From an uncultured Planctomycetales bacterium (lineage in GTDB: Bacteria > Omnitrophota > Gorgyraeia > Zapsychrales > CAYRXT01): a DNA stretch of 64,000 bases. Where the stretch lies: positions 6,140-70,139 of the forward strand of contig CAYRXT010000008.1 in the NCBI GenBank assembly GCA_964428315.1, given 5' to 3'. The position numbers were made by a program, and so were the translations under genes. The notes below the pieces were generated by a model. The model saw only the letters and a program-made list of their open reading frames with translations, was not told the DNA's origin and did no database searches. This document shows, one piece after another, positions 1-64,000 of the stretch (positions are counted from its first letter, which is position 1; the number at the start of each line of letters is the position of its first letter).

Positions 1-90
1 TGTAGCAAAAACTGAGGGGAAGTCAATCTTAATTCAACGGTCTGTCGTGTTGCCGGAATACGGGCGGAATCCTTATTGCTATAAAAACCC

Positions 91-119
91 GTGACCGGCG
101 TTTGCTACGCGCGTATAAT
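91..119 (+). promoter_or_regulatory. candidate sigma-70 promoter (GTGACC -35, 17-nt spacer, TATAAT -10) upstream of radical SAM gene
   Basis: Read directly: gtgacc at 91-96 and tataat at 114-119. It lies about 90 nt upstream of the ATG at 217. Confidence 0.25.
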
Positions 120-216
120 AAGTCCGTTCTGATCAATGAAGGAAGACTGAACACCATCCCAATAATGATTAAAGTATTTAAGGAAAGAACGAAAAACCTG
201 CCTGAAAGGAGATATC

Positions 217-1239
217 ATGCGCATAGAAGACGTTCTTAAAAAAACGCGGAATCACGAAATCTTCACCCAAGAGGAATTGATCGCTCTACTGGACCTGCCC
301 TGCGATTGCCCGGAAACATTCAGCGTGATGGCCGAGGCCAACCGCCTGTCCAAGGCGTTGAGCGGCAACAGGGCCGAGGTGCACGCCCAGTTTTCCCTGA
401 ATCTCTGGCCGTGCCGGTGCAACTGTGTCTTTTGCTCCTTTGCGACGGTGAACAAGGTGTTTACGGAACCCAGCGAGATCACCGTCGAAGAGGCCGTCGC
501 CAAGGCCCGGCAATTCGAGGCGGATGGCGCCAATGCCGTTTTCGTCATGACGACCGCGAATTACCCTTTCGAACGTTTCCTGGAAACGTCTCAGGAAATC
601 CGCCGGAACCTTTCGCGTCAGACAAAGATGATCGCCAACGTTGGCGACCAAAATCCGGAAAACGCGAAAAAGATCAAAGAGGCGGGATATAGCGGTGTCT
701 ACCACGCCGTGCGTCTGCGGGAAGGGGTGGATACCGGATTGGACCCGCAGGACCGCGTTGCTTCCATCAGGCACATGCAGGAAGCAGGCCTTCTGGTGGG
801 CACCTGCGTTGAGCCTGTCGGTCCCGAACATACGAACGAAGAACTGGCGCAGATGATCCTTTTGACGGCCTCCTTTCATCCCGCTTACAGCGGGGCGGCA
901 AGACGCATAACCATACCCGGCAGCCGGCTCGAACAATACGGAATGATATCCGAACTGCGCATGGCCCAGATTGTGGCCGTCACACGTCTGGCCATGCCGA
1001 GGGAGGTCACGGGGAACTGCACCCATGAACCCTGCACGCTCGGCGCCCTCGCCGGGGCCAATTTGTTCTGGGCCGAGGTCGGGGCCAATCCCCGCGATAT
1101 CCACGCCAAGACCGAAGAGGGCCGCGGCGGAACGGTGGCCCACTGCCGCACATTGTTCCAGGAGACGAACTGGAAAGTCCTTGATGGCCCTTCGGCTTTT
1201 TATCGCGACATCCCGCTTGCCGCCGGTCAGCGGGTATAA
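217..1239 (+). CDS. radical SAM domain protein (biotin-synthase/HydE-like fold)
   Basis: CxxxCxxC motif (CRCNCVFC) near residue 65. RBS AAAGGAGA lies 5 nt before the ATG. It is the only sizeable plus-strand gene at the 5' end. Confidence 0.6.
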   Translation: MRIEDVLKKTRNHEIFTQEELIALLDLPCDCPETFSVMAEANRLSKALSGNRAEVHAQFSLNLWPCRCNCVFCSFATVNKVFTEPSEITVEEAVAKARQFEADGANAVFVMTTANYPFERFLETSQEIRRNLSRQTKMIANVGDQNPENAKKIKEAGYSGVYHAVRLREGVDTGLDPQDRVASIRHMQEAGLLVGTCVEPVGPEHTNEELAQMILLTASFHPAYSGAARRITIPGSRLEQYGMISELRMAQIVAVTRLAMPREVTGNCTHEPCTLGALAGANLFWAEVGANPRDIHAKTEEGRGGTVAHCRTLFQETNWKVLDGPSAFYRDIPLAAGQRV

Positions 1240-1396
1240 GACTAAGAATATATCCGTTGGCCCCTTCACGATTCCGGCGGGCTTCCCTGAACCATTGCCG
1301 GTCAGGCAGACACAGCCGAAAAAGCCACCTCTCCCCTTTTTACGATCCAGGGATTTGGCGTCCACAGCCTTTCCGGAGGGCGCGCGGTCCTGTTCT

Positions 1397-1732
1397 CTAA
1401 CAATGATACCCTCTGATGAGCCGTTGCTTTTGTTCCTTGGTCAGACGCTTGATCCGGCGTTCTTCCTTCACGGCGTAAAGGTAATACCGGCACCGCTTGG
1501 CATAGACCAGCCGCAAAGGCCCCCTGCCTTTAAGGTATTTTGAACCCCGTCCGTTTGAGTGGTCCTTAATGCGTTTTTCAAGGTTGCTGGTGTAACCGGT
1601 GTACAGCGCGCCGTTACGGCACAGGATTATGTAAACGAAATAGATGCCATGTCGTTTTATCTTTTTTCTCTTCTTCCCGGAGCTCATGATTGATAAGTCT
1701 TTACAGGCTAAAATACGGCCGTTTTTCTTCAC
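1397..1732 (-). CDS. GIY-YIG nuclease-domain protein (UPF0213-like)
   Basis: HGIYFVYIILCRNGALYTGYTSNLEKRIKDH is a classic GIY-YIG motif. The true start is probably the internal Met at about 1687. Confidence 0.75.
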   Translation of the reverse strand: MKKNGRILACKDLSIMSSGKKRKKIKRHGIYFVYIILCRNGALYTGYTSNLEKRIKDHSNGRGSKYLKGRGPLRLVYAKRCRYYLYAVKEERRIKRLTKEQKQRLIRGYHC

Positions 1733-1771
1733 CGCTCACAAGGCCGAACATCCAGTATATGCCGCAAGACC

Positions 1772-3154
1772 TCAAACATTTTTGCCCTTGAGATCCTTGA
1801 GAAAAAGCACGACCAGGGTCACGGCCAGTGGAAAAACATGGATAAGCAGACGGGCGAACGTAAACGGTGAGATGACATGATTGCCCTTTTCGGAAACTAC
1901 AGCCAGCGTTATATGCAGGCCGAAAAAAAGCAGGATAGTCAAAAGGATAACCTGCCGGGATATGTCCCGGCGGATTTGCTGGCGGCTGAAAATAACGGCG
2001 ATCAGCGCGAACAGCCAGACAATGCTCCAGTTGGCCGTAAGGAAAACCTGCCCGAAAACGTCCCTGAAGACGGGAAGCATCCGGTGGAGTGCGTTGTGCC
2101 AGTTTACACCGATGTATTCTGCGGCGGGCAAACCGGCCAGCCATTTATAGAAACTGTAAACGGCATTGGGCAGTACCGCTGGTGCGATAAAAAGACCCAA
2201 GGTCCTCGCCTTTCGCCCGGGAGTCTGGCGCCGGTCCCGCATCATGATGTACGCCGTTACAACGGTGAGAATCAGGATATAGGCACCGCCTTCAAGTTTC
2301 AGAAAGCCTGCGAATCCGGCGAAAAGTGAGGCAAGAACCAGCAGGCCCGGAATTGCGGTTTCCTGCCATCGGCACAACAGGAACACCGATGTGCACAGGT
2401 AGTACATCATGAAAATGTCTCTGTAACTGATCCCCGCATGGTAGATGACCAGGTTGGAGGAGAAGAACAAAATGATGCCCGACAATGCGAGATCCCCATC
2501 CGTCTTGGAACGCAGAAAATCGTAAAATATCAGTGCGAACATGGAAAAGGCCAGCGGAAAAAGGATTTTGATCAGCTGGTCGGTCCATGCCCCCCAACAC
2601 ATGGCCAGCCACGCAATGATCATGGGTAGCTGAAGCGGGTAGGCCTTGTGTGCAAAATAGTGTTGGCTATCGAGGGATCTTTCAAAATAGAGGATTTTGG
2701 CGTTGAAAACGCTTGTCGCCACGGAATCCCACGTGTGGACCGGAAGGTTCAAGGCAACCCAGAAGATACAATAAAGGTAGTATGCGATAAAAATCAGCGC
2801 AGCGGCACGGAGGATATTCCCTCGTTGCCAGGGGCTCCGTCCGGACGCCTTTTCTTTTTGTTTCACGGAAGATGGAAGCGCAAACTTATACGCAAAACGC
2901 TTTTGACGCAAAGCGATAACGTGCTGACAGAGACTTACTGCCACAACACAAAGCGTGATCACAAGCGGTTCGTAACTGATTCCCGTCATCCCTATAAAGA
3001 GCATGATAAAGGCCAGCGTCCCAATTCCGAGACCGTAAGAGATCGCGATTGCATTGACCGGGTTCATCATCATTCCCTTTGTCACGGCAAAGAGAATCCG
3101 GCCGCCCATCAGCCAGGGTATAAGCACTCCAAGGAAAAACAGAAGGATGTTCAT
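1772..3154 (-). CDS. polytopic membrane protein, GT-C-like (ArnT/PMT-type) glycosyltransferase or polymerase candidate
   Basis: 460 aa with about 12 predicted TM helices. Family assignment is by overall architecture only. Confidence 0.45.
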   Translation of the reverse strand: MNILLFFLGVLIPWLMGGRILFAVTKGMMMNPVNAIAISYGLGIGTLAFIMLFIGMTGISYEPLVITLCVVAVSLCQHVIALRQKRFAYKFALPSSVKQKEKASGRSPWQRGNILRAAALIFIAYYLYCIFWVALNLPVHTWDSVATSVFNAKILYFERSLDSQHYFAHKAYPLQLPMIIAWLAMCWGAWTDQLIKILFPLAFSMFALIFYDFLRSKTDGDLALSGIILFFSSNLVIYHAGISYRDIFMMYYLCTSVFLLCRWQETAIPGLLVLASLFAGFAGFLKLEGGAYILILTVVTAYIMMRDRRQTPGRKARTLGLFIAPAVLPNAVYSFYKWLAGLPAAEYIGVNWHNALHRMLPVFRDVFGQVFLTANWSIVWLFALIAVIFSRQQIRRDISRQVILLTILLFFGLHITLAVVSEKGNHVISPFTFARLLIHVFPLAVTLVVLFLKDLKGKNV

Positions 3155-3981
3155 AAAAGGTCCTCCCTGACGGCGAAGAGAAATCTTTCTCCAATCTTAA
3201 GCCGCGGCACGTAATCGTCCGGGAGGAGATCCTCCGCGTTCCTTTTATCGAAGTAAATAAGATAATCCTCCTGTCTCTCTGGATTGAAACGTATCCTGAT
3301 CGGCAAAAGATAATAGGCCAGGCGTCTCTGGAGGGTCATGCCTTGGGATGTGGATAGATTCATGTCCGTAATGAGCCTTCCGTTGTAATAGCCGTCCCGC
3401 ATGTGCATTTTGCAAAGTCTGGCAAATTCGAAGGGAATCCCCATAATAAGCCGTTTTTTTTCTGTTTCCTCCATGCCGGAATAATGGACAACATTTTTGG
3501 AGAACCACCGGACATGCCCTGCCGTCTGGCACGAAACGATCACCAGTGAAACAGTCAGCAGGACCGCGGCCGCATCCCTCATGTAAAGTTTTATTCGGAA
3601 CGGTCTGCATTTTTGTCCTGCCGACAAAAAGACAACGGAATGCATTCCCGTCAGCATCACGAATGCGCAAAAGATAAAGAAAATAATTGCTGAATAGATC
3701 AGATCACTTTGCCCGTAAAACCCGTTCGCATTAGGCGGGGGGAAAAGCGCCCGCGTCGTCCATGCAAGCACTCCGGGGAGGGATAGACCGAAATAATGCC
3801 CGGCTGCCCGAAAGACAAAAGCCAGCGCAACAGCCGTAACAATGAAGACAACGGTGAATCTTTTCATCGTCAAGTTTTGCGGATACACGCGGTCGTGTCC
3901 TTGGAAGTCAAGGCAGTTAATGAAACGGCGAAAAGACCTCAGAATCTCCTTAACTATTGCACAGATATCCGGTGAAGGCAA
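3151..3981 (-). CDS. membrane-anchored hypothetical protein
   Basis: N-terminal TM segment (MKRFTVVFIVTAVALAFVF) plus soluble domain. Overlaps the downstream gene by 4 nt, suggesting an operon. No recognisable family. Confidence 0.4.
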   Translation of the reverse strand: MPSPDICAIVKEILRSFRRFINCLDFQGHDRVYPQNLTMKRFTVVFIVTAVALAFVFRAAGHYFGLSLPGVLAWTTRALFPPPNANGFYGQSDLIYSAIIFFIFCAFVMLTGMHSVVFLSAGQKCRPFRIKLYMRDAAAVLLTVSLVIVSCQTAGHVRWFSKNVVHYSGMEETEKKRLIMGIPFEFARLCKMHMRDGYYNGRLITDMNLSTSQGMTLQRRLAYYLLPIRIRFNPERQEDYLIYFDKRNAEDLLPDDYVPRLKIGERFLFAVREDLL

Positions 3982-3991
3982 GCCGCTATTG

Positions 3992-5062
3992 TTATTTCTG
4001 TAAGGGAGTCGAAGAAGATTTTTGCTGGATGGTATTGATCGCCGCGGAGGTCATCTCGGTCAAAAGAAGGATGGAATCGAGTCCGGCTCGGCCGGAGGGC
4101 CCCGCGTCTTTTCTGGACGAGAGGTTCAGGACGCCGTAAAGTTTGTCCGCCGATTTCAGGGGGGTAACGAGGGAAAATTTGATATCGGGCCGTTTGAGGT
4201 GTTCTTGAATGCGGTTGTGCGCGCTTTGCGTCCCTTCGATAAACAGGGGCGTTCTCTCTTCGGCCACGACCCCGGCCACGCCTTCGCCGACGCGCGTCCG
4301 CGCACGGTTGATGATGTCTTTCTTGAGGCCGCGGGACACCTTGATTGTCAGTTCACCGGTTTCTTCATCCAGGACCATGATGGATCCGCATTCGGTCCGG
4401 GTCATCTTCATGGCCATATCCAGAAATGTGGCCAGGAGCTCGTCTAGGAAGATCGAAGAAAGGATGTCCTGCGCGTCCCTGCTTATCTCTTCGCCCAGTC
4501 CTTCGCTGTTTAAAGCGAGTTTTGAGAGATCATATTTCTGTGATTTCAACTGTACCGTGTAGCGGGAGACCTCGTCCAGCAGATCGAGGATGGACTTGAT
4601 GCCCACGAAGGAGATGGTCCTGATCTCGCCCAAGGCGTCCAGAAGATCGGACGGTTCCATCCCGAACTCCAGGGCGATTTTTTCGTAATGTTCCGCACCC
4701 AGTCGGCGGTTCAGTATCACGGGACCGATAATAAGATAGGCTACGGCTGTCCTCCTGGGGCCGTAAATGGGGACGGCAAAAAGGTGCAGATCGAAGGGGT
4801 ATTGATATTCGAGATAAAAGCCGTGCTGTTTAAACTTATCCATCATCCTGGAGTCGTCCTTGAGCAGGTCCATGCCCGCGGGCGACATCTCGAGAAATTT
4901 CCAGCCATAACGGCCCATGCAGGGCGTCAGGAAGGCCTTGCCCTGATGGTCGACCATGAAGATATTCACACGAAGGACGTCGATGAAGCGCTGGAGGATT
5001 TCGACCCAGCGGTCTTTATCGATCAATTCCTGAGTGAGTTGTCTGATGTCCTTGTCGTTCAT
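3992..5062 (-). CDS. PocR-like sensory domain plus GAF domain protein (no output domain)
   Basis: N-terminal PocR-like region. The C-terminal part reads like a GAF domain (GSIMVLDEETGELTIKVSRGL...VGEGVAGVVAEERTPLFIE). Lies directly downstream of the response regulator. Confidence 0.55.
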   Translation of the reverse strand: MNDKDIRQLTQELIDKDRWVEILQRFIDVLRVNIFMVDHQGKAFLTPCMGRYGWKFLEMSPAGMDLLKDDSRMMDKFKQHGFYLEYQYPFDLHLFAVPIYGPRRTAVAYLIIGPVILNRRLGAEHYEKIALEFGMEPSDLLDALGEIRTISFVGIKSILDLLDEVSRYTVQLKSQKYDLSKLALNSEGLGEEISRDAQDILSSIFLDELLATFLDMAMKMTRTECGSIMVLDEETGELTIKVSRGLKKDIINRARTRVGEGVAGVVAEERTPLFIEGTQSAHNRIQEHLKRPDIKFSLVTPLKSADKLYGVLNLSSRKDAGPSGRAGLDSILLLTEMTSAAINTIQQKSSSTPLQK

Positions 5063-5063
5063 G

Positions 5064-6440
5064 TCATTTCGCAGGCCGTTTGAAGGGGATATCCAGTTTT
5101 TTCATTTTATTGTACAGGGTTGTACGGTTGACGCCGAGCGCGGCGGCGGCTTTGTTGCGGTTCCAGTTGCTTTCCCTGAGGACCGAAAGGATCAACTCGC
5201 GTTCGGGTTCCTCCAGAATTTTCTTTAACGGTTTTCCGTCGCTGGGTTTGATGGCGTCCGCCGAAAATTTTTCGGCGTTGGGGATGTCCCGCAGGTTGAG
5301 GACGTCCGTCTTGGCCATGATCACGGCGCCTTCTATCGCGTTTTCCAGCTCACGGATGTTTCCCGGCCAGTTGTATTCGAGGAAAGTCTTCCTGACCTCT
5401 TCCGAAATCCCCGTGATCTTCTTGTCGGATTTTTCGTTGTATTTACGCATGAACTCATCGACCAGCAATTCGATGTCTTCCTTGCGCTCCCTGAGCGGAG
5501 GGACCTGGATGGCGATGACGTTGATCCGGTAGTAGAGATCTTCACGGAACTCGCCTTTTTCGACCTGTTCCCGGAGATCGCGGTTAGTTGCGACGATGAT
5601 CCGCGCGTCGGTCTTCCGCGGCATGTTATCGCCCACGCGTTCGAATATCCCGTCCTGAAGAACCCGGAGCAGTTTGACCTGAAGATTGGGAGAAAACGCG
5701 TCGATTTCATCGAGGAAGATCGTGCCGTCCTTGGCATATTCGAAGCGCCCCTCCTTGTCCTTGATGGCGCCGGTGAAGGAGCCTTTCATGTGTCCGAACA
5801 GCTCGCTTTCAAGCAGTGTCTCGGAAAGTGCTCCGCAGCTGACCTCCACAAAGGGTTTGTCGAGGCGTTGTTTGTCGTTCCGCTGAATGGCCCTCGCCAC
5901 GAGGCTCTTCCCTGTTCCGCTGTCACCGGTGATCAGGATGGTCGCGTGGGTGCTGGCAACAGAGTCGATGATATGATAGATCTTCTGCATCTTTTCGCTC
6001 GCGCCGGTCATGCCGTCGTATGTTGACCGTGACGTCCTGGCCAGTTTGCGTTTGAGGCTGATGTTTTCGTCCACGATGGACTTCTTGTCAATGATCCGCT
6101 TGATGAGCAATTTGATCTCGTTGTCGATAATCGGTTTGGTGATATAGTCATAGGCGCCTTTTTTCATGGCCTCGACCGCTGTTTCGATGCTTCCGTAACC
6201 GGTGATGATGATGACCTCGGTTTCCGGGTGGTCTTTCTTGACCGCTTCCAGCAGATCGAGGCCGCTCATGGACGGAAGTTTCATGTCGGTGATGACGGCG
6301 TCCACCGGTGTATGGCTGAGGAGTTCAAGTGCGTCCTCGGCGTTTTCCGTCATATGGGCGTTGTATCCCTCAATGCGCAGGATCTCATAAAGGGATTTGC
6401 GTATAAGCGGTTCGTCGTCGACAATCAAAATATTAAACAT
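5064..6440 (-). CDS. sigma-54-dependent Fis-family response regulator (NtrC-like; PrsR-like candidate)
   Basis: Receiver domain (DDEPLIR, D...K), AAA+ sigma-54 activator motifs (GDSGTGKSLVARAIQ, GAFTGA, ESELFGH) and a C-terminal HTH. Overlaps the histidine kinase gene by 8 nt. Confidence 0.9.
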   Translation of the reverse strand: MFNILIVDDEPLIRKSLYEILRIEGYNAHMTENAEDALELLSHTPVDAVITDMKLPSMSGLDLLEAVKKDHPETEVIIITGYGSIETAVEAMKKGAYDYITKPIIDNEIKLLIKRIIDKKSIVDENISLKRKLARTSRSTYDGMTGASEKMQKIYHIIDSVASTHATILITGDSGTGKSLVARAIQRNDKQRLDKPFVEVSCGALSETLLESELFGHMKGSFTGAIKDKEGRFEYAKDGTIFLDEIDAFSPNLQVKLLRVLQDGIFERVGDNMPRKTDARIIVATNRDLREQVEKGEFREDLYYRINVIAIQVPPLRERKEDIELLVDEFMRKYNEKSDKKITGISEEVRKTFLEYNWPGNIRELENAIEGAVIMAKTDVLNLRDIPNAEKFSADAIKPSDGKPLKKILEEPERELILSVLRESNWNRNKAAAALGVNRTTLYNKMKKLDIPFKRPAK

Positions 6441-7767
6441 CTCCCGCCTCCGTCTCTTCTGGCCCCACCGGGATAGACACCGTGAATATGGCGCCTTTGC
6501 CGGGCGCGCTTTCCACGTCGATCTCCCCGCCGTAGGATTTTACGATCTCTTGGACGATCGTCAGCCCGAGCCCGCATCCCTTGTCGATATCCTTTGTCGT
6601 AAAAAAGGGGTCAAAGATCCTTTCGATCAGGTCGCTTTGAATGCCGGATCCGTTGTCCGCGACCGAGAAAAGGATTTTTCCGTCTTTAAAAGCCGTCATA
6701 ATCGCTATCTCCCCGCCGTCCCGGACCGAGTCGATGGCATTGCGCAGAAGGTTCAAAACGACGCGATCGACTCCGAAGTCCATCAAAAGAGGGACGTTAT
6801 CCGCCAGCGATTTGGTCAGCCGGATGTTCTTCTGGTACAATGCGGTCCCAAGCCCGCCGGTCGCTTCATTGACGGCGTCATTAAAATGTATCTTCTTCAT
6901 CGTCGGGGGCTCATTGCGAGAGCATGCCAGCAGACTCCGCACAATGTTGACCATGCGGTTGAGACCCGCCTTGGCCTCAATGAGATAATCCTTTACGGGA
7001 TCGTCCTCTTCGAGCTGGGTCAACGAGAGGTTGATGAAGCGCAGTACGCCGTCAAGGGGATTATTCAGTTCGTGGGCGATGCCGCCGGCCAGTTTGCCCA
7101 GCGAAGCCAGCTTCTCCTGGGTTATGACCTGGTGGCGCAGTTTGCTTGTCATTTCACTGGATTTCCCCAGTTCGTCCTTGAGCGACTGGGATTCTTTGAC
7201 GAGACGTTTGAATTTGTTGTAAAGCCGTGTGCGCCGGTAATTCAGGGCGATTTGGCTTGAGAGAAAGTCGAGGATCTGCAGTTCATTGCTGGTGAAGCGG
7301 GAGCCTGTCGTTTTGTCGGCGATGTTGATCACACCGATCAGCTTATCCTTGAAGAGTAGAGGCGCGCAGAGGAAAGACGGCGTCGAATAACCTTTACGGG
7401 GCTGGTGCTCGGGGAATCGTGTGTCGCGCGTGATATCATCCACGAAGAGAGGCTTCTTGATCTCGGCCACTTTGCCGACAACGCCTTCACCCAGCTTTTT
7501 GACCAGCTTTTCCTGTTCGCCGACTCCCATCCCGCGGCCGATTTTGAGGATCAGCTCTTGGCCGTTTTCGCTCAAAAGAAAGATAGACCCCCGTCTGGCC
7601 TGGAAGAGGTCCAGGGTCTTGTCCAGCGAGACCTCCAGGAGTTCCTGTGCCGTGAGGGTAACATTAACGGCGGCGCAGATGTCACCGATCTTTTGAAAGA
7701 CGTCCGACTGGATGAAATTTTCGGTTATGTTATCGGCCGGATTCATGGTTAGGGTATCGCAAATCAC
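6433..7767 (-). CDS. cytoplasmic GAF-domain sensor histidine kinase
   Basis: GAF domain, H-box HELNNPL, HATPase_c G-boxes (DNGSGI, GLGLTIV). Confidence 0.85.
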   Translation of the reverse strand: MICDTLTMNPADNITENFIQSDVFQKIGDICAAVNVTLTAQELLEVSLDKTLDLFQARRGSIFLLSENGQELILKIGRGMGVGEQEKLVKKLGEGVVGKVAEIKKPLFVDDITRDTRFPEHQPRKGYSTPSFLCAPLLFKDKLIGVINIADKTTGSRFTSNELQILDFLSSQIALNYRRTRLYNKFKRLVKESQSLKDELGKSSEMTSKLRHQVITQEKLASLGKLAGGIAHELNNPLDGVLRFINLSLTQLEEDDPVKDYLIEAKAGLNRMVNIVRSLLACSRNEPPTMKKIHFNDAVNEATGGLGTALYQKNIRLTKSLADNVPLLMDFGVDRVVLNLLRNAIDSVRDGGEIAIMTAFKDGKILFSVADNGSGIQSDLIERIFDPFFTTKDIDKGCGLGLTIVQEIVKSYGGEIDVESAPGKGAIFTVSIPVGPEETEAGDV

Positions 7768-7791
7768 GGTTTTAAAAATTAAGATAACGCC

Positions 7792-8691
7792 TCACGGATT
7801 AACCTCCGCTGAGGAGGCCCTCTCTTTTTTCAATTTCAACTCCCGCAATCCAGTATCCATCTGCTCAATGACCTTCTTGAGAGTATGATCCGGATGTTCC
7901 TCAAGAAATTCACGGTAAACGCTCTGTGCCCGTTGGGGATCACGGAGCTTCACAATGCTTATGGTGTTCAGCATCTGCATTGTGGACAGAAGCGACCGGC
8001 TTTGGGGGTAGGCGAACATGGTTTTTCTCAGTATCCTTACGGCATCATCCCATTTTTCCTGAAGGATCTTGCTGTTGGCCAGCAGATTCAGGGCATTCAG
8101 GCCGACCGCGGAATCCGGATGTCCTTCGGCCAGGCGCGCATAATGCGTATCCGCCCGCCGGAAGGAGGCGTCCGCTTTCTCCAGGTCTCCCCTGTCCAGA
8201 TATTTCCTTGCCAGATAAAGCGGTACCTTCAACCCGACCGGGGTTAACGGATAATCAGCAACGATTTTGTGAAGAACGGTCTCGGCCTCCGGCCAATTAT
8301 CTTCTTTCTCATAGGTGATCGCGATAGCCATGGCGGCTTCAGCCTTGAGAACGTCATTGCCCGGAAAATCCACGAACACATTTTGCAGGGAGCGCCTCGC
8401 TTTTTCGTAATTCTCTTGGGCCGTATAGAGATTGCCCAGTTGAAGTTCCGCCTGGGCCTTGATGGACGGATAGTCGTCGTAACGGTTAATGATCTTTTCG
8501 TATTGGCCGGCAATTTCTTCATAAACCGCCTTGGGGGTGGATTCCGGGTTCTTGACCGTTTCAGACAACCGCTTGTTTGTTTTCCAGAGTATCTTCTCAG
8601 CCTCGTATTGGCTTTGCCGCCCAAGCACGGACAAAAGAATATACAGCCCGATCAGGATAATTGCGCAAAAGGCTGTCAGTTTCTTCATCAT
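7792..8691 (-). CDS. TPR-repeat protein with N-terminal signal/anchor
   Basis: Hydrophobic N-terminus followed by repeated TPR-like 34-aa units (LQLGNLYTAQENYEKARRSL etc.). Confidence 0.65.
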   Translation of the reverse strand: MMKKLTAFCAIILIGLYILLSVLGRQSQYEAEKILWKTNKRLSETVKNPESTPKAVYEEIAGQYEKIINRYDDYPSIKAQAELQLGNLYTAQENYEKARRSLQNVFVDFPGNDVLKAEAAMAIAITYEKEDNWPEAETVLHKIVADYPLTPVGLKVPLYLARKYLDRGDLEKADASFRRADTHYARLAEGHPDSAVGLNALNLLANSKILQEKWDDAVRILRKTMFAYPQSRSLLSTMQMLNTISIVKLRDPQRAQSVYREFLEEHPDHTLKKVIEQMDTGLRELKLKKERASSAEVNP

Positions 8692-8707
8692 GGCCTAAGC
8701 TGTCTCC

Positions 8708-9607
8708 TCAGGAAGCGGTTCGGGAAAAAGTCTCTTGCTGTTCTTCCTTTTTCATAAGGTAAAATGTCGTAAGGGCGACCAGCACTGCCGCATCAATAAA
8801 GAGCGTGACGATGATGCTCGCGACAATGATAAGCGCCTGCCCCTCCGGAAATACGGAATTCATCTGGGGCGAAAGCGAATTGCGCATGATCAGAACAGGG
8901 ACATAAAGGATCATGGGGAAAAACACGATGCAGGTGACTGTTGTCAGTGACTTCCAAAGATATCCAAAATTCACTGCAAGCGCGGTATGGATCTTTTTCC
9001 GGTCGATAACAATCGCCGGTATGACAAAGGCAAAAACCGTTGTCACTATAATCGCGATAAGAAGCTGAAAATACGGGGCGCCGTGGATGATGACTGTCTT
9101 CAAGACGAAAAGGACGCCGGAGCTAGACCGGATCTGTTCCGCCCGCAAATAGATCTGAGCGAACAAATCCGAAAGCGTTTTAACCGCCAGGAGTGATAAA
9201 AAGGCGGCGATAATAATATGAACGTATTGCGACAGCGTGTCGCGAATAGCTGTTTTGATGACGATATGTTTCCCGTCATTGATGGCCTTGATTATCCGGA
9301 CGGCGACGGCCGTAAAAAAGGCCCCGAAAAAGACAAAGATAACCAGCTGGCTGTAAAAAAACAGTTTCGGCAACAGTATAAAATTATAGGGGTAATGCAG
9401 GAACGTCTCATGCCAGATCCGCCGGACAACTGGTCCGAAAAAAATCACCAGCGGATAGCGCGGCAAAAAATAGAGCATCTCGAGAGCCAGCAGTTGCAGG
9501 AGCGCAATCAATATAAACGGATAAAAGATGACAGGATGTCCTGCCAGGATGCCCAGTGATACCTTCAACACCGCAACCGGGTGCCGGTAAATGGCGTTTT
9601 TTTGCAT
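8708..9607 (-). CDS. polytopic integral membrane protein, unknown function
   Basis: About 8-10 predicted TM helices. First gene after the terminator at 9700-9738. It precedes the TPR, kinase and regulator genes. Confidence 0.5.
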   Translation of the reverse strand: MQKNAIYRHPVAVLKVSLGILAGHPVIFYPFILIALLQLLALEMLYFLPRYPLVIFFGPVVRRIWHETFLHYPYNFILLPKLFFYSQLVIFVFFGAFFTAVAVRIIKAINDGKHIVIKTAIRDTLSQYVHIIIAAFLSLLAVKTLSDLFAQIYLRAEQIRSSSGVLFVLKTVIIHGAPYFQLLIAIIVTTVFAFVIPAIVIDRKKIHTALAVNFGYLWKSLTTVTCIVFFPMILYVPVLIMRNSLSPQMNSVFPEGQALIIVASIIVTLFIDAAVLVALTTFYLMKKEEQQETFSRTAS

Positions 9608-9699
9608 TTGTTTATATTTAACGATTAAGGATAAAAGGAAAATTTATGCTAACAAATTCGTAACTGCATGTCAAATTTAAACTTTTATAAAGATTTGAC

Positions 9700-9738
9700 A
9701 AAAAAATAAGACAAGTTTGAGAACCTGTCTTATTTTTC
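9700..9738. terminator. bidirectional rho-independent terminator (A7 - ATAAGACA/TGTCTTAT stem - T5)
   Basis: Perfect 8-bp stem flanked by an A-run and a T-run. Downstream of the mini PEP-CTERM gene on the minus strand. Confidence 0.55.
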
Positions 9739-9799
9739 GTTGAGAAAATGAATCTCTCCATCCGTGGCAGCAAACCTTTGTTTGTCAGCAAATCCCCGG

Positions 9800-10081
9800 T
9801 TATCTTTTCTTGTTCTTCATCCGCGCATAAGCCATGACCATCATTCCGCTTCCCATTAGCATGAGGGTTGCCGGTTCCGGATTATGCAGTGTAGCCAACG
9901 AGGAACCTGCGCCTCCGGTTATCGCGGCCGCTCCGCCAGCCGACGAACCGCCTGAGGACGCGGCGAGGAATATTCCGCCGCTTCCAATCAGGCTTCCGAG
10001 TCCGCCGCCCTGACAACCGTACAGTGCGGGAAGAAGAACCGACAAGCCAATGACTTGTAATGATTGAATTAGCTTTTTCAT
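9800..10081 (-). CDS. minimal Gly/Ser-rich PEP-CTERM protein (exosortase substrate)
   Basis: Signal peptide and low-complexity G/S/A region. C-terminal PEPATLMLMGSGMMVMAYARMKNKKR gives PEP, TM helix and basic tail. Confidence 0.75.
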   Translation of the reverse strand: MKKLIQSLQVIGLSVLLPALYGCQGGGLGSLIGSGGIFLAASSGGSSAGGAAAITGGAGSSLATLHNPEPATLMLMGSGMMVMAYARMKNKKR

Positions 10082-10152
10082 AAGTTCTCTCCCTATGGTT
10101 ATTATAGCGATCTATACTCTCTAATCTCATCAGTTTGACGATCACGTCATCG

Positions 10153-10169
10153 TGCTGAACGCTTGCCAC
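10153..10169 (-). promoter_or_regulatory. candidate sigma-54 promoter (TGGCAA-N5-CAGCA; GG and GC correctly spaced)
   Basis: Minus-strand sequence GTGGCAAGCGTTCAGCA lies about 75 nt upstream of the PEP-CTERM ATG. The -12 element deviates from TTGC. Confidence 0.3.
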
Positions 10170-10263
10170 CTGGCCCCTTTATTGCCGGCAAGATACCTCA
10201 ACCTTGCTTCTGACGGTACCGCACTGACGGTTTATGTGCTTACACAGCGGCCTTTGGCTCCGG

Positions 10264-10812
10264 TTATTTCTTCCTGCGAAGACCGGCCAGGCCGAGAAGC
10301 CCAATGCCAAGTAATGACATCGTGGCAGGCTCCGGGACTGTATCATAGCCGCTGGCCGCAAGCGTGGATTTCTTAAAAATCCAGTCGCCTTTTTTTGTGT
10401 CAATTTTCACGTTCAGCAGGCCGTCGGTCTGCAACATGGCTGTATCGATATCGAATTCCAAGTCGCTGTAATCGACCTCATTGAGCCCCCGGTATTCTCC
10501 GTCCGTCCAGACTTTGATCTTTTCATCAACCCAGTCCCATCCGAATATCCAGGGGAAATCGCCTTTGTCATCGCTCACATCCAGCGTTAAGGTCGCGGAT
10601 GTCAACACATGATCAGTCGGATTAAAACCATGGATATTGATGTCGTGCGTATAAGACAGCTTATCATTCACTTCCAGGAAAAGAAAGTCTAGAGAATAAA
10701 CGTCTTTCGGATCATAAACATCGGTGAAATCCACCGGTATGACTGCCATCGCGGTTGAACTAAAAACCAGCACAAAACCAATCATCAGGCCTAAAATGGA
10801 AATCTTTATCAT
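10264..10812 (-). CDS. PEP-CTERM domain protein (secreted exosortase substrate)
   Basis: Start refined to MIKISILGL with RBS AAAGGAGA 6 nt upstream. Signal peptide. C-terminal VPEPATMSLLGIGLLGLAGLRRKK. Confidence 0.8.
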   Translation of the reverse strand: MIKISILGLMIGFVLVFSSTAMAVIPVDFTDVYDPKDVYSLDFLFLEVNDKLSYTHDINIHGFNPTDHVLTSATLTLDVSDDKGDFPWIFGWDWVDEKIKVWTDGEYRGLNEVDYSDLEFDIDTAMLQTDGLLNVKIDTKKGDWIFKKSTLAASGYDTVPEPATMSLLGIGLLGLAGLRRKK

Positions 10813-10877
10813 CTGTTTTCTCCTTTCTAATAAGTTGTTGACATTGTCTGTTTCCATTATCGCAGTAATTTATTGGA

Positions 10878-10908
10878 GGCCATTCGGCTTGCCCTATTCC
10901 GAATGGTC
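10878..10908 (-). promoter_or_regulatory. intergenic hairpin (GGCCATTCGG ... CCGAATGGTC, 9/10-bp stem)
   Basis: Inverted repeat between the sugar transferase stop and the PEP-CTERM gene. Not followed by a U-run on either strand. Confidence 0.3.
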
Positions 10909-10989
10909 ATAATATTGAATAAATCAGCACAGATTAGAACTTCTTTGAAATTTTATTTTTATGAGAAACAGCAAAAAATGCGTTCCGAC

Positions 10990-11874
10990 TTATCTCGCGC
11001 CTTCTCCAGTGAATACCACCCGTACTGTGCGCATAACTATAAGTAAATCAGTCCAGAAATTCAGCTTATTGATATAGAACCGGTCATAGCGCACTTTTTT
11101 CTTGACGTCTTCGATTGTTTCGTCATAACGATGCCGTACCTGCGCCAAACCCGTTATGCCCGGTTTGACCATAAGACGCGTTTCATATAGAGGAATGGAC
11201 TCCCTCAGCTTGGGAATGAATTCCGGCCGTTCGGGGCGGGGCCCGATAATGCTCATTTCCCCTTTTAAGACGTTCAGGAACTGCGGGATCTCATCAATAT
11301 GGGCTTTGCGAAGGAAATTCCCGATGGGGATAAGTCGGCTGTCGTTTGCCAGAGCCCATACCGGTCCGGTTTCTTTTTCCGCGTCCGTTTTCATAGTACG
11401 GAATTTAATGATTTCAAAAAGCTTGCCGTCCTTCCCGACCCGTGTCTGTGAAAAAAAGACGGGGCCTCTTGACGTCATCTTGATGGCCAGGGCGACGAGC
11501 AGGCACAGCGGCGAAAGGATGACTAAAGCCGTCAACGATCCGATGATATCGAACAACCGTTTTGCCCTATCATAGGTCCGCTGAATAAAACGGAAAACCA
11601 TTCCCATCAGTCCGCTGGCAAACAAGACCAAAGATGATGGTTCCGGCGCCCGGGATTCATTCGAGGCGTTCGAACCCCGGGATGACATTTCCACAGGATA
11701 CGCCGCGTCCATAGGTTTTACTAACGATATGGTCGCCCACGCAGTGCCCACACAAAGGCCGCCGATAATCAAGAGGCTCATGAGCACCGTTAATCGGCCG
11801 AATTTCTTTAGATATTGTGCATTTCTTTTCATAATGAAAGCGTTTGCGGAAAGCGTTTTGTTTAGTCTCAACAA
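10990..11874 (-). CDS. polyprenyl-phosphate sugar phosphotransferase (small PglC/WbaP C-terminal-domain type) with in-frame signal-peptide plus PEP-CTERM-like N-terminal extension
   Basis: Catalytic region KRLFDIIGSLTALVILSPL...GPVFFSQTRVGKDGKLFEIIKFRTM. The N-terminal 95 codons read MKRNAQYLKKFGRLTVLMSLLIIGGLCVGTAWA...RAPEPSSLVLFASGLMGMVFRFIQRTYDRAKR. The first codon of the ORF is TTG. In-frame ATGs lie at 11832, 11781 and about 11601. Confidence 0.8.
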   Translation of the reverse strand: MLRLNKTLSANAFIMKRNAQYLKKFGRLTVLMSLLIIGGLCVGTAWATISLVKPMDAAYPVEMSSRGSNASNESRAPEPSSLVLFASGLMGMVFRFIQRTYDRAKRLFDIIGSLTALVILSPLCLLVALAIKMTSRGPVFFSQTRVGKDGKLFEIIKFRTMKTDAEKETGPVWALANDSRLIPIGNFLRKAHIDEIPQFLNVLKGEMSIIGPRPERPEFIPKLRESIPLYETRLMVKPGITGLAQVRHRYDETIEDVKKKVRYDRFYINKLNFWTDLLIVMRTVRVVFTGEGAR

Positions 11875-11885
11875 TCATTATAGTA

Positions 11886-11900
11886 GCAATAAACGTGCCA
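11886..11900 (-). promoter_or_regulatory. sigma-54 promoter, full consensus CTGGCACG-N4-TTGCT
   Basis: Minus-strand sequence AATCCTGGCACGTTTATTGCTACTA. The predicted TSS is about 11875, immediately upstream of the sugar-transferase/PEP-CTERM ORF. Confidence 0.65.
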
Positions 11901-12040
11901 GGATTAAGGCGAATTGGCGAAGAACAGGTTAAGACCATAACCATTTGAAGTTAAAAGATTAATATATATTTAGGTGAACACTTATAGTATGACAAGATAA
12001 GACATTTCTAGACAAATACGGACATACCCGGAAATCATTT

Positions 12041-12058
12041 TGTTGAAATATTTCAACA
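12041..12058. promoter_or_regulatory. perfect 18-bp palindrome TGTTGAAATATTTCAACA (candidate enhancer-binding-protein UAS or operator)
   Basis: Lies about 150 bp upstream of the sigma-54 -24 element, the typical UAS distance. Confidence 0.4.
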
Positions 12059-12311
12059 TGTTGACCGGCATCATCAAGATGTACAATGAATCATCACTGT
12101 CCCAGCCAAGGTGTTATTCGCGCCGAATAGGCTCCCGTGGTGCCGCAAGCGGGAATCCATGAAGGGCAAAAATGGATCCCCGCTTAAAGCATGCCGGGAT
12201 GACAGATTCTTACAGGCATGCGGGGATGGCATGATCCTTTGTTTAGCCCACATTCCATCCGCGACAATTCGATCCTTATTTGGACATGAGTGTATAAATC
12301 AAAATCTGAAC

Positions 12312-12947
12312 TTAAGGCAGAAATTCATAAAGGAAGGGAACAATTTTTTGAATAAACGACCGGATAGTCTGCAACGTTTCTTCTTCATTATTGCCCATCT
12401 CCGAGGAGACACGGATCAGGGCACTGCTTGTTGACCGGCCGGTCAAGGCGTTGAGCGCCAGCAGTCCCTGCTGTTTCCAGTAATTCGAAGTGAATCTGTC
12501 CCGACCCGCCTTGAACCAGTAAAAGGAAAACTGCTTCTCTTCACCGAGCGTCAATTCAAGATTGTTGGCCGTGATAGACTTGTCCGAACCAGCCAGGTCG
12601 ATGCTTTCTTTGGTGTTTTTGAGAATGGTCGCCCCCCCGCCCGTGTAGCAGATTTCCGGAGGATGCGACACCTTCCGGTTTTCCCCGGAATAAACAATAA
12701 AGAGAAACACCTTTTTGCCGTTATGCCGGTTGGTATATTCCCGGATAAAAACATTGCGTGTTTCCAGGATTTCGTATTCGCGTTCGGAGATAGGCAGGTC
12801 CCTCGCCTCCCAGGGGCCGATTTCTTTTGGAAAATCATGGAGTATGACAGCCTCACGGTCGTTATAGGTCCGGAAATACCTCGACCATCCGAACAGGCCG
12901 CATGCCAGGATGAGCGAGATCAACACAAAATAACGAAAACCCTTCAT
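12312..12947 (-). CDS. exosortase-associated EpsI family protein
   Basis: Start refined to MKGFRYFVLISLILACGLFGW. VSHPPEICY motif resembles the EpsI HSPExC signature. Directly downstream of the exosortase with a 5-nt gap. Confidence 0.7.
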   Translation of the reverse strand: MKGFRYFVLISLILACGLFGWSRYFRTYNDREAVILHDFPKEIGPWEARDLPISEREYEILETRNVFIREYTNRHNGKKVFLFIVYSGENRKVSHPPEICYTGGGATILKNTKESIDLAGSDKSITANNLELTLGEEKQFSFYWFKAGRDRFTSNYWKQQGLLALNALTGRSTSSALIRVSSEMGNNEEETLQTIRSFIQKIVPFLYEFLP

Positions 12948-12952
12948 GGCGT

Positions 12953-13819
12953 TCACTCCATTATTTTCATCAGCGAATACAAAAGCACGAAAGCCAGCGC
13001 GAAGACGAGAAAACCGGACAGGTCGTGGATAAAGCCTTCGGCCCTCTCCGGTCCCCATATCTCGCTTACCGACGCCAGGAATACGACGCGGAAGACATTG
13101 GTGGCGATCGCGATCGGCACGGTTGAGATAAAAAGCGTGAGCCTTTTCAAGAGCCGTGACTTCATCCAATAGGCGAAAATCGCCCCTAGGGCCGCAAGGG
13201 ATATCAGGGAACGCAGTCCGCTGCAGACATCGTCGACAACGACAAAAGCGTGCCTCATTCTGATGATGCTTCCCTCACGAATGGCGGGGATGCGGATGCT
13301 GTTCAGCGCCTCTGTGGAGATCTGCGCCGCCAGGAGTTTCATTTGGAAACTGATGTTGGTTATCACGACCATCGGTACGGGGATCATGAACATGAGAAAC
13401 AAGACAGGAAATAGGATGAGACGGAAGACCGCCGTGCCGTAAAACAGAAGGACCATCCCGACGATCACCATCAGCATGGACCACGCCGCGGTGAAATAGA
13501 TCCGGAATACGGCGCTGGCCGCGTAGACCAGGAGCCCGGATAAAACAAATCCCCATGCCCAGCGCGAGGGCACAAAGCGCGCTTTGGCCAGCTCGTCCTT
13601 TTTTTGCCATATCAAAAAGGCCGTAACAAAGGGGATGAGGATGCCGTGGCTGTAATAGGAGTCGCGCGCGAACCAGCGCTCCCACATCCACTCGAGGACC
13701 GGGGCGTACGCCGCCAGAAATACAAGGCCGGCGGCCACAGGCCCGGCATGGGCTTTGGCTATATCCTTGACATTCATTATAGTATCAGCAAATTTAACAT
13801 AATTCGTGTTAGGCATCAA
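12953..13819 (-). CDS. exosortase (XrtA/EpsH-like)
   Basis: Eight-TM protein with YSHGILIP, DDVCSGLRSL (catalytic Cys) and ATNVFRV (Arg) signature motifs. Confidence 0.85.
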   Translation of the reverse strand: MMPNTNYVKFADTIMNVKDIAKAHAGPVAAGLVFLAAYAPVLEWMWERWFARDSYYSHGILIPFVTAFLIWQKKDELAKARFVPSRWAWGFVLSGLLVYAASAVFRIYFTAAWSMLMVIVGMVLLFYGTAVFRLILFPVLFLMFMIPVPMVVITNISFQMKLLAAQISTEALNSIRIPAIREGSIIRMRHAFVVVDDVCSGLRSLISLAALGAIFAYWMKSRLLKRLTLFISTVPIAIATNVFRVVFLASVSEIWGPERAEGFIHDLSGFLVFALAFVLLYSLMKIME

Positions 13820-13837
13820 GCCCGTTAGTCGTGTGCG

Positions 13838-16528
13838 TTAGTTTTGCCTTTTCATGATGGCGAACTCATCGATCCAGAAATGGGCCCCCTTTTCAGCGTT
13901 CCCGTCGGTGTGAAACTGGATCGCCGAAAGGTAGTCCGTCATAGCGAGAACGCTGCGCACGCCTCCGGCGGCGTCGAAGACGAGTTCATGCCATTGACCG
14001 TCGTCGCTGAGCTGCAGTTTGTCCTTGGCCAGGGCGCCGGCACACCGATACCCCCTCGTCCCTCCCAGACAGATCCAGTCGCCAAACCCCGTCCGAGCCC
14101 TTAAGCCCACCGGCGTGTTTTGCGGGATGCGGTAGGCGAATTTCACGAAGGGGTAGTCCCGCAGATGCCATGCGTTGATATTCACGCCGGCGGTTAGGTC
14201 CGATCCCGCGAATTTACCGGTGACCTTGAGCGCCCGGCCGTTTCTTCCGGATTCGACGATATCAAAACGGGCGTCTCCCTGGGAAGTGAACATCCCCTGC
14301 GATTTTTCGAAGCCGGCATAAAACAAAATGTCCTTACCCGCTGCCCGTTTTTCTTCGGGCAGTTCGGACAGGACGTTTCCCTTCCAGAGAGGAGAATCGT
14401 CAACGTAACCCAGGAAGTGGCCACTGGAGCGGTAATTCTGATTGAAATGTTTTTGGGAATTCAGGAAGGCTTCGGACACGCCGCGCTCGAAGACCTTCAT
14501 CCCGATCACATAGTAATCCTCGCGCTCATAACCGCTGATCAGATGACCGTAACCGAAGGCGTGGACGACCAGGAGATTCAGATCCGGCGAGCCTTCGGAG
14601 TTGGCATAATTGTCGGACGTCATATAGCGGAACGAATCGCCCCTGGCGACCAGGCCTTCCCTTATCATCCAGTCAAGGGCGCGGAACAGGGAATCCGCCG
14701 CGATCCTGTTATGCGTTAACCGGTGAAGTTTAACAACTGGCTCGAGGAGAATACCCGTCATGAAAGGCGACCCCCCGTATTCATCAGGTCTCGCGCCTTC
14801 GTCGGGATCATGGGCGTAAAGGTTGTGGATAAACCCTCCCCGGTCCGGCCACTGGATCTGCGTGAGATAAAGATGCTCCATGTATTGTTCAGCGGCTTTG
14901 AGATACGCCGTGTCCTGCGATATTTCATAATAGGACAGAACACCGAGAAACGGAAAGGCATAACGCCGTTCGGTCCAAAAATTCGTGCGGCCTTTTTCAT
15001 AAAAAGCGTCTTCAGGAGGAAAATGTGTTTTTAAATAATCCGCCATGTATCCGGCAACCTCCAGCGATCGCGGGTCTCCCGTCAGAAGATAGTCGTCGGC
15101 CAGGGCCTGCACATAGACGTATCGGGGTTCCCTGCCGGCCGTGCTCCGTCCCCTCTCAGAGCCGTCGAGAACGATTTGATTCTCACGGTAAAAAATGAGT
15201 TCCTTCCTGGCAGCCAGAAAATAATCCAGGTTCCCCGAGCGCGCGTAAAACTGGTAGTAGACGTGCGGTGTGGAATAGTAGCCATCTTTACGGACGTCAC
15301 CGGTCCTTTCTTTTTCGGAAAGACGGGGGAAATACCGTTCGATGTGCTGATCGTAAACAGCGGCCGGGCCACGGACTTTCCGGCGGATGGCCTTTTGCCG
15401 CTCAAGCTCCCTCATTTCCGACGCGGAGAGATCGCTTTGACCGGCCTTATCTTCCGGCGCGGGCGTATAACTCATGGGGCGCTGGGCGCCTGTAACCTCG
15501 GAACCGCAAAGCCATTCAGCCGGCAGGACGATAAAACCTTCGGGCAGGTCCCAACGCGGTTCCTGCACCGGAAGGGATTCCAAACCGCGTCTTTCCCCCC
15601 ATTCCATTGTCACATATTCATAAAAACGCGGAACGTCATAGGAAAACTGGACGAGAAGGGAGCGGATAGAATTGTCCCGGGGCCATCGGGCCAGAACGCG
15701 CACGGCAACGGGGATCTCTTTTCCTGCGGCATCGAGGAAACGGACCATCCGGTCTGATGTGAGCTGTCCGGGACCGAAAGGGATCCCGGTTGAAACCAAG
15801 ACAGAATCGCCCTTAGTTTTTTTCAATTTGGCGACGGGTACCTTGATACGTCCCTCTTTGGGCAGCTGATTTTGAGGCGGCATTTTGGCCAGGCGTATGC
15901 TGAGAGTTTGTTTATCCGTATCCGTTTTTGCGGCCGGCGCGATTGTATGCGGAGTAGAAATTGGTCCGGCGTCTTCTTTATACACCTCCCTCTCCTGTCG
16001 CACGAGCCGCAGGTTGTCGAAAAACAGGGTGAAGCTTTTGTCCGGTTTCTTGAGGAAGAAGACCACAAACCGGATATGAGAGGCATTAATTTTCCGTGCG
16101 ATCTCTGACCGGTCAACACTGAGGCTGTTCATGCCCGGCTTTAAAATTCGGGAAGTCTGCGCCCGTTTACGGTTGTTATCGTCAAGCCTGATGTAGAGTT
16201 CCAGGTCTTCCTGCCTGGGATTGTAGACATCCAAAGCAAGAGATGCATATTCCCCCCAGTTTTGAGGAAGTTTTTTGGTGTTAATGCTGGGCCAGTCGTC
16301 CTTGGGGAATTCGGCCTTCAAGGCATAACGCCCCTGCGTCACATGGTCCTTGGACAATTCCAGAGCAAAGCCTTGTTCCGGTGATGTGTCCCAGACCTTG
16401 ACATCTTCAAAATCCGAGAGAAGACGCGCTGTTCCTGCGCCTTCTTTTCCGTCGTCACCGGTCAGGCTCATCAACAGAGCACCGGCGCAGATAATGACCA
16501 GTATCGGTATCCATTTTTTTAAACCCAT
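13838..16528 (-). CDS. large secreted protein, unknown function (possible alpha/alpha-toroid polysaccharide lyase or hydrolase with beta-sandwich modules)
   Basis: Start refined to MGLKKWIPILVIICAGALLMS with RBS GAGGTG and a signal peptide. No PEP-CTERM. Immediately upstream of the exosortase in the same operon. Confidence 0.55.
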   Translation of the reverse strand: MGLKKWIPILVIICAGALLMSLTGDDGKEGAGTARLLSDFEDVKVWDTSPEQGFALELSKDHVTQGRYALKAEFPKDDWPSINTKKLPQNWGEYASLALDVYNPRQEDLELYIRLDDNNRKRAQTSRILKPGMNSLSVDRSEIARKINASHIRFVVFFLKKPDKSFTLFFDNLRLVRQEREVYKEDAGPISTPHTIAPAAKTDTDKQTLSIRLAKMPPQNQLPKEGRIKVPVAKLKKTKGDSVLVSTGIPFGPGQLTSDRMVRFLDAAGKEIPVAVRVLARWPRDNSIRSLLVQFSYDVPRFYEYVTMEWGERRGLESLPVQEPRWDLPEGFIVLPAEWLCGSEVTGAQRPMSYTPAPEDKAGQSDLSASEMRELERQKAIRRKVRGPAAVYDQHIERYFPRLSEKERTGDVRKDGYYSTPHVYYQFYARSGNLDYFLAARKELIFYRENQIVLDGSERGRSTAGREPRYVYVQALADDYLLTGDPRSLEVAGYMADYLKTHFPPEDAFYEKGRTNFWTERRYAFPFLGVLSYYEISQDTAYLKAAEQYMEHLYLTQIQWPDRGGFIHNLYAHDPDEGARPDEYGGSPFMTGILLEPVVKLHRLTHNRIAADSLFRALDWMIREGLVARGDSFRYMTSDNYANSEGSPDLNLLVVHAFGYGHLISGYEREDYYVIGMKVFERGVSEAFLNSQKHFNQNYRSSGHFLGYVDDSPLWKGNVLSELPEEKRAAGKDILFYAGFEKSQGMFTSQGDARFDIVESGRNGRALKVTGKFAGSDLTAGVNINAWHLRDYPFVKFAYRIPQNTPVGLRARTGFGDWICLGGTRGYRCAGALAKDKLQLSDDGQWHELVFDAAGGVRSVLAMTDYLSAIQFHTDGNAEKGAHFWIDEFAIMKRQN

Positions 16529-16532
16529 AAAA

Positions 16533-17642
16533 TCACCTCGATTCAATACGACTATGTATTTTATAATCCCTGAATCCGCCGGGATCACCGTTTTGGCCGG
16601 CCTCGGCGGCCTTGATGATGTTCACCATTTCCCTGGCGGTGACATAGTGAAGACGGAATCGGATTCCGTCGTCGTATCCCGCGCAAAGATATCTGTGCAT
16701 TTCCTCAATGGGGCCTTTGAGAAGCACCCCCCGGTTTTCCTCTGTCGCGCCGTGGGTATGGACCTTGATGAATATCCAATCGTCACGGCCGGCGACCCGG
16801 ATCATACAGCGCGCCCAAAGGTCAACGCGGTTTGCGTCCGGTGGGTTGAAAGCCGATATCTCTCCGTTTTCGATCCGGGGAAAGAGACCGAATTTCCTTT
16901 TATTCCAGTTCAGTGCCAGCGGCCCCTGAACCAACAGTAGCGCCGAGTCCACAGCGCTCATTCCTTCGGCGCATTCCACACCGTCGTTATGGGATTTGGG
17001 CGCGTTCTCATTGTTGTGGACGTCGTAGTACAGGCTGTTGATGGTCCTGGTCTGTGTCTCGCTGGGCGCCGAAGGCATGGTGAAATCTGCGTAACACCCT
17101 TCATCCTTGAGGATCGAGGTTTCGTTGTTGACGCCGCACCACCGGCCGTCCCTGCGTGAATTGTTGAGACTCCAGTTGCCATGTATGAAGCCGAAACGGA
17201 TCTCCCCGGTTGTCTTGTCCGCCCCCAAAAGTCCGTGACGGGAGAAATTTTTCTTGGCCAGACGGATCTTCTGACGGAAAGAGCGGGCGTTGTCGCCGTC
17301 GTGGTGCAGATGGATTTCCACCTCTCCATAACCCCTTCGGCACAGGTCGGCCAGACGTTCCAGATGTCCGGCGTTATACGTTTCTGCCGGGTAGAAAAAG
17401 GTGTGCCGGGGATGCCGGCCGTCGCCGTCAAAAAACCTGTCGGCCATGGACGGGTACCGCTCTGTCCAGGCTTTGACGCGCTCGAGCTGCTGCTCCGGAC
17501 CGGCCCTGTTCCAGTCCGGTTCAAAGTGGTCCGCGAGACAGAACATGACATGCGCGGGCCGGGCTGGATGTTCCCGTCTTCTCAGACGCGCGAGCTGCTG
17601 CCGGATATATGCCGGAAGCCAGATGTGGGTGTTTTTGAACAT
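16533..17642 (-). CDS. hypothetical protein, possibly a divergent polysaccharide deacetylase or carbohydrate esterase-like enzyme
   Basis: His-rich motifs (EIHLHHDGD, KVHTHG) and an FCLADHFEP segment. Family assignment is weak. Confidence 0.4.
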   Translation of the reverse strand: MFKNTHIWLPAYIRQQLARLRRREHPARPAHVMFCLADHFEPDWNRAGPEQQLERVKAWTERYPSMADRFFDGDGRHPRHTFFYPAETYNAGHLERLADLCRRGYGEVEIHLHHDGDNARSFRQKIRLAKKNFSRHGLLGADKTTGEIRFGFIHGNWSLNNSRRDGRWCGVNNETSILKDEGCYADFTMPSAPSETQTRTINSLYYDVHNNENAPKSHNDGVECAEGMSAVDSALLLVQGPLALNWNKRKFGLFPRIENGEISAFNPPDANRVDLWARCMIRVAGRDDWIFIKVHTHGATEENRGVLLKGPIEEMHRYLCAGYDDGIRFRLHYVTAREMVNIIKAAEAGQNGDPGGFRDYKIHSRIESR

Positions 17643-17750
17643 AGTATACTTTTTTATTTTTTAAATGATAATCGATGCAATCAGCGTTCCCCTTTGCAGG
17701 ACGGGCATGCCGCAAAAATCCATCATCGATCGGCTCTTGTCCATCCTCCC

Positions 17751-18911
17751 TCACCTCTCCGTCCTATTCCATTTCACGTTGTGTTTTCCCGTCAAGTACA
17801 TCCCCAGTCCCAGCAAAAGAGCGATGTTCATGGAGACAAAATAGTAGCACAGGCTGAAAAAACGTATATGCCGGCCGGACCAGGACAGGATTTGGCCGAT
17901 AATGGCCGAAATATAGAACATGCACTGGACGAGGAAAATCAGTGCATACAAAGGATGCTTGATCAAGAGAGCGTTGGTCATGAACGCCGCGATAAGAAAA
18001 AGCGGCGCGAACCAGCGCAGGACCTTGTGCGACCAGAACGCGAAAGCCGGAAATCCGCGCATAGGGTTAAGCAGGGATTTGAGCATGCCCAGCGACTGGA
18101 AGTCGCCGGCGCCGATACGGATTCGCCGCTTCTTTTCCTGAATGATATGGGCGGCCGCTTCCTCGGTGGCGAAGGCCTGGGGTTCGTAGACGACCCGGTA
18201 GCCCTTTTCCATGATCTTCATAGGAAGGACAAAATCCTCGACGATCGTGTCCGGGGGGCAGCGTTCGAAAAGGCTTTTGTGAATGGCGTAGATCGCGCCG
18301 TTGGCGCCGAGGAGCGCGCCGTGGCTGCCTTCGATCCTTTTTAAGAACGTCTCGAAGCGCCAGTAGATCCCTTCCAGTTCGCCCGTCCTGCTCCCTTCGG
18401 CGTTGACGAATTCCAGCGCCCCGCACACCGCGCCGACTTCTTCATCCGAAAAATTGCGGACGAGTTTTTTTATGGCGCCGGGAGCGAAGATCGTGTTCGC
18501 GTCGCTGAAGACAATGATCTCTTTTCGGGCCTGCTCCACGGCCTCATTGAGGACGTTAACCTTGCCCCGGCGTCTCGGGAAATCCAGGAGACGGACACCG
18601 CTGGACTCATAGGAACGGGTGATCTCTGCCGTCTTGTCCGTCGAGCCATCCGAGGCGATGATGACCTCCATCTTGTCCTGCGGGTAGTCCAGTTTGAGGC
18701 AGTTCTCGATTTTGCGGCCGATGACCTTTTCTTCGTTGTAAGCCGCTATAATGATGGTGACCCCGGGCTCGAATGGCCTGAACTGCCGGGTCCGGCTCCG
18801 GTTGAATTTATCGATGAAAAGCAGGATAAGCGGATAGACGGCATAGGAGTAGATCAGGCAAAACGCGCTGACCCAAAACAAGACCTGTATCATCGAAAAC
18901 ACGCGCGGCAT
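17751..18911 (-). CDS. membrane-bound family 2 glycosyltransferase (cellulose-synthase-like GT2)
   Basis: TIIIAAYNEE, DGSTD, FSDAN(T) and QxxRW-like region, with N- and C-terminal TM helices. Confidence 0.85.
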   Translation of the reverse strand: MPRVFSMIQVLFWVSAFCLIYSYAVYPLILLFIDKFNRSRTRQFRPFEPGVTIIIAAYNEEKVIGRKIENCLKLDYPQDKMEVIIASDGSTDKTAEITRSYESSGVRLLDFPRRRGKVNVLNEAVEQARKEIIVFSDANTIFAPGAIKKLVRNFSDEEVGAVCGALEFVNAEGSRTGELEGIYWRFETFLKRIEGSHGALLGANGAIYAIHKSLFERCPPDTIVEDFVLPMKIMEKGYRVVYEPQAFATEEAAAHIIQEKKRRIRIGAGDFQSLGMLKSLLNPMRGFPAFAFWSHKVLRWFAPLFLIAAFMTNALLIKHPLYALIFLVQCMFYISAIIGQILSWSGRHIRFFSLCYYFVSMNIALLLGLGMYLTGKHNVKWNRTER

Positions 18912-18914
18912 GGT

Positions 18915-19724
18915 TTAATCCTTTTTTTGCGCCAGGATTTCAAGATTATAGGCAAGCGTGCCGTAGGGAACGCGTCCGTCGATGTTCATGAGATTGACGA
19001 TACCTTTGAACAGAAAAGGATTGGGCCACACGCGGATCAGGACCGAGCGGAACAGGGCCAGGACAGGAAAAAGGAGAAGCCCGCCGCGGTGGACCCGCTG
19101 TATTTGAAAGCCCCCTTCCAGCGCCTCCCTCACTTCCTTGACGGAAAAATGGGGATGCCATTCAAGGTTGTCCGTGAACTGCGTGTTTTGATACCGGAAG
19201 ACCCTGCGCTCGATGAAACGGAAAAGACCGGGCAGAAACCGTTTGAAACGCACTTTGAGGTTGAAGGTGTCCAGGAAGGCGAATGCCCCCTTGTTGGGAG
19301 TGGACAGGATCAGAAGGCCTCCGGGCCTGAGGATCCGGTGGACCTCGCCGATCAACGCCGGACGGTCTTCGACGTGTTCATAGACTTCAAGCATGACTAC
19401 GGCGTCAAAGGAGTTGTCGTCAAAAGGCAGGGAACCGCCCTCGAGGACATGGAAATGGAGATGCGGATAACGGGCGCGCGCGGCCTCGATATGGTTCCGG
19501 TTGACATCGGCTCCGTGCGCTACCCGGGCCTTGTCTGCGATCCGTTTCGTGAAATAGCCGCTTGAACAGCCGATCTCAAGAATAGAATCGAGCCCCGCCG
19601 GGAGCCACCGGTAGGCAACCATGGCCTGCACGGTCGTGTAATCGGAATAAATATCTTCGAGGGACGACCGGCTGTCCGCTGTCTTGCTCTCGGTCGTTGT
19701 CATGAGGACCTCTTTTTGCGCCAT
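18915..19724 (-). CDS. class I SAM-dependent methyltransferase
   Basis: LEIGCSSGYFT motif I and DAVVMLEVYEHV motif. Confidence 0.8.
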   Translation of the reverse strand: MAQKEVLMTTTESKTADSRSSLEDIYSDYTTVQAMVAYRWLPAGLDSILEIGCSSGYFTKRIADKARVAHGADVNRNHIEAARARYPHLHFHVLEGGSLPFDDNSFDAVVMLEVYEHVEDRPALIGEVHRILRPGGLLILSTPNKGAFAFLDTFNLKVRFKRFLPGLFRFIERRVFRYQNTQFTDNLEWHPHFSVKEVREALEGGFQIQRVHRGGLLLFPVLALFRSVLIRVWPNPFLFKGIVNLMNIDGRVPYGTLAYNLEILAQKKD

Positions 19725-20806
19725 TGGATAAGATATTTAACGATTCTCCGGGCCGTCTTTCCGTCCCAGTACCGGGGCACGCGGCCCTTTTTCCACTGGT
19801 TATGGATAATTCGTCTGCCTTCCCGGACGATCTTCTTCGCGCTTGTGCCCACGAGCACGTTGGTGCCCGAAGTGATCGTGACGGGTCTTTCTGTGTTATG
19901 CCTGACCGTCATGCACGGGATGCCCAAGACGGTTGTCTCTTCCTGAATCCCCCCCGAATCCGTCATGACGCCTTTGGCATGTATCATAAGGTTCAGGAAA
20001 TCAAGGTAGCCAAGGGGATCGATAACCTGGAGATTCGGCATGGGAGGAAAATGCCTTTGCGAGACGATTTTCAAATATCTGGCCTGCGTACGCGGGTGCA
20101 TCGGGAAGACCATGGGCATCTCTTGCTGGAGTTTTTGTATGCCGCTCAGTATGCCGGTCAGGGCGTCCTCGGAATCGACGTTCGACGGCCTGTGCAGTGT
20201 CGCGAGGATATACCCGCGCGGCTCAAGACGCAGTTTGTTCAGGATGTCGGTCTGACGGGCCCTCTTTATATGGTGTTTGAGTGTGTCTATCATGATGTTT
20301 CCCACAAATCGGATCTTGCGCGGGGAGATCCCTTCCTTGATGAGATTGTCTCTGGCCTCGGGTGAAGTGGTGAAAAGGATATCGGACAGGCTGTCCGTGA
20401 CCAGCCTGTTGATCTCTTCGGGCATGGACCGGTCAAAACTGCGCAGACCGGCTTCGACATGGGCCACGGGGATCATCAATTTGGAGGCCACAAGGGTCGC
20501 GGCCATCGTTGAATTGACATCACCTACAACGATAACCAGGTCGGGTTTCAGCCTGAGCAGAACCTTCTCCATCTTCATCATGATCCGCGAGGTCTGCCAG
20601 GCATGGCTTCCCGAGCCCACCTCCAGGTTCATATCCGGCCGGGGGATCCGGAGCTCGCTGAAAAACAGTCTGGACATGGCGTGGTCATAATGCTGTCCCG
20701 TGTGGATCAGCGTGTGCTTAAAATGCCGGTGGCGGTTAAGTTCGCGCACAAGAGGCGCGATTTTCATAAAATTCGGCCTGGCACCGACGACACTGACGAG
20801 GTTCAT
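19700..20806 (-). CDS. wecB: UDP-N-acetylglucosamine 2-epimerase (non-hydrolysing)
   Basis: GARPNFMKIAPL, HTGQHYD, VHVEAGLRS and LVTDSLS motifs typical of WecB/MnaA. Confidence 0.9.
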   Translation of the reverse strand: MNLVSVVGARPNFMKIAPLVRELNRHRHFKHTLIHTGQHYDHAMSRLFFSELRIPRPDMNLEVGSGSHAWQTSRIMMKMEKVLLRLKPDLVIVVGDVNSTMAATLVASKLMIPVAHVEAGLRSFDRSMPEEINRLVTDSLSDILFTTSPEARDNLIKEGISPRKIRFVGNIMIDTLKHHIKRARQTDILNKLRLEPRGYILATLHRPSNVDSEDALTGILSGIQKLQQEMPMVFPMHPRTQARYLKIVSQRHFPPMPNLQVIDPLGYLDFLNLMIHAKGVMTDSGGIQEETTVLGIPCMTVRHNTERPVTITSGTNVLVGTSAKKIVREGRRIIHNQWKKGRVPRYWDGKTARRIVKYLIQWRKKRSS

Positions 20807-22005
20807 ACTTTCACTCCCAATTCTTGGTAGACAGGCAGGTACCTGCGGCAGATGGAGAGCCAGTTGCGCTGCTTTATGACGTAGTCGCGGGCCTGTTGGG
20901 CCATCTGCCCCATCCTCCCGCTGTCCTCAAGGACGTTAAGGCATTTGGACGCAAGGTCATCCACGTCGCCCGTCCTGAACAGGACGCCGTTAAAACCGTC
21001 CAGGACGAGCTCTTTGATACCACCCACACTGCTGCCGATGATCATCTTTTGCATGGCCATAGCCTCAAGGGGCTTGAGGGGCGTGACAAGTTCCGTGATG
21101 CGTTTCGATATCCTGGGATAGACAAAAACATCAATCAGGGCGTAGTATTTGTTGATCATCTCGTGCGGGATGCGGCCCGGAAGGATGACTTTATCCTGCA
21201 GGCCGAGTTCTTCCGTCATTGTTTTAAGGCGCCCCTCTTCTCTCCCGCCGCCTACGATCAGGAACCGCACGTCATCCCGGAAAGAGGTGATCTTCTCAGC
21301 AGCCTGTATCAGAAGTTCAAGGCCCTCAAAAAGGAAAAAGGTGCCGATGAACCCGAAAACCGTTTTGCCCTTAACCCCGAGCGATTCCGCCAGCCTCTCG
21401 TCTTTATGTTCCGGCTTGAAACGTTCCACCTCAACCCCGTTGGGAACGACCGTGATCTTTCCGCCGGGGATACCCCGTTCAATAAGGTCATGTTTCAAAC
21501 CCTCGCAGATGACTGTGATGTGGTCGGCTTTTCTGCAGATAGCGGTTTCCGCCCTGCGCGTCAGAAAGTAACGCAGGCTGTCTTCGCTGGTTTTTCCCTG
21601 ATCGACGGCCGCGTCTTCCCACAGGGCGCGGATTTCATAAACAAAGGGAATCCTTCGCCTGCGGGCCGCCTCCAGACCGGCCATCGCGTTGAGGACCGAT
21701 GAATGAGCGTGGATGAGTTTTGTCTTTTCATCGAGACTGGCATACAGACTTTTCTTCAGCTTCCGGAGCACAAAAAAGGGTTTCAACAAGGACATCCTTC
21801 TGGCGAGATCCCAGTTGATCGCGCCGCACGAATGGTAGTCCACGCCGTTAATGATTTCGTGGGGATGTTCGTAGGAATACACCGGTGAGCGGATGACCTT
21901 CACATCAAGCCCCAGCGCTGTCAGGGACTCGGCGATGTAACGGCTGCGCATGCTGTAGCCGCTGATGTAGGGCACGGTCTGGTCGAATATTTTAGTGACG
22001 GTCAT
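20803..22005 (-). CDS. family 4 glycosyltransferase
   Basis: GT4 C-terminal EG/E motifs. Start refined to MTVTKIFDQ with RBS GGAGA. Overlaps the upstream GT4 gene by 14 nt. Confidence 0.8.
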   Translation of the reverse strand: MTVTKIFDQTVPYISGYSMRSRYIAESLTALGLDVKVIRSPVYSYEHPHEIINGVDYHSCGAINWDLARRMSLLKPFFVLRKLKKSLYASLDEKTKLIHAHSSVLNAMAGLEAARRRRIPFVYEIRALWEDAAVDQGKTSEDSLRYFLTRRAETAICRKADHITVICEGLKHDLIERGIPGGKITVVPNGVEVERFKPEHKDERLAESLGVKGKTVFGFIGTFFLFEGLELLIQAAEKITSFRDDVRFLIVGGGREEGRLKTMTEELGLQDKVILPGRIPHEMINKYYALIDVFVYPRISKRITELVTPLKPLEAMAMQKMIIGSSVGGIKELVLDGFNGVLFRTGDVDDLASKCLNVLEDSGRMGQMAQQARDYVIKQRNWLSICRRYLPVYQELGVKV

Positions 22006-23206
22006 TGCGTTCTCCGGAGTTGTTCCACCTGCGAGGTGGAACTTGAGTTCCACCTGCGAGGTGGAACTGGTTGGCTGCCTGTACAAGATTCTCAAACAAA
22101 AGGTGCCCGTTCTCCCGCCAGCTCATGGCCTCTACCGTCTTGGCGAGGCTGTCGCGGTCGACCTTCCATCCGCAGACATCCCTCAGGGCCTTGGTGAGGG
22201 CTCCGGGATCACCGGGTTCCACGACCAGGCCTTGTTCGCCGCGTGTGACGAGGTCCGTGACGCCGCCCACCCGCGCGGCCACAACAGGCACCCCGCAGGC
22301 CATGGCCTCGAGCAGGACGTTCGGACACCCCTCATTGAGACTGGGGAGACAATACGCGTCCGCGGCGTTCATCCACAGAGGGATTTCATCATGCGGTTTG
22401 CGGCCGTGAAAACACACCCGTTCCTTGATATTCAGCGATACGCTCAGGGCCTCGAGATCCCTCCTCAGCGGACCGTCTCCGATGATGTCGAGACAGATAT
22501 CGCCGGGCAGATTCAAAAACGCCTCGATCAGATAGCGCACCCCCTTGACCGGCACGAGATTGGCGATGCACAGGACATGCCGGGAATGCGTGGTCAGCGA
22601 AAGGCGGTGACGGCATTCCACCTTGTCCATCGGCCGGAAAAGCCCGGTATCCACCCCGTTGGGCATATACCCGATTTTGGCCGGTTCAATGCCCAGCGCG
22701 GTCAGTTTTGCTTTTAAAGAACGCGATACCGCGACGACATGTTCGGCGCGGTTTAATGCGTACTTGATCATGATCCGCCTCAGTTTGTATTGCAAACCCA
22801 TGTTGATGTCCGTGCCGTGGACCTTGACCGCGAGGGGTTTCACTAACCGCCGGGCTGTTAATGCGGCGGCGAAGGCGTCCGGGTAGGCCCACGTGGCGTA
22901 GATAACGTCGAATTCAAACGACCTGCGGATTTTCCCTGCTATCCTTCGCAGGCTCAGAAAAAGTGAGATACCGTGCAGACACCGGAGGATTTTCGGGATA
23001 ACGAGGTAACGTGGATAATAGACCTCGAGACCGTTGACGGTGTCGACGGCAGGCACCTCTTTCCCGGAATAGCGGAATGCCGGCAGAGGGGCGACCACCT
23101 TGACCTCGGCATGGTGCTTCAGGGCGGCGATCTGCTGTTGGTTGAACATCGCCTTGACCGGTTCTTTGCGGTTCGGAAAAAGGTTTGTCACGACGAGTAC
23201 TTTCAT
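21992..23206 (-). CDS. family 4 glycosyltransferase
   Basis: GT4 fold motifs. Probable start MKVLVVTNLFP. The C-terminal about 25 aa are encoded by the palindromic repeats. Confidence 0.8.
   Translation of the reverse strand: MKVLVVTNLFPNRKEPVKAMFNQQQIAALKHHAEVKVVAPLPAFRYSGKEVPAVDTVNGLEVYYPRYLVIPKILRCLHGISLFLSLRRIAGKIRRSFEFDVIYATWAYPDAFAAALTARRLVKPLAVKVHGTDINMGLQYKLRRIMIKYALNRAEHVVAVSRSLKAKLTALGIEPAKIGYMPNGVDTGLFRPMDKVECRHRLSLTTHSRHVLCIANLVPVKGVRYLIEAFLNLPGDICLDIIGDGPLRRDLEALSVSLNIKERVCFHGRKPHDEIPLWMNAADAYCLPSLNEGCPNVLLEAMACGVPVVAARVGGVTDLVTRGEQGLVVEPGDPGALTKALRDVCGWKVDRDSLAKTVEAMSWRENGHLLFENLVQAANQFHLAGGTQVPPRRWNNSGERNDRH
22022..22067. repeat. two tandem copies of a 21-bp palindromic element GTTCCACCTGCGAGGTGGAAC (REP-like)
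   Basis: Exact direct repeat separated by 4 nt. Each copy is a perfect hairpin. Lies inside the 3' end of the upstream GT4 ORF. Confidence 0.6.
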
Positions 23207-23245
23207 GTCCGCCTTTTTGCAATAGTGCATTGGGTAAAATCAGCG

Positions 23246-23334
23246 TGTCCCCCTCCCCTTGTGGGAGGGGGCGGGGGAGGGGAAATGGCCGAGGAAAACA
23301 CCCCCACCTGACCTCCCCCATCAAGGGGGAGGAA
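23246..23334. promoter_or_regulatory. GC-rich intergenic structured region: two G/C hairpins plus a G-quadruplex-capable tract
   Basis: Hairpin CCCCCTCCC-CTTGT-GGGAGGGGG, hairpin CCTCCCCC-ATCAA-GGGGGAGG, and the tract GGGAGGGGGCGGGGGAGGGG. All lie in the 155-bp gap between two GT4 genes. Confidence 0.4.
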
Positions 23335-23385
23335 CCTAGAAGCCGCAAAAAAACTGCTTTTTCCCATTCGAGATTTCTAAGGACC

Positions 23386-24501
23386 TCATTTCTTTATGCT
23401 ATGGTAAACCCGCAGGTACTTCTCGGCCATTTGGTCCAGATGAAACATGCGCCGGGCTCTTTGTCTGGCGGCGTGCCCGAGCCCGGAAGCATAATCCGGG
23501 TTCCTCATTACGTTGATCATGCTCTCAGCCAGGGCCTCGTGATCGCCGGCAGGGGTCAGCAGTCCGGTTTCCCCATCGACTATAACCTCGGGATTGCCTC
23601 CGACCTTGGTCGCGATAACTGGCCTGGCGGCCGCCATGGCCTCGAGCAGGGTGATGGAGACGCCTTCCTGTTTGGTCGACAGGACAACGCAGTCCATGGC
23701 GCTCAGCAGAAAGGGGATCTCCCGGCGGTAACCCATGAAATCGATCCGGTCTCTCACGCCGCTGTCCCGCGCCATTGATTCCAGGTCATTCAGGAGTGGG
23801 CCGCTGCCGACAATGGCCAGGCGGGCGCAGGGACATTCCCCCGCGACATTCCGGAAGGCCCGTATCAGGGTTTCATGGTCCTTTTCCGGTGAGAGCCGGG
23901 CGATCATGCCGAATACGTACTCATCGTCCTTCCAATTAAACAGCCGGCGGTAGGATTGACGCGCGTCCGTTTGCGGGCTGTTTGCGAACCTTCCCGTGTC
24001 TATGGCGTTGTAAATGACCTCCACTTTGGATTCCCTTATGCGATTGTTCTTCAACAGTTGTCTTTTGGCGTCTTCGGAAACAGTGATGACTTTCTGCGTC
24101 ATTCCCCAGACAAGTGACGGGGCAATTAGGCCGGCACGGCCGTGTCGGGTGTTGACCGTGGCACAGCCCGCCAGTCTTCCGGCGGGAGTTCCGTAAAGCA
24201 GCGGCGCCAGATTGTGGGTATGCACAACATCGAAGCGGTTTTTGCGGATGAACCCTGCCAGCCGCCAGACGACCCTGAAATCGAAACCGTCCTTTTTCGG
24301 AAAATTGGCGACCCAGACCCCCTGTTCCTCGGCCTCCTTTTGAAGTGCCCCTTCATGTGAAAGGGTGGCCAGAACCGTCTGCACACCCTTGCCCTGGAGG
24401 GATCTGGCCAGAAGGATGGTCATCTTCTCCAGACCGCCGGGTTCCAAACTGAGGACGATATGCAGGACTTTCATGTTAAGCGTCCGCCTTGTTCTGCTCA
24501 T
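23386..24501 (-). CDS. family 4 glycosyltransferase
   Basis: GT4 motifs. Alternative start MKVLHIVLSL at 24474. Confidence 0.8.
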   Translation of the reverse strand: MSRTRRTLNMKVLHIVLSLEPGGLEKMTILLARSLQGKGVQTVLATLSHEGALQKEAEEQGVWVANFPKKDGFDFRVVWRLAGFIRKNRFDVVHTHNLAPLLYGTPAGRLAGCATVNTRHGRAGLIAPSLVWGMTQKVITVSEDAKRQLLKNNRIRESKVEVIYNAIDTGRFANSPQTDARQSYRRLFNWKDDEYVFGMIARLSPEKDHETLIRAFRNVAGECPCARLAIVGSGPLLNDLESMARDSGVRDRIDFMGYRREIPFLLSAMDCVVLSTKQEGVSITLLEAMAAARPVIATKVGGNPEVIVDGETGLLTPAGDHEALAESMINVMRNPDYASGLGHAARQRARRMFHLDQMAEKYLRVYHSIKK

Positions 24502-25861
24502 TCCCGAAATCCACCGGCACTTCGGAGATAGTCACGCGGTATTTGCCGGAATCCGTCAGGGGGATGTCTTCCACATAACGCATGTCGACGATTATATCAT
24601 GTCCGATGATCCGCCGGAGTTCTTTATCGAGAAATTCTTTTCTTTGAGCGCTCAACTCCTTTTCCCTGACCGCCTTGACCAGGATGCGGTCTTTGGACTT
24701 CTGGATGATCTGGAACTTCCTGATCTCATCGAATTCTTTCATGAGATGGGGGAAATAGACACCGGGGATGATGCGGCCGTCGGTGGTCTGGATCGAATCG
24801 AGCACCCGTCCTTCCACATCATTGATAAGCGGCAAGCCCCGGCCGCAGGCGCACCGCCTATCGTCCGAAGCGACCGCCAGGTCGCCGTTCCTGTAGCGGA
24901 TAAACGGCATGCCGTAATTATGCAGGTCCGTCACGACGATCTCGCCTGTTTCTCCCGGCCCCGCGGGCCTGCCGTCTTTAAGGACTTCGACCAGCAGATT
25001 ATCCGCAGTGAGATGAAGACCGTTATGGTGTTCGCATTCGCACGCGATGAGCATAAACTCGCGGCAGCCATAGGTATTGAAGACGTCGGCCTTGAAAACA
25101 TCCCGGAAAAGATCCCTTTGGTAGTCGAAAAGCTTCTCTGATGCGGAGATAACCGACCTGACAGGCGCGCAGCGCGCGCCCGTATCGCGGATGTATCTGG
25201 CGAAGTTGTAAAGCGGCGTGGTGTATCCCACGATTCCCGCCGGTTTGAAGCGGTTAATGGCATCGAGGCACATCTTCATATTCTCTTCAGTGAACCGGAA
25301 AGAGTTGAACGTCTTTCTTCGTCGAAGGGTATTATGAATGTTCTGCTTAAATTGTTTAAGAAACACCGGTTCACCGATGTCCGCCCCCCAGATGTAGAAG
25401 ACCTTCTGGCCGTCCTCACAGCCGGCCCAGCTGTAGCCTCGGAAGGCGGCGGCGATGCGCCATTCGTAGCTGTTGCGGTCATGGAAAAACCGCAGGGGCT
25501 CGCCCGTTGATCCGCCCGTAGATTTTGGGATGTTGGACGAAAGGTAATTCTCGGCGGCCATGGCATCCTTGTTTTTGCGGATGTCCTCTTTGGAGATGAC
25601 GGAGAGACGCCGGAAGTCTTCCAGCGAACGGATATCTTCCGGGTTCAACCCGGCCTTCTGGAATGCGTCGCGGTAATAAGGACAATGGCCGCCGGCGTGG
25701 TCCAGGAGCCTTTTCAGCTCATTCCACTGGAAGCGGGCGATCTCATCGGGTGAAAGCCACTGGGTTTCGTTCATTCTCCTTATGTAGCGGATAGTGCTGC
25801 GTCCGCGTAGACGCCCTTCATAAAGGGGATACAAGATGTTTTTGTAGAATTCCGCGTACAT
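24476..25861 (-). CDS. phenylacetate-CoA ligase-like adenylate-forming enzyme (CapK / F390-synthetase family)
   Basis: AMP-binding motif STGGSTGEP. Overall PaaK-like architecture. Confidence 0.75.
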   Translation of the reverse strand: MYAEFYKNILYPLYEGRLRGRSTIRYIRRMNETQWLSPDEIARFQWNELKRLLDHAGGHCPYYRDAFQKAGLNPEDIRSLEDFRRLSVISKEDIRKNKDAMAAENYLSSNIPKSTGGSTGEPLRFFHDRNSYEWRIAAAFRGYSWAGCEDGQKVFYIWGADIGEPVFLKQFKQNIHNTLRRRKTFNSFRFTEENMKMCLDAINRFKPAGIVGYTTPLYNFARYIRDTGARCAPVRSVISASEKLFDYQRDLFRDVFKADVFNTYGCREFMLIACECEHHNGLHLTADNLLVEVLKDGRPAGPGETGEIVVTDLHNYGMPFIRYRNGDLAVASDDRRCACGRGLPLINDVEGRVLDSIQTTDGRIIPGVYFPHLMKEFDEIRKFQIIQKSKDRILVKAVREKELSAQRKEFLDKELRRIIGHDIIVDMRYVEDIPLTDSGKYRVTISEVPVDFGNEQNKADA

Positions 25862-25864
25862 GGA

Positions 25865-27448
25865 TCACTTCTCCAGCGTTTTCAGGATTTTTGCGGGGTT
25901 GCCTGCGACAACGGCCCCTTCCGGGACATCTTCACGTACGACCGCGCGTGCACCGATAACGGCGCGGTCTCCCACCCTTACGCCCTTGAGGATGACGGCC
26001 TGCCGGGCGACCCAGACATCATCGCCGATCACCGTTGGCTTGACGTGGTCCTTATTTGGGGGCAGGTCCTGCCTTCTTTTTTCGGCCTCAAGAGGGTGTC
26101 CGTCGTTGTCGGCGATCATCGAGCCGTTGGCGATATAGCAGTGTCTGCCGACACGGATTTCACGGGCGACAAAAAAGGCGGTATTATGCGCGATAAAGGT
26201 GTGGTCGCCTATGGTCAGTTTCGGATCGTTGTAAACCTTCCGGCTGAAGGCGAAACTGGGCCGGCCCGACAGACGCACGTGGTCTCCGATGGTTATCTCG
26301 CCCTGACCCGTGATATAGGGGAGCTTTTCCATCCATAGCCCTTTGCCGACATGAGCGCACTGGCTTCTAAAAAGCGGTTCGTAATACATGAACTTGAACA
26401 GGACAATCAGGCCCTCCCGCAGAAATATATGAGCCTTATAAAGTCCTTTGAATACAGGACGCGTCAGCGTGTTCACGGGGACGCTGAAGCGGAGCATTCT
26501 CTTAACGATAATCTTGAGCATAAGACCTCCCTGCTGTTTACCGAACACGGCGCGCGGTGAATAGCGCGCGGCCTGGACAATATGATCTTGCGCGCGGGCA
26601 AGGTCGCCACTGCGGTCATACGCCCAGGCCGCGCAGAAATGCCGGTATCCGTAAGCCTGCGCCTTGATAGACGGCGAAGAAATGATCTCGTCGATGTTGC
26701 CCGCGTAGTACTTGTCGAGGACCTTCAGTTCGTTCTCGAGCATTTTACTGGCGTTTCTGATCCCGCTCATCGTGTTTTGTCCCGTCCGGACCTTGACCAG
26801 AGGTCGCTGAACAAAACGCACGGAGTAACGCCTTGCGATCCTCAGCCACATGTCCCAGTCCTCCGCGCTCTTGAGCCCTTCGTCGAACAGGCCGACAGCG
26901 TCAAAACACTCTTTCTTTATGAGGGCATTGGACCCGCCGCTGACGATGTTCTTGACGAGAAGGTTCTCGCGCAGTCTGTTCTGGTCTCCCGGATCGCGGG
27001 GGACGTTTTCCCCAAAAACGCGGCCGGTATCGTCCATCTCAAAAGACCCGCAGCTCACCAGCCCCGCGCTTTTGTCTTCGGCGAAGATCTTCATCTGCTC
27101 TTCGAGCTTGACGTTCAGCCAGATGTCGTCGGCGTCTAGGATGGCGACATACTCGCCCTTCGCTTCGCGGATACCGGTGTTGCGCGCGGCCGAAAGCCCG
27201 CGGTTCTCCTGGTAGACATACCGGATACGGTCTCGCAACGGTTCAAGGGCGTCCCTGGTGTTATCCCGGGACCCGTCATCCACAACGATGACTTCCTTTC
27301 GGGGATAGGTCTGCGACAGCGCGCTCTCCACCGCCCCGGCCACCAGCCGGCCGTGGTTGAAGGTGGGGATGATGATGGAAATGAGAGGTCGTTTGTTCAT
27401 AATCATTTTAAATGATTGGGTGCCCCAGAGACATGAAACAGGACACAA
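25865..27448 (-). CDS. bifunctional GT2 glycosyltransferase plus hexapeptide-repeat (LbH) acetyltransferase fusion
   Basis: N-terminal ISIIIPTFNH and DDGSRDNT...DADD GT2 domain. C-terminal left-handed beta-helix hexapeptide repeats (IGDHVRL, IGDDVWV, VGDRAVIGARAVV). Confidence 0.8.
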   Translation of the reverse strand: MCPVSCLWGTQSFKMIMNKRPLISIIIPTFNHGRLVAGAVESALSQTYPRKEVIVVDDGSRDNTRDALEPLRDRIRYVYQENRGLSAARNTGIREAKGEYVAILDADDIWLNVKLEEQMKIFAEDKSAGLVSCGSFEMDDTGRVFGENVPRDPGDQNRLRENLLVKNIVSGGSNALIKKECFDAVGLFDEGLKSAEDWDMWLRIARRYSVRFVQRPLVKVRTGQNTMSGIRNASKMLENELKVLDKYYAGNIDEIISSPSIKAQAYGYRHFCAAWAYDRSGDLARAQDHIVQAARYSPRAVFGKQQGGLMLKIIVKRMLRFSVPVNTLTRPVFKGLYKAHIFLREGLIVLFKFMYYEPLFRSQCAHVGKGLWMEKLPYITGQGEITIGDHVRLSGRPSFAFSRKVYNDPKLTIGDHTFIAHNTAFFVAREIRVGRHCYIANGSMIADNDGHPLEAEKRRQDLPPNKDHVKPTVIGDDVWVARQAVILKGVRVGDRAVIGARAVVREDVPEGAVVAGNPAKILKTLEK

Positions 27449-27478
27449 GATGTTTAAAACAATTTAAATAGCGCCAAT

Positions 27479-27833
27479 CTAAACTGTCTGCATAAATTTC
27501 CAAAGCAACTTTCCTGTATCCATGCGCTTTGCAGATAAATGGCAATAATCCTCTTTTGTTAAATAACCGATCTCATAAGAAAAATCTATGAGATATTCCG
27601 TTTCTGCTAATGAACCCAATCCGATAGACAAAAATTGTTTAAATTCCTTTTTGCTTCTACTTGCATAGCCTTCGACCAAGTTTAAGGGTACTGACAAAGC
27701 AGATCGTCTAAATTTGTGATGTTAAGCCATAGATTTCTTCTTTGGGAAATTTTAATGAGATTTTGTATACCTCTTTTGCTAAAAGATCTGCCTTTTGCCA
27801 AACAATCAATTTCCTGTAACCAGCTCCCCCCAT
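27479..27833 (-). pseudogene. four-helix-bundle protein (TIGR02436 / 23S-rRNA-IVS-protein family), disrupted by a +1 frameshift
   Basis: N-terminal frame reads MGGAGYRKLIVWQKADLLAKEVYKISLKFPKEEIYGLTSQI then stops at TAG. The continuation RRSALSVPLNLVEGYASRSKKEF... is in another frame. Removing one T from the run at about 27712 restores the frame. Confidence 0.65.
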
Positions 27834-27887
27834 GACGATTTCTCCTTTTTTGTCTTGTCTCTTGTACGCCGGGTGCCGGGGCGCGCG
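27823..27887. repeat. 65-bp direct repeat copy 1; contains the RBS and start codon of the four-helix-bundle pseudogene
   Basis: Near-identical to 28019-28083, with a few mismatches. Confidence 0.6.
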
Positions 27888-28018
27888 GTATTACGTTGTT
27901 CTCTTCGCTCCGGTCTCGCTGGTCTGTTCCGTCCTCTCCTCTCTGTTCTTCGGGCTATTCATTCGACATTGGACGTTGATTTGTCATTCGCCATTTGTCA
28001 TTGTTTATTTGACTCCCG

Positions 28019-28083
28019 GCTCCCCCCATGACGATTTCTCCTTATTTGTCTTGTATCTTATGCGCCGGGTGCCGGGGCGCGCG
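28019..28083. repeat. 65-bp direct repeat copy 2, immediately after the GT4 stop codon
   Basis: Contains the same AAGGAGAAATCGTCATGGGGGGAGC segment followed by only a 25-codon ORF. Confidence 0.6.
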
Positions 28084-28086
28084 AAA

Positions 28087-29286
28087 TCAGACTGCTTTTC
28101 TCCCGAACCTGCCGATGACATCCCTGTACAACTGTTCCGTCTTTTCCACCATGCTTTCGTGGCTGAACTGACTGCGCACCCACGCGTAGGCCTTTTGGCC
28201 CATGTCCATGCGGCGGTTATTGTCGCCCAAAAGCCCGCACACAGCTTCGGTAAGCTCCCGCGGACTCCCAGGCTCGATGAGGATCCCGGTTGCACCGTCT
28301 TTGACGACTTCAGGCACCGCTGTGGCGCGGCAGGCGATGACCGGCAGGCCGAAGGACATGGCCTCTATAAAGACAAGGCCGAAATTTTCGCTCAGCGAAG
28401 GCACGACGAAAAGATCCGAATCACTGTAATAACGCGCGAGTTCTTCCGGAGAAAGAAAACCGAGAAACTCCGTGTTCTCCCTGTGGCTTGGATATTTTTT
28501 TTCGAAATATTTTTGAAAAGTGAGGCCGCCCGGCGCGTGCCGTCGGTCAGCGCCGATAAAGGTGAAACGGGCCAGTGGAAACTTCTCCAGAATACCGGGG
28601 ATGGCATGCAAAAGCGTCAGCGTTCCCTTCCGTTTCTCCAGACGGCTGACGTACAGGACCCTGTAGTCGCCGTTTGGCCTCTCCGTTTTTCTGGCCGGGC
28701 GGTCTCCAAAGGTCCGGGTCCCCAGGGCGATAAGGGAGATGCTGTCCCGGGTTAATTTATACCTCCGGGTTATCAGGTCACGGTGAAAGGCCGCCGAGGA
28801 CACCAGGACGTCGCTTTTTTTAACGCACAATTTCTCCATCCAGTTAACAAAAACGGGCCACTGTCTGCCCTTTGCCGACCTCCCGTCGATCTCCAGTGTT
28901 TCAAAAAATGCCGTGTGCAGACGGGTGACGACGGGCTTACGGCGCAAACTCAGCAGGTATCTTGACCCAAGGCCCTCCCAGTTGGGAAATTCGATGATGT
29001 CGAAGGCCTTGACCTTGTCCAGGGCTTTGATCTTCGCGGAAATATACCAGCTGCACGCCAGCCCGGGAAGGAAATATTCCAGCCGGGGGATATACCGAGG
29101 CAGGAACCGGTGAACCTCGATCCCGTTGACCGTGTCGACACGGTCAGCCTGCCTGGATTTTGCCATGACCGTGACGATGTGGCCCTTCTTCCGCAGTCCC
29201 TCGGCGAGCGTCGCGCTGTAGCTCGCGATCCCTCCCCCGTCTTCGGGCGGGTAGCCGTTTGAGAAAAGGCATATATTCATCCACAA
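28087..29286 (-). CDS. family 4 glycosyltransferase
   Basis: GT4 motifs (EG...GLPV... in the C-terminal half). Confidence 0.8.
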   Translation of the reverse strand: MWMNICLFSNGYPPEDGGGIASYSATLAEGLRKKGHIVTVMAKSRQADRVDTVNGIEVHRFLPRYIPRLEYFLPGLACSWYISAKIKALDKVKAFDIIEFPNWEGLGSRYLLSLRRKPVVTRLHTAFFETLEIDGRSAKGRQWPVFVNWMEKLCVKKSDVLVSSAAFHRDLITRRYKLTRDSISLIALGTRTFGDRPARKTERPNGDYRVLYVSRLEKRKGTLTLLHAIPGILEKFPLARFTFIGADRRHAPGGLTFQKYFEKKYPSHRENTEFLGFLSPEELARYYSDSDLFVVPSLSENFGLVFIEAMSFGLPVIACRATAVPEVVKDGATGILIEPGSPRELTEAVCGLLGDNNRRMDMGQKAYAWVRSQFSHESMVEKTEQLYRDVIGRFGRKAV

Positions 29287-30218
29287 ATCCCCGTTTTTGT
29301 TTTCAATAAATCAGGGCCCCGTCCCAACCTGCTTATGACGATCTGGACACAGCGTCCCCAGTAGCCCATGATCTTCGCGCGGCAACGGAACTTCCTTGTG
29401 ACATCCGCGGAAAGAACGGCCCTCAGCAGGGGCGGCAGGTTTCTCAGAAGCTCCTTGCAACAATACCGCAGATGCCTGTGCCATGGGATGTCCTCCGGTT
29501 CGAGGAGGACGGAGGCCCTGGCCCACCAGTAGGTCTGCCTGAGAAGCTTGCCCGGTTTGATCCGGTCGGTCCGGAATCTGTGATAGACCAAGGCGCGGGG
29601 AGCGTACACCTTCCTGATGCCTCCCGCGGATACCCGCCGGGAAAATTCCGTGTCTTCACAGTAACGGAAGATCTTTTCCGTACGGAACAATCCGAACCGC
29701 TTGAAGACATCGGCCCGGACGCTCATATTGGCGCCGACAAGGTCCTCTTCGGTAATCGCCCTTGCCTTATCCCCGTAATCGACATGGGCGAACCGCCTGC
29801 GGACAATATCTTCGGACAGCCAGTCGAAACGGCTGATGTCGGCATCGAGGACCACGCGGCCCTGCACCGCGTCCGCGTCCATTGTCCGGTGGGCCTCGTA
29901 AATGTTCTTTATCCAATCAGGGGCGGGCAGACAGTCGTCGTCCGTAAAGACAAGGCATTCCCCTTTCGCCTCCCGGATTCCGGCGTTGCGGGCCGAGGCC
30001 GGAGAACGGCGGTTTTCGAAAACATACCTCAGCGCGCCGGAAAACTGAGGGTTAAGAGACGCGACAATATCTTTTGTCCCGTCCGAAGAATCATTATCAA
30101 CGACCAGCACTTCATAAGTGATGCCTGAAGGCAGGTCCTGGCCGGATAGCGCGCGCAGTGCCCGCCCTAAACCCTCGGAGTTATTGAATGTCGGTATAAT
30201 TATGCTTATGTCGTTCAT
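29277..30218 (-). CDS. family 2 glycosyltransferase
   Basis: SIIIPTFN, VVDNDSSDGT, TDDD motifs. Confidence 0.85.
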   Translation of the reverse strand: MNDISIIIPTFNNSEGLGRALRALSGQDLPSGITYEVLVVDNDSSDGTKDIVASLNPQFSGALRYVFENRRSPASARNAGIREAKGECLVFTDDDCLPAPDWIKNIYEAHRTMDADAVQGRVVLDADISRFDWLSEDIVRRRFAHVDYGDKARAITEEDLVGANMSVRADVFKRFGLFRTEKIFRYCEDTEFSRRVSAGGIRKVYAPRALVYHRFRTDRIKPGKLLRQTYWWARASVLLEPEDIPWHRHLRYCCKELLRNLPPLLRAVLSADVTRKFRCRAKIMGYWGRCVQIVISRLGRGPDLLKTKTGICG

Positions 30219-31180
30219 TCGGATTTTGGTTCTGTTGTAGTTGTCATCGGCCGTGTGCCGCCAGTATGAAATTGATAGGCCCGCCCCGCCATGATCCAGT
30301 ATTCGATCCCAAGACGCAACCTTTCATGGCCGTCCCCTTTGAGAAATGCCCAAACACGCCGAGCAAGCAAACCAACAAGTTTTTTAAGAATGAACCGAGG
30401 GATTCCAAAACATTGTGAGACCTGTTCACATTCTTCGAAATACACGTCGGCCCTTCCGTATTTGCAGGCCCGGTAGTAAAGCCATTTTTTGGTCATCTGC
30501 TCAGGCCTGATCTGATGATAAACATATGCGTTCGGAAGATAGACGGCAGGATGACCATCTTTTTCCAAGCGTTTTGTTAACTCCGTCTCGTTTCCCATTA
30601 TAAAATTCTCTCCTTTGACATCCATATCCATGCTGAAGCAATAGCCCTTATCGAAAAGAGATTTTTTTATAGCCATGTTCCCCCCCCAAACTTTGCCGGC
30701 GTCATACGGACCTTCCGAAATATCCCATTCCGCGATGGCATATGCCGAAAAATAAAAATCCTTCCGGATATTTTCCGCCGGCCGCTGGCCGTCCGGCCAG
30801 TGAGGCAATATTCTTCCGCCGAATATGCTGTAATCTCTCCAGCGGTCTGATCCCCGTAATAGTTCGACAAGCCAACTTTGGTCCGCCAGTACGTCGTCAT
30901 CCGTGAAAACGAGCAAGTCCCCACCGGCTAGTCCAACCGCCCTGTTCAAGGCGTTATTTTTTCCGCGTCTCTTTTCCACAATGTAACGAATGGGCAGACG
31001 AGCAGAAAACCGGTCCGCCGTTGTCTTTGTTTCTTGGTCGTCCGCATTGTCCATGACCAGAAGCTCCCAACGGAGCTCCCCGGTCTTCATCCGGCAGAAG
31101 CTCTCGAGCGTTTTATCGAGGAGCGCGGGCCGCCTGTATGTTGCCAGAATCACAGATATCTGTACCGTAATTTCATTCAT
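30215..31180 (-). CDS. family 2 glycosyltransferase
   Basis: ISVILATYRRP, MDNADD, TDDD motifs. Confidence 0.8.
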   Translation of the reverse strand: MNEITVQISVILATYRRPALLDKTLESFCRMKTGELRWELLVMDNADDQETKTTADRFSARLPIRYIVEKRRGKNNALNRAVGLAGGDLLVFTDDDVLADQSWLVELLRGSDRWRDYSIFGGRILPHWPDGQRPAENIRKDFYFSAYAIAEWDISEGPYDAGKVWGGNMAIKKSLFDKGYCFSMDMDVKGENFIMGNETELTKRLEKDGHPAVYLPNAYVYHQIRPEQMTKKWLYYRACKYGRADVYFEECEQVSQCFGIPRFILKKLVGLLARRVWAFLKGDGHERLRLGIEYWIMAGRAYQFHTGGTRPMTTTTEPKSE

Positions 31181-32424
31181 GATACGAAAAGGACCCTTTC
31201 GTAAACGGCTTCCAGTTGCCGGTTAATGCTTGTGGCGTCGAATTTCTCGCGCACAGTCTTTTTAGCTTGCTTTGTAATCATCGGCAGGATTTGCGGATTC
31301 TCGATGATGAAACGCAGTTTTCCCGCGAGCGCCTCCTCATCCTTTTCCGGAACGAGAAAGCCGTTCTTTCCGTCTTTAACAAGCTCCGGTATACCTGAAT
31401 GATAAGTCGAGACGACAGGCAGGCCTGCGGCCATGGCCTCTTTGAGCGCGTTGGGGATGCCCTCCTGCTGTCCCGTACGGTCACGGACAGAGGGCAGAAT
31501 GAATATGTGAGCGCGTTCAAAAAACGGCAACACGTCTTTGTCGATGATGCGTCCGGCAAATTCCACGCGGTCTTCCAGATTCAGCGACTTGACAAGGATG
31601 CGCAGGGCCTCTCCCTGCGGTCCGTCTCCGACTATTACATACCGGACGTTCATGCCGTCCTTTTTGATCCGGGCGAGCGCGAGGATAACATAATCCAACC
31701 CTTTCATTTCGGCCAGGCGGCAGACACTTAACAGGACAATCTGTCCGTCGTGCGGTAGGACCCTGCGCCGAAACGGATAAAGCGACACATCAATGCCCGA
31801 GTAGAGGGTCTGTATTTTTTTCCTTGGACAGCCGGCCCGGGCGAGTTTTTCTGCAAAATAATCGCAGACCGGCAGCAGTCCGTCGGCATGGCGGAATACC
31901 TCTTGATAGTCCTTGGCGAGGGTGCCGTTGTAGTCCGGGATGGACACATCATGCCCCCTCAAGGAGAGAAAAAATCCGGCCCGAACGACATGCTTCAGAA
32001 AGATCATCCTCTGGGCGATGAGTCCATACTGGCACTGGATAATGTCGTAGTCCTTGCGGATAAACGGCGAAGACCGTAACAGGAGGTTGACGGCCTCGAA
32101 GACCTTGCGCTTTCTGATATCCAGGCATCGCAAGACATAAACCGGTCTTCGGAATATTTGGGTCAGCACAACCGCAAACGTCAGGCCCAGGCGTTTCATC
32201 CGTCCCCTGGGCGGCGGCTTGAGGTATTGCACTCTCTCCATGAGGCCGTATTGCCGGATTTTTTCATGAATCCGTTCGTCTTTTTCCGGATTGTCAAACG
32301 CGTAGATATCAACGTCATGGCCCGCGTCCATCATCCCGGTGATCTGGTTGACGATAAAAGTTTCCGACGCGGTCGGGAACCATTCGAGGACCATCGCGAT
32401 TTTTAATTTCTTTTTCTTTTTCAT
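31177..32424 (-). CDS. family 4 glycosyltransferase
   Basis: GDGP...EGIPNALKEAMAAGLPVV GT4 signature. Confidence 0.85.
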   Translation of the reverse strand: MKKKKKLKIAMVLEWFPTASETFIVNQITGMMDAGHDVDIYAFDNPEKDERIHEKIRQYGLMERVQYLKPPPRGRMKRLGLTFAVVLTQIFRRPVYVLRCLDIRKRKVFEAVNLLLRSSPFIRKDYDIIQCQYGLIAQRMIFLKHVVRAGFFLSLRGHDVSIPDYNGTLAKDYQEVFRHADGLLPVCDYFAEKLARAGCPRKKIQTLYSGIDVSLYPFRRRVLPHDGQIVLLSVCRLAEMKGLDYVILALARIKKDGMNVRYVIVGDGPQGEALRILVKSLNLEDRVEFAGRIIDKDVLPFFERAHIFILPSVRDRTGQQEGIPNALKEAMAAGLPVVSTYHSGIPELVKDGKNGFLVPEKDEEALAGKLRFIIENPQILPMITKQAKKTVREKFDATSINRQLEAVYERVLFVS

Positions 32425-32425
32425 A

Positions 32426-33364
32426 TCAAAACGTCCGGAAAAAGTTGATATAATCCTTCGCTATTTTCGGAAGTGACGTGCGCTCGCGGACCTCGTCCAT
32501 CATGGCCAGCGCGTCGTCCCAGGTTTTGGTCCCGAAGGAATCCCGGGCGCGGTTTACGGTGTCAAGCACGTCTTTAAATCCGCCGGTCGTATAAAAAGGA
32601 TACAGGTTGTCCAGCAGCTCGAGGTTGGCCGGTTCGCGGCTGGTGATGATGTTGGCCCGCATGCCGGCGGCGAATGTGAGTTTGGCATTGGGCTTGAAAT
32701 CGAAACTCGGCCGGTTCTCGTCCCTTACCGAAAAATGACAGCTGAAACCCGTCATGAGCTCAAAGATATTCTGAAGCTTAACGTCCTTCGAGGCGCTTAA
32801 CTTTACGATCTCAAGGTCGGGCAGATGGTCGACCAGCCCCTGACGGATATTGTCCGGCGTGGGATCTCCCAGATACGCCAGACGGAAACGTCCGGCGGTG
32901 TTCGGCCGGCAGCGCGGGTCCCAGTGATGGTAAACCACCCGGGTCCGGCATCCCGCGGAAAAATGCGGCGCGTAGCGTTCGACACTTTGACGATGGGGCA
33001 TGAGCGCACCGTCGAAAAGCCTGATATCTCCGTCGTCTTTGAGCCTGTCCAGGTCATCCAGGGGGTCCCAGATCAGGACATTGCCCGCCTCCTTCCATTT
33101 GTAAAGGAAATCACGTTTGTCGCAAAAGGCGTTCTTGATGAAGACGATGACGCTGTCCCTGATCGAAGGTATTTCCTCACAATACGCGAGATCCAGGAGT
33201 TCGGCAAAAACGCCGTTTTTAAGGATCCCGCGGCTCATCTGGTATCCCCGGGTGATCGAAGAGCCGATCCCCATCTGTCTGACGGCAAAATAGACGTTCC
33301 GGCACCGCTTGAGGGGTGATGACTTTAAGATGCTTTTATAAGTCTTTTCGATCACTGTTTTCAT
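32426..33364 (-). CDS. hypothetical protein (polysaccharide-locus associated)
   Basis: 312-aa ORF tightly packed in the operon. No recognisable family. Confidence 0.4.
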   Translation of the reverse strand: MKTVIEKTYKSILKSSPLKRCRNVYFAVRQMGIGSSITRGYQMSRGILKNGVFAELLDLAYCEEIPSIRDSVIVFIKNAFCDKRDFLYKWKEAGNVLIWDPLDDLDRLKDDGDIRLFDGALMPHRQSVERYAPHFSAGCRTRVVYHHWDPRCRPNTAGRFRLAYLGDPTPDNIRQGLVDHLPDLEIVKLSASKDVKLQNIFELMTGFSCHFSVRDENRPSFDFKPNAKLTFAAGMRANIITSREPANLELLDNLYPFYTTGGFKDVLDTVNRARDSFGTKTWDDALAMMDEVRERTSLPKIAKDYINFFRTF

Positions 33365-34500
33365 TGCCGGGATGGTGTCCTTTGTATCAGCATCGTTATC
33401 AGGATAAAGCTGAACAGCGTGTACACCTCAATGTATGTCCACGCGGCGACTTCAAATCCTGATAATGAACCGAAAAAAAAGCCTGCCGCGGTCATTCCCA
33501 TAAGCATTGCCCTGGTCCTTAATCGAAGTCCTAACGCAGTAACAGACAATGCAAGCTGAACACCCAGGTGCCAAAGCAGGTAAAAGAAGAAGCTGGCCAA
33601 AAGCGGCACAGGGACGACACGATTAATCCTGAAAAAGAAATCGCTGAGATTATAAACACTGCCGGCAGAACACAGCAGAAAACCGATGGCCGTAAAGCGC
33701 AGCGTTACTGCGCGGGGCATGGACTTTCCGATGCCACGTCTCCAAAAGACCGTAAACAGCAGAAAATTGGCCAGCATGGGAAACCACACGGCCGGATTAC
33801 CTCTAGTGTGCAGGTCTTCCAGCCTCGGCCACAGCAAGTGGATGAACAGGATGCTTGCTGTTGTCAGCACGGTCATGGCAAGGATCCCGCTGTTCTTGAT
33901 GCGCAGGTCCGGTATAATTTCCCACCGGTTAAGGTCTGCCTTGAGCCGGCGTTTGCGCGCGTAAATACCTGCTATGATGAGAGTCGACCCGAAGAGTTCG
34001 CTGCCTTCTTCAGCGGCCAGGCGCAGGCCCTCAATGGCCTGCGGCCAGGGCAGGACCCATTCCAGGATTTCTTGCACAATGACGAGGGCAAACAGAACGA
34101 AGCCTGCTATTAAATATTCCGCGGGCAGTACGGCCCTTTTTTTCAAAAGACCCACGACAGACCATGCAATCAGTCCGACAATCACCAGTCCGACCAAGAC
34201 TAGATGGCCCGGTTCAATTCTTTCATGAAAAGAGGCCAGCTCGTCGAAGGACAGTAAATATAAAATACCGGAAAGGATCAGCCACAAGATTCGGTTTTCT
34301 TTTTCTTCCGAAGCCCGCACCTCCAGGGCCAGTGTTCCGGCCGTCATCAACAGCAGGCTGGCCCACCAGACGGCGAGGTTCATTTCTAGCGCCAGATTAA
34401 AGGCCGGGAACAGCCGCCAGTTTTGCGGCATGTACGGCACATAATATTTACACAGCGTGAGCCCGAGCATAAACAGGTTCACGCAGACAACAGTTGTCAT
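33361..34500 (-). CDS. polytopic membrane protein (Wzy-like polymerase or other EPS membrane protein candidate)
   Basis: About 10 TM helices. No recognisable motifs. Confidence 0.45.
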   Translation of the reverse strand: MTTVVCVNLFMLGLTLCKYYVPYMPQNWRLFPAFNLALEMNLAVWWASLLLMTAGTLALEVRASEEKENRILWLILSGILYLLSFDELASFHERIEPGHLVLVGLVIVGLIAWSVVGLLKKRAVLPAEYLIAGFVLFALVIVQEILEWVLPWPQAIEGLRLAAEEGSELFGSTLIIAGIYARKRRLKADLNRWEIIPDLRIKNSGILAMTVLTTASILFIHLLWPRLEDLHTRGNPAVWFPMLANFLLFTVFWRRGIGKSMPRAVTLRFTAIGFLLCSAGSVYNLSDFFFRINRVVPVPLLASFFFYLLWHLGVQLALSVTALGLRLRTRAMLMGMTAAGFFFGSLSGFEVAAWTYIEVYTLFSFILITMLIQRTPSRQ

Positions 34501-36095
34501 TATAAATGCTTCTCCTTATCGCGCAGCAGAGCCGTGTTTTCAGCCTTGTTTACTATATAGCAAAGATCGATTATGTAGTGTATTAACGGAGGGCAGATCC
34601 ACCAGTTATTCTGTTTAATGATGTGATTAACAATTCTCGATAATACATAGCTCATGTTTATAATTTTATTTGAAATTTTATGCTGTCTGACACAACTGAA
34701 TAAAAGGTCGGCTGCATATCTTCGCCGTAAGCGATTGGGGTTTTTGGGTCTGCATAATTTGCTAGCAAAAGGAACAGAAGCGTACTGCGGATAGGCCCGA
34801 AGGATTGTTTCTGTATGAAAATCATTGGATAAAATAAAATTGCTGTCTAATCCTGATAAAAAATTGTATAAATCATAATCCAGATAGGGCGCGTAAACCG
34901 CGGGAAATCTGCTCCATACGCCGAAAGGAGACTGGCATATCTCGCGACGCGTCCTGTTCCAGAAGAAAAACTGCGCCAGTGGATTGGGCGTGCCCGCATG
35001 TTTTTGGAATTCTGTTTTCAGACATTCCATCGCAATTCCCCGGTCCAATTTTTTTCGAATAACCGGCGGAAACAAATGCGCAAAGGCGTCCTCATGCATG
35101 CAGTCGGCGGCATAATCGGTCAGGAACCTATCCGCGAGTTCGTTGAAACGGCCTTCCTTATAAAACATAATTTTTTCCGGATCGAGACCAAGCCCCGCGG
35201 AAAGGATGTCGCCGGCGATCCCGTCATACAGCACGGATACCTGACCATCTAACCTGTCGGCGATAGCGGCGCTTTCCAGGATTTCGTCCGAGCAGAAATT
35301 CGTTTCTATATTTCTTCGATGCAACGTCCGGAAATAGGATTTTGGCTGGTCTATGATGATATGCTCAATGTTCAATTCTTTCGTTAAGAGAGGGGCGATG
35401 CGTACGTCCTCATCATGACGCGGTGGATAAAATTTTGTCGTGATACACATATCCGGCGGATGGCCCTGATGGACGAGTTCAAGTAATATGTGTCGGGAAT
35501 CCCTTCCGCCGCTTAAAGGGACGGCGGATTTCCCATTGCCGGGAAGCCGCCTTCGAATGGACTGACGGAAAAGGTCAATGTAATTGTCTAGGACTTTGTC
35601 AAAATCCTTATGATCGGTGTGCTCGGAACAGGTATAAGAACCCGATATTTGGACGTTCCCGTTTTCCCATGTGAAACGGCAGTCGGGTGGCAGGGCCTTA
35701 ATGCTCCGGAAAGGCGTGTCATCCCCGATGAAGAAACCGATACGAAGAAAAACCGCAAGGGCCGTCCAATCGATTTCGGCTGATGACCCGTGTTGGATAA
35801 CATTGATTATGGAAGGGGATATAATTACCTCCCTGTCATCTGCATAATAATAAAAAGGATAACACCCGTACCGGTCGTTACGGACCGTCAGCCTCCCGTT
35901 TACCCATTCCCATTCCACAAAAACGCCGTCCGGCCGGGCTCCGGCTCTTTTGATTTTATGGCCAAGGAGTCCTTTTTCAGGACCGCGCGTTGTTGTCCGG
36001 CCGTCCTTCTCTATATTGGCCGAAAAGACGGGCTTCGATTCTGTCAGAGTATAGGGATTCATGTTATTTTTAACGGTTTTGTTATTGTTGTCCAA
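34500..36095 (-). CDS. asparagine-synthetase (AsnB) family amidotransferase-like protein
   Basis: PP-loop motif SGGRDS. AsnB-like architecture. The glutaminase N-terminus appears degenerate. Confidence 0.7.
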   Translation of the reverse strand: MDNNNKTVKNNMNPYTLTESKPVFSANIEKDGRTTTRGPEKGLLGHKIKRAGARPDGVFVEWEWVNGRLTVRNDRYGCYPFYYYADDREVIISPSIINVIQHGSSAEIDWTALAVFLRIGFFIGDDTPFRSIKALPPDCRFTWENGNVQISGSYTCSEHTDHKDFDKVLDNYIDLFRQSIRRRLPGNGKSAVPLSGGRDSRHILLELVHQGHPPDMCITTKFYPPRHDEDVRIAPLLTKELNIEHIIIDQPKSYFRTLHRRNIETNFCSDEILESAAIADRLDGQVSVLYDGIAGDILSAGLGLDPEKIMFYKEGRFNELADRFLTDYAADCMHEDAFAHLFPPVIRKKLDRGIAMECLKTEFQKHAGTPNPLAQFFFWNRTRREICQSPFGVWSRFPAVYAPYLDYDLYNFLSGLDSNFILSNDFHTETILRAYPQYASVPFASKLCRPKNPNRLRRRYAADLLFSCVRQHKISNKIINMSYVLSRIVNHIIKQNNWWICPPLIHYIIDLCYIVNKAENTALLRDKEKHL

Positions 36096-37471
36096 TTCCG
36101 CGCACGGGATACAAGCCTGCGCAGGACACAGTACGGGAGATGCCGGGCGATGCCCAGGGCCATAGGCAGTGATCTCGTCTTCTTAAGCGTTGAGAGAAAG
36201 GCCCGCTCTTCGATGGAAAAATAGTCTTTCGCCAACATGCGCAGGAATCCGTTATCCCCGCATCGCCGCGCCAGTGCGATGATCTCGTCAAAGACTTCCG
36301 GGTGGACCGTCCTGTGTCTATACATGGCCTTAAGGCCTTCATAAACTCTGCCGGCCTCTTTGTCCTGACCCGTTTCCAGCAGGTGCCTGGCGGCCGCGAT
36401 CCTTCCCTCGTAAAAGGCGTAATAATTGGGCATGATTTTCCACATGAAGGCCGCCCCGACCGCGTTGGTTTTGGTCACGTTATCAACATGGTGGCGGTAT
36501 TCCGCCACATACCGGTCAAGGTGCCGGAAATCGTGCCGCGCCAGGCACCGGATCCAAAACTCCCAGTCTACAGAAACATAGAGGTCATTTCTGAACAGCC
36601 CCATCTCCCTGAAGAGAGACCTCTTATGCAGGGCGGCGCAGGTTGTGGTCAGCGTCCTGGTGAAAAAGAGTTTTCTGTTAAAATCCTCTCCGATAGTTTT
36701 GATTCTTTTGAACTGCTTAAAAGCCCCGTTTACGTTCTTGCCTGCGGTTTTTAGCGTCTTGCCGTAGACGAGAGGTTCCCGGCCGGCCGACAGGGCCTTT
36801 GATAGAAATTTCAGGTGTCCCGGATAGAAGACATCATCGTCGTCCAGATAGGCAATACACTCTCCCCGTGACATGAGAACGGCTTCATTGAGGGCGGCGG
36901 CCCTTCCCGTGTTTTGATTGAGACGGCGGTAGCGGATGCGGGGCGAATCAAAGGAATCGACATGCCCGTCCGTTTCTTCGCTTCCGCCGTCGTTGACGAT
37001 GACCAGTTCGAAATCATCGAAGTCCTGGTCAAGCACGCTGGCGATACTTTCTTTGATCATCCTTCCACTGTTGAAGGTCGTCATGATGACCGAGATCCGG
37101 CATCCTCTGCCGTTTTTGCGCACAAGGAGCTCGGGTTTTTGATCTGGCTGAAGAGACCTCAGGAGATCGAACACCTGCCTTTGCCCCGGATTCCGCCGCA
37201 GGGACTCGGCAAGACAAAGTTCGGCCAGAAAACCTTTGTTCAGGCCGAGAAACATCTCAGCCAGTTTGTTTAAGCGCCCTGTTTCTCCGTCATCGTGAAG
37301 ATAGCGCAACTGCTGATATTTGATATCGTCCCAGGGATCATGATCGTTCGACGCCTCATGCCGCAAAAAATAGGCTCCCGCAAGCTTTTTATCAAAGGGG
37401 TCCGCGTAAGCCGCAGCGGCAATCTCCCGGTAAGCCTGGTCTTTGTGTCCTGCGGTCTCTCTTTTTTCCAT
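36059..37471 (-). CDS. family 2 glycosyltransferase with N-terminal TPR-like extension
   Basis: ISVIMTTFNS, VNDGGSEET, LDDDD motifs in the C-terminal two thirds. Confidence 0.75.
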   Translation of the reverse strand: MEKRETAGHKDQAYREIAAAAYADPFDKKLAGAYFLRHEASNDHDPWDDIKYQQLRYLHDDGETGRLNKLAEMFLGLNKGFLAELCLAESLRRNPGQRQVFDLLRSLQPDQKPELLVRKNGRGCRISVIMTTFNSGRMIKESIASVLDQDFDDFELVIVNDGGSEETDGHVDSFDSPRIRYRRLNQNTGRAAALNEAVLMSRGECIAYLDDDDVFYPGHLKFLSKALSAGREPLVYGKTLKTAGKNVNGAFKQFKRIKTIGEDFNRKLFFTRTLTTTCAALHKRSLFREMGLFRNDLYVSVDWEFWIRCLARHDFRHLDRYVAEYRHHVDNVTKTNAVGAAFMWKIMPNYYAFYEGRIAAARHLLETGQDKEAGRVYEGLKAMYRHRTVHPEVFDEIIALARRCGDNGFLRMLAKDYFSIEERAFLSTLKKTRSLPMALGIARHLPYCVLRRLVSRARNWTTITKPLKIT

Positions 37472-38902
37472 TCAGGGCCCGGCTCTCTTCGACGCGTTTT
37501 CTATTTCTTTCATAACGCGTATAATTTCTTCCGCCACTTTCGCGTGGCCGTTCGTGTTGATATGGTCATCCAGAAGAAAAAAATCATTTTCTTTCAGCTT
37601 GTCAGCCAGCTGAACGGTAAGCATATGCCTTATATAGGAAGGGTATCCGGGATCCGTCTTTCGCTGTTCGATCTGCCTGATGAGAGAAGGGTCCAGTTCG
37701 TAATACGGGTCGACAACCACGAGGATCAGGGTCACGCCCGTTAAATCAATTGAATGGGTGTGTTCTAAGGCGTAAAGCAGTAAAAAGGACTCATCGGGTC
37801 CGCTCGTGATCTTACTGCCAAGGATTGATCTTCGCGATTCCTCATCGAGCCGCGGCGGTAGTATCGCGCGGTACGTTGTATTCTCGCCATCAATAATGCC
37901 GGTCATTATGCCGGCCGTCAGCTTCAGCGCGTATTTCCCAGGGAAATACCTCTGGACCTTCTTTTGTTCAGCGATTTGATTTTGTATAGCCTCCGGACTT
38001 ATCAGCTTTTCCCTTAGGCGACCTGTCTCCCAATAATGGCGGTTTTCGTCTAAATCATTAGAACAGTACTGTACAACAAGGTATTTGAGCCGGCTTGTGT
38101 CGAGCCTTTCGAGAAGGCGCATCTCTCTGACAGTCGCGTAAGAGCTGATGGCGGCGTTCAGCAACTTTTTACCGATTTTTTCTTCAATGATATGGGCGAA
38201 GGTGGACGCCTGCGGGACGCCAAGCCCCATACCGTGCGAATCGCCCAAAACGATGATCTCCGGAGCCCTCAGGGATTCCTCATCGTCTCTCAGTCCCATG
38301 CTGTTGAAGGAATAAACGACATCGAATTCCTTTTCCTTATGGCGGACACGGCCTTCGCGGTGGACGTATCCCAGTTCCTCGTCGTATAGTTCGTTGCGAA
38401 TGACAGGAAGAAGGTCTCTCTCTTCCATGTAGATCCTCCTGAACTGCCAGACAAGCTTTCCGGGAAGTTTTTCAATTAAGTTGGGCTGAAACATCATAAG
38501 CCGCATGAATATCTCGTAAAAAGCCAGGATGATAATAAGGTTAGCCGCCGCGACGCCCCAATATTTCTTTTTGTGGATGAAAAAGACCGCGCTTATTACG
38601 AAAACGGCAAAGAATCCCCAGTAAGAGACCTTCCATAACATCCGTTCGGCCTTGTCGAGGTAAAATTGGACCGGCGTGGTATCCTGCGCGGTAATCATCG
38701 TATTCAGTGCTCCGAGGGATTCCCTGCGATAAATGCTTTGAATGATCTGTTTGCCGGCAGTAAAATAAATCATCCAGGCCGCCGCGATCAGCAGGACAAT
38801 GATGATCGTGCCCAAAAATATCCTGCGGTAAGCGCTCTTTTCAAACGTTCTCGTCTTTTTTTCTGTTTGTTTTTTCATGTCAGGTTGGCCCATTTCGCCC
38901 AT
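37472..38902 (-). CDS. membrane-anchored SGNH/GDSL-like hydrolase or acyltransferase (AlgJ/DltD-like candidate)
   Basis: N-terminal TM helices. IIVLGDSHGMGLG resembles the GDSx block of SGNH proteins. Confidence 0.5.
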   Translation of the reverse strand: MGEMGQPDMKKQTEKKTRTFEKSAYRRIFLGTIIIVLLIAAAWMIYFTAGKQIIQSIYRRESLGALNTMITAQDTTPVQFYLDKAERMLWKVSYWGFFAVFVISAVFFIHKKKYWGVAAANLIIILAFYEIFMRLMMFQPNLIEKLPGKLVWQFRRIYMEERDLLPVIRNELYDEELGYVHREGRVRHKEKEFDVVYSFNSMGLRDDEESLRAPEIIVLGDSHGMGLGVPQASTFAHIIEEKIGKKLLNAAISSYATVREMRLLERLDTSRLKYLVVQYCSNDLDENRHYWETGRLREKLISPEAIQNQIAEQKKVQRYFPGKYALKLTAGIMTGIIDGENTTYRAILPPRLDEESRRSILGSKITSGPDESFLLLYALEHTHSIDLTGVTLILVVVDPYYELDPSLIRQIEQRKTDPGYPSYIRHMLTVQLADKLKENDFFLLDDHINTNGHAKVAEEIIRVMKEIENASKRAGP

Positions 38903-40116
38903 TGTTCCGTTAACGCCATCCCGCGTTTAAAGGCAAATTCCGGATGATAACCCAGAACCGAACGGGCCTTGCTGTTATCAAAAACGGCCCGGCTTTGCAT
39001 CATCCTGAAATGGATACGGTTCGGATAACGTGCGGTTCGAACCTTGCCGGAAGGAGCGGAAAGGACGATGGGTTTGGCTGTTTCATCTTCGCTTTGTCCC
39101 TTCCTATTTAAAGGAATGAACAGGGCGGCCTTAAGAGACCGGTAAGCGCTAAGAGCTCCCGGAAATAACAAAAGGACCTTCCGTGCTTTAAGACGCGATC
39201 TGTGAGCTAAGGTTTTCTCCTTTTCTTCCTGGCGAATTTTCCTTTCGATTTCTTCCGGCCTCATGAAGATTATGGCCTTTTGACCGAGCATATCGGCGTA
39301 GGTCTCGTAAAATTTCCCCCATGACACGGGCTCCGGACCGGAAATGATAAACTCCTGTCCGGCAGTCCCTTCGATAACGGACGCCAAGAGTATCCCCTGG
39401 ATGAGGTCATCGATGTAAACGGCATTGCATAACCCGCTGTTGACGGGAAGGACCACATCCTGTTCCTTCAAGCGATTTAGAGGATTGATCGTCCAGAGCA
39501 TTGAACCGGGGCCGTAGACGACACTGGGCTGGACAATGGAAACGGGCAGTCCCTCGTGATAGAAGCGCTTGGCCATCTTCTCCGCCTTATATTTGCTGGC
39601 CGCGTAATCACTTTTGGTCGGGTCATAGGCGGAATCCTCGTTGATTCGCCCCTCTTCTAAGGATTTATAATGGGCGACCGTGCTGACATGGACAACCCGC
39701 CTAACCTTTTCTTCCTTGGCACAGCGGAAAACATTTCGAGTCCCGGTCAAATTGGTCTTGGCTGTTTTTCGCGCGTCCTCCGGCCCGGCATAGGCCCAGG
39801 CGCAGTGGAAGACAAGATCGCATCCGCGCATGGCCTTGCGCAACGCGGCTGGTTCGGTGATGTCCGCTTTTTGGATATCAAGAGTAAATCTGGCCAGTCC
39901 GGAACACCGGCTGAAATTACGGACAGGAACAGTCACCTTGGCCTGGTGGTCGAGAATCAGTTTTTCAACCAGTCGGCCTCCTATGAATCCGGTGCCGCCC
40001 GTTACGAGCACCTTTTTCCCTTTTAGCTGGGAAAGCCTGTGCGCGGTATTCATTGTGTTTGTTTTGTTCATGGGGTCATCCATGGCTGTTCGAGCGGTTT
40101 CCGGTTGTTGAAGCAT
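38875..40116 (-). CDS. NAD-dependent epimerase/dehydratase (extended SDR) with C-terminal extension
   Basis: VLVTGGTGFIGGRLV Rossmann motif and YxxxK (YAASKYKAE). Confidence 0.8.
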   Translation of the reverse strand: MLQQPETARTAMDDPMNKTNTMNTAHRLSQLKGKKVLVTGGTGFIGGRLVEKLILDHQAKVTVPVRNFSRCSGLARFTLDIQKADITEPAALRKAMRGCDLVFHCAWAYAGPEDARKTAKTNLTGTRNVFRCAKEEKVRRVVHVSTVAHYKSLEEGRINEDSAYDPTKSDYAASKYKAEKMAKRFYHEGLPVSIVQPSVVYGPGSMLWTINPLNRLKEQDVVLPVNSGLCNAVYIDDLIQGILLASVIEGTAGQEFIISGPEPVSWGKFYETYADMLGQKAIIFMRPEEIERKIRQEEKEKTLAHRSRLKARKVLLLFPGALSAYRSLKAALFIPLNRKGQSEDETAKPIVLSAPSGKVRTARYPNRIHFRMMQSRAVFDNSKARSVLGYHPEFAFKRGMALTEQWAKWANLT

Positions 40117-41096
40117 GCTTCAATCGCGGCCACAGATCTCATGCCGTCTTCACCTGAAATGTAAGGTTCGGCATTTTGCACGATGGCTCTTCCGAAGTCT
40201 TCAATAAGCTCCTTGACGATAAAGGTGTAATCATTTTGAGGAGGAGCATGTTCCATGCAGACGCGGCCCTCAAGGAACATCGGTGTCTCGCAAGATATTT
40301 TGACGGGAGGATTCGCCCATTGCGCCCCGACTTCAAGTGATCCTTTTGTACCGTTAATTCGATAGGTCTTGCGAAGAACCCGCGTCCGGCTCAGTTCGAT
40401 AACGCCGCGGGCTCCGTTTTTCAGCTTAATTTCACACAGGCAGTTTGCATCTACGCCGCCGAAAGAGTCGTCAAAATAGGCCGCCGACTCGTAATCTCCG
40501 AACCACCACAGCATAAGATCCACAACATGCGGCCCGATGTCGTGCCATACGCCCCCGCCCATGTTTTTCAAAAACGGCCGGAGGGTGGTTGAAGGCCACC
40601 AGTAGTAGCCCCCCTCGCGGAAATCGAAAGAACGGACCTCTCCGATGAAGCCTTTATCTAGGATGTCTTTAACATACCGGTGTGCGTGGAAAAAGCGTTT
40701 AGCCAGAATAACCGAAAGCTTCCTGCCGTTTTTGCGGGCGGCCGATATCATGCCCTGGCATTCCTCAGCCGTTAGGGCCATGGGTTTTTCGATAAGGACA
40801 TGTTTACCGTTATTCAGCAAATCGACAGTCATGGGCGCGTGAAGATGATTGGGTGTCGCAACAATGGCCGCGTCGAATTCGTCCATGATATCGCGGTAAT
40901 CACAGGATGTGCGCGGATTGCCGGAACGGCGCGATAATGCGGCCAGTCTTGTTTCATCCTTGTCGACTAGATGGGAAAGCGAAAAGACGTCCGAGGCGAG
41001 TGCGGCCGGGATATGCAGTCGTTCAGCGACGGCGCCGCAGCCGATGACAGCCAATCGAAGCTTCCCTCCGCTGTCGTTTATCCTCTCATGGTGCAT
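40068..41096 (-). CDS. Gfo/Idh/MocA family oxidoreductase (sugar-nucleotide dehydrogenase candidate)
   Basis: LRLAVIGCGAVAERLH N-terminal NAD-binding motif and EKPMALT motif. Confidence 0.85.
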   Translation of the reverse strand: MHHERINDSGGKLRLAVIGCGAVAERLHIPAALASDVFSLSHLVDKDETRLAALSRRSGNPRTSCDYRDIMDEFDAAIVATPNHLHAPMTVDLLNNGKHVLIEKPMALTAEECQGMISAARKNGRKLSVILAKRFFHAHRYVKDILDKGFIGEVRSFDFREGGYYWWPSTTLRPFLKNMGGGVWHDIGPHVVDLMLWWFGDYESAAYFDDSFGGVDANCLCEIKLKNGARGVIELSRTRVLRKTYRINGTKGSLEVGAQWANPPVKISCETPMFLEGRVCMEHAPPQNDYTFIVKELIEDFGRAIVQNAEPYISGEDGMRSVAAIEACFNNRKPLEQPWMTP

Positions 41097-42105
41097 TTGA
41101 AAGCTCCGACCGGTTTTCGATTTTTAAACCGCAGCGTTTTCTTTCCATCAAAAACCTGTACCATTTTGCGCTCACAGTCTTTCTTTTATAATAATGCGGA
41201 GCGAGGATATAGAATCTGGGTGTGCCGAGTTTATTTAGGAAATATGAATTGAGATCTTCCGCCATCTCTTCAAAGATCCGCCGGCTTTTGACAACTGTTT
41301 TGAATTGCGGGATAAGCCGATCTATTGATCGTGGCGTCAGGCAGGTGATTCTGTCATCGGAGGCGATATACGCCAGGAGCTGCTCAAGGCGTGATAGTTC
41401 TTTTCCCGTGATCATCCATGAATGATAGGTGATCTGCATAAAGAAGTCATGGCGCGTTGTTGTCCGGGAAAGATATTCAGGGAGGACGAATATCTCCTCA
41501 TCACGCAGGACGTAATCGATCAGGGTCATCGATTCGTTGCTTTCGGATGTATTCGAGCAAAGCACGAATTCAAAACCGGCTTCCGACAGCAGTTCGAGTG
41601 CCGTGATGTTAAGCCGGTCCCAGGGAAAGATGAAGGTCTTAATATCACGGTCGAATATCTCTTCAAGATGCGCCTTGCCTTCCTTTATGGCGGACGCCTG
41701 TTCCTCGCGTTTGAGGCCGTTGAATTCGCTGTAACCTTCCGGGTTTTCCGGCTTATAGGGGAGCCAGTCGCGGTCGATCCCCCGGCAAGACTTTTTCTCA
41801 GCGCCCTTTTGATCCAAACGGCTGGGATGATAACAGTTGGTCTGATGCGTGAAGCCGTGCTGGGCAATCTCAATGATTCCGTTTTCCGCGCAGACTTTGA
41901 GAAGGCCGCACAAAGGGGTATTCTCCGCCAACGGATGAAACTTCGTTCCACGGTGATCATGCGGGTCTTCAGCGACCCTGGGGATGACCCCGATAACCTG
42001 CGGTATGCGGTATTTCTTGAAAAGGGAAAGGATATAATCTTCCTTTCCATGGTCACTCAAGGCGCAGATATCGTCGTTCCTTATTAATAGATAAACTCTT
42101 CCCAT
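41086..42105 (-). CDS. putative polysaccharide deacetylase (DUF2334-like)
   Basis: YLLIRNDDI N-terminal motif and conserved His residues. Assignment is moderate. Confidence 0.5.
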   Translation of the reverse strand: MGRVYLLIRNDDICALSDHGKEDYILSLFKKYRIPQVIGVIPRVAEDPHDHRGTKFHPLAENTPLCGLLKVCAENGIIEIAQHGFTHQTNCYHPSRLDQKGAEKKSCRGIDRDWLPYKPENPEGYSEFNGLKREEQASAIKEGKAHLEEIFDRDIKTFIFPWDRLNITALELLSEAGFEFVLCSNTSESNESMTLIDYVLRDEEIFVLPEYLSRTTTRHDFFMQITYHSWMITGKELSRLEQLLAYIASDDRITCLTPRSIDRLIPQFKTVVKSRRIFEEMAEDLNSYFLNKLGTPRFYILAPHYYKRKTVSAKWYRFLMERKRCGLKIENRSELSNAP

Positions 42106-42127
42106 GCAGGCACCCCTCTATGCCATC

Positions 42128-42286
42128 TTAGAACAGCGTGTAAATAAACGGCGCGACGGCGGACGACTGGGTGAAGATCATCAGGAAGCTCATCAGGAGC
42201 AGGAACAGGATGATCGGGGCCAGCCAGAAGCGCTTGCGCACGCTCAGGAATTCCCAGAATTCCTTGACGATAGACAGTTTTGACAT
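42128..42286 (-). CDS. 52-aa conserved small membrane protein (DUF5989-like); not in the ORF track
   Basis: Translates to MSKLSIVKEFWEFLSVRKRFWLAPIILFLLLMSFLMIFTQSSAVAPFIYTLF. RBS AAAGGAAAG upstream. Single TM helix. The APFIYTLF C-terminus is recalled from a widespread small-protein family. Confidence 0.55.
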   Translation of the reverse strand: MSKLSIVKEFWEFLSVRKRFWLAPIILFLLLMSFLMIFTQSSAVAPFIYTLF

Positions 42287-42302
42287 TTCGCTTTCCTTTC
42301 TT

Positions 42303-43550
42303 CTATGAACTTTTCCGCATATCCCACCGGCTTTGCGGCAGGAGGACCGGGCCGCCTTTGATATTCGCCGTGCCGGCGTCTATGTTAAAGACCCCCTCCT
42401 TTTTGACAAGGTACGGGTGGATCATGTCCTTGTCCCAGACGGATATCTTCGTAAAATAGATCCCCGGGGCGAGATTGTGGTCGCTGACGAGGATGTCCAG
42501 CTTCCCTTCGCCCGTTTCACGGGGCACGGCGTAACCGGCGTCCTTCGTGCTCGATGAACAGCACAGGATGCCGTCGGAACGGATGATCTCGTAGGCGAAG
42601 GCGACATCCTCGATGTCTTTCTTGATGCGGTAATCGACGCGGATCCCGATGGGCTCGCCCACGGCAAAGGACTCGGCCGGTAATCCGTTCTCTTGTCTCA
42701 GACCGACCGAGTGAATATGAATAAATTCCTCTTCTTCCATTTCCAGCTGATAGGTGGATTTGCTGATCTGTTGTTTGAGTTCCTCTTCCCTTCCCTTGGA
42801 GACGAGATTTTCGTAGAACGGCATGACCTCTTCGGGGTAGCCCTCCTTGAGGATCTGCCCCTTGTCCAGGAGGATGATCCGCTCGCAGAGGCTCTGGACC
42901 AGCGGGATATTATGCGAGATGAAAATGACGGTGGCCCCGGAACTGAGAAGCTCGCGCATCTTTCTCACGCATTTGGTCTGGAACGTCATATCTCCCACCG
43001 AAAGCACCTCGTCCACCAGCAGGATGTCAGGATCGACATGCGCCGCGACCGCGAATCCGAGGCGCGCCATCATTCCCGAAGAATAGCGTTTGACCGGCGT
43101 GTCGATGAATTCCCGCACCCCGGAAAATTCGACGATTTGCTCGTATTTCTGCTCGATCTCATCGCGCGTCATCCCGTAGATGGCCCCGTTGAAATAGATA
43201 TTTTCGCGTCCGGTGAAGTCGGGGTGGAAACCCGCGGTGATCTCGATCAGGGCGGACAGGCGTCCCTTGATCTTCATGTCTCCCTTGTCGGGCCTCATCA
43301 GCTTCGAGAGGAGCTTGAGGATCGTGCTTTTCCCGGCGCCGTTGGGGCCTATGATCCCCAGGACCTCCCCCTTTTTCACGGAAAAGGTGACGTCCCTGAT
43401 GGCCCAGAATTCAGATTTGTTCAGCCCGTTCGCGGCCCCTCGTCCGGCGACCACACCCTTGGCGATCTTGGGGATGAGGTCGCGCAGGGCGTAGACCTTG
43501 TCGCCTTTGCGGAACTTTTTCGAGATATTGTTGAATTCGATGGCATTCAT
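42303..43550 (-). CDS. wzt: polysaccharide/O-antigen ABC exporter ATP-binding protein with C-terminal carbohydrate-binding domain
   Basis: Walker A GPNGAGKST, signature YSSGMMARL, Walker B LLVDE. About 150-aa C-terminal extension. Confidence 0.9.
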   Translation of the reverse strand: MNAIEFNNISKKFRKGDKVYALRDLIPKIAKGVVAGRGAANGLNKSEFWAIRDVTFSVKKGEVLGIIGPNGAGKSTILKLLSKLMRPDKGDMKIKGRLSALIEITAGFHPDFTGRENIYFNGAIYGMTRDEIEQKYEQIVEFSGVREFIDTPVKRYSSGMMARLGFAVAAHVDPDILLVDEVLSVGDMTFQTKCVRKMRELLSSGATVIFISHNIPLVQSLCERIILLDKGQILKEGYPEEVMPFYENLVSKGREEELKQQISKSTYQLEMEEEEFIHIHSVGLRQENGLPAESFAVGEPIGIRVDYRIKKDIEDVAFAYEIIRSDGILCCSSSTKDAGYAVPRETGEGKLDILVSDHNLAPGIYFTKISVWDKDMIHPYLVKKEGVFNIDAGTANIKGGPVLLPQSRWDMRKSS

Positions 43551-43656
43551 TGAAGCTCCAGAGTTTAGAAGTTAGTGAATGAGTCTTTAGTGTAAGAAGC
43601 CCTGCCGATCCGTTTGATATAAGTGAGCTCCCGGGGAGTTCTTTCAGATTGCCTTT

Positions 43657-43724
43657 CCCGACGACACATCCTGAAGGATCTTATTGATCCGTCACCGCTG
43701 CGCTCCTCGGGATGAGTCGTCGGG
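43657..43724. promoter_or_regulatory. nested palindromic structured element in the 200-bp wzm-wzt gap
   Basis: Outer stem CCCGACGAC/GTCGTCGGG, inner CATCC/GGATG, innermost GGATC-TTATT-GATCC. Confidence 0.35.
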
Positions 43725-43752
43725 AGATGTTGTCCAGAAACTCGACGCCCCC

Positions 43753-44538
43753 TCATATACATTCCGCGAACTTCGGCTCCGCCTTCTGGAAGATGTTCCA
43801 CGCACCGAAGAAGACGGCCACGGCGAAAACCGCGGCGTAGAGAACCCACAGCATCTCGGGCGGCTGGTGCATCACCACGACCCGGTTGATGTTCTCCAGT
43901 ATGGCGCCGACCGGATTGATCATCAGCACCGTCTTCCATTTGCCGAACATGTCCGCGTCGTAAAAGACCGGAGTAAAAAATATGCCGAACGTCAGAAGGA
44001 CGTCGATGACGTATTTCACGTCGCGGTAAAACAGGTTGCCGCACGAGAGGATGATCGCCAGGCCCGAGGTCAGCAAGAACAGGATGAAGAGCAAAACCGG
44101 GTACCATAAAAACTGGACGCTCAACCCGATGCCCGAAAACAAAAAGATGACCGAAAAGGCCGCCAGGGCGATAAGGAAGTCGAAGAACGCGCCCAGGACA
44201 TACGATAACGGGAATATCGCGCGAGGAAAATAGACCTTGGCCACCAGCCCCATGTTCGTGACCAGAGACGGCACGGCGAATTTCAGGGCGCTGACGAAAA
44301 AGGCCCAGGGAAGAGCCTTGACCGAGACCGAGATGATGCTGGAGAATTCCATAGGCTGTCCCGACAGGATTGACATGGCCTTCTTAACGATGATCCCTGA
44401 TAGGACGATCACGATCGGCATGAACAGTGCCCACAGGAATCCCATAACGGTCTGTTTGTATTTGATCTTGATGTTGCGCGTGACAAATGCGTACAGAAGC
44501 TGGCGGTAACCGTAGAGTTCCTTGATCATTTCATTCAT
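43753..44538 (-). CDS. wzm: ABC-2 type polysaccharide exporter permease
   Basis: Six-TM ABC-2 permease with the N-terminal YRQLLYAFVTRNIKIKYKQTVMGFLWALF motif. Confidence 0.85.
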   Translation of the reverse strand: MNEMIKELYGYRQLLYAFVTRNIKIKYKQTVMGFLWALFMPIVIVLSGIIVKKAMSILSGQPMEFSSIISVSVKALPWAFFVSALKFAVPSLVTNMGLVAKVYFPRAIFPLSYVLGAFFDFLIALAAFSVIFLFSGIGLSVQFLWYPVLLFILFLLTSGLAIILSCGNLFYRDVKYVIDVLLTFGIFFTPVFYDADMFGKWKTVLMINPVGAILENINRVVVMHQPPEMLWVLYAAVFAVAVFFGAWNIFQKAEPKFAECI

Positions 44539-44573
44539 AGAATCAGTCTTTCCTTTTTTGGGTTAATGAGGTA

Positions 44574-45830
44574 TTACACTCCCACCTTGAATATCAGATA
44601 CGCGAAGGACAGGACACCGACCGACATCATCAGGATCAGGACATAGTCGCGTTTGACCAATTGAAAATCAAGCTCGGGGTTCTGTCTCCTGGCCGCATAA
44701 AAGAGGGAGCCGGCCAGGGCAAACAGCATGTAAGGCACGATGACATAAGACCGGGAAAGGAAAAAGGCGGCCGAACAAAAACCGACAAGCGCCGCCTGCA
44801 GGCCGTAAGCATAGTCCGCCAGCCGTGGCTCCTTGTTTTGTATGACCGTCATTTGCTTGATCGAGACATAGATCAATCCCATCCAGAAAAACAGCCCGAC
44901 CAGCCCGAGTTCGGCTCCTACCAGGATATAGGAGTTGTGCGCGGTCTGGGGCAGGTCGTTCATGAACATGTCATAACCTACCCCGAACAAGGGGTTGGAC
45001 TTGAGCATGGCCAGGCCCTGGTACCAAAGCTCGATGCGCGTGTAGGCCGACGCCTCCGTCATGGTGATCAGTCCCAGACGGGAAGGCCCGAGGGCGAATA
45101 TGGCCGCGGCCGCGCCTACACCCAGTATGCCCCCAAGGATAAAATGGCGGGTCTTGCGGATAAAATAAAACCCGAAGGCCGCGATCAACGCAAGGATGCC
45201 GCCGCGGGAATTGGTCAGATAGATCCCATAAAACAGCAGGCCGATCATCGGTACGGACAGTGTCTTGATAAAAAAATTGGCGCCGCCGAACAGAAAGGCC
45301 AGGGTTATTCCCGATGCGACGACAAAGATAAGAGCCAGATCGTTGGGGTCGTTGAAAATGCCAACCCAGTTGATGCGCACGTCTTCCGGGGTATACCCGA
45401 CGGTGGGCAGCTGTCCGGCCCACCCGCGGCCGGTCTCGATCTGGTGCATCCCCTGGAAGACAAGGATGAGGATCAGGGCGACGATAAACCATATGCCGGT
45501 CTTGACTTTGCGTTCCGTGTTCATGACGTTGAGGATCAGGAAGAAAAGGATCAGGATGATCAGAAACCCCTTGGCCGTGAAGATCAGCCCGCCCAGATAG
45601 GTGTGCGCGACATGCGACATGAGGGCGCTGGCAAACAGGCCGAGCATGAAGACATTCTGCGGGACCTTCACGAACGCGGGCTTCTTTGTGATGAACCGTT
45701 CGCAAAGCATGGCATACGCAGTGGCCAGGGCCAGGCCGTTGACCAGAGGCCAGCCCCGCACGGCCTCCAGCCAGTCCTGCGGACGGATGAAGGTCACGAA
45801 AAGATACATGAGAAGGAAGAGAAAACTCAT
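44574..45830 (-). CDS. O-antigen ligase/polymerase family membrane protein (Wzy_C domain)
   Basis: Polytopic with an NSRGG motif in a large periplasmic loop. Confidence 0.65.
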   Translation of the reverse strand: MSFLFLLMYLFVTFIRPQDWLEAVRGWPLVNGLALATAYAMLCERFITKKPAFVKVPQNVFMLGLFASALMSHVAHTYLGGLIFTAKGFLIILILFFLILNVMNTERKVKTGIWFIVALILILVFQGMHQIETGRGWAGQLPTVGYTPEDVRINWVGIFNDPNDLALIFVVASGITLAFLFGGANFFIKTLSVPMIGLLFYGIYLTNSRGGILALIAAFGFYFIRKTRHFILGGILGVGAAAAIFALGPSRLGLITMTEASAYTRIELWYQGLAMLKSNPLFGVGYDMFMNDLPQTAHNSYILVGAELGLVGLFFWMGLIYVSIKQMTVIQNKEPRLADYAYGLQAALVGFCSAAFFLSRSYVIVPYMLFALAGSLFYAARRQNPELDFQLVKRDYVLILMMSVGVLSFAYLIFKVGV

Positions 45831-47179
45831 CCCTCCCCCCTTCCGGCCGATAGGGTTTTGTGATTATGCCGGATCTCGGCATTGATCTTCTCCGCAGTGC
45901 GCTTGCCGCTGAGGATGCTGTGGTCCATGTTGAAATATTCCCATTCACCGAAACGGCCGCACGGATATATGCCTTTGGAATGAAGAAAACCGTGTATCGT
46001 GTCCACGTTTTTGCGGTGGTCAAGGTCGTAGATCACGTAGGCGTATTTCATCGAAAGGATGTCACGCACGGGGATATTGTCATCCTCGCGGAGGATCCCG
46101 GCCTTGATGAGGTCGTCGATGGTCCTCTTGATGATGTTGGCCTTGCCCTTGACCTCGAGCGGTCTGAACTTGGAATAGGCGATCTCGCAACAGAGGGAAC
46201 TCTTCCCCCTGGGAGCGACATTGTCGGAAAAGGTCATCGGAAAACTGAGCCGGTGGAAAATAAAATCCTTTTCGTAAAAGTAAAGCCAGTGGTACGGCGA
46301 GATGTTGTCCCGGTCGACGCCCAGGTTCACGCAGACGATCGAATTGTGCTGAAGGGCCCGGGCCGCCTGTTTGACGTTATCCGGGGTATCGTCAAGCATT
46401 TCGACGATCACGGGAAGCGGGAGCGTCGAGATCAGTCGTTCGTATTTCAGGGCTGTTTTGTCGGCGAATTCGACGTTTTTTTGGTCCACCCTGATCCTGG
46501 ACGCCTTTTTGTTTAAATGGATGTTTTCCACCTTTTCGGCCAGGGCTGTTGGCAGGGATTCGATTCCGCCGTAAACCGGGTACCAGAAATCGTTGTTGAA
46601 TCCCTCCAGGCTGGTCGTGTCCTTAAGGGCGCCGTCAAGCACCCTTGAAAAATCGGGCGTGGGCACGCGCCGGTCGATCCAATCATAATTCATGCCCTTG
46701 GGACTGATAGTCCATATCCTCTCCGAATAAGGGATCATGAGGTGTTCGGCGATCCCCCGGCCGAACCTCTGGTAGATCCATTCTTCGTAATTGTCCGGAC
46801 GTTTTTTATCAGGATTCCGGATGACCTCGGCGAGCCCTTTCAGGCAATCGAGGATCACATCGTTAGGCAGTCCGTAAAGATGAGCCTGGAACGGGAACTG
46901 GGTGTAGAGCTTGTGTTTCAGGTGGTAGATAAAGGCCTTGCGTTTTTTGATGACTAGGTTGTCTTTCAGCAGGTCCTTGATCATCTGTTCGGCGCAGGGA
47001 TTGACCGTGTATAGGATATGCGGCGCGTAATCGAAAAGGTAGCCGTCGACCTCCTCCGAACGCGCGAGCCCCCCAATCTCGGAGTTTTTTTCGAAAACGG
47101 CGGAATCCTCCTCAAGGTGATAGGCGGCGCTTAAACCTGTTAATCCCGCGCCGAGTATGATGTTTTTTTCTGTATGCAT
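45827..47179 (-). CDS. FAD-dependent oxidoreductase (amine-oxidase / UDP-galactopyranose-mutase-like)
   Basis: ILGAGLTGLSAAYHL dinucleotide-binding motif. Overlaps the upstream gene by 4 nt. Confidence 0.6.
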   Translation of the reverse strand: MHTEKNIILGAGLTGLSAAYHLEEDSAVFEKNSEIGGLARSEEVDGYLFDYAPHILYTVNPCAEQMIKDLLKDNLVIKKRKAFIYHLKHKLYTQFPFQAHLYGLPNDVILDCLKGLAEVIRNPDKKRPDNYEEWIYQRFGRGIAEHLMIPYSERIWTISPKGMNYDWIDRRVPTPDFSRVLDGALKDTTSLEGFNNDFWYPVYGGIESLPTALAEKVENIHLNKKASRIRVDQKNVEFADKTALKYERLISTLPLPVIVEMLDDTPDNVKQAARALQHNSIVCVNLGVDRDNISPYHWLYFYEKDFIFHRLSFPMTFSDNVAPRGKSSLCCEIAYSKFRPLEVKGKANIIKRTIDDLIKAGILREDDNIPVRDILSMKYAYVIYDLDHRKNVDTIHGFLHSKGIYPCGRFGEWEYFNMDHSILSGKRTAEKINAEIRHNHKTLSAGRGEG

Positions 47180-47200
47180 ATTCTTGTCTTCCGGATTTAT

Positions 47201-48064
47201 TCAGGATCCGTCCTGCGCTGACAGAAATCGCGACAGCGATTCCTTCCAAGACGGTATCTCGACGTCCAATGCCCGGCTTAGTTTCCTGTTCGACAAGACC
47301 GAGAATAGCGGCCTTTTAACCTCCGCAGGGAAATCTTTGACCGACGCGGGGCGGATCTCAACGGGAAGTTTTTTGGCCTCCGCAAAGACACGCGCCAAAT
47401 CATAACGGGAACACTGTCCGCTGCTGGTCAGATGATAAAGCCCGCGCAGGTCATTTTCCAGAGCGAGCAAAGTGAGCTCCGCGGCATCGCGGGTGAATGT
47501 GGGCACTGAAACCTCGTCGTCCACAATCATCAGATAGTCTTTTTCTCTTGCCCATTGCGTCAACTTGTATAAAAAGTTCTGCCGGCCCTGTCCGATGACC
47601 CAGCTTAACCGGAAGAGAACGTATTCTTCCAGCGTTGAGCTGACGGCCTTCTCGCCTTCGAGCTTGCTTTTCCCGTAGACATTGACCGGATTGGGTCCGT
47701 CTTCCTCGATGTAGGGCTCCTTCTTCTCTCCGTCAAAGACATAATCACTGCTGAAATGCACAAGCAGGATATCCCGTTCTCTGGCCGCAACGGCGATTCT
47801 CTCCGGTCCCTGCGCGTTGACGGCCATCGCGCTCTGCGGATCCTTTTCTGCACGGTCAACCTGGTTGTAGGCGGCGCAGTTCAGGATAATGTCAGGCCGG
47901 CAGTCGTCAAGGCGCTTATGAATGCTGTCAGCGTCGGTAATATCCAGGTCATCTTCTTCCGGCGCGCAGAACGGGATCTCTTTTTCCCTGAGACAGGAGA
48001 TGAATTCGCGCGCCAGTTGTCCGGACGAGCCTGTGATGAGGAATGTTTTTTCCTTAAGTTCCAT
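47201..48064 (-). CDS. rfbD: dTDP-4-dehydrorhamnose reductase
   Basis: FLITGSSGQL and YGKSKLEGE motifs. Positioned with rfbC and rfbA. Confidence 0.9.
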   Translation of the reverse strand: MELKEKTFLITGSSGQLAREFISCLREKEIPFCAPEEDDLDITDADSIHKRLDDCRPDIILNCAAYNQVDRAEKDPQSAMAVNAQGPERIAVAARERDILLVHFSSDYVFDGEKKEPYIEEDGPNPVNVYGKSKLEGEKAVSSTLEEYVLFRLSWVIGQGRQNFLYKLTQWAREKDYLMIVDDEVSVPTFTRDAAELTLLALENDLRGLYHLTSSGQCSRYDLARVFAEAKKLPVEIRPASVKDFPAEVKRPLFSVLSNRKLSRALDVEIPSWKESLSRFLSAQDGS

Positions 48065-48617
48065 TATAAGTGAAGTTCGATTCCAGGTTCGATAGACCCG
48101 GATAATTCGCGTCCCGCTCGCAAACTATCGGATTCTCAACGGGCCACTGTATGGCGATCTCCGGGGCGTTCCATCTAAGCCCCCTTTCGTGTTCCGGCGA
48201 ATATTCGCGGGAACAATAATAGATAACCTGCGCGCTCTGTGAAAGGACGCAGAAACCGTGGGCAAACCCTTCCGGGATATAGAGCATTTCCTTGTCTCGG
48301 TCGTTAAGCCGCCGCCCGACCCATTTCCCGTAACACGGCGAACCTTTACGCAGATCGACAGCCGCGTCGAAGATCTCGCCCTCGACGACGCTGACCATCT
48401 TCATTTGCGCCTCGGGATTAAGCTGGAAATGCAGCCCGCGCAGGACGCCTTTACGGCTTTTTGAATGATTGACCTGCTTTACCGGTGAACGCAGTCCGCT
48501 GTGGACGAAATCCGACTCCTTGAACGTCTCCAGAAAAAAACCGCGTTCATCCGAAAATATTTTCGGTGTGACGACATGCAGCCCGGGAATTTCTAATTCT
48601 TTGAACGTGAACGGCAT
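48054..48617 (-). CDS. rfbC: dTDP-4-dehydrorhamnose 3,5-epimerase
   Basis: Cupin fold. RGLHFQ, HGFCVLS and YSPEHERG motifs. Confidence 0.9.
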   Translation of the reverse strand: MPFTFKELEIPGLHVVTPKIFSDERGFFLETFKESDFVHSGLRSPVKQVNHSKSRKGVLRGLHFQLNPEAQMKMVSVVEGEIFDAAVDLRKGSPCYGKWVGRRLNDRDKEMLYIPEGFAHGFCVLSQSAQVIYYCSREYSPEHERGLRWNAPEIAIQWPVENPIVCERDANYPGLSNLESNFTYNGT

Positions 48618-49489
48618 TATTCGATCTCCGCGATGCGTTTGAGGTATTCCCCGTATGAGGTGTTGATGTTTCCGGCCAGCTCCAATAAGCGGTCCCGTCC
48701 GATGAAGTTTTTGATATAGGCGACCTCCTCGATGCAGCCGATCTTCAGCCCCTGCCGCTCTTCCACTGTCTTGATGAACATGGAAGCGTCAATCAACGAA
48801 TCATACGTGCCGGTGTCCAGCCAGGCGTAGCCCCGGCCCAGCGGCATGATGTTTAACCGTCTGTTTTTCAGGTAGTCCTGTATGACATCAGTGATTTCCA
48901 GCTCTCCCCGCCCTGATGGCTTGAGTGCCTTGGCGATGTTGACGCAATCATTGTCAAAGAAATACAGCCCGGTGACGGCCCAGTTGGATTTGGGCTGCCG
49001 GGGCTTTTCTTCTATGGACACGGCCTTCCAGTCCCGGTCGAACTCAACGACGCCGTAGCGTCGGGGGTCACGCACAAAATAGGCGAAAATGGTTGATTGC
49101 GGCTTGTCTACCGCCTGGCGCAGGCATTCGGACAGTCCGTGTCCGAAAAAGACGTTATCACCGAGTATCAAGGCCACTCTGTCCTCACCGATAAACTCTT
49201 CTCCGATGATAAGGGAATCCGCCAGACCGCGAGGACTTTCCTGTTCGGCGTAGGTTATGTTTATCCCTATGTGACCGCCGTCTCCCAGCAGGTCCTTGAA
49301 CCGCGGCAGGGCCTGCGGCGTCGAGATCAACAGGATATCCTTTATCCCGGCCAGCATCAGGACCGACAGGGGATAATAGATCATCGGTTTGTCATAGACG
49401 GGAAGAAGCTGTTTGGACACGCCTTTGGTAATGGGATAAAGGCGGGTTGCTCGGCCGCCAGCGAGAATAATGCCTTTGGTTTTTGTCAT
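48617..49489 (-). CDS. rfbA: glucose-1-phosphate thymidylyltransferase
   Basis: [16 protein letters not shown] motif. Start refined to MTKTKG. Confidence 0.9.
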
Positions 49490-49512
49490 GAACGACGGTC
49501 CTTTCAATTGAA

Positions 49513-49590
49513 GGTCACCATGTCACAAAGTCACAAGGTCACAAAGTCACAAGGTCACCTATGTCCCGGTGACAAGGTGAACTAGTGACC
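49513..49590. repeat. octamer tandem repeat GTCACAAR x4.5 plus inverted GGTCACC/GGTGACC copies in the rfbA upstream region
   Basis: Sequence gtcacaaa-gtcacaag-gtcacaaa-gtcacaag-gtcac, followed by ggtgacaagg...gtgacc. Minus strand reads TTGTGAC repeats (CRP/FNR-like half sites). Confidence 0.7.
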
Positions 49591-50556
49591 TTATTTTTCT
49601 CCCCATACCTTTTTACAATATTCAACCGTCTTCCTCAAACCGCCTTCAAAATCGACGAGAGGTTCAAAACCGGTTTTCTCTCTGATCCTGCTGATATCGC
49701 CGTGAGTCTTGAAGACATCCCCCGGGCGCACAGGAAGAAATTGCGGTTTGATGTCCTTGCCGAAAATTTTGTTCAGGACCTCAACAAGCTGGAGGACGGT
49801 GTGGTCCTTTCCGTTCGCCACGTTCAGGACTTCGTGTTTGATGCCGGGCGCGGTGGCCGCCAGGTAATTGGCCGATATAACGTTTTCGATGAAGGTAAAG
49901 TCCCGCGACTGTTTTCCGTCTCCGAAAACCGGCGGCTGCTGGTCATGCATGATGCAGTGAATAAACTTGGGCACGACGACGGCGTATTCGTCATCAAGCG
50001 CCTGGCGGGGGCCGAAAACGTTGAAATACCGCAGACAGACCGTTTCCAACCCGTAGTGCTCGGAGAAAATGCGGCAGTAATATTCACCGGCAAGCTTGCT
50101 TAAGGCGTAAGGCGAAATCAAAAGCGGATAAAACGTTTCGCTTTCCGGGAAACTGTCCGTGTCGCCGTAGACGGAGCTGGACGAGGCCATGACCAGCCGT
50201 CTTATCTTCTTTTGGGACGCCGCCCTTAAGAGCGTCAGGGTGCCGTTGATGTTGACGTCATTGTAACTGTAAGGGTCGTCCATGGACTTCGGTACGGACC
50301 GCAGAGCGGCCTGGTGAAGCACATAGTCCATCCCATCGCATGAGGCATGGCAGGTTCCGGCGTCCCGGATGTCCCCCCGAACAAGCTCAAACCTATCCTT
50401 TCCCAACCCTCGGGCAAAAACCAGGTTTTCTTCTTTGCCCGAATAAAAATTATCCAGGACCCGGACGAAATGTCCGTCCGCAACCAGTTTTTGTGCGATA
50501 TTGGATCCTATAAAACCGGCCCCGCCGGTGATCAGATATTTTGACATGGATGCCAT
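49591..50556 (-). CDS. NAD-dependent sugar-nucleotide epimerase (WbpP/CapD-like UDP-GlcNAc 4-epimerase family)
   Basis: ITGGAGFIGSN, YALSKLAGE (YxxxK), NVFGPRQ motifs. Confidence 0.85.
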   Translation of the reverse strand: MASMSKYLITGGAGFIGSNIAQKLVADGHFVRVLDNFYSGKEENLVFARGLGKDRFELVRGDIRDAGTCHASCDGMDYVLHQAALRSVPKSMDDPYSYNDVNINGTLTLLRAASQKKIRRLVMASSSSVYGDTDSFPESETFYPLLISPYALSKLAGEYYCRIFSEHYGLETVCLRYFNVFGPRQALDDEYAVVVPKFIHCIMHDQQPPVFGDGKQSRDFTFIENVISANYLAATAPGIKHEVLNVANGKDHTVLQLVEVLNKIFGKDIKPQFLPVRPGDVFKTHGDISRIREKTGFEPLVDFEGGLRKTVEYCKKVWGEK

Positions 50557-50601
50557 TCCTTTCGTTGACAGCGCGGCGAAACCCGCGCGGAGACTTAATC
50601 A

Positions 50602-51387
50602 TTACAGATATCGGTAAATATATTCCGGCAGGTGATATTCGACATTCACCAGGACATACCCCAGCAGATGGACATGCGCCTGATGAAGGAGTTCAGTTGC
50701 CCGGTCGACTATGCCCCTCTGCGTTCGGCCGGCCTGGATGACAAGCAGGGCTCCGTCCGTGTACGAACCGATAATGCCGGGGTCGGTCACGGAAATGAGC
50801 GGCGGGGTATCGATAAGGATAAGGTCGTATTTGTGTTTAAGCTCGAATATGAGGTTTTTCATTGTGTCCGAGCTGACAAGTTCGACAGGATTGTGCGGGG
50901 TGATCCCGGACGCCATAAAGGTCAGGTTTTCCATGTCGATTTTGAACAGGGCCTCGTCCGTTTTGACTTCGCCGGAAAGGACGTCGCTCAAGCCCACTTC
51001 CTGATCCACGCCGAGATACTTCTGAACTCGTCCCCGGCGCATATCCGCGTCAATCATCAGAATTTTCGGTTTGTGCATGAGCTGGGCGAACGAGATGGCG
51101 AGGTTCAGTGCCGTAATGGACTTGCCTTCCGAGTGGATGGAGCTTGTAATGGTGATGGCCTTGGGGGCCTTCCCCTTGTTCATAGACATCAGATTGGTCA
51201 TCAGTATTTTGTATTGTTCCGTGATAGGGGACTTGGCGTCAAAATAGGAAACGATCCGCGGATCGATGTTGGACCCTTCCATTTTTTTGACCACCATGCT
51301 GTCATGTTGTTTGATACGGCTGATGCGGTCAAGACGCGTGATCTTGTCTTCGGTCGCCTTTTTGAGGGCGTCGGTTATTCTTCCCAT
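50602..51387 (-). CDS. BY-kinase-type tyrosine autokinase / P-loop ATPase (CpsD/CapB-like, PEP-CTERM-locus type)
   Basis: Walker A SEGKSITALN, Walker A-prime and B (MIDADMRRG, LILIDTPP), tyrosine-rich C-terminus. Confidence 0.8.
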   Translation of the reverse strand: MGRITDALKKATEDKITRLDRISRIKQHDSMVVKKMEGSNIDPRIVSYFDAKSPITEQYKILMTNLMSMNKGKAPKAITITSSIHSEGKSITALNLAISFAQLMHKPKILMIDADMRRGRVQKYLGVDQEVGLSDVLSGEVKTDEALFKIDMENLTFMASGITPHNPVELVSSDTMKNLIFELKHKYDLILIDTPPLISVTDPGIIGSYTDGALLVIQAGRTQRGIVDRATELLHQAHVHLLGYVLVNVEYHLPEYIYRYL

Positions 51388-51420
51388 GATTTTCCTTTCA
51401 TGAAGTTTGTGTGTTTCCCG

Positions 51421-51630
51421 TTAATCCATTAAAAAGCTGTTGAACTGTTTTTGGATTTTTGCCGTCAAGGTTTCCATGCGACGGATATCCGTTCGGACCT
51501 TGCGGGCATTGTTCCGCATGTGCTCAATATCCCGGAGCAACAGAAAAGAATGCCAGGAGGTTTTCGGAATATCCCCTGTCTTCGACCTGTTGTCCTGCAC
51601 TTTTTTTAAAGCCATGATGATACGGCTCAT
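51421..51630 (-). CDS. small hypothetical protein (69 aa)
   Basis: ORF only. Operon-compatible spacing. No recognisable family. Confidence 0.3.
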   Translation of the reverse strand: MSRIIMALKKVQDNRSKTGDIPKTSWHSFLLLRDIEHMRNNARKVRTDIRRMETLTAKIQKQFNSFLMD

Positions 51631-51643
51631 GCCGCGCCCCCTC

Positions 51644-52171
51644 CTATTTCTGATTCTTCAGCTTATTGATCTCGCTGCTCGTTATCCTGTTCAAATCATT
51701 AATATAGGCCCGCAGAGCGTTGTTGGACACAGTAAGCTTGCTGATACCGTCCTCAGCCTCTTTCAGGGCTCGACGGGTCTCTGCCACGCTGGTTTCCATG
51801 GTCTTGAGACTGTTTTCATTTTGGAATTTAAGATTTTTCACGAGACGTTGAAGATCCGCGATCTGTTTTTTGTATTCATCGATTTCCCACGTTTCTTTGT
51901 AGCGATATTGATCGGCCAATGCCGCGGCCTCACGCACATGAAAAAAGGATTTCAAGCTCATGACAAAAGACAGCCCGCTGATGATCCCGATCAACGCCAA
52001 CAGGCTGACATGAAAATGGACGGCTGGCCTAGCGGAACTGCCGCTGACGATCCTGCCGGTACCATACGTCTTGATGTCCGGATCCGGCCCGCCGGCCTTC
52101 TGCGCCCCTTCCGTTTTGCCTGATGGACGTGAGCCCTTGGCTTTATCGAGTTCTTTAATCGTCTTGCTCAT
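51644..52171 (-). CDS. membrane-anchored coiled-coil protein (GspB/ExeB-like partner candidate)
   Basis: Cytoplasmic N-terminus, one TM helix (VHFHVSLLALIGIISGLSFVM), coiled-coil C-terminus. Immediately downstream of the ExeA-like ATPase. Confidence 0.45.
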   Translation of the reverse strand: MSKTIKELDKAKGSRPSGKTEGAQKAGGPDPDIKTYGTGRIVSGSSARPAVHFHVSLLALIGIISGLSFVMSLKSFFHVREAAALADQYRYKETWEIDEYKKQIADLQRLVKNLKFQNENSLKTMETSVAETRRALKEAEDGISKLTVSNNALRAYINDLNRITSSEINKLKNQK

Positions 52172-52206
52172 TTCTTCCCTCGTTCTTGTTGGTAAATATC
52201 CGGGGA

Positions 52207-53130
52207 TTACTGCCGTTCAAAAAACAACGACTCCCATGATGCGGGTTGATCCTGTTCAAACAAATCCGGCGGATGAGAAGCCAGGATGCGTTCGATGTCT
52301 TCCTTGGAGGCCTTTGACGCGATCTGGTTCATCGGCGAATCCTGGATGGCCTCAACAAGTATCTTTTCGTCAATCACATCGGCGCCGCAGGTGTACCCCG
52401 CCAGGAGGGCGCTGTCGCAGATCTGGTTGACAAGCCGCGGGACCCCTTTGGAAAATGCGAAAACCAGCCGCAGGGCTCCTTCGGTAAAATACCGCCTCTC
52501 CGATCCGCTGGCTAGCCTCAACCTGTGCACTATATAGTTAAGGCATTCTTCCTGCGTCAGCGGCTGAAGATGATAATAGACGGCAATCCGCTGTCTGAGC
52601 TGTTCCAGCCGGTTCAGGGCAAGTTTCTGTTTGAGCTCAGGCTGTCCCAGCAGGATAATCTGGATAAGCTTTTCCGACTCCGTCTCCAGATTGGAAAGCA
52701 TCCGGATCTCTTCCAGTACGGAAGGAGAAAGATTCTGGGCCTCGTCAACGATCAGCACGACGTTGTGGTCATACCGCAATTGTTCGATAAGATATTGATT
52801 AAGCTGCGACAACAAGCGGGCCTTGGACCCGTTCGCGTACTCCACCTCCAGATCGTCCAGAATCGTCATCAGGAGGTCCTTAGGCGTAAGGTGGGTATTG
52901 GTGATCAGCGCCGTGTGGGTATCGCTTTCCAGTTTATTGAGCAAAGTCCGGCACACGGTCGTTTTGCCCGACCCGATGTCGCCGGTTATGACCACGAAGC
53001 CCTTTCGTTCCAATATCGCGTAAATGAGCGTGTTCAAAGCCTCGGCGTGTTTGCCGCTTTCGAAAAAGTATTTCGAATTAGGCGTGATGCTGAAAGGTAT
53101 TTCCTGAAATCCGTAAAAGTTTTTATACAT
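52207..53130 (-). CDS. ExeA/GspA-like AAA ATPase (PEP-CTERM-locus secretion ATPase type)
   Basis: Walker A GDIGSGKTT and Walker B LIVDEAQNL. Start refined to MYKNFYGFQE. Confidence 0.8.
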   Translation of the reverse strand: MYKNFYGFQEIPFSITPNSKYFFESGKHAEALNTLIYAILERKGFVVITGDIGSGKTTVCRTLLNKLESDTHTALITNTHLTPKDLLMTILDDLEVEYANGSKARLLSQLNQYLIEQLRYDHNVVLIVDEAQNLSPSVLEEIRMLSNLETESEKLIQIILLGQPELKQKLALNRLEQLRQRIAVYYHLQPLTQEECLNYIVHRLRLASGSERRYFTEGALRLVFAFSKGVPRLVNQICDSALLAGYTCGADVIDEKILVEAIQDSPMNQIASKASKEDIERILASHPPDLFEQDQPASWESLFFERQ

Positions 53131-53155
53131 TATGTCTCCCTTCCGAGCAAACGTG

Positions 53156-54439
53156 TTACTGCAGGAATATCGAAGCCGCCACGGCCATGCACACACAGAT
53201 AACACCCATGATGATTGTCAGGGTCACCACCCAGCGGTTATGGTCCTTTTCACTGCGGATGCTTTCCAGGGTGCTGATTCTGGAAACCGCCCCCAGAAGC
53301 GGCCGGCCGAGATATTCCTTCGCGTCTTCAACGTCAAGAAACGACTTGTCAAGGAATTCTGTCCCGACCACAAGACCGACGCCGATGGTACCCCCCAGCA
53401 TCAACCCGGCGAAGGCCAGAAGGAGCTTGTTTGGTTTGAATGGTTTGAGGGGAAGCCGGGCCGGATTAAGGATCTTGTATTTTGTGCCTTCTTTTGAGGC
53501 CTGAAGGCGCTGGGTTATCTTTGCCGTCTCCAGGCGCTGGAGCAGCATGTTATAAATGCCCTCGTTAACCTGCACGTCCCTGGCCATGACATTGTCCAGT
53601 TTTTCCGTGAGCATGACCTTGGCGATTCCGGCCTCAATGATGTCCCCGCCTTCATCGCTGGGCGTCGTTTCCACCTTCTTCAAAGCCTTTTTGATTTCAT
53701 CGATCAGAGGGTTTGTCGACTGCATTTTCAAGACAGAACTCTCGGTGAACTCCAGATTCTCCTTACTGAGCTCCTCCCTTTTTGCGGCGATCTGTTCGCG
53801 CAGTTGTTTGACCAGCGGATGTTTTTCCGTCGAATCGATGAGCAGGGCGTCAAGCTGTTCCTGCAGCTGGGCGATCTCGGCGGATTTAATCTTGCCCTTA
53901 TAGACCTGTAGCTGTTCTTCAATGAATTTGATCGCGTCGGCTGTTTCCTGGTTCTGGATCTGCACGTTGCGTTCGATAAAGATATCTGTCAAGTTTTTCA
54001 CGATGGCCTGTGTGGATCCGGGGTCGGCGCCGGCATAGGAAAGGTCGATGATGTTGGTGCCGCGCATGGAGATGTCGACCTTGTCCCGTATCCCCAGGAC
54101 AAGTTGCTCGAAATCATATGTTGTCTTGATGTCCTTGTCGAGATTCAGACGCTTGACGAGAGTGACAAGGCTGTCCCAGCCGAGCATCGATTCGCGGATT
54201 GTCGCGAGCCGCTGCTGCACGGTCGTTGATACCGCGATATTCTGAAAAAGCGGGTTGTCGGTTTTCCCTTCCTCGACAAGAAGGATGGTAGAGGACTTAT
54301 ATTCCTTGGGCATGAGGATCCCCGCGCAGATGCCTAAAACCAGTCCGAAAAAAACGGGGACAAAAAAGAGCAGCTTCCTTCGAAAAAAGATCTTCAGAAA
54401 ATTCATCGGGGTCAACGTGATCTGCTTTTGATAGCTCAT
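53156..54439 (-). CDS. polysaccharide chain-length determinant (Wzz-like) protein
   Basis: N-terminal TM, long coiled-coil periplasmic region, C-terminal TM plus GxxxG-rich segment. Confidence 0.8.
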   Translation of the reverse strand: MSYQKQITLTPMNFLKIFFRRKLLFFVPVFFGLVLGICAGILMPKEYKSSTILLVEEGKTDNPLFQNIAVSTTVQQRLATIRESMLGWDSLVTLVKRLNLDKDIKTTYDFEQLVLGIRDKVDISMRGTNIIDLSYAGADPGSTQAIVKNLTDIFIERNVQIQNQETADAIKFIEEQLQVYKGKIKSAEIAQLQEQLDALLIDSTEKHPLVKQLREQIAAKREELSKENLEFTESSVLKMQSTNPLIDEIKKALKKVETTPSDEGGDIIEAGIAKVMLTEKLDNVMARDVQVNEGIYNMLLQRLETAKITQRLQASKEGTKYKILNPARLPLKPFKPNKLLLAFAGLMLGGTIGVGLVVGTEFLDKSFLDVEDAKEYLGRPLLGAVSRISTLESIRSEKDHNRWVVTLTIIMGVICVCMAVAASIFLQ

Positions 54440-54484
54440 TGCGTGATTATTACTCCTTTGTTTGTCGTGCGTTGTTTTATACCA

Positions 54485-55309
54485 TCAATATCCAGGATAA
54501 ACCGAACGGGCTGTCCCGGCCGTACTGCCGATGGGCTGTGTCACCGGGCTGATGACCCTCATGGCCTTGGCCATGACCGTGGCCGGTATATACAGGGTGT
54601 CTCCGGGTTTCATGATGACATTCTCCCGGAGATCTCCTTCATAAAGCAGAGCAAAGACATTGACGTATTTGATGTCGGGTTTGCCGTCTTCGGATGGCGT
54701 AATTAACCTGCATTTTTTGGTTGAGGCGCTTAACAGAGGAAGTCCGGCCTGGACCAAGGCCTCGCGGATTGTGATAACGTCACCCTGCATGAATATTTTT
54801 CCGGGCGCGCCGACCTCTCCGATAACGTAGACTATCTTGCTGTTGTATGCCGTAATCTTGACTGTGACATCAGGGGAAATAATGTATTCCGACAGGATAT
54901 CCGTCAGAACATTGGTGAGTTCATCTTTTGTTAATCCGGCAACCTTAACGTCGCCCACGTAGTCATACTGGATTTTCCCTTCCTTATTGATCTCGAATTC
55001 ACCGCTGAATTCCGGGTGCCGGAGAACAGAAATCTCGATCACGTCCGTTGGGCCCAAGGTGTAATTGCTCGGGTCGCGCAGTCCCACCTCCATGGGCGCG
55101 GTTTTTAGAAGCTCCGTCAGTTCATCGTTCTTTTCCAATGGTTCTTTGAGGAGAGAACCTGTTTGGGCCGAATTCAACGCGGCCTCGCTTTCCTCGGATT
55201 CCTTCCCGTAAAAATTCGCGAAATTCTGAGCCTCCGCCTGACCCGCCGTTATCAGCAGGGCAAAGACAATGAGACCGATACAGATTATACAGAATGCCAG
55301 TCTTTTCAT
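54485..55309 (-). CDS. periplasmic polysaccharide export protein (Wza/EpsE-like)
   Basis: Signal peptide. Poly_export motif (LGPTDVIEISV) and SLBB-like domains. Confidence 0.85.
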   Translation of the reverse strand: MKRLAFCIICIGLIVFALLITAGQAEAQNFANFYGKESEESEAALNSAQTGSLLKEPLEKNDELTELLKTAPMEVGLRDPSNYTLGPTDVIEISVLRHPEFSGEFEINKEGKIQYDYVGDVKVAGLTKDELTNVLTDILSEYIISPDVTVKITAYNSKIVYVIGEVGAPGKIFMQGDVITIREALVQAGLPLLSASTKKCRLITPSEDGKPDIKYVNVFALLYEGDLRENVIMKPGDTLYIPATVMAKAMRVISPVTQPIGSTAGTARSVYPGY

Positions 55310-55330
55310 TAGATCACCTCTTCCTTTATA

Positions 55331-55546
55331 TTAGTCAAACAGAGCCTCATGAAAGGCCTTGATTCTCGATACGTCATCTTCGTTATAGACCCTCCATCCA
55401 CGCCAATCGCGTTTGGGTCTTTTGACTTTTCCCATGCTTTCCCAGCGGGCAATTGTTTTTGTACTTACCCCGATAATCCTGGCAACATCGGTGATAGTAA
55501 GCCTTTTGCGCACCTGTACCCCCCCTTCAATTTGCTCTTTAATCAT
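55331..55546 (-). CDS. MerR/excisionase-type HTH DNA-binding protein; first gene of the supercluster
   Basis: LTITDVARIIGVSTKTIARWESMG helix-turn-helix. Start refined to MIKEQ with RBS AAAGGCGG. Confidence 0.65.
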   Translation of the reverse strand: MIKEQIEGGVQVRKRLTITDVARIIGVSTKTIARWESMGKVKRPKRDWRGWRVYNEDDVSRIKAFHEALFD

Positions 55547-55601
55547 ACGATAACCGCCTTTCAAAAAATGTAGGTTACAATTTCGTATACCAGAATATAG
55601 A

Positions 55602-55616
55602 GCAATTATCATACCA
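55602..55616 (-). promoter_or_regulatory. candidate sigma-54-type promoter (TGGTAT-N5-TTGC) upstream of the HTH gene
   Basis: Minus-strand TGGTATGATAATTGC with correct GG-N10-GC spacing, about 45 nt upstream of the refined start. The -24 element deviates from TGGCAC. Confidence 0.25.
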
Positions 55617-55922
55617 TTTAAGAAAACGATTTCTCATATCTAAATAATTATTATAACTTATTGTTGGTATAAAGGTTACATAATTGCACAGAGCTAATTT
55701 ATTGCTGAGTTGAATAGTCATGTATTTCTGTATGTTTAACATAATTAACAATAATGTCTATGACATGGTAGGACAATCCCAGAAATTATGCGTTAAGTTG
55801 CATTTATGTCATGTCTAACAATTTGAACCATAAGTAAGTCCTTTTTAAACAAATAGTTAGAAGGAATTTTGATAATCATTTGAAATTTGTAATATTTGGA
55901 TCCGCATGGTATACTTTTTGCT

Positions 55923-57284
55923 ATGGACCAGCGTCTATCAAAATTGCAGGTTCAAAAACAGATATTATCTCCTGTTATGCAGAGGTCGATTACCATCCTG
56001 ACCCTGCCGATCACGGAACTCAACCAGGCCATTGAAACAGAGCTTCAGGATAATCCTTTTCTCGAGTCCGAAGAAGACATGAACCAGATGGTTGAATTGC
56101 CGCCAGAGGGCGCCCCAACGTCTTTGGAATTGATGTATCAGATGGCCGAGGATGAGCTTCCTGATAAGTCTACGGGTAAGAAGGAAGAGGTCTTTTTCCG
56201 GGTTGCCCAGGCCATATCCTTAAGCGATTATCTTCTTCAGCAGCTTCGTATTGAGCTAAGCGATCCGGAAGATATCAGGATCGGTGAGGTCATTATAGGG
56301 AATATCAACGATAACGGTTATCTTACGGTTTCTCTTGATGACATCGCGGGGCAATGCGGATTAACCGAAACCGGCAGAATCCTGCGCATTCTTTCACGCA
56401 TTCAAACATTTGATCCGCCCGGGGTGGGGGCGAGAGATATCAAGGAGTGCCTTGCTATTCAGCTGGACAACCTGGAGTGGGACGACAAGCCTTTGGCCTT
56501 ACAGATCATTCAAGATCACTGGGATGATCTGGCGAAGAAGAGATTTGACCTGATTGCCCGACGTTTGAGCATTTCCACGGAACGGACGAAACACATATTT
56601 AACTTTATCTCAGGGCTCGAGCCGAAACCGGCGCGCAATTTTTTCCCGATCAACACGCAAATCTATGTCAAACCGGATCTGTTTGTCGTCAGGCAAGGTG
56701 ACGGCCTTGAAGTCAAAATAAATTCCGAGGGGGTCCCCCTTTTGAAGATCAGCCCGCTATACAGGGCAATGCTCAGAAAGGAGAATTTAACCGACGAGGA
56801 AAGAGCTTTCTTGAAAAACAAAATGGAAAGCGCCGTGCAGTTTATACGCAGCATCAGACAAAGAGAAACCACTTTGCGCAATATCGCCGAGGATATTCTC
56901 CGTCATCAACAGCGATTTTTTGAGATGGGCCCTGTCGGGCTGTGCCCCCTGACTTTAAAGGACGTCGCCGGACGCATCGACCGCGATGAGTCAACGGTCT
57001 CGCGCACTATCCGCAACAAATATATGGACACGCCGATGGGGATCTTTCCCATGAAGTTCTTTTTTTCCAATGCCGTGGCCATGGAAAATAACGGCAAGAC
57101 AACTTCACGGGGCATCAAGGAAGAACTTAAAGAGCTTATTAACGGCGAAGATAAAACGAAACCTCTTTCTGACCAGGCCATTGTTGAATATTTCAGGAAA
57201 AAAGGGATGATATTGGCCAGGAGGACTGTCGCCAAATATCGTCAGAACTGCCGTATTTCTCCCTCCCATCTCCGTAAGGAATAA
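55923..57284 (+). CDS. rpoN: RNA polymerase sigma-54 factor
   Basis: N-terminal LQQxL-type region I (MDQRLSKLQVQKQILSPVMQRSITIL), C-terminal HTH and RpoN box ARRTVAKYR. Confidence 0.9.
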   Translation: MDQRLSKLQVQKQILSPVMQRSITILTLPITELNQAIETELQDNPFLESEEDMNQMVELPPEGAPTSLELMYQMAEDELPDKSTGKKEEVFFRVAQAISLSDYLLQQLRIELSDPEDIRIGEVIIGNINDNGYLTVSLDDIAGQCGLTETGRILRILSRIQTFDPPGVGARDIKECLAIQLDNLEWDDKPLALQIIQDHWDDLAKKRFDLIARRLSISTERTKHIFNFISGLEPKPARNFFPINTQIYVKPDLFVVRQGDGLEVKINSEGVPLLKISPLYRAMLRKENLTDEERAFLKNKMESAVQFIRSIRQRETTLRNIAEDILRHQQRFFEMGPVGLCPLTLKDVAGRIDRDESTVSRTIRNKYMDTPMGIFPMKFFFSNAVAMENNGKTTSRGIKEELKELINGEDKTKPLSDQAIVEYFRKKGMILARRTVAKYRQNCRISPSHLRKE

Positions 57285-57393
57285 TAAGGCGAACTCATTG
57301 ACCTCTGACATTGATCTGGGGGGCGGCCAGCGGACATCAATGAGCAGAGGGAATCACAATGAGCTGCCCTATTATTCGCTTTCAGAAATAGAC

Positions 57394-60300
57394 TTATGGC
57401 CGTGTCTGGTATGAATAATCCTTTGTCCACCAGGCACCATCGATCAAAATCCACAGCCTTACGTAGATTTTCGTGTTATTAAGCGGGATGCCGGTGACTG
57501 TCTGCGATGTCGCCATGTGAACATTTTTGCTGTAGATATCGCCCCAGGGATCGACTTTGACTGAACTGAAGGTCGTCCCCACGCTGAGCCAGTAGGCGGA
57601 GGCCCGCGGGTCGGAATCCCAGGAGAAGTTCACAGTCGCGGAGGTGATCGCGGCATTGTCCCCCAGGTGGACGCTCTGATCTTGATCAACTTCTGTCATG
57701 CAGGAGGCGTCACAACCGTCGTTGTTGTTCGTGTTGCCGTCATCACATTGCTCCGAACCGTTTACTGTGCCGTCTCCGCAATATTCGGCGGATACGCATG
57801 ATGCAAAGGCGGAGCATTGATCGTCACAGCTTTGGGTTCCGGCATAACCGTCCGTAGTGGTGCACGACTGGACGTTAGAATCACAGACTTCTTTTCCGTT
57901 GGTCATACCGTCCCCGCAATATTCGGTTGCGATGCACTCACTGTATCCGGAGCACTGGTCATTACATGACCGCGAACCGGCGTAGCCGTCTTCCGTTGTG
58001 CAGATTTCGCTATCGTTGTCACATATCTCCGAGCCTGTGACCATTCCGTCACCGCACACGTCCGTCTGACCGGAGGCTGTCGTCTGATAAGAATAATCCT
58101 TGGTCCACCAGGCACCGTCAATCAAAGTCCACAGCCTTACGTAGATTTTCGTGTTATTAAGCGGGATGCCGGTCACAGTCTGCGATGTCGCCATGTGAAC
58201 ATTTTGGCTGTAGATATCGCCCCATGGATCAACTTTGACTGAACTGAAGGTCGTCCCCACGCTGAGCCAATAGGCGGAGGCTCGAGGATCCGAGTCCCAA
58301 CTGAAATGAACGGTGCTGACACTGATGGTGGCGTCTCTCCCGAGATGCACAGCCTGGGATTCAAGACGGCAGCCGGCACTACACCCGTCTCCCCCGCTGT
58401 TATTGCCGTCATCGCATTGTTCGTTTCCATTGACGGTACCATCGCCACAGCTTTCAGTGGTCGAACACGTCCCAAAACCCCCACAATGGGCGTCACATAA
58501 CTGTGTGCCCGCATAGCCGTCGGTCGTTGTGCAGCTTTGCGCATTCGAATCGCATACTTCGCTGCCATTCACCATGCCGTCACCGCAATATTCGCTTGTC
58601 GTGCATGCGCCAAAAGCTGAGCAATTATCGGAACACGTCTGCGTACCGGAATAACCGTCTGCAGTAACACAGACCCGGGAAGCTGTATCGCAGATTTCGT
58701 TTCCGTTTGTTGTTCCATCTCCGCAATACTCGGATGTCGAGCATGAGCCGTACCCCGAACACTGGGCGTTGCACGTCTCTGTCCCGGCGTATCCTTCAGC
58801 GGTTGTGCATGACTGAGAGTCGGCATCGCAGGCCTCATCCCCGTTCGTTGTCCCGTCGCCGCAGGATTCGGTTGTCACGCATTCCGTGTTATACCCGCTG
58901 CAATCCGATTTGCACGCCTGCGTGCCGCTGTAGCCCTCGGCTGTCGTACAGGACTGCCCCTCTCCATCGCAGGTTTCATTGCCGTTGAGGATACCGTCTC
59001 CGCATGATTCTTCGGCAACGCAGGAACCGAAGCCGGTGCACTGCGCGTTACATGTTTCTGTACCCACATAACCGTCGTCAGCGATGCAGGACCGGCTGTT
59101 ACCGTCACAGACCTCTTCCCCTTCGATCTTCGCGTCTCCGCAATAGGTGAGCGATTGGTTTTCACTTCCCAAAACGCCAATTTCCGCGACGCATGTCCAT
59201 GGGTTGCCGTTAACCTCCGACAGCGCAACAAATTTAAAATACCGTCCGGTGTGCACTGAATTGAAGAGAACCTCTTTCTCTGAACTGGAATTGACGAAAG
59301 AACCGCTTGCCGCCAGCGAATCCCAAGCAATTCCGTCTTCGCTGATGTAAAACTCGTAATCTTTGACATTTCCATTTGATCCGCCATCCTGACGCGGGAG
59401 GTAACGGAATCCGCTCACATCATATGTCGCCCCCAAATCCACAATGATATAATGAGGATGTTCGGGAGATGTGTAGTACCACTCTGTATGCCATTCCGAT
59501 GTCGTGTCATCATCAAAGGCGTTTACTGCGGCATCATTATCGCTGTTCATTTCCTGGCTGTCGAAGTCGATCAGAGTCCAATTGGCCTTTGAGATGGCAA
59601 CAATCAGAGTCGAAACGGAAATCGAATGATCCGCCATATTGCTTAAAACACCATCAGAAACCGAAAAACGAAACGTGTAATCTCCATCTTGTCCACTCAC
59701 TGGCGACCAGGTCAGCGTCCCTGTTCCATCGCCGTTATCGACAAATACCGCCCCCAGAGTCGTCACCTCATCCAAAACATCGCCGTTGACGACGTGTGCC
59801 GTAAGCGTAAGCGGGTCCCCGTCCGAATCGCTGGCGCTGACATTAACGCTCGCGGCGCCTCCGGTTTCAATCGACGCATCACCGGAAACACTGATGACAG
59901 GCGCGTGATTGATATCCCCGACCGCGATGCTCGTTGTGTCATCATCACTCAAACTCCCGTCGCTGACGGTCAGGGTGACGGTGTACTCTCCAGTCTGGGC
60001 GTAGGTGTGCACGGGGCTTTCTTCGCTGCTTGTCTGGCCGTCGCCGAAGTCCCATTCATAGGAATAGCCGGCATCCGGCAGGAAGGATTGGCTGCCGTCA
60101 AAATGGACAGTCAAATGATCCGTGCTGGCGACCTGAATAACCGCTACCGGCAGGGCCTGATCGGTCGAACTGACCCGTATCTGATGGGTTCCAGTACCCC
60201 AGAATTCATGCCGGGCAAAACCCTGATCGCTAACGTTCAGGGCGGATTGGGTGCCGTCAATGCTGATAGTCCATGCCTTTGCCGGATCCAGGTCAGCGAT

Positions 60301-62433
60301 GTAGACCTCGGTATAGGCGTCAGAATTGACATTGATGACAAAGCCGGTTTTGAAAAGGCGCAGGGAGTTTGTCTTGGAGAACCTTTCCGGATCGTGCGCG
60401 GCACGGTAATTTTCAAAAGGCGTGGGCGAAGGCGGGGTGTTTTCCGTCCCGTTGAATATGGCCAGCTTATACGTGTCCACGCCCGCCATTAATACCCCGA
60501 CCGCGTCCTCGTCCGCCACGGATAGCAGTTTGGAAAAGTCCGCCTGGCTGCCGACATGAACGACGTTGGCCAGTGTGAGAAAACCTGTCTTTTGTGTCGG
60601 GATGATCCTCAACTGATATTTAAGTTCCCCGTCCCTCATAACCCCGGTCAGGTAAAGAGGATGCCCGGCGTTGTAGAGACTCTGTTCGTCATAGATCTGC
60701 AATGAGTAATCGTCTACCAGGGTTCTCAGGGTGACTTCTTCCCCGTTATCGGCGTGCCATTTTATGGTGTCGCCGCTGATGTTGGGATTGGCGTCAGGTA
60801 TATGGAGGATCCACTGATGATAGGCGTTGGCCGCGTCGATGCGCTCTTCGATGTAATCCGGTATGCGTTCGTAGCGCCAGGTCGGCATGGTGTTCGTATC
60901 CTTGGGATCGCTGACGTTAAGGCGGTCAAACACCACGATAGTGTCCGAGCCGTCCGTATTATGCCAGTACATTGTACTGCGGTTCCATTCATGGACGAAC
61001 TCCAGCGGAGGATCGTAGTAGTTGCTGTGAACCAGCTGTCCGCCGGTGGTCCCTGAATGATAAAGGAAGGTGTCGCCCGCTTCAAAGGCGCCTTCCCCGA
61101 AGGCCTCGTTCGCGCCGGCGACGCCGCCTGAAATAAGCATGCCGTTCATGTACGGCCCTTCGACCTTGCCGCCGTAATACCCTTTGGGATTCGAGACCGC
61201 CCATCCGCCGTTGCGGTAGAGATTGAAGTTTGTCAGCGATTCCCTGTCATGATCCACGTAGGTGTAGTTGAACATCGTCGATGCGTAAAAACTGTCGTTG
61301 GAGCCCCATCCGCTGTGATGGTACGCGATCCCGTGACCCGAGGCGTGATGTGATGTGATTCCGGCGGGAGCCTGACGCGAGGAGTAGGGATCCACGAAGT
61401 ACGGCCAGCTGGGACCGGTGTTCGTCGTCCCGTTGGCCTCGTATACGACGTCGAACAAATACAGAGCCTCCGGATCCCTGGATAACGCGCTCACCATCGC
61501 CATAAGGGGAACGCGGTTCCAGTAACGCAAATCGTGGGGGTTCTGCTCGTCGCCCCACTGAAAGGAATCTCTGAAGTTCGGGGTCATCTGCTGAACCATC
61601 GCTTCGGCAAAATCATCATATAATGCCGTAACGTCCGGAAATTTATCTTCTCCGTAATAGGCGTTGATTGCCGAGGCGCCCATAAGAAGATATTGCAGAG
61701 TCCCCAGGTTGTAATTCGAGCTCTCCAGCCATTCGCCGCCTACGGATATGCCGGTCGTGTACCGCTTGATGGTATTGCGCCATGTGGAGGTGTTTGCGCC
61801 GGTGGCGTCCAGCCCTCCCACAGGTTTGATGAAATCATTTCCGGCGAAATTGAGGATCTCGCTGGCCCTGGTGGGATCTTCGTCCATAAGGGCAACGGCG
61901 TAACAGGCCACGCCGAAATAATGTCCCGTCATTTCGTCCGAGTCCCACGTCCGCGTCCCGTGGCCGGTGGAAAAGACCAAATCAACCCAATGGTCGAGTA
62001 TATCCCGGTAGTTCGCGCGATCCGTCGATGAAAGCGCGTCAGAAATCCAGTCGTAAAGAATCGCCAAATTCGTGAAGTTATGGCGGGTGGAATTGCGGGA
62101 TGGTTCGGCGCAGCCCGACGGGCGGTAAGAATCCCCGCACCACCAGTTCACCCTCTGCCACGCCGAGTAGGCATATGAGGTGTCTCCGGTGATCAAGTAA
62201 ACCAGCCCGTCACGCAGTCCGTCGTCGCCGTAGAGATTGGACGTATCGGCCTGCGATTTCAGACGCTGCCAGAGCGGATGGTTTTCATTGTACATCTGGG
62301 TCCAGAGCTGCTGCTGGTCAGCGGACCACCCCACCTTGTTCTGGGCCCAGGCGTCGCATAGAAAAACGCCCGATAGCGCAAAAAATACCGTTGTCAAGAG
62401 AACAAACAGCTTTTGAAAATTTGATTTACTCAT
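57394..62433 (-). CDS. giant secreted multidomain protein: heparinase II/III-like lyase-like N-terminus, PKD/Ig-like modules, F5/8 discoidin domain, about 12 Myxococcales-type Cys-rich repeats, duplicated about 90-aa C-terminal domain
   Basis: Signal peptide MSKSNFQKLFVLLTTVFFALSGVFLCDAWAQN with RBS GGGGAGG. Repeats CGDG-NG-E-CD-C-GY-GT-C. Two near-identical C-terminal domains (SAYWLSVGTTFSSVKVDPWGDIY...). Confidence 0.85.
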   Translation of the reverse strand: MSKSNFQKLFVLLTTVFFALSGVFLCDAWAQNKVGWSADQQQLWTQMYNENHPLWQRLKSQADTSNLYGDDGLRDGLVYLITGDTSYAYSAWQRVNWWCGDSYRPSGCAEPSRNSTRHNFTNLAILYDWISDALSSTDRANYRDILDHWVDLVFSTGHGTRTWDSDEMTGHYFGVACYAVALMDEDPTRASEILNFAGNDFIKPVGGLDATGANTSTWRNTIKRYTTGISVGGEWLESSNYNLGTLQYLLMGASAINAYYGEDKFPDVTALYDDFAEAMVQQMTPNFRDSFQWGDEQNPHDLRYWNRVPLMAMVSALSRDPEALYLFDVVYEANGTTNTGPSWPYFVDPYSSRQAPAGITSHHASGHGIAYHHSGWGSNDSFYASTMFNYTYVDHDRESLTNFNLYRNGGWAVSNPKGYYGGKVEGPYMNGMLISGGVAGANEAFGEGAFEAGDTFLYHSGTTGGQLVHSNYYDPPLEFVHEWNRSTMYWHNTDGSDTIVVFDRLNVSDPKDTNTMPTWRYERIPDYIEERIDAANAYHQWILHIPDANPNISGDTIKWHADNGEEVTLRTLVDDYSLQIYDEQSLYNAGHPLYLTGVMRDGELKYQLRIIPTQKTGFLTLANVVHVGSQADFSKLLSVADEDAVGVLMAGVDTYKLAIFNGTENTPPSPTPFENYRAAHDPERFSKTNSLRLFKTGFVINVNSDAYTEVYIADLDPAKAWTISIDGTQSALNVSDQGFARHEFWGTGTHQIRVSSTDQALPVAVIQVASTDHLTVHFDGSQSFLPDAGYSYEWDFGDGQTSSEESPVHTYAQTGEYTVTLTVSDGSLSDDDTTSIAVGDINHAPVISVSGDASIETGGAASVNVSASDSDGDPLTLTAHVVNGDVLDEVTTLGAVFVDNGDGTGTLTWSPVSGQDGDYTFRFSVSDGVLSNMADHSISVSTLIVAISKANWTLIDFDSQEMNSDNDAAVNAFDDDTTSEWHTEWYYTSPEHPHYIIVDLGATYDVSGFRYLPRQDGGSNGNVKDYEFYISEDGIAWDSLAASGSFVNSSSEKEVLFNSVHTGRYFKFVALSEVNGNPWTCVAEIGVLGSENQSLTYCGDAKIEGEEVCDGNSRSCIADDGYVGTETCNAQCTGFGSCVAEESCGDGILNGNETCDGEGQSCTTAEGYSGTQACKSDCSGYNTECVTTESCGDGTTNGDEACDADSQSCTTAEGYAGTETCNAQCSGYGSCSTSEYCGDGTTNGNEICDTASRVCVTADGYSGTQTCSDNCSAFGACTTSEYCGDGMVNGSEVCDSNAQSCTTTDGYAGTQLCDAHCGGFGTCSTTESCGDGTVNGNEQCDDGNNSGGDGCSAGCRLESQAVHLGRDATISVSTVHFSWDSDPRASAYWLSVGTTFSSVKVDPWGDIYSQNVHMATSQTVTGIPLNNTKIYVRLWTLIDGAWWTKDYSYQTTASGQTDVCGDGMVTGSEICDNDSEICTTEDGYAGSRSCNDQCSGYSECIATEYCGDGMTNGKEVCDSNVQSCTTTDGYAGTQSCDDQCSAFASCVSAEYCGDGTVNGSEQCDDGNTNNNDGCDASCMTEVDQDQSVHLGDNAAITSATVNFSWDSDPRASAYWLSVGTTFSSVKVDPWGDIYSKNVHMATSQTVTGIPLNNTKIYVRLWILIDGAWWTKDYSYQTRP

Positions 62434-62461
62434 TGTACGACCTCCCCGGGTGCCCCCCGAT

Positions 62462-62495
62462 TAAAAAAACCCAGGTCCAAAGAGTCGGCCTGGGT
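62462..62495 (-). terminator. intrinsic terminator T2 (CCCAGG-13 nt loop-CCUGGG plus U7), 30 nt upstream of the giant-gene RBS
   Basis: Minus-strand CCCAGGCCGACUCUUUGGACCUGGGUUUUUUU, followed by AAUCGGGGGGCACCCGGGGAGGUCGUACA-AUG. Confidence 0.7.
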
Positions 62496-62539
62496 GTTGC
62501 GGTTTTCCGGGGTTGGTGCTGTTTGTTTCTCGCTGAGAA

Positions 62540-62622
62540 TCGCGTTTTCGGCAGCCAGGCTGTCCCTCTCAAGGACCCTGTGACTTTGCGTCCCCGCCTT
62601 ACGACGGGTTTGCCTTTATCGT
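62540..62622 (-). ncRNA. c-di-GMP-I (GEMM) riboswitch-like aptamer, copy A (gene-proximal)
   Basis: Minus-strand UAAAGGCAAACCCGUCGUAAGGCGGGGACGCAAAGU... then a second hairpin and CUGCCGAA. Parallels V. cholerae Vc2 (ACAGGGCAAACC-AUUC-GAAA-GAGU-GGGACGCAAAGCC...). Confidence 0.7.
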
Positions 62623-62656
62623 TACTTTTCTGAAAGAGCGGTGCGGCCGCGATGGC

Positions 62657-62690
62657 CAAAAAAAAACCTATTACGCAAAGTAATAGGTTC
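62657..62690 (-). terminator. intrinsic terminator T1 (CCUAUUAC-UUUGC-GUAAUAGG plus U9) between the two aptamers
   Basis: Perfect 8-bp stem followed by nine U on the minus strand. Confidence 0.75.
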
Positions 62691-62700
62691 GGTTTTGGTC

Positions 62701-62792
62701 GATCCTTCGGCAGTCAGGCTGCCCTTGAACCATGCGTTCAGGGCCCTATAACTTTGCGTCCCCGCCTTACGGCGGGTTTGCCTTTGTCGGTG
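62701..62792 (-). ncRNA. c-di-GMP-I (GEMM) riboswitch-like aptamer, copy B (promoter-proximal)
   Basis: Minus-strand CACCGACAAAGGCAAACCCGCCGUAAGGCGGGGACGCAAAGU-UAUAGGGCCCUGAACGCAUGGUUCAAGGGC-AGCCUGACUGCCGAAGG. GNRA (GUAA) tetraloop on P1. The variable second hairpin keeps its base-pairing relative to copy A. Confidence 0.7.
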
Positions 62793-62794
62793 AT

Positions 62795-62826
62795 ATTTTA
62801 AAGAACTTTTTTCCAGCCAATGTCAA
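62795..62826 (-). promoter_or_regulatory. candidate sigma-70 promoter for the riboswitch leader (TTGACA -35; TTTAAA/TAAAAT -10)
   Basis: Minus-strand TTGACAttggctggaaaaaagttcTTTAAAATA. Spacer is 18-20 nt, so only moderate quality. Confidence 0.3.
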
Positions 62827-62990
62827 GTATAGAACACAAATCCGGAAAAAGCAAATCGTGACGCGAAAAAATGATGATTTTTTCACGAGAAAAAGCGTCA
62901 ATCTTTAAGTGTCTATATCCTTTTGCAGGACAGCATGTTGCATATTTTGCGGTCTTTGGGAAAGCGCTTTCTCATTTTTAAAGTCCATTG

Positions 62991-63392
62991 TCAAAATTGC
63001 TTTTCGTAACATTCTTTTTTTAATTCGGATTTTTCCCGCTGTATCCAGTAAGAGTTTTTTTCCGGCTCAAGCGGCTGGTCTAGCAGATCCTTGCGGAGCA
63101 AACGAAGAACCAATCCAATGATGCCGAACATAAGATAAAATACCGCGCCCAAGATAAAACCGGTGACAACCGCTCCTATAAAGTGAGCCACCTTCATCCA
63201 CCGGTCATACACCAGCTTGACATGATCCAGCGAGAAGACCGTCAACAACAGGAAAAAACCGGACATGGTTATCAGCGCGAATGGCACAAATCCCGCTCCG
63301 TGCTTTATCCAAAGCCTGGAACCGATAAACCCCAGGATCAGGAATAGGCCATAACCGAAAACCTTCAAGTTTCTCATCTCTTTTGGATTCAT
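62991..63392 (-). CDS. SxtJ-family-like small membrane protein
   Basis: 133 aa, three TM helices. Immediately downstream of a carbamoyltransferase gene, the typical context of SxtJ-like proteins. Family call from memory. Confidence 0.5.
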   Translation of the reverse strand: MNPKEMRNLKVFGYGLFLILGFIGSRLWIKHGAGFVPFALITMSGFFLLLTVFSLDHVKLVYDRWMKVAHFIGAVVTGFILGAVFYLMFGIIGLVLRLLRKDLLDQPLEPEKNSYWIQREKSELKKECYEKQF

Positions 63393-63394
63393 CG

Positions 63395-63997
63395 TCAGTC
63401 CAGGATCAAGGACATATCCTCTTTTTTGTATTTGTCTTTGTCAGGCTGTTTTTCCTTCTCAAAAATCAGGTTCTCAATCACCAGGTAATCCATATTCGTG
63501 CACATAAAGCAGCGGTAGGCATCGGCCGGCGTACACACGATGGGTTCTCCGCGTATGTTGAAAGACGTGTTGATCACCACCGGGCAACCCGTCAGCTTGT
63601 AAAATTCATTAAGGACCTGGTAATACAGCGGATTGGTCTTTGCGGAAACGGTCTGTATCCGCGCCGAATAATCGACATGCGTGACCGCGGGAATGACGGA
63701 ACGACGGACCTTCAACTTTTCCAGTCCAGCCGCATTCATGTTCCGGGAGCCCTCGTCAATCTTGTCTTCCTTGACATTCGCGACCAGGAGCATGTACGGA
63801 CTGGGGCAATCCAGTTCAAAATATTCCTGACAGTAGTCTTCGAGCACGCTCGGCGCGAACGGCCGGAACGATTCCCGGAATTTGATCTTCAGGTTCAATA
63901 CAGACTGCATTTTTTCGCTCCGGGCGTCCGCGATGATACTGCGGCTGCCCAGGGCGCGCGGGCCGAATTCCATGCGTCCCTGAAAAAGGCCGACCAC
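63395..63997 (-). CDS. NodU/CmcH-family carbamoyltransferase, C-terminal part (5' end beyond window)
   Basis: EFGPRALGSRSI, FRPFAPSVL, IPAVTHVDYSARIQTV, NTSFNIRGEPIV motifs of the carbamoyltransferase C-terminal domain. The ORF runs off the window edge. Confidence 0.8.
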   Translation of the reverse strand: MVGLFQGRMEFGPRALGSRSIIADARSEKMQSVLNLKIKFRESFRPFAPSVLEDYCQEYFELDCPSPYMLLVANVKEDKIDEGSRNMNAAGLEKLKVRRSVIPAVTHVDYSARIQTVSAKTNPLYYQVLNEFYKLTGCPVVINTSFNIRGEPIVCTPADAYRCFMCTNMDYLVIENLIFEKEKQPDKDKYKKEDMSLILD

Positions 63998-64000
63998 ATT

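Follow-up and report, generated by a model that had tools for sequence, protein, structure and literature searches.

An internal PEP-CTERM module in a predicted priming phosphoglycosyl transferase of an exosortase locus

Results

A four-part precursor encoded by one gene

The window, i.e. the whole 64,000-nucleotide stretch of DNA that was analysed, carries on its minus strand an uninterrupted open reading frame (10990..11874), within which a gene starting at the ATG at 11832 (10990..11832, stop codon included) encodes a precursor of 280 residues. From N- to C-terminus, the protein comprises a signal peptide, a putatively periplasmic stub of 28 residues, a PEP-CTERM module and a phosphoglycosyl transferase (PGT) of the PglC type. 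The first-pass annotation had described the frame as continuous, which it is, and all strings quoted there are present: the translation includes MKRNAQYLKKFGRLTVLMSLLIIGGLCVGTAWA, RAPEPSSLVLFASGLMGMVFRFIQRTYDRAKR and KRLFDIIG, with the codon of Met78 at 11601. An exact database look-up of the 280-residue window protein returned no record; the sole identical match is P0001, a truncated fragment of 240 residues.

The signal peptide (residues 1–33; 11734..11832, minus strand) was assigned by inspection of its n-h-c layout, with a basic n-region of five K/R, a hydrophobic core and a signal-peptidase-I-type site between A-W-A and T. Alignments show that this layout and the TAWAT string are kept across homologues, and cleavage probably follows A-W-A. 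The stub (residues 34–61; 11650..11733, minus strand) begins with the conserved motif [LVI]S[FL][VI]KPxDA and continues as a variable linker, the least conserved section of the protein; this linker had been called Ser/Asn-rich, which holds for part of it and not throughout. Since SxVKPxDA is absent from the N-termini of the neighbouring PEP-CTERM proteins, the stub is not readily seen as left over from a cargo encoded next to it. The charge distribution obeys the positive-inside rule, with five K/R in the n-region and five after the second transmembrane helix. The PGT fold and a pair of N-terminal helices are borne out by the AF2 model, which has a helix at residues 2–36 and predicts the stub to be disordered (pLDDT below 50; residues 41–65 of low confidence). 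The model is uninformative for the PEP region and for binding partners.

The PEP-CTERM module resembles ordinary sorting tails

The internal PEP-CTERM module (residues 62–92; 11557..11649, minus strand) is comprised of A-PEP, a Gly-rich transmembrane helix SSLVLFASGLMGMVF and a basic, predicted cytoplasmic segment RFIQRTYDRAKR. Pfam PF07589 matches residues 62–81 with 21.9 bits against a gathering cut-off of 20.7, and all 95 aligned family members (95/95) are matched as well; TIGR02595 was not among the matches of the window protein at E <= 0.01 in the profile search. The layout expected of a PEP-CTERM domain is Pro-Glu-Pro, followed by a hydrophobic helix of ~14 residues and then a basic cluster. 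The motif, the helix and the cluster are all present, the same protein has, by inspection, a signal peptide, and an exosortase and other PEP-CTERM proteins lie in the window and in homologous loci. The position differs, as ~190 residues follow the basic cluster instead of the module standing at the extreme C-terminus. PEP-CTERM domains are C-terminal 'virtually without exception' (Haft 2006, PMC1569441), with a median of 3 residues beyond them (PMC1569441), so that the arrangement is indeed unusual, as had been remarked at first pass.

We compared the internal segment with a consensus drawn from the 42 ordinary C-terminal PEP-CTERM tails that the same loci encode, and the two agree position by position over about a dozen positions. 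Two departures were observed. PEP is preceded by Ala in 98% of the small-stub family and by Val, Ile or Asn in ordinary tails, and the hydrophobic stretch is ~2 residues longer in the small-stub family; these features could alter or abolish processing. A few distant relatives carry the degenerate motifs PEA or PEV, which indicates that an imperfect PEP is compatible with retention of the helix.

The catalytic domain is that of a monotopic PGT

The monotopic PGT domain (residues 91–274; 11011..11562, minus strand) is matched by Pfam PF02397 Bac_transf at 230.9 bits (cut-off 27) and by TIGR03025 EPS_sugtrans at 304.5 bits (cut-off 295.55). Basic residues precede a helix with a Ser-Pro break (K91-R92-LFDIIGSLTALVILSPLCLLVALAIK), in which P108 is invariant and L106 and S107 are at least 90% conserved; by analogy with PglC, this N-terminal helix is presumably re-entrant rather than spanning. 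In the family alignment, the dyad D180-E181 (11290–11295) and G197-P-R-P-E-R-P203 are invariant, and these elements align with LDELPQ...GPRP of WbaP (E = 1.2e-33). Matches to the solved chains of WbaP and of PglC of Campylobacter (PDB 8G1N, 8E37) reach E values of ~1e-32 to 1e-33. TIGR03013 EpsB_2 scores 265.9 bits, below its cut-off of 393.35, and covers only profile positions 237–443 (the C-terminal 207), and PF13727 is not matched. The catalytic domain is closest to that of the large PGTs of PEP-CTERM systems, whose four-helix N-terminal domain is missing here. No second PGT domain was found within the window. The gene product is, by prediction, the initiating PGT of an exosortase-linked polysaccharide locus, transferring a sugar-1-phosphate to polyprenyl phosphate.

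The fusion gene lies in an exosortase locus

All neighbouring genes described here are on the minus strand. Two genes upstream of the fusion gene lies an exosortase of the EpsH family (12953..13819; PF09721, 225.5 bits; TIGR02602, 171.8 bits against 105.55; TIGR04178 signature), accompanied by the exosortase-associated EpsI (12312..12947; TIGR02914, 94 bits against 42.8; PF11984 matched), whose start is probably the Met at 12947, as judged from homologue lengths of 209–223 residues. Directly downstream is an ordinary PEP-CTERM protein of 182 residues starting MIKIS... (10264..10812), with PF07589 at its C-terminus (32.1 bits); no sigma-54 element was found for this gene itself. It is followed by a small Gly/Ser-rich protein (9800..10081) whose signal is lipobox-like (LYGC) and whose C-terminus is a PEP-CTERM (PF07589, 23.2 bits), similar small proteins being present in loci L010, L011, L016, L026 and L028. 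The fusion gene probably heads an operon with these two ordinary PEP-CTERM genes. The homologous loci have the same order, with exosortase and EpsI directly upstream and PEP-CTERM genes directly downstream, and the exosortase is upstream of the fusion gene in 24/29 Omnitrophota loci. With PF07589 and PF02397 on one protein and an exosortase nearby, the earlier description of a real PEP-CTERM fused to the priming transferase in an exosortase locus stands.

Further along the locus is a conserved protein of 299 residues (8708..9607) with no Pfam or NCBIfam match, which always stands ahead of the TPR gene in these loci and has homologues in Omnitrophota and in the large-cargo loci L033–L036. The regulatory genes (5064..8691) were assigned from Pfam as a PrsT-like TPR protein (7792–8691), a GAF histidine kinase (6433–7767) and a sigma-54-dependent response regulator (5064–6440), and their synteny is conserved. 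Scores against the equivalog models stay below the cut-offs for XrtA (168.2 against 208), PrsK (87.3 against 300), PrsT (30.3 against 312) and PrsR (TIGR02915 PEP_resp_reg, 400.6 against 502.6), which suggests analogous parts in an exosortase subtype that lacks a classification.

A sigma-54 type promoter precedes the full-length start

A sigma-54 type -24/-12 promoter element, TGGCACGTTTATTGC (11886..11900, minus strand), begins 68 nt upstream of the ATG and is the sole exact match to such an element in the window. An equivalent element lies upstream of the full-length fusion gene in 28/29 loci, 227–272 nt ahead of the PEP codons; sigma-54-type regulation of PEP-CTERM genes is known in Proteobacteria (PMC1569441). 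The 5' UTR contains two direct CGCTTTC half-sites (11836..11855, minus strand), related to the 12-bp palindrome GAAARCGYTTTC of homologous 5' UTRs, a motif found in 11 of 25 distinct loci compared with 0.47 on average and at most 3 in shuffles. An Rfam scan of 9000–13000 gave just one sub-threshold chance match, so no riboswitch is seen in the 480 nt ahead of the fusion gene. We also considered an ATAAC...GTTAT inverted repeat, resembling an enhancer, ahead of the promoter; it exceeds shuffles in only 2 loci.

The architecture is conserved and under selection

Among the matches listed, [AV]PEP lies exactly 136 residues ahead of PRPE in 120/120 homologues, which are ~60% identical and, where named, come from Candidatus Omnitrophota. 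The same architecture recurs in 26 distinct loci from independent assemblies. By sequence comparison, well over a hundred relatives share the fusion design. P63, E64 and P65 show no variation, and the adjoining L-F-G-x-G-x-x-G-M helix is almost invariant. For codons 1–77 the dN/dS ratio is 0.06–0.25; for the PEP-TM-basic segment it is 0.03–0.16, comparable with the 0.05–0.09 of the catalytic domain, and the stub has the highest ratio of the whole protein. The N-terminal part is under purifying selection.

The first-pass annotation had raised a lost stop codon as one origin of the fusion, to be checked on orthologous loci. No stop or frameshift separates PEP-CTERM and transferase in the 120 listed homologues or in the 26 distinct loci, and no stand-alone small ORF with signal peptide, stub and PEP-CTERM was found among the short database matches, which are contig-end truncations or frameshifted or chimeric calls. 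A lost stop therefore fails as a recent lesion or sequencing error and survives as ancient history, given the in-frame cargo fusions described below. The scan for related loci used two peptide patterns, and because just these two were used, absence from other phyla in that scan is weak evidence.

Relatives carry full-size cargo domains

In some relatives, one of them from Elusimicrobiota, full-size cargo domains stand ahead of the PEP-CTERM and the same PGT. The cargo of P0139 is a choice-of-anchor N domain (NF038141, 53.8 bits; cut-off 40), with TIGR02595 also matched; that of P0182 shares 42% identity (E = 2e-40) with a free PEP-CTERM protein; and P0288 and P0148 share 45% identity from end to end. 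An exosortase is also near in the divergent large-cargo loci L034–L036, and none was found within 10 kb in L033 (Elusimicrobiota). The full-size cargo domains together with the 42% match to a free protein show that the class arose by fusion of PEP-CTERM genes with the PGT gene and was then kept. As judged from these proteins, independent fusion or swapping has put several kinds of cargo domain ahead of the same PGT.

Discussion

We lean towards the reading that the precursor resembles a PEP-CTERM substrate which the exosortase would bind and may cleave, tying the initiation of polysaccharide synthesis to protein sorting. The sigma-54 promoter would transcribe the fusion gene together with the two ordinary PEP-CTERM cargo genes, presumably activated by the nearby PrsR-like regulator. 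The Sec pathway would insert the N-terminus via the signal peptide, with the probable cut after A-W-A. The resulting layout would place the stub in the periplasm and PEP at the outer face of the membrane, with the Gly-rich helix spanning and the basic segment, the re-entrant helix and the catalytic domain on the cytoplasmic side; we propose this topology because no other lets the enzyme work. The neighbouring exosortase probably binds the PEP helix as it would those of other substrates, and cleavage, which we put forward more tentatively, would occur at PEP. Such a cut would remove the stub, or the full cargo domain in relatives, and leave the transferase anchored by its former sorting helix beside the sorting enzyme; processing of the PEP-CTERM and stub may in turn affect enzyme activity. 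Priming would thereby be tied to sorting in place, time and stoichiometry, and such a coupling is plausible from the gene arrangement. A precedent exists in archaeosortase ArtA, an exosortase homologue, which cleaves the central signal of a fusion protein, HVO_0405, as described in PMC7157517. A 28-residue stub looks too small for useful cargo, and the PEA/PEV relatives, the L033 locus, the Ala before PEP and the longer hydrophobic stretch also speak against this reading.

The same observations can be read in other ways. The PEP helix might dock in the exosortase groove uncut, holding the PGT in a complex or competing with cargo as a regulator. The R-A-PEP signature and the longer helix, which depart from ordinary tails nearest the presumed scissile region, fit such a tether or pseudo-substrate, as does the tiny stub with a conserved motif of its own, and the PEP segment is as conserved as the catalytic domain, as expected for a permanent interface. 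We nevertheless consider it rather unlikely, as the domains of the large-cargo relatives occur as free sorted PEP-CTERM proteins, which makes most sense if they are released, and ArtA does cut an internal signal. More doubtful still is that the signal peptide and the former PEP-CTERM helix merely form a two-helix hairpin replacing the membrane domain of a large PGT (TIGR03013/WbaP type), with no present contact to exosortase. The kinship of the catalytic domain with large PGTs, whose four-helix domain has no counterpart here, the imperfect motifs of some relatives and the absence of an exosortase within 10 kb in L033 agree with this. A plain anchor would need neither an invariant P-E-P in the periplasm nor the very Gly-spaced helix face that real substrates have, and PglC-type enzymes need no transmembrane helix at all; the tight synteny with exosortase and the variety of cargo domains placed before the same PGT likewise argue against it.

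Two further readings concern the gene itself. The first-pass annotation had suggested that the transferase might start internally; in this reading translation would begin at Met76 or Met78, with the upstream part untranslated or a separate leader. Met78 is conserved in 88% of the family and a PglC-like enzyme could begin about there, but Met at this position also belongs to the ordinary PEP-CTERM consensus. The selection on codons 1–77, the conserved signal-peptide features and a promoter placed for the full-length start, with no promoter or obvious ribosome-binding site seen before Met78, make an internal start highly improbable. That the fusion is an artefact or pseudogene of this genome alone, caused by an indel or recent stop loss, has nothing in its favour except the oddity of the architecture; the orthologue comparison refutes it, and we give it practically no weight.

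Exosortases and PEP-CTERM signals were predicted in 2006 and always occur amid polysaccharide genes. The locus shares much with the exosortase (EpsH) system with PrsK, PrsR and PrsT described in PMC1569441, namely the order of signal peptide, PEP, Gly-rich helix and basic cluster, an exosortase adjoining EpsI, a sigma-54 promoter ahead of the gene, and a TPR protein, histidine kinase and sigma-54 response regulator within a polysaccharide cluster. Unlike in that system, the module here is internal, with a cytoplasmic enzyme of 190 residues instead of ~3 residues behind it, the 'cargo' measures just 28 residues, and the exosortase and regulators fall below the XrtA, PrsK, PrsR and PrsT equivalog cut-offs. 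The enzyme shares Bac_transf, the re-entrant helix with its Ser-Pro break, the Asp-Glu dyad and the PRP motif with small monotopic PGTs such as PglC of Campylobacter, which, however, lacks a transmembrane span and has just a few residues ahead of its re-entrant helix, compared with ~90 extra N-terminal residues here. Large WbaP-like PGTs of TIGR03013 (EpsB_2) have a closely related catalytic domain and also serve exosortase-linked polysaccharide loci, but carry a multi-helix N-terminal domain with a CoA-binding-like PF13727 and no PEP, in place of the signal peptide, stub and PEP-CTERM. The nearest parallel in design is HVO_0405 of Haloferax volcanii, described as a two-gene fusion with a central sortase-type signal and a cytoplasmic C-terminal domain (PMC7157517), an ArtA substrate whose central tripartite signal is cleaved according to experiment (Abdul Halim et al. 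2017, as reported in PMC7157517). It differs in being archaeal and a strain-specific accident, with a PGF-type signal and a C-terminal domain that is not a glycan-pathway enzyme; the present fusion is maintained across a phylum and is seen again with other cargo domains. In the literature we found no paper or curated family model combining PEP-CTERM with a phosphoglycosyl transferase, and the 2024 monoPGT census makes no mention of exosortase, signal peptides or fusions.

The fusion is a counter-example to the rule that PEP-CTERM functions at the C-terminus only, and a fourth architecture beside the small, large and bifunctional classes of monotopic PGT, its members being currently annotated as plain 'sugar transferase'. 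A cut in mid-protein would cause a large size shift, as HVO_0405 does for ArtA, which would make the fusion a convenient reporter of exosortase activity. Omnitrophota is a phylum with almost no experimental biology. One bolder form of the model, which we regard as improbable, is a coupling device in which each exosortase turnover on the precursor deposits one active priming transferase next to the exosortase, and the polyprenyl-linked glycan started by this transferase is or becomes the acceptor that receives PEP-CTERM proteins. Archaeosortase ArtA needs the co-localised lipid-synthesis enzymes PssA and PssD, a parallel to such a device; if true, it would supply the connection of PEP-CTERM sorting with exopolysaccharide that has long been sought and would point to the exosortase acceptor. 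Evolution has joined a sorting signal to a polysaccharide-starting enzyme repeatedly and stably, and the fusion yields a specific hypothesis on the way in which sorting may be coupled to glycan priming.

Architecture and conservation of the fusion protein

The minus-strand ORF spans 11874 (TTG) to a stop at 10990, and its translation contains all the strings quoted in the first-pass annotation. Biologically, translation makes most sense from the ATG at 11832, which gives 280 residues; the promoter position also speaks against the TTG, a codon that would lie at the predicted transcript start. The protein belongs to the Bac_transf/TIGR03025 family: PF02397 (Bac_transf) matches residues 91–274 with 230.9 bits (cut-off 27), and TIGR03025 (exopolysaccharide polyprenyl glycosylphosphotransferase) matches the whole protein with 304.5 bits (cut-off 295.55), while PF07589 (PEP-CTERM) matches residues 62–81 with 21.9 bits (cut-off 20.7). 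Solved WbaP and PglC chains match the catalytic part with E ~1e-33, with the GPRP motif and the Asp-Glu dyad (D180, E181) in register. In an AlphaFold2 model computed from 95 sequences (mean pLDDT 79.7), a helix (2–36) is followed by a disordered stretch (37–65), a long helix (75–120) and then the transferase fold. The fusion is the sole monotopic transferase within the 64-kb window, where only two PEP modules occur besides its own.

We searched 5.8 billion proteins for homologues. The 120 best matches listed are nearly all ~270–300 aa long, with 56–66% identity and 90–100% query coverage, and those with names come from Candidatus Omnitrophota metagenome-assembled genomes. All 120 carry [AV]PEP exactly 136 residues ahead of the catalytic PRPE, and this constant spacing indicates that no indel separates sorting motif and active site. 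In alignments of 25 and 95 sequences, P63, E64 and P65 are invariant, while A62, L70, F71, G72, G74, G77 and the A-x-A type site ending the signal peptide are ≥90% conserved. A profile of residues 28–125 recovered 46 clusters at E <= 1e-10 from 1.84 billion cluster representatives. The taxonomy of fusion carriers was taken from source-given names and a narrow pattern scan; with one genome per GTDB species, the scan found the full N-terminal module in 24 loci, all in Omnitrophota assemblies, some of which carry the third-party label 'uncultured Planctomycetales'.

The PEP-CTERM module and its predicted topology

Ordinary PEP-CTERM proteins encoded at the fusion loci supplied 42 distinct C-terminal tails for comparison, and the segment tracks them position by position: PEP-[AST]-[ST]-[ML]-x-L-[LF]-G-[ST]-G-x-x-G-[LM], then basic residues. 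Immediately ahead of PEP, 98% of fusions have Ala, whereas ordinary tails have Val, Ile or Asn; Arg precedes Ala-PEP in 82% of fusions, and their hydrophobic stretch is ~2 residues longer. By local standards the sequence is that of a genuine PEP-CTERM module. The earlier claim of a PEP-CTERM joined to the transferase is thus upheld by the PF07589 score above cut-off, by matches to the Pfam model in 95 of 95 aligned family members and by the agreement with local tails.

The basic n-region has five K/R and the second helix is trailed by five K/R; signal-peptide cleavage was judged by inspection. The predicted topology is self-consistent: helix 1 would run from inside to outside, followed by a periplasmic stub of 28 residues, PEP at the outer face and helix 2 returning inwards, which would place the re-entrant helix and the catalytic domain on the cytoplasmic side. 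The Haft 2006 model arranges an ordinary PEP-CTERM protein in the same way (PMC1569441).

Genomic context and sigma-54 promoter

The fusion gene (10990–11832, minus strand) ends a ~50-kb polysaccharide cluster, encoded entirely on the minus strand, with many glycosyltransferases, an epimerase, a methyltransferase, a Wzt-type ABC transporter, Wzy_C and Wzz/GNVR proteins. It is preceded by exosortase (12953–13819, minus), EpsI (12312–12947, minus) and a promoter-bearing gap of 480 nt, and followed by an ordinary PEP-CTERM protein (10264–10812, minus), a small Gly/Ser-rich lipobox-plus-PEP-CTERM protein (9800–10081, minus), a conserved unknown protein (8708–9607, minus), a TPR protein, a GAF histidine kinase, a sigma-54-dependent response regulator and a PocR/GAF protein. 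Homologous loci match this gene order, with an exosortase upstream of the fusion in 24 of 29 Omnitrophota loci. Of the five in which none was found, L005, L012 and L023 have short upstream flanks.

Several neighbours deserve description. The 8708–9607 product (299 aa, no Pfam or NCBIfam match) is always encoded just ahead of the PrsT-like TPR gene, has homologues in Omnitrophota loci and in divergent large-cargo loci (L033–L036) at E 1e-18 to 1e-83, and is likely to be a core component, so far undescribed, of this exosortase subtype. The Gly/Ser-rich 9800–10081 product combines a lipobox-like [IV]YGC with a C-terminal HNPEP-type PEP-CTERM, and thus two different anchoring signals in one tiny low-complexity protein; similar ORFs of ~90–130 aa occur in L010, L011, L016, L026 and L028. 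Immediately upstream of the exosortase, 13838–16588 (minus) encodes 916 aa that NCBIfam does not match and that resemble PcRGLX and GH127-type glycoside hydrolase domains only weakly, below threshold. The mechanical EpsI ORF (12312–13169, minus) overlaps the exosortase gene end by 217 nt (12953–13169); the real start is likely the Met at 12947, giving 211 aa (homologues, 209–223 aa).

A sigma-54 type -24/-12 element, TGGCACGTTTATTGC, lies at 11886–11900 (minus) as the sole exact match in the window, and in 28 of 29 loci the element precedes the full-length start, 227–272 nt ahead of the PEP codons. Neither of the two PEP-CTERM genes downstream has a separate sigma-54 element, so both are probably co-transcribed with the fusion gene. 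After the second of them, AAGACAGGTTCTCAAACTTGTCTTATTTTTTT (approximately 9706–9740, minus) resembles an intrinsic terminator, and beyond it lies a good match to a sigma-70-like promoter, TTGACA-17-TAGCAT (9674–9646, minus); this arrangement suggests a single sigma-54 operon of these three genes, apart from the regulator genes. In Proteobacteria, PEP-CTERM genes are typically single, with long leaders and a sigma-54 promoter under PrsR control (PMC1569441), and here the transferase gene is handled as if it were one of them.

Other regulatory motifs were observed. A 12-bp palindrome, GAAARCGYTTTC, which could be an operator or small hairpin, occurs ~5–30 nt before the fusion-gene start codon in 11 of 25 loci (0.47 expected), with copies in the 5' UTRs of L001, L002, L006, L007, L009, L010, L014, L016, L027 and L029; the window has two related direct CGCTTTC copies at 11836–11855 (minus). 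Two more sigma-54-like elements (TGGTAT-N5-TTGCT), intergenic at 55602–55616 (minus) and 55907–55921 (plus), diverge ~300 nt apart ahead of ORF 55896–57284 (plus) and opposite-strand genes.

Codon alignments of 26 distinct loci, using pairs with unsaturated synonymous changes, gave dN/dS of 0.06–0.25 for codons 1–77, 0.03–0.16 for the PEP-helix-basic segment and 0.05–0.09 for the catalytic domain; constraint is weakest in the variable linker. These sequence data strongly suggest that the N-terminal part is translated. The first-pass annotation had also offered a transferase starting at Met78 (11601), with the PEP segment as a leader; this lacks support, because the codons upstream of that Met are constrained and the promoter is placed for the full-length start, and we consider it very unlikely. 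Met78 itself belongs to the PEP-CTERM consensus of ordinary tails. The other suggestion, an indel or recent stop loss joining a small PEP-CTERM gene to the transferase, is refuted by the homologues, none of which is interrupted by a stop or frameshift on the way from the PEP segment to the KRLFD segment of the transferase; short database matches are contig-end truncations or frameshifted calls. With the fusion kept in 120 of 120 listed homologues, an artefact is extremely improbable.

Large-cargo relatives and origin of the fusion

The profile search also gave 310–500-aa proteins with full-size cargo, laid out as signal peptide, extracytoplasmic domain of 100–250 residues, xPEP, helix, basic cluster and transferase. 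Specifically, P0139 carries NF038141 'choice-of-anchor N' (53.8 bits, cut-off 40) with TIGR02595 PEP_CTERM (21.8 bits, cut-off 16) behind it. Locus L036 encodes, directly upstream of a fusion gene, a free PEP-CTERM protein of 204 aa with which the cargo of P0182 (Elusimicrobiota at NCBI) shares 42% identity over 195 residues (E = 2e-40). P0288 and P0148, 45% identical over their full length, share a third cargo type. Exosortase and EpsI genes are present at the P0139, P0288 and P0291 loci, together with free PEP-CTERM genes and the genes for the conserved unknown and TPR proteins; the P0182 locus has these last three, with no exosortase within 10 kb. Since these relatives carry full-size cargo ahead of PEP-CTERM and transferase, in-frame fusion has joined whole PEP-CTERM protein genes, with at least three unrelated cargo domains, to this transferase, and the fusions have been retained. 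With its 28-residue stub, the family found in the window represents the minimal form. Nearest to the catalytic domains are the TIGR03013 transferases of XrtA/PEP-CTERM systems in other phyla, which have a multi-helix, CoA-binding-like region in place of the fusion's N-terminal part; the fusion protein is not a TIGR03013 member.

Among the proteins from the profile search, and outside the window, P0137 (2500 aa, 10 units), P0168, P0229, P0259 and P0269 are long single ORFs of 3–10 complete cargo-xPEP-helix-RRRR units, each basic cluster directly abutting a signal-peptide-like hydrophobic stretch. Either they are true PEP-CTERM polyproteins that carry sorting signals internally, or they are an artefact of gene calling or of the genetic code.

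Novelty and proposed role

According to Haft 2006, PEP-CTERM lies near the C-terminus 'virtually without exception', and the few long-tailed cases are perhaps non-functional (PMC1569441). The fusion's module lacks this one defining feature, C-terminal position, and the family is a conserved counter-example to the rule, in keeping with the initial description of the architecture as unusual. Our literature search found no paper joining PEP-CTERM and phosphoglycosyl transferase, and neither exosortase nor signal peptides nor fusions come up in the 2024 proteome-wide census of monotopic phosphoglycosyl transferases. NCBIfam lacks a dedicated model, and the proteins are annotated at source as 'sugar transferase' or 'hypothetical protein'. 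On this evidence the fusion is undescribed. Its transferase and PEP-CTERM parts are known; what appears to be new is an internal PEP-CTERM joined to a transferase and kept by evolution.

The fusion is a conserved precursor whose PEP motif faces outwards; it is co-located and co-regulated with exosortase and its substrates. The exosortase probably binds its PEP helix as it does its own substrates. More tentatively, it may also cleave the precursor: archaeosortase ArtA, an exosortase homologue, cleaves the central signal of the gene-fusion protein HVO_0405 (PMC7157517), and the relatives' cargo domains otherwise occur as free, sorted proteins. The family-specific R-A-PEP signature, longer helix and tiny stub argue against cleavage, and the protein might instead be a permanent, uncleaved tether or pseudo-substrate, which we think rather unlikely; that the segment is a co-opted membrane anchor without exosortase interaction seems somewhat less likely still. 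After cleavage by the exosortase, the former sorting helix would still anchor the transferase next to that enzyme, and polysaccharide priming would thereby be tied to sorting.

Follow-up and report, generated by a model that had tools for sequence, protein, structure and literature searches.

The Exosortase Locus and Its Sugar-Transferase Operon

The window (the whole 64-kb stretch of DNA that was analysed) encodes an exosortase, an EpsI and proteins with PEP-CTERM domains, which together make up a PEP-CTERM/exosortase system. None of the named exosortase subtypes (XrtA, XrtD, XrtW and others) was matched at cut-off. The stretches annotated from about 17.7 to 55.3 kb belong to a polysaccharide locus that encodes glycosyltransferases, sugar-nucleotide enzymes, Wzy, Wzz and Wza. 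The features around the sugar-transferase gene are the following:

12953 to 13819, minus strand: exosortase (TIGR02602, 171.8 bits against a cut-off of 105.55)
12312 to 13169, minus strand: EpsI reading frame, with the EpsI domain from about 12836 (TIGR02914, 94 against 42.8)
10990 to 11832, minus strand: polyprenyl glycosylphosphotransferase of 280 aa, first gene of the predicted operon (TIGR03025, 304.5 bits against a cut-off of 295.55)
10264 to 10812, minus strand: PEP-CTERM protein, second gene (TIGR02595, 26.5 bits against a cut-off of 16; the start is the ATG after AGGAG)
9800 to 10081, minus strand: Gly/Ser-rich lipoprotein of 93 aa, third gene, ending in NPEPATLMLMGSGMMVMAYARMKNKKR, of PEP-CTERM type
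9699 to 9738, minus strand: intrinsic terminator with a 17-bp stem and a U tract (-17.5 kcal/mol)

The closest named homologues of the transferase belong to Candidatus Omnitrophota. An alignment with 35 homologues places its start at ATG 11832 (MKRNAQYL..., the beginning of a signal peptide). In addition to Pfam Bac_transf, the protein matches the PEP-CTERM model (21.9 bits against a gathering score of 20.7), with a PEP-CTERM-like signal at residues 62-85. Both in this protein and in its homologues, the signal peptide is followed by APEP, a membrane helix and RR(T)Y, all before the catalytic domain, and APEP is invariant in an alignment of 36 transferase sequences. A sorting signal at this place suggests that the transferase may itself be an exosortase substrate.

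Small reading frames containing ..HNPEPAT.. also follow the transferase gene in three orthologous loci (L081, L087, L106). Most likely, the promoter described below drives three genes, all with a PEP sorting signal, and its transcript ends at the strong terminator near 9700.

A Sigma-54 Promoter Upstream of the Transferase Gene

The region between the EpsI and transferase genes contains a promoter element and, further upstream, several candidate regulatory sites:

11885 to 11901, minus strand: sigma-54 -24/-12 element (GG at 11899/11898, GC at 11888/11887)
11873 to 11877, minus strand: predicted transcription start, about 11-12 nt past the -12 GC
11902 to 11990, minus strand: AT-rich spacer between enhancer and promoter (69% A+T against 47% in the whole window)
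11991 to 12030, minus strand: four direct TGTC(C/T/A) repeats (TGTC at 12024, 12014, 12004 and 11994), preceded by GGGTA
12041 to 12058, no strand assigned: proximal enhancer dyad TGTTGAAATATTTCAACA, a perfect TGTTGA-N6-TCAACA
12059 to 12076, no strand assigned: distal abutting dyad, on the minus strand TGATGATGCCGGTCAACA, with 1 mismatch

On the minus strand, positions 11901 to 11885 are CTGGCACGTTTATTGCT, which reads C-TGGCACG-TTTA-TTGCT. The GG and GC dinucleotides are exactly 10 nt apart, and the exact TGGCAC-N5-TTGCW occupies 11900 to 11885 on the strand of the gene. This element is the only match to TGGCAC-N5-TTGCW in the 64-kb window, even when one mismatch is allowed. The longer form, TGGCACG-N4-TTGCW, occurs once in the window in exact form, where 0.02 matches are expected from dinucleotide-preserving shuffles (2 of 100 shuffles contained one). 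The consensus that the sequence-only reading had recognised on the minus strand thus holds up in a motif scan, and we consider the element to be a genuine enhancer-dependent sigma-54 promoter. A search of the gene strand of the intergenic region (11833 to 12311) found no sigma-70-like sites.

At -24/-12 promoters, transcription begins about 12 nt after the GC. This standard geometry is the basis for the start predicted at 11873 to 11877. The element had been described as ending about 12 nt before the first codon, which is correct for the mechanical reading-frame start (TTG 11874) but not for the real start at ATG 11832, from which the promoter motif is separated by 52 nt. With that start the predicted leader is therefore about 42 nt, and the intergenic region, previously given as 437 bp, measures 479 nt.

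The sequence-only reading had also placed an 18-bp perfect palindrome about 150 bp upstream. We recovered it as TGTTGAAATATTTCAACA, centred 149 nt upstream of the -24 element; the window holds no second copy at up to three mismatches, and no shuffle matched it. Two further features had gone unnoticed. One is the distal dyad, which directly abuts the palindrome. The other is the set of TGTC repeats, which have an exact 10-nt period and lie between the dyads and the AT-rich spacer. The spacer itself (11902 to 11990) lacks an IHF consensus.

Conservation Across Orthologous Loci

An alignment of the full transferase against a genome collection gave, among the matches listed, only distant sugar transferases from many phyla (42-54% identity), with the exception of L001, and these distant matches were therefore useless for footprinting. 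Orthologous loci came instead from a metagenome scan seeded with the N-terminal APEP region of the transferase, which yielded 38 loci (L081-L118); among named organisms, Omnitrophota come nearest to these loci.

In each of the 34 loci whose upstream sequence is 290 nt or longer, the gene strand has TGGCA(C/T)-N5-TTGCT, or that motif with one base changed, before the transferase gene. The motif lies at -200 to -292 relative to the APEP codon across loci (-236 in the window). The consensus of 32 of these promoters is T-TGGCA(C/T)G-N4-TTGCT, in which GG, CA and TTGC are invariant or nearly so. Elsewhere in about 390 kb of orthologous loci the motif is almost absent, with five extra matches. Three of the five precede PEP-CTERM genes (L095, L103 and, more weakly, L110); the others lie before a protein without a PEP ending (L105) and within a gene (L089).

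The dyad TGTTGA-N6-TCAACA, allowing up to 2 mismatches in 12 positions, was found in 25 of the 28 loci whose sequence extends far enough; by chance, 0.04 would be expected per 350 nt. The best sites of 26 loci have their centres at -151 +/- 13 relative to the -24 element, a position within the roughly 80-200 nt at which upstream activator sequences are placed; in L115 the dyad is at -50. Tandem dyads like those of the window also occur in L099 and L101.

That motif and palindrome arose by coincidence in an AT-rich intergenic region is a possibility to be weighed against these counts. At one mismatch, 1.58 motif matches would be expected per window, a figure that by itself would leave room for coincidence, but the exact match has an expectation of 0.02, and recurrence of the motif in every locus of sufficient length and of the dyad in nearly all, both at fixed positions, effectively refutes chance. 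We regard the probability of this explanation as negligible.

Of 29 promoters, 9 have a chain of at least three TGTC spaced 9-11 nt apart, at -129 to -90; 508 kb of background contain none. Several other loci seemingly have degenerate copies. Four loci keep the dyad and lack TGTC arrays (L105, L114, L117 and L101).

Gene order, followed with tblastn, is also maintained: exosortase, EpsI, promoter, transferase, PEP-CTERM protein, 7-TM protein, TPR protein, kinase and regulator. The transferase gene has an exosortase upstream of it in 24 loci and is followed by PEP-CTERM reading frames in 12 of 15. For the regulator, every one of the five loci of sufficient reach (L081, L084, L089, L115 and L118) has a syntenic orthologue (59-72% identity), and for the kinase eight loci do (47-61% identity); kinase and regulator are on the same strand as the transferase. 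From conservation and synteny, together with the lack of a sigma-70-like site, we conclude that promoter and dyad are real, conserved cis-elements. The proposal of the sequence-only reading that sigma-54 and an enhancer-binding protein control the transferase and PEP-CTERM genes is strongly supported by the conservation of the promoter and the dyad and by the syntenic kinase and regulator.

The operon might still be transcribed mainly by read-through from the exosortase and EpsI genes, or from an unrecognised housekeeping promoter, leaving the sigma-54 site as a conditional boost or a roadblock. Both upstream genes are on the same strand, and read-through is possible because the hairpin after EpsI (12148 to 12184) has no U tract; moreover, a sigma-70-like pattern may not fit the promoters of Omnitrophota. 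Against this stand the conserved intergenic region of about 480 nt with its full enhancer-promoter layout, in which the gene strand carries no sigma-70-like match, and the position of the promoter, which still immediately precedes the transferase gene in loci where extra genes have been inserted further upstream (L095, L103). We judge read-through or a hidden housekeeping promoter quite improbable as the main source of the transcript, and retain the sigma-54 promoter in that role.

Two-Component Genes and rpoN

The proteins that such a promoter would need are encoded in the window:

9646 to 9674, minus strand: sigma-70-like promoter TTGACA-17-TAGCAT, with TG (a consensus match only)
6433 to 7767, minus strand: GAF-HisKA-HATPase sensor histidine kinase (Pfam; 444 aa, no membrane segment)
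5064 to 6440, minus strand: NtrC-family response regulator (REC, Sigma54_activat with GSFTGA, HTH_8)
55923 to 57284, plus strand: rpoN (sigma-54), complete (Pfam Sigma54_AID, Sigma54_CBD and Sigma54_DBD)

The site at 9674 to 9646 is followed by genes for a 7-TM protein without a Pfam match, a TPR protein, the kinase, the regulator and a PocR+GAF protein. Because the two-component genes apparently have this sigma-70-like promoter of their own, no autoregulation through the sigma-54 promoter is expected.

Domain analysis confirmed the two protein assignments made earlier. The regulator has REC, Sigma54_activat and HTH_8 domains, with the GSFTGA loop, the counterpart of GAFTGA in AAA+ activators of sigma-54, at residue 220, and no other enhancer-binding protein is encoded in the window. 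The local rpoN encodes all three domains of sigma-54 (AID, CBD and DBD). A sigma-54-like site at 55907 to 55922 was rejected as an rpoN promoter because it abuts the start codon.

The regulator probably pairs with the cytoplasmic kinase encoded at 6433 to 7767. Members of the NtrC family that have a Fis-type HTH domain usually occupy dyad sites as dimers. From this preference, and from synteny, we infer that the regulator is most likely the protein that recognises the dyads.

A Second Promoter of the Same Design

The intergenic region from which rpoN is divergently transcribed contains a second promoter, overlooked by the sequence-only reading, with the same components ahead of polysaccharide export genes:

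55601 to 55776, minus strand: second promoter, with TGTC, TGTC and GACA at 55775 to 55755, a dyad TGTTAATTATGTTAAACA at 55750 to 55733, and TGGTATGATAATTGCT at 55616 to 55601
55331 to 55546, minus strand: protein of 71 aa consisting of a MerR DNA-binding domain only (Pfam)
54485 to 55309, minus strand: Wza-like polysaccharide export protein (Pfam), followed by Wzz/GNVR and others

The order of the MerR-like and Wza genes is conserved in L140-L146. The layout of the promoter is kept before the orthologous genes in L140, L144 and L145/146, and in L142/143 only the sigma-54 motif remains. Before the MerR-like gene of L141 that motif is missing, yet four TGTC repeats are present. This locus and L115, with its dyad at -50, indicate that the design is not universal. 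Between the two promoters of the window, the order of dyad and TGTC repeats is reversed.

These observations bear on which protein acts at which site. The sigma-54 promoter could be real and the pairing different, with the activator on the TGTC repeats, or a distant enhancer-binding protein in charge, and the dyad bound by a repressor or co-regulator. The TGTC arrays are highly specific, given their frequency at promoters and their absence from the background; they are found at both promoters of the window, persist in L141 where the sigma-54 motif is missing, and exchange places with the dyad between the two promoters. In part of the clade they are an equally conserved candidate site. In addition, the 64-kb window covers only part of the genome. 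The dyad, however, is the more widely conserved of the two and is kept in the four loci without TGTC arrays, it is the type of site that regulators with a Fis-type HTH typically bind, and wherever a locus is long enough, the local regulator keeps its place in the gene order. A different pairing is in our view unlikely, and we keep the assignment of the regulator to the dyads. The TGTC repeats are probably the site of a second, direct-repeat-binding factor.

Proposed Mechanism

Taking these elements together, we consider it probable that the sigma-54 promoter and a dyad-bound NtrC-type activator drive the transferase/PEP-CTERM operon, with the export operon as a second target. The sigma-54 holoenzyme, containing the product of the local rpoN, would bind the -24 GG and -12 GC at 11901 to 11885 as a closed complex. 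The cytoplasmic GAF kinase would phosphorylate the NtrC-type regulator in response to an intracellular ligand, and the phosphorylated regulator would assemble on the two abutting dyads (12041 to 12076), about 150-167 nt upstream. Its GSFTGA loop would contact sigma-54 through looping of the AT-rich spacer. Transcription would start near 11875, produce the leader of about 42 nt, continue through the transferase and the two PEP-CTERM proteins and stop near 9700. The MerR-like/Wza export operon would be switched on in parallel through the same enhancer design, so that, as we propose, the cell would induce polymer export together with the priming enzyme and the exosortase substrates.

A second factor would act on the TGTC repeats, and the protein that consists of a MerR domain only is a candidate by analogy with BldC of Streptomyces, a MerR-like protein reduced to the DNA-binding domain that binds direct repeats head to tail (PMC5859096). 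As in BldC, the protein encoded at 55331 to 55546 has a MerR DNA-binding domain without a dimerisation or effector domain, and direct repeats phased at 10 nt are found at both promoters; in contrast to this likeness, its sequence similarity to BldC is weak (PDB 6amk/6ama, E ~0.03).

The analogy allows a more elaborate scheme that we regard as possible, though on the whole doubtful. The enhancer would be composite, with the regulator on the dyads and the BldC-like protein (55331 to 55546) assembled head to tail on the TGTC repeats, where it would provide IHF-like bending or co-activation. As a promoter of the same design precedes the MerR-like gene, the protein, if it acts on the TGTC repeats, would also form a feed-forward loop through its own promoter. 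The transferase would be an exosortase substrate in the same scheme, and if this is true, it would tie the initiation of the polymer to protein sorting.

Comparison With Known Systems

Sigma-54 control of PEP-CTERM genes has been predicted before. In Proteobacteria these genes were predicted to have a sigma-54 motif and, about 63 nt upstream of it, a box of 17 nt with TTTACA at its end (Haft et al., 2006; PMC1569441). The TTTACA box correlates with PrsK, PrsR and PrsT, and the motifs were found only in Proteobacteria (PMC1569441).

The locus shares with the PrsK/PrsR/PrsT system a -24/-12 promoter with an upstream activator site before PEP-CTERM genes, as well as an NtrC-type regulator, a histidine kinase and a TPR protein near an exosortase/EPS locus. 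It differs in phylum and in its kinase, which is a soluble GAF protein here, while PrsK has multiple membrane segments. It also differs in its activator site, an 18-bp TGTTGA-N6-TCAACA about 125 nt from the promoter in place of a 17-nt box ending in TTTACA at about 63 nt, and in its transcription unit, which is an operon headed by a priming transferase here and a single PEP-CTERM gene there.

Could the locus nevertheless be an orthologous copy of the proteobacterial system? TIGR02915 (PrsR) is the second-best family match of the regulator, and the TPR protein and kinase adjoin the regulator. All three proteins nonetheless miss the family cut-offs: the regulator scores 400.6 bits against TIGR02915 (cut-off 502.6), the kinase 87.3 bits against TIGR02916 (PrsK; cut-off 300), and the TPR protein, with 299 aa for 899 model positions, 30.3 bits against TIGR02917 (PrsT; cut-off 312.2). 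The kinase is cytoplasmic with a GAF domain, the enhancer is about 125 nt from the promoter and not about 63 nt as in Proteobacteria (PMC1569441), and a search 32-92 nt upstream of the sigma-54 motif found no TTTACA box in the window and one in only 2 of 31 loci. Orthology is thus very improbable. We rejected membership in the PrsK/PrsR family on the cut-offs, the kinase architecture and the missing box; the comparison with PrsK/PrsR-regulated loci drawn in the sequence-only reading remains apt as an analogy, but does not extend to membership.

In Aquincola, pepA is RpoN1-dependent and the EPS genes are not (PMC9850573). The second promoter of the window, in contrast to that arrangement, covers polysaccharide export genes.

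The regulator also resembles NtrC/AtoC activators, with which it shares the order REC-AAA+(GAFTGA)-HTH_8 and a dyad target at about -150; its sensor and target genes are different. AtoC is its best NCBIfam match, at 441 bits, below the cut-off of 714.

Sigma-54 control of polysaccharide production is reportedly also exerted by SypG on the syp locus of Vibrio fischeri (Yip et al., 2005, as cited in PMC9850573). Common to the two cases are a response-regulator activator, several sigma-54 promoters within one polysaccharide locus and a conserved enhancer. The proteins and the enhancer sequence are unrelated, however, and syp is without exosortase or PEP-CTERM.

In the literature searched, we found no paper that names PEP-CTERM and Omnitrophota together, and we know of no promoter or regulon that has been described for this uncultivated phylum. 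Sigma-54 control of exosortase/PEP-CTERM loci would reach beyond the Proteobacteria, to which the motifs were confined in the 2006 report. What the locus offers is a defined cis-module for Omnitrophota, composed of a promoter consensus, an 18-bp enhancer dyad, phased repeats and a leader motif. Its value lies in being a well-defined regulatory module for an uncultivated phylum, and it brings no new principle. The prediction from the module is joint induction of priming enzyme, sorted proteins and export machinery through a cytoplasmic GAF sensor; the motifs of the module can be used for regulon mapping in metagenome-assembled genomes.

Repeats and a Leader Motif in the Intergenic Region

Two further groups of sequences lie on either side of the promoter and its enhancer:

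12133 to 12233, minus strand: GC-rich hairpins and repeats after the EpsI stop codon (fold energy -53.8 kcal/mol)
11836 to 11858, minus strand: motif in the 5'UTR with two direct copies of AAACGCTTTC (plus-strand GAAAGCGTTT at 11836 to 11845 and 11849 to 11858)

The GC-rich group contains the additional repeats that had been listed for the same intergenic region. The direct repeat GCATGCCGGGATG/GCATGCGGGGATG is present as described, at 12189 to 12204 and 12216 to 12231. The inverted repeat AGCGGGAATCCAT/ATGGATCCCCGCT exists too, but its coordinates had been given about 5 nt off, and it really occupies 12148 to 12160 and 12172 to 12184. Copies of the 12133 to 12233 repeats were found neither at other places in the window nor in the related loci, and the repeats are not followed by a U tract. 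Neither repeated nor conserved, they were therefore rejected as part of the enhancer: a regulatory role gives way to that of a lineage-specific sequence outside the conserved module, possibly the 3' stem-loop of the upstream operon. An Rfam scan of 9500 to 12400 gave no match.

The two leader copies of AAACGCTTTC, another feature that the first reading passed over, are related to the palindrome-like GAAAnCGnTTTC. Allowing up to two mismatches, GAAAnCGnTTTC is found at a fixed offset in 12 of 32 loci, in most cases 22-26 nt past TTGCT; the background rate is 0.066 per 90 nt. The leader motif may be an operator or a small RNA hairpin; with respect to the hairpin, one locus has a compensated variant (L095, GCAA..TTGC) and several variants are uncompensated.

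A PEP-CTERM-like signal within the priming sugar transferase

The first gene of the sigma-54/PEP-CTERM operon, encoding the polyprenyl glycosylphosphotransferase, carries an internal sorting-type signal:

11578-11649 (-): PEP-CTERM-like signal APEPSSLVLFASGLMGMVFRFIQRTY, transferase residues 62-85

At the transferase N-terminus, a signal peptide is followed by a variable linker of ~30 aa and then by this signal, directly after which the catalytic domain begins. The APEP motif is invariant in the alignment of transferase homologues (36/36 sequences), and the Pfam PEP-CTERM score on the transferase exceeds the gathering score. The homologue from a Brocadiia locus (L001) has the PEP signal, lacks the signal peptide, and has a sigma-54 motif upstream as well. 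The transferase itself may thus be a substrate for exosortase processing.

The leader of the transcript predicted for this operon contains a further motif:

11836-11858 (-): palindrome-like GAAAnCGnTTTC motif, two direct copies

In 12 of 32 loci (L085, L099, L103, and L112 among them) this motif occupies a fixed position, between roughly +13 and +26 on the predicted transcript, and it could be a repressor operator or a small RNA hairpin.

Reuse of the promoter module and the upstream genes

In two of the orthologous metagenome loci, an additional PEP-CTERM gene sits between the EpsI and transferase genes:

L095:3290 and L103:3325: extra PEP-CTERM gene with its own sigma-54 promoter

Each inserted gene comes with a separate sigma-54 promoter, a degenerate dyad, and TGTC repeats, from which we conclude that the module also serves individual PEP-CTERM genes. 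The corresponding region of the window, and the polysaccharide locus, include:

12125-12270 (-): GC-rich nested hairpins (-53.8 kcal/mol), 3' of the EpsI stop codon
12312-13169 (-): mechanical EpsI ORF, with the EpsI domain only from ~12836
12953-13819 (-): exosortase ORF
13838-16588 (-): 916-aa ORF, polysaccharide locus
16533-17642 (-): 369-aa ORF, polysaccharide locus
24476-25861 (-): 461-aa ORF, polysaccharide locus

The exosortase and mechanical EpsI ORFs share 217 nt, which the two read in different frames. None of the named exosortase subtype models reaches its cut-off on the window exosortase, and its lineage is therefore unclassified. The hairpins have no U tract, no Rfam match, and no repeat within the window, and are not conserved in relatives. 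The three large ORFs have no Pfam matches; a 49%-identical homologue of the 916-aa protein occurs at the equivalent position in L081, another of the orthologous loci.

Genes flanking the two-component pair

3992-5062 (-): PocR and GAF sensor-domain protein, directly after the response regulator gene
8708-9607 (-): 299-aa protein, ~7 membrane segments

The PocR and GAF protein has no recognisable output domain, and its orthologue in L089 likewise follows the response regulator. The 299-aa protein, which has no Pfam or NCBIfam match, is kept in 15 related loci, where its gene always separates the PEP-CTERM genes from those for the TPR protein, kinase, and regulator.

The rpoN region

55331-55546 (-): 71-aa protein, MerR DNA-binding domain only, its gene conserved at the head of the Wza/Wzz export operon
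55907-55922 (+): sigma-54-like TGGTATACTTTTTGCT
57394-62433 (-): 1679-aa surface-type protein (PKD, F5/8 type C, Big_9, DUF4215)
63097-63112 (-): weak sigma-54-like TGGTTCTTCGTTTGCT, ~660 nt upstream of the 1679-aa protein start

The 71-aa protein resembles BldC in architecture, a MerR DNA-binding domain without other domains. TGGTATACTTTTTGCT was ruled out as the rpoN promoter because it directly abuts the rpoN start codon, its last base being 55922 and the codon starting at 55923. It is either a site that sigma-54 binds in autoregulation or a coincidence, as about 0.5 relaxed matches of this kind are expected per window. The divergent neighbour of the 71-aa protein gene is rpoN in the window and in three loci with MerR-like/Wza genes (L142, L144, and L145).

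Follow-up and report, generated by a model that had tools for sequence, protein, structure and literature searches.

A putative secreted polysaccharide lyase of an unannotated family encoded downstream of tandem c-di-GMP-I riboswitches

The window, the whole 64-kb stretch of DNA analyzed here, contains a polysaccharide biosynthesis and export island (Wza/Wzz/Wzy/Wzm-Wzt/Rml) at 38.8–55.3 kb; no tRNA or rRNA was detected in it. Separated from this island by a convergent rpoN-like gene lies a monocistronic gene encoding a 1679-aa protein with a lyase-like fold. An exact copy of this protein is found in one record (NCBI, 74,220-bp contig). The features of the locus, listed in the direction of transcription, are as follows:

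62705..62791, minus strand: c-di-GMP-I aptamer 1 (Rfam RF03167, 69.6 bits against a gathering score of 59, full length)
62658..62690, minus strand: intrinsic terminator 1, 11-bp stem followed by 9 T (62658–62666; terminator scan and MFE fold)
62546..62623, minus strand: c-di-GMP-I aptamer 2 (RF03167, 69.4 bits against 59, full length)
62463..62495, minus strand: intrinsic terminator 2, ACCCAGGCCGACUCUUUGGACCUGGG followed by U7 (MFE and centroid folds of the leader, and sequence)
62441..62445, minus strand: Shine-Dalgarno sequence GGAGG, 7 nt upstream of the ATG (from sequence)
57394..62433, minus strand: whole open reading frame, 1679 aa plus stop, a single uninterrupted frame with an ATG start
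62344..62433, minus strand: signal peptide-like N-terminus, aa 1–30, AWA/Q (read off the sequence)
60154..62343, minus strand: putative catalytic module, aa 31–760 (51 homologues, AF2 model, Foldseek, family profile)
59920..60150, minus strand: PKD domain, aa 762–838 (PF18911, E = 5e-20; PF00801, E = 4.5e-12)
59614..59910, minus strand: bacterial Ig (Big_9/cadherin-like) domain, aa 842–940 (PF17963, E = 3.5e-9)
59179..59544, minus strand: F5/8 type C (discoidin, galactose-binding-like) domain, aa 964–1085 (PF00754, E = 1.3e-21)
58360..59142, minus strand: Cys-rich block 1, aa 1098–1358 (five long repeats of 46–47 aa and one short canonical TIGR02232 repeat)
58081..58350, minus strand: fn3-like copy 1, aa 1362–1451 (AF2 pLDDT 95.3, seven strands)
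57691..58056, minus strand: Cys-rich block 2, aa 1460–1581 (two long repeats and one short repeat)
57403..57672, minus strand: fn3-like copy 2, aa 1588–1677 (3' 201 nt, 57403–57603, 93.5% identical to 58081–58281)

The continuity of the frame, its ATG, and the Shine-Dalgarno sequence support the predicted open reading frame as a real gene. The N-terminal segment, MSKSNFQK-LFVLLTTVFFALSGVFL-CDAWA/Q, reads as a signal peptide-like sequence, and the alignment of the homologue from Omnitrophota (see below) with the 1679-aa protein begins at the homologue's own hydrophobic N-terminus. A lipoprotein was rejected because Leu at position -1 of Cys26 is incompatible with a lipobox. Sorting signals of the PEP-CTERM, LPXTG, and T9SS types were also discarded given that the C-terminus (...YSYQTRP) has no hydrophobic tail and no Pfam match.

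The original prediction assigned a heparinase II/III-like lyase fold to the N-terminal part of the protein. In single-sequence searches, aa 31–759 matched no Pfam family even at E ≤ 10, including Hepar_II_III (PF07940), the model proposed for checking this assignment, and DUF4962 (PF16332); searches of NCBIfam and PDB sequences, including whole-protein scans, returned no match for this module either. The fold itself was nevertheless borne out. The AF2 model (pLDDT 95.6) consists of a helical toroid (approximately aa 31–346; helices up to residue ~316 in the numbering of the model) and a beta-sandwich (approximately aa 360–756; strands at ~330–726 of the model). A Foldseek search of the PDB retrieved heparinase II as the top match (2fut, E = 1e-28, TM = 0.66), followed by PL39, PL15, PL17, PL35, PL33, and PL12, with E values from 1e-28 to 1e-8 across the toroid-plus-sandwich superfamily (PL8/12/15/17/21/35/39). 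The 29 top matches were all toroid-plus-sandwich lyases or dermatan-sulfate (DS) epimerase, and the best 15 were all lyases; human DS-epimerase 1 (6hzn) shares the fold with E = 8e-16 and TM = 0.53. Sequence profiles pointed in the same direction. The module belongs to an unannotated family with 51 homologues, and the profile of this family matched heparinase II in the PDB in four colinear pieces (E = 1.9e-16), PL35 (E = 4.7e-6), and PL15 (E = 8e-5). A sub-profile of 26 sequences recovered the PL15 enzyme Atu3025 (E = 1.1e-4), and one of 12 sequences matched nothing in the PDB. Thus, the relationship to lyases is invisible to single-sequence comparison with Pfam, NCBIfam, and PDB, and a family profile together with a structure model is needed to detect it. 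These profile and model comparisons place the catalytic module as remotely related to heparinase II (PL21) and to the alginate lyase of PL15.

Sixteen residues are invariant across 52 sequences that are 25–48% identical to the window protein. The candidate active-site residues among the invariant positions are Tyr241, His395, Asp164, Asp166, Arg219, Glu237, Asn242, Asp295, Asn430, and Asp503. In the profile alignments, the family motif GEWxESSxYN corresponds to GGWAEGPHY365W of Atu3025, so that Tyr241 aligns with the catalytic Tyr365, and the His of the family VDH motif (His395) aligns with the catalytic His406 of heparinase II and His531 of Atu3025. Tyr241 and His395, both conserved in 52/52 sequences, are located on the toroid and the sandwich, respectively, the arrangement characteristic of the superfamily. 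In the heparinase II and PL15 families, such a Tyr/His pair performs beta-elimination at uronic-acid residues, and the retention of both residues suggests that the module cleaves an acidic polysaccharide. The Tyr-to-His spacing of 154 residues falls among those of PL12, PL15, PL17, PL21, PL35, and PL39 (130–166), calculated from the tabulated catalytic Tyr and His residues of these families (PMC12088678). The profile alignments stop short of the carboxylate-neutralizer region (His202/Glu205 in heparinase II; His311/Arg314 in Atu3025). The superfamily neutralizer is an Asn, Glu, or Arg approximately 51–57 residues before the catalytic Tyr; the candidates in this family are the invariant Asp164/Asp166, 75–77 residues before Tyr241 with a loop of ~23 residues inserted, or alternatively Arg219/Asn220.

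Downstream of the catalytic module, Pfam matches confirmed the predicted PKD/Ig and discoidin modules, resolving them into one PKD domain (PF18911, 71.7 bits against a gathering score of 27; PF00801, 46.2 against 23.5), one Big_9 domain, and one F5/8 type C domain (PF00754, 77.5 bits against 28.2, covering profile positions 9–127 of 127). Cadherin_5 scored below its cut-off in the Ig region. These three modules probably bind glycans or a surface. They are followed by nine CGDG-type repeats, rather than the approximately 12 originally counted, arranged in blocks of six and three. The assignment to TIGR02232 stands (E = 1.6e-25, 88.6 bits against a cut-off of 20.8), and DUF4215 matches as well (E = 4e-11, 43.5 bits against 27). 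Seven of the repeats are long six-Cys variants of 46–47 aa; the two short ones, R6 and R9, are the only repeats of the canonical four-Cys form, CGDGxxxxxExCDDGNxxxGDGCSxxC. The same order, long repeats followed by a single short one, is seen in another protein, P0210. The repeat, first described as Myxococcales-type, is not specific to that group: the best match is a protein from Candidatus Omnitrophica, and further matches, spread over many phyla, include proteins of Dehalococcoidia, Acidobacteria, and Nanoarchaeota.

Each Cys-rich block terminates in one fn3-like domain of ~90 aa, modeled as a seven-strand beta-sandwich that superposes on fn3 domains, in answer to the original call for a structure prediction. 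The best matches in the PDB are the fn3 domains of DCC and neogenin (TM ~0.63, rmsd 2.4–2.9, probability 1.0, E just 0.01). Sequence similarity is far fainter: neither copy in the window matches Fibronectin type III (PF00041), the profile reaches only E = 0.44 against an fn3 domain of MyBP-C, and among 100 repeats of the family, one touches the fn3 model (E = 0.004, under the cut-off) and 18 match Big_7 weakly. A word-indexed search with the C-terminal domain found no homologues, whereas exhaustive HMMER searching identified at least 2496 representatives at 50% identity. This repeat family has no Pfam model and thus represents a gap in the domain databases. The probable role of the two disulfide-rich blocks with their fn3-like caps is that of a rigid stalk or anchor.

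The two fn3-like copies were initially interpreted as a recent duplication with ~95% DNA identity over ~310 nt. Two copies of ~90 aa are indeed present, and their proteins are 90% identical, but DNA identity is 84% (228/270) and unevenly distributed. The 3' 201 nt (57403–57603 versus 58081–58281) are 93.5% identical (188/201), compared with 56% for the first 48 nt of the copies and 50–67% for the flanking repeats. Synonymous divergence is saturated in the flanks and drops sharply to dS = 0.31 in the 201-nt tract, a pattern better explained by gene conversion-like homogenization than by a recent duplication. The sequence comparison thus suggests a homogenized tract of ~200 nt inside an old duplication, and homogenization within single proteins is frequent in this repeat family. 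An origin of the duplicate by assembly collapse was dismissed because 42 of 270 nt distinguish the copies and their flanks are unlike.

The predicted tandem riboswitches over the gene were recovered as two aptamers upstream on the same strand, each covering model positions 1–80 of 80 (clan CL00126) and each followed by its own terminator. By sequence, both look like canonical c-di-GMP-I aptamers and are predicted to bind c-di-GMP. In the c-di-GMP-I-GGC variant, said to have been described by Weinberg et al. in 2017, a G reportedly replaces the intercalating A after GGGACGC. Both aptamers read GGGACGCAAAG against the RF03167 consensus GGGACGCGAAg and do not show this hallmark. RF03167, the GGC model, scores best although the aptamers look canonical. 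An assignment to the cGAMP type was rejected, since the selectivity position before GCAAACC, as located by inferred mapping, is a G in both aptamers.

The left arm and loop of terminator 1 (62675–62687) can pair alternatively with the aptamer core (62745–62757). In unit 1, this yields a 12-bp antiterminator that is present in the MFE structure of the nascent prefix (forced alternative, -53.3 versus -57.0 kcal/mol); in unit 2, a possible antiterminator, GCCUGG/CCAGGC, is weaker (-50.4 versus -58.0 kcal/mol). There is no overlap between aptamer and terminator, and the unit 1 antiterminator breaks the aptamer core; this is an OFF layout. Because this antiterminator competes with the ligand-binding core, the elements are most likely OFF switches in which c-di-GMP binding favors termination, as judged purely from thermodynamic folding, where the signal from riboswitch 2 is weak. 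Tandem c-di-GMP-I riboswitches have been counted as 347 doublets and 12 triplets, and a validated triplet from Bacillus thuringiensis gives a more digital response (PMC9481103). With two aptamer-plus-terminator units in series, a steeper response would be expected here.

The closest homologue of the catalytic module is from Omnitrophota (47% identity), and two separate modules of the window protein have Omnitrophota proteins as their best matches. The locus of this homologue has its own c-di-GMP-I match and terminator, an adjoining GGDEF gene, and response-regulator genes. Such riboswitches are present at only 2 of ~20 homologue loci; an Rfam scan of 13 further loci found no new riboswitch, and a GEMM motif scan of 23 loci yielded a match in L001 only. 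Some relatives carry CBM96 or PKD tails, and one family member was deposited under the name "Oligo alginate lyase". The family also includes phage-borne homologues located in structural or lysis modules. One (P0007) is encoded on a phage-like contig among Gp80, Gp77, Mu-like_Pro_N, and holin genes, and another (P0011) on a densely packed phage-like contig with neighbor genes lacking Pfam matches. A third (P0013, phage MN582090.1) adjoins a cell-wall hydrolase gene and is very probably the same protein as BFVD A0A5Q2W4E8, given the equal length of 809 aa. The accessory tails, the deposited name, and the phage settings all support the view that members of the family cleave polysaccharides. A tblastn search of INPHARED phages and a comparison with PHROGs gave no match to the catalytic module.

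Taken together, the sequence and model evidence makes it reasonably probable that the gene encodes a Sec-exported, multi-module lyase, controlled by c-di-GMP, that cuts a matrix polysaccharide. Sec export would deliver the enzyme to the extracellular space, where Tyr241 and His395 would cleave an acidic polysaccharide by beta-elimination, the PKD, Big_9, and F5/8 type C modules would hold the glycan or a surface, and the capped repeat blocks could serve as the stalk. Transcription would pass the two riboswitches serially, with a terminator in each, such that bound c-di-GMP favors termination and the enzyme is made at low c-di-GMP. The enzyme would act on a polymer from the matrix or capsule of its own cell, serving remodeling or dispersal. 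We consider such a polymer the most likely substrate because the gene borders the Wza/Wzz/Wzy/Wzm-Wzt/Rml island, an argument from proximity alone; the original proposal of a role in the EPS matrix also fits this neighborhood.

An adhesin or matrix scaffold, with the lyase-like module as a non-catalytic glycan-binding head and with ON riboswitches that couple expression of the protein to that of the matrix when c-di-GMP is high, is the strongest of the alternatives, albeit improbable. Over half of the sequence (aa 761–1679) is given to binding or spacer modules, the second riboswitch does not clearly point to ON or OFF, and c-di-GMP riboswitches often control adhesins or surface proteins, tandem ones being common (347 doublets; PMC9481103). 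The 16 invariant residues, Tyr/His included, at 25–48% identity nonetheless argue for retained catalysis, and the OFF layout, with the unit 1 antiterminator disrupting an aptamer core that does not overlap the terminator, is difficult to reconcile with ON switches. A catalytically active enzyme could still forage on foreign acidic glycans (algal, host, or EPS of neighbors), the proximity of the EPS island being coincidental. Relatives among the heparinases, alginate lyases, and ulvan lyases typically serve nutrition, F5/8 type C and PKD modules are common on secreted nutritional enzymes, and the gene is monocistronic, with the rpoN-like gene intervening before the island. Yet no uptake, uronate-catabolism, or PUL-like genes adjoin it, its predicted regulator is the lifestyle signal c-di-GMP rather than a substrate sensor, and the closest homologue adjoins GGDEF and response-regulator genes; we regard this reading as unlikely and place it behind the adhesin.

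We assign the lowest probability to a polymer-level uronate C5-epimerase or other modifying enzyme that edits the exported polysaccharide through Tyr/His proton abstraction (for example, glucuronate to iduronate or mannuronate to guluronate). Epimerases and lyases of the toroid-plus-sandwich fold have their first step, proton abstraction, in common, and both the fold match to human DS-epimerase 1 and the adjacent biosynthesis island would suit such a role. Against it, the best 15 fold matches are all lyases, profile-level homology extends to lyases only, and the phage-borne homologues make sense as depolymerases, not as epimerases.

For the secreted matrix lyase favored here, a more specific scenario appears possible, although doubtful: an undescribed lyase family of bacteria and phages, with Asp-x-Asp replacing the Asn/His neutralizer, would have come under riboswitch control in one sub-lineage (this organism and the Omnitrophota MAG), where it would act as a self-matrix dispersal lyase that is off at high c-di-GMP. 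If the matrix of its own cell is indeed the target and c-di-GMP does switch the enzyme off through the two serial riboswitches, the link from second messenger to matrix degradation would be purely RNA based, and dispersal control would become testable in an uncultured lineage. The catalytic family, which lacks a Pfam or NCBIfam model and spans several phyla as well as phages, may qualify as a new lyase family in CAZy and may prove a source of depolymerases. These findings extend known kinds of systems and do not overturn current understanding.

Among characterized enzymes, heparinase II of Pedobacter heparinus (PL21; 2FUT/2FUQ) is both the best fold match and the best profile match to aa 31–760. 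The two share the toroid and beta-sandwich over ~730 aa, but their sequence identity is just 14–15%, and heparinase II is devoid of an accessory tail. The zinc ligand His408 of heparinase II is not conserved in the family, and its His202/Glu205 site appears to be occupied by the invariant Asp164-x-Asp166, as placed by extrapolation, not by alignment. The exotype alginate lyase Atu3025 (PL15; 3A0O) matches the fold with E = 2e-18, its sequence likeness being seen with a deep profile only. The Cys-rich blocks resemble Myxococcus-type repeat proteins in that both TIGR02232 and DUF4215 pass and R6 and R9 are canonical, but seven of the nine repeats are the longer six-Cys variant. Putative phage-encoded polysaccharide depolymerases are represented in the family by P0007, P0011, and P0013; the window gene differs from these in being chromosomal, with a putative signal peptide, riboswitches, and no phage genes nearby. 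A full-text literature search combining c-di-GMP, riboswitch, and polysaccharide lyase returned nothing that reported such a pairing in its title or the opening of its abstract. Like known tandem c-di-GMP-I riboswitches, those described here are complete aptamer-plus-terminator units in series; the difference is that the gene they control encodes an enzyme with a lyase fold.

The gene is a single unbroken ORF (57394..62433, minus strand) with an ATG start, preceded by a GGAGG motif 7 nt 5' of the start codon, and encodes a protein of 1679 aa, which has one identical database record, an NCBI entry on a 74-kb contig. The N-terminus, basic and then hydrophobic up to AWA followed by Q, reads like a Sec signal peptide. 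Beyond the catalytic module (aa 31-760), the Ig/PKD-like, F5/8, and Cys-rich repeat domains of the original prediction were all recovered with Pfam and NCBIfam.

Domains C-terminal to the catalytic module
aa 762-838: PKD domain (Pfam/NCBIfam scan)
aa 842-940: Big_9 bacterial Ig domain (Pfam/NCBIfam scan)
aa 964-1085: F5/8 type C domain (Pfam/NCBIfam scan, E 1.3e-21)
two blocks: DUF4215/TIGR02232 Cys-rich repeats (Pfam/NCBIfam scan, E 1.6e-25)
aa 1098-1358: Cys-rich repeat block of six (CGDG count)
aa 1362-1451; 58081-58350, minus: 90-aa domain, copy 1, after the block of six
aa 1460-1581: Cys-rich repeat block of three (CGDG count)
aa 1588-1677; 57403-57672, minus: 90-aa domain, copy 2, after the block of three

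Pfam search, the check proposed for the predicted heparinase-like lyase, gave no match to aa 31-759, even at E <= 10, and neither did a single-sequence search of this region against PDB sequences. A homologue search with the catalytic module yielded 51 proteins (26-47% identity), nearly all without Pfam annotation across the region, and the AlphaFold model built from their alignment (pLDDT 95.6, pTM 0.94) consists of helices to about residue 316 followed by a beta-sandwich. The top Foldseek match in the PDB was heparinase II (polysaccharide lyase family PL21; E 1e-28, TM 0.66), followed in order by PL39, PL15, PL17, PL35, DS-epimerase 1, PL33, PL12, and PL8; glycoside hydrolases ranked far below. 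Among PDB sequences, the family profile matched heparinase II in four colinear segments (E 1.9e-16) and, more weakly, PL35 and PL15. Thus, the lyase assignment is right for fold and remote homology, although Pfam does not recover it.

Residue-level alignments support a putatively conserved catalysis. The invariant His395 (the histidine of “VDH”) aligns with His406 of heparinase II and His531 of the PL15 alginate lyase Atu3025, and the invariant Tyr241, within GEWxESSxYN, aligns with Atu3025 Tyr365; the catalytic residues of both enzymes as matched here are listed in PMC12088678. Tyr241 and His395 are separated by 154 residues, and the corresponding spacing is 130-166 in PL12, PL15, PL17, PL21, PL35, and PL39 (residue numbers of the table in PMC12088678). 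Sixteen positions are invariant in 52/52 sequences (the 51 homologues and the window protein), including Arg117, Asp164, Asp166, Arg219, Glu237, Tyr241, Asn242, Asp295, His395, Asn430, and Asp503. No counterpart of the Asn/His neutraliser usual in these lyases was found in the module; His202/Glu205 of heparinase II fall near the invariant Asp164-x-Asp166 by extrapolation from the end of the aligned segment, not by alignment.

Members of this catalytic family differ in their tails, which comprise CBM96, PKD, or fn3 modules or are missing. The nearest homologue (47% identity over 760 aa, signal peptide included) comes from a Candidatus Omnitrophota MAG (locus L001 7574-13966, JACKFK010000009.1), is 1352 aa long, and carries two CBM96 modules. 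Locus L009 (10001-15790) encodes tandem paralogues, P0001 (874 aa) and P0002 (952 aa), with a 102-aa ORF in between, flanked by transposase genes and a Wzy_C gene. Three members are tied to phages. P0007 has Gp80, Gp77, Mu-like_Pro_N, and holin genes as neighbours in a phage structural module; the densely packed contig of P0011, where neighbouring genes lack Pfam hits, looks phage-like; and P0013, from phage MN582090.1, adjoins a cell-wall hydrolase gene (Hydrolase_2). The last protein, named “Oligo alginate lyase” by the depositor, is very probably the BFVD entry A0A5Q2W4E8, judging from the equal length of 809 aa, and this entry matches the catalytic module with 36% identity and TM 0.78. Phage carriage fits a depolymerase role and suggests that these homologues serve as phage depolymerases. 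The INPHARED collection and PHROGs contained no match to the lyase module of the window.

Phage and phage-like loci with homologues of the lyase module
L010, 4401-7910
L012/L013, 8001-11297
L015, 8001-10430

The CGDG-type repeats are present as predicted, in nine copies by CGDG count instead of about twelve. Seven of the nine are of a long form (46-47 aa, six cysteines), and the sixth and ninth are of the short canonical form. The Cys-rich block matched 409 DUF4215 proteins, the best being a Candidatus Omnitrophica protein (55% identity) in which a series of long repeats likewise ends with one short repeat; further matches came from Polyangiaceae, Bdellovibrionales, Dehalococcoidia, Acidobacteria, and Nanoarchaeota. 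Given this taxonomic spread, the label “Myxococcales-type” is a historical name and not a taxonomic marker.

The two copies of the C-terminal domain share 81/90 residues and 228/270 nt (84%), with DNA identity distributed unevenly along the aligned units.

DNA identity between the two copy units, by segment
Cys-rich repeats preceding the domain: 50-67%
first 48 nt of the domain: 56%
last 201 nt of the domain (57403-57603 versus 58081-58281): 188/201, 93.5%; 93-96% per 45-nt window

Synonymous sites are saturated in the first 23 codons (pS 0.95), and the last 67 codons have dS 0.31 and dN 0.013 (Nei-Gojobori). This break confines the 95% identity originally reported for the copies to a core of ~200 nt. 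The domain is indeed duplicated, but not very recently: the pattern appears to be that of an old duplication holding a later homogenised tract, which could have arisen by gene conversion or partial re-duplication. Simple assembly collapse is an unlikely source of the copies because they differ at 42 positions and have unlike flanks.

Whereas a word-indexed homologue search with the C-terminal domain gave no matches, exhaustive HMMER search found 2496 proteins (representatives at 50% identity), 329 of them below E 1e-30. Among the best 150 of these 2496, the domain recurs head to tail about every 92 aa (median 6 copies per protein, maximum 22); the arrays reach the C-terminus in 109 proteins, and only the window protein has Cys-rich repeats interleaved between the copies. 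AF2 modelled the domain (pLDDT 95.3) as a sandwich of seven strands, with fibronectin type III domains as top PDB matches (TM about 0.63, E 0.01), and the family profile has a marginal hit to an fn3 domain of MyBP-C (E 0.44); therefore, the model points to a divergent fn3-like repeat and not to a new fold. None of 100 sampled repeats scored above any Pfam cut-off, and 18 weakly matched Big_7. This repeat (window copies and proteins P0052-P0201) is covered by no Pfam model and could warrant a domain model of its own. Copies are more similar within one protein than between proteins (median identity 58% versus 39%), and 24% of the proteins contain a copy pair at >=85% identity. Homogenisation as in the window protein is thus ordinary for the family.

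Rfam search of the whole 64-kb window detected two c-di-GMP-I aptamers as the sole matches, both on the strand of the gene, and each is followed by its own terminator, in agreement with the predicted tandem riboswitches.

Riboswitch elements of the gene leader
62705-62791, minus: c-di-GMP-I aptamer, unit 1 (Rfam)
62658-62690, minus: terminator hairpin and U-tract, unit 1, after aptamer 1
62546-62623, minus: c-di-GMP-I aptamer, unit 2 (Rfam)
62463-62495, minus: terminator hairpin and U-tract, unit 2, after aptamer 2

The leader thus appears to comprise two complete riboswitches in series. Tandem arrangement is common for this class, with 347 doublets, and sharpens the response (PMC9481103). The top model for both aptamers is the c-di-GMP-I-GGC variant (RF03167, ~69 bits). 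Both aptamers read GGGACGCAAAG where the RF03167 consensus has GCGAAg, and both have A directly 3' of GGGACGC (G in the model) and G before GCAAACC. Judged by these positions in the binding pocket, both resemble canonical c-di-GMP-I aptamers, and the RF03167 label may therefore mislead on ligand specificity.

In the minimum free energy fold of the nascent unit 1 transcript, the aptamer core GCAAAGU.AUAGG (62745-62757) pairs with the left arm and loop of the terminator, CCUAU.ACUUUGC (62675-62687); the alternative full-length folds are close in energy (-53.3 versus -57.0 kcal/mol). This pairing and the lack of overlap between aptamer and terminator imply an OFF-switch layout, in which the ligand-bound aptamer would free the terminator to form. 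Unit 2 has a weak candidate antiterminator. The folding predictions lean somewhat towards c-di-GMP switching the gene OFF. At L001, a c-di-GMP-I match (9711-9794; 35.7 bits, gathering score 35) lies 114 nt 5' of the homologue start and is followed by a terminator. Just upstream of the homologue is a gene for a PAS-GAF-GGDEF diguanylate cyclase, and downstream are response-regulator and TPR genes. This match supports, independently, the riboswitch link of the lyase family; the other homologue loci scanned (Rfam; GEMM motif scan of 23 loci) contained no c-di-GMP-I element.

The best reading is that the protein would be a multi-module lyase that is secreted and belongs to a heparinase-II-like family without annotation. 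Its target would probably be an acidic polymer of the matrix or capsule, and the two riboswitches would probably gate it, with synthesis probably at low c-di-GMP. That it is instead a non-catalytic adhesin, with riboswitches acting as ON switches, is unlikely: the aligned Tyr and His are invariant, and unit 1 has the predicted OFF layout. A foraging enzyme is similarly unlikely, and so is an epimerase; DS-epimerase 1 is among the Foldseek matches, below heparinase II. The uncharacterised lyase family and its recurring association with c-di-GMP riboswitches offer the most useful leads.

Downstream of the ORF and convergent with it is an rpoN-like gene, called as 435 aa in the overlapping public contig L014 and as a 462-aa TTG-start ORF in the window. 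Beyond it lies a large surface-polysaccharide island (38875-55309, minus) encoding Wza-like, Wzz/GNVR, AAA_22 ATPase, ParA-like (kinase), epimerase, RmlABCD, Wzy_C, Wzm/Wzt, deacetylase (DUF2334/deacetylase), and oxidoreductase proteins, a mix of Wzy-type (Wzy_C, Wza, Wzz/GNVR, ParA-like kinase) and ABC-type export (Wzm/Wzt, Wzt_C domain). The stretch between the Wza-like and rpoN-like genes (55310-55999) is strongly AT-rich (GC 0.32 at 55500-55999 versus about 0.50-0.55 around), and the gene calls of L014 place a 71-aa MerR-family gene in it. Directly 5' of the riboswitch leader (62991-63997, minus) are genes for a carbamoyltransferase C-terminal domain protein and an SxtJ-like small membrane protein.

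Compared with known systems, the pairing of carbamoyltransferase and SxtJ is familiar from saxitoxin-type clusters, whereas the pair in the window adjoins polysaccharide genes. Heparinase II has the zinc ligand His408, which is not conserved in the window family. The protein extends known kinds.
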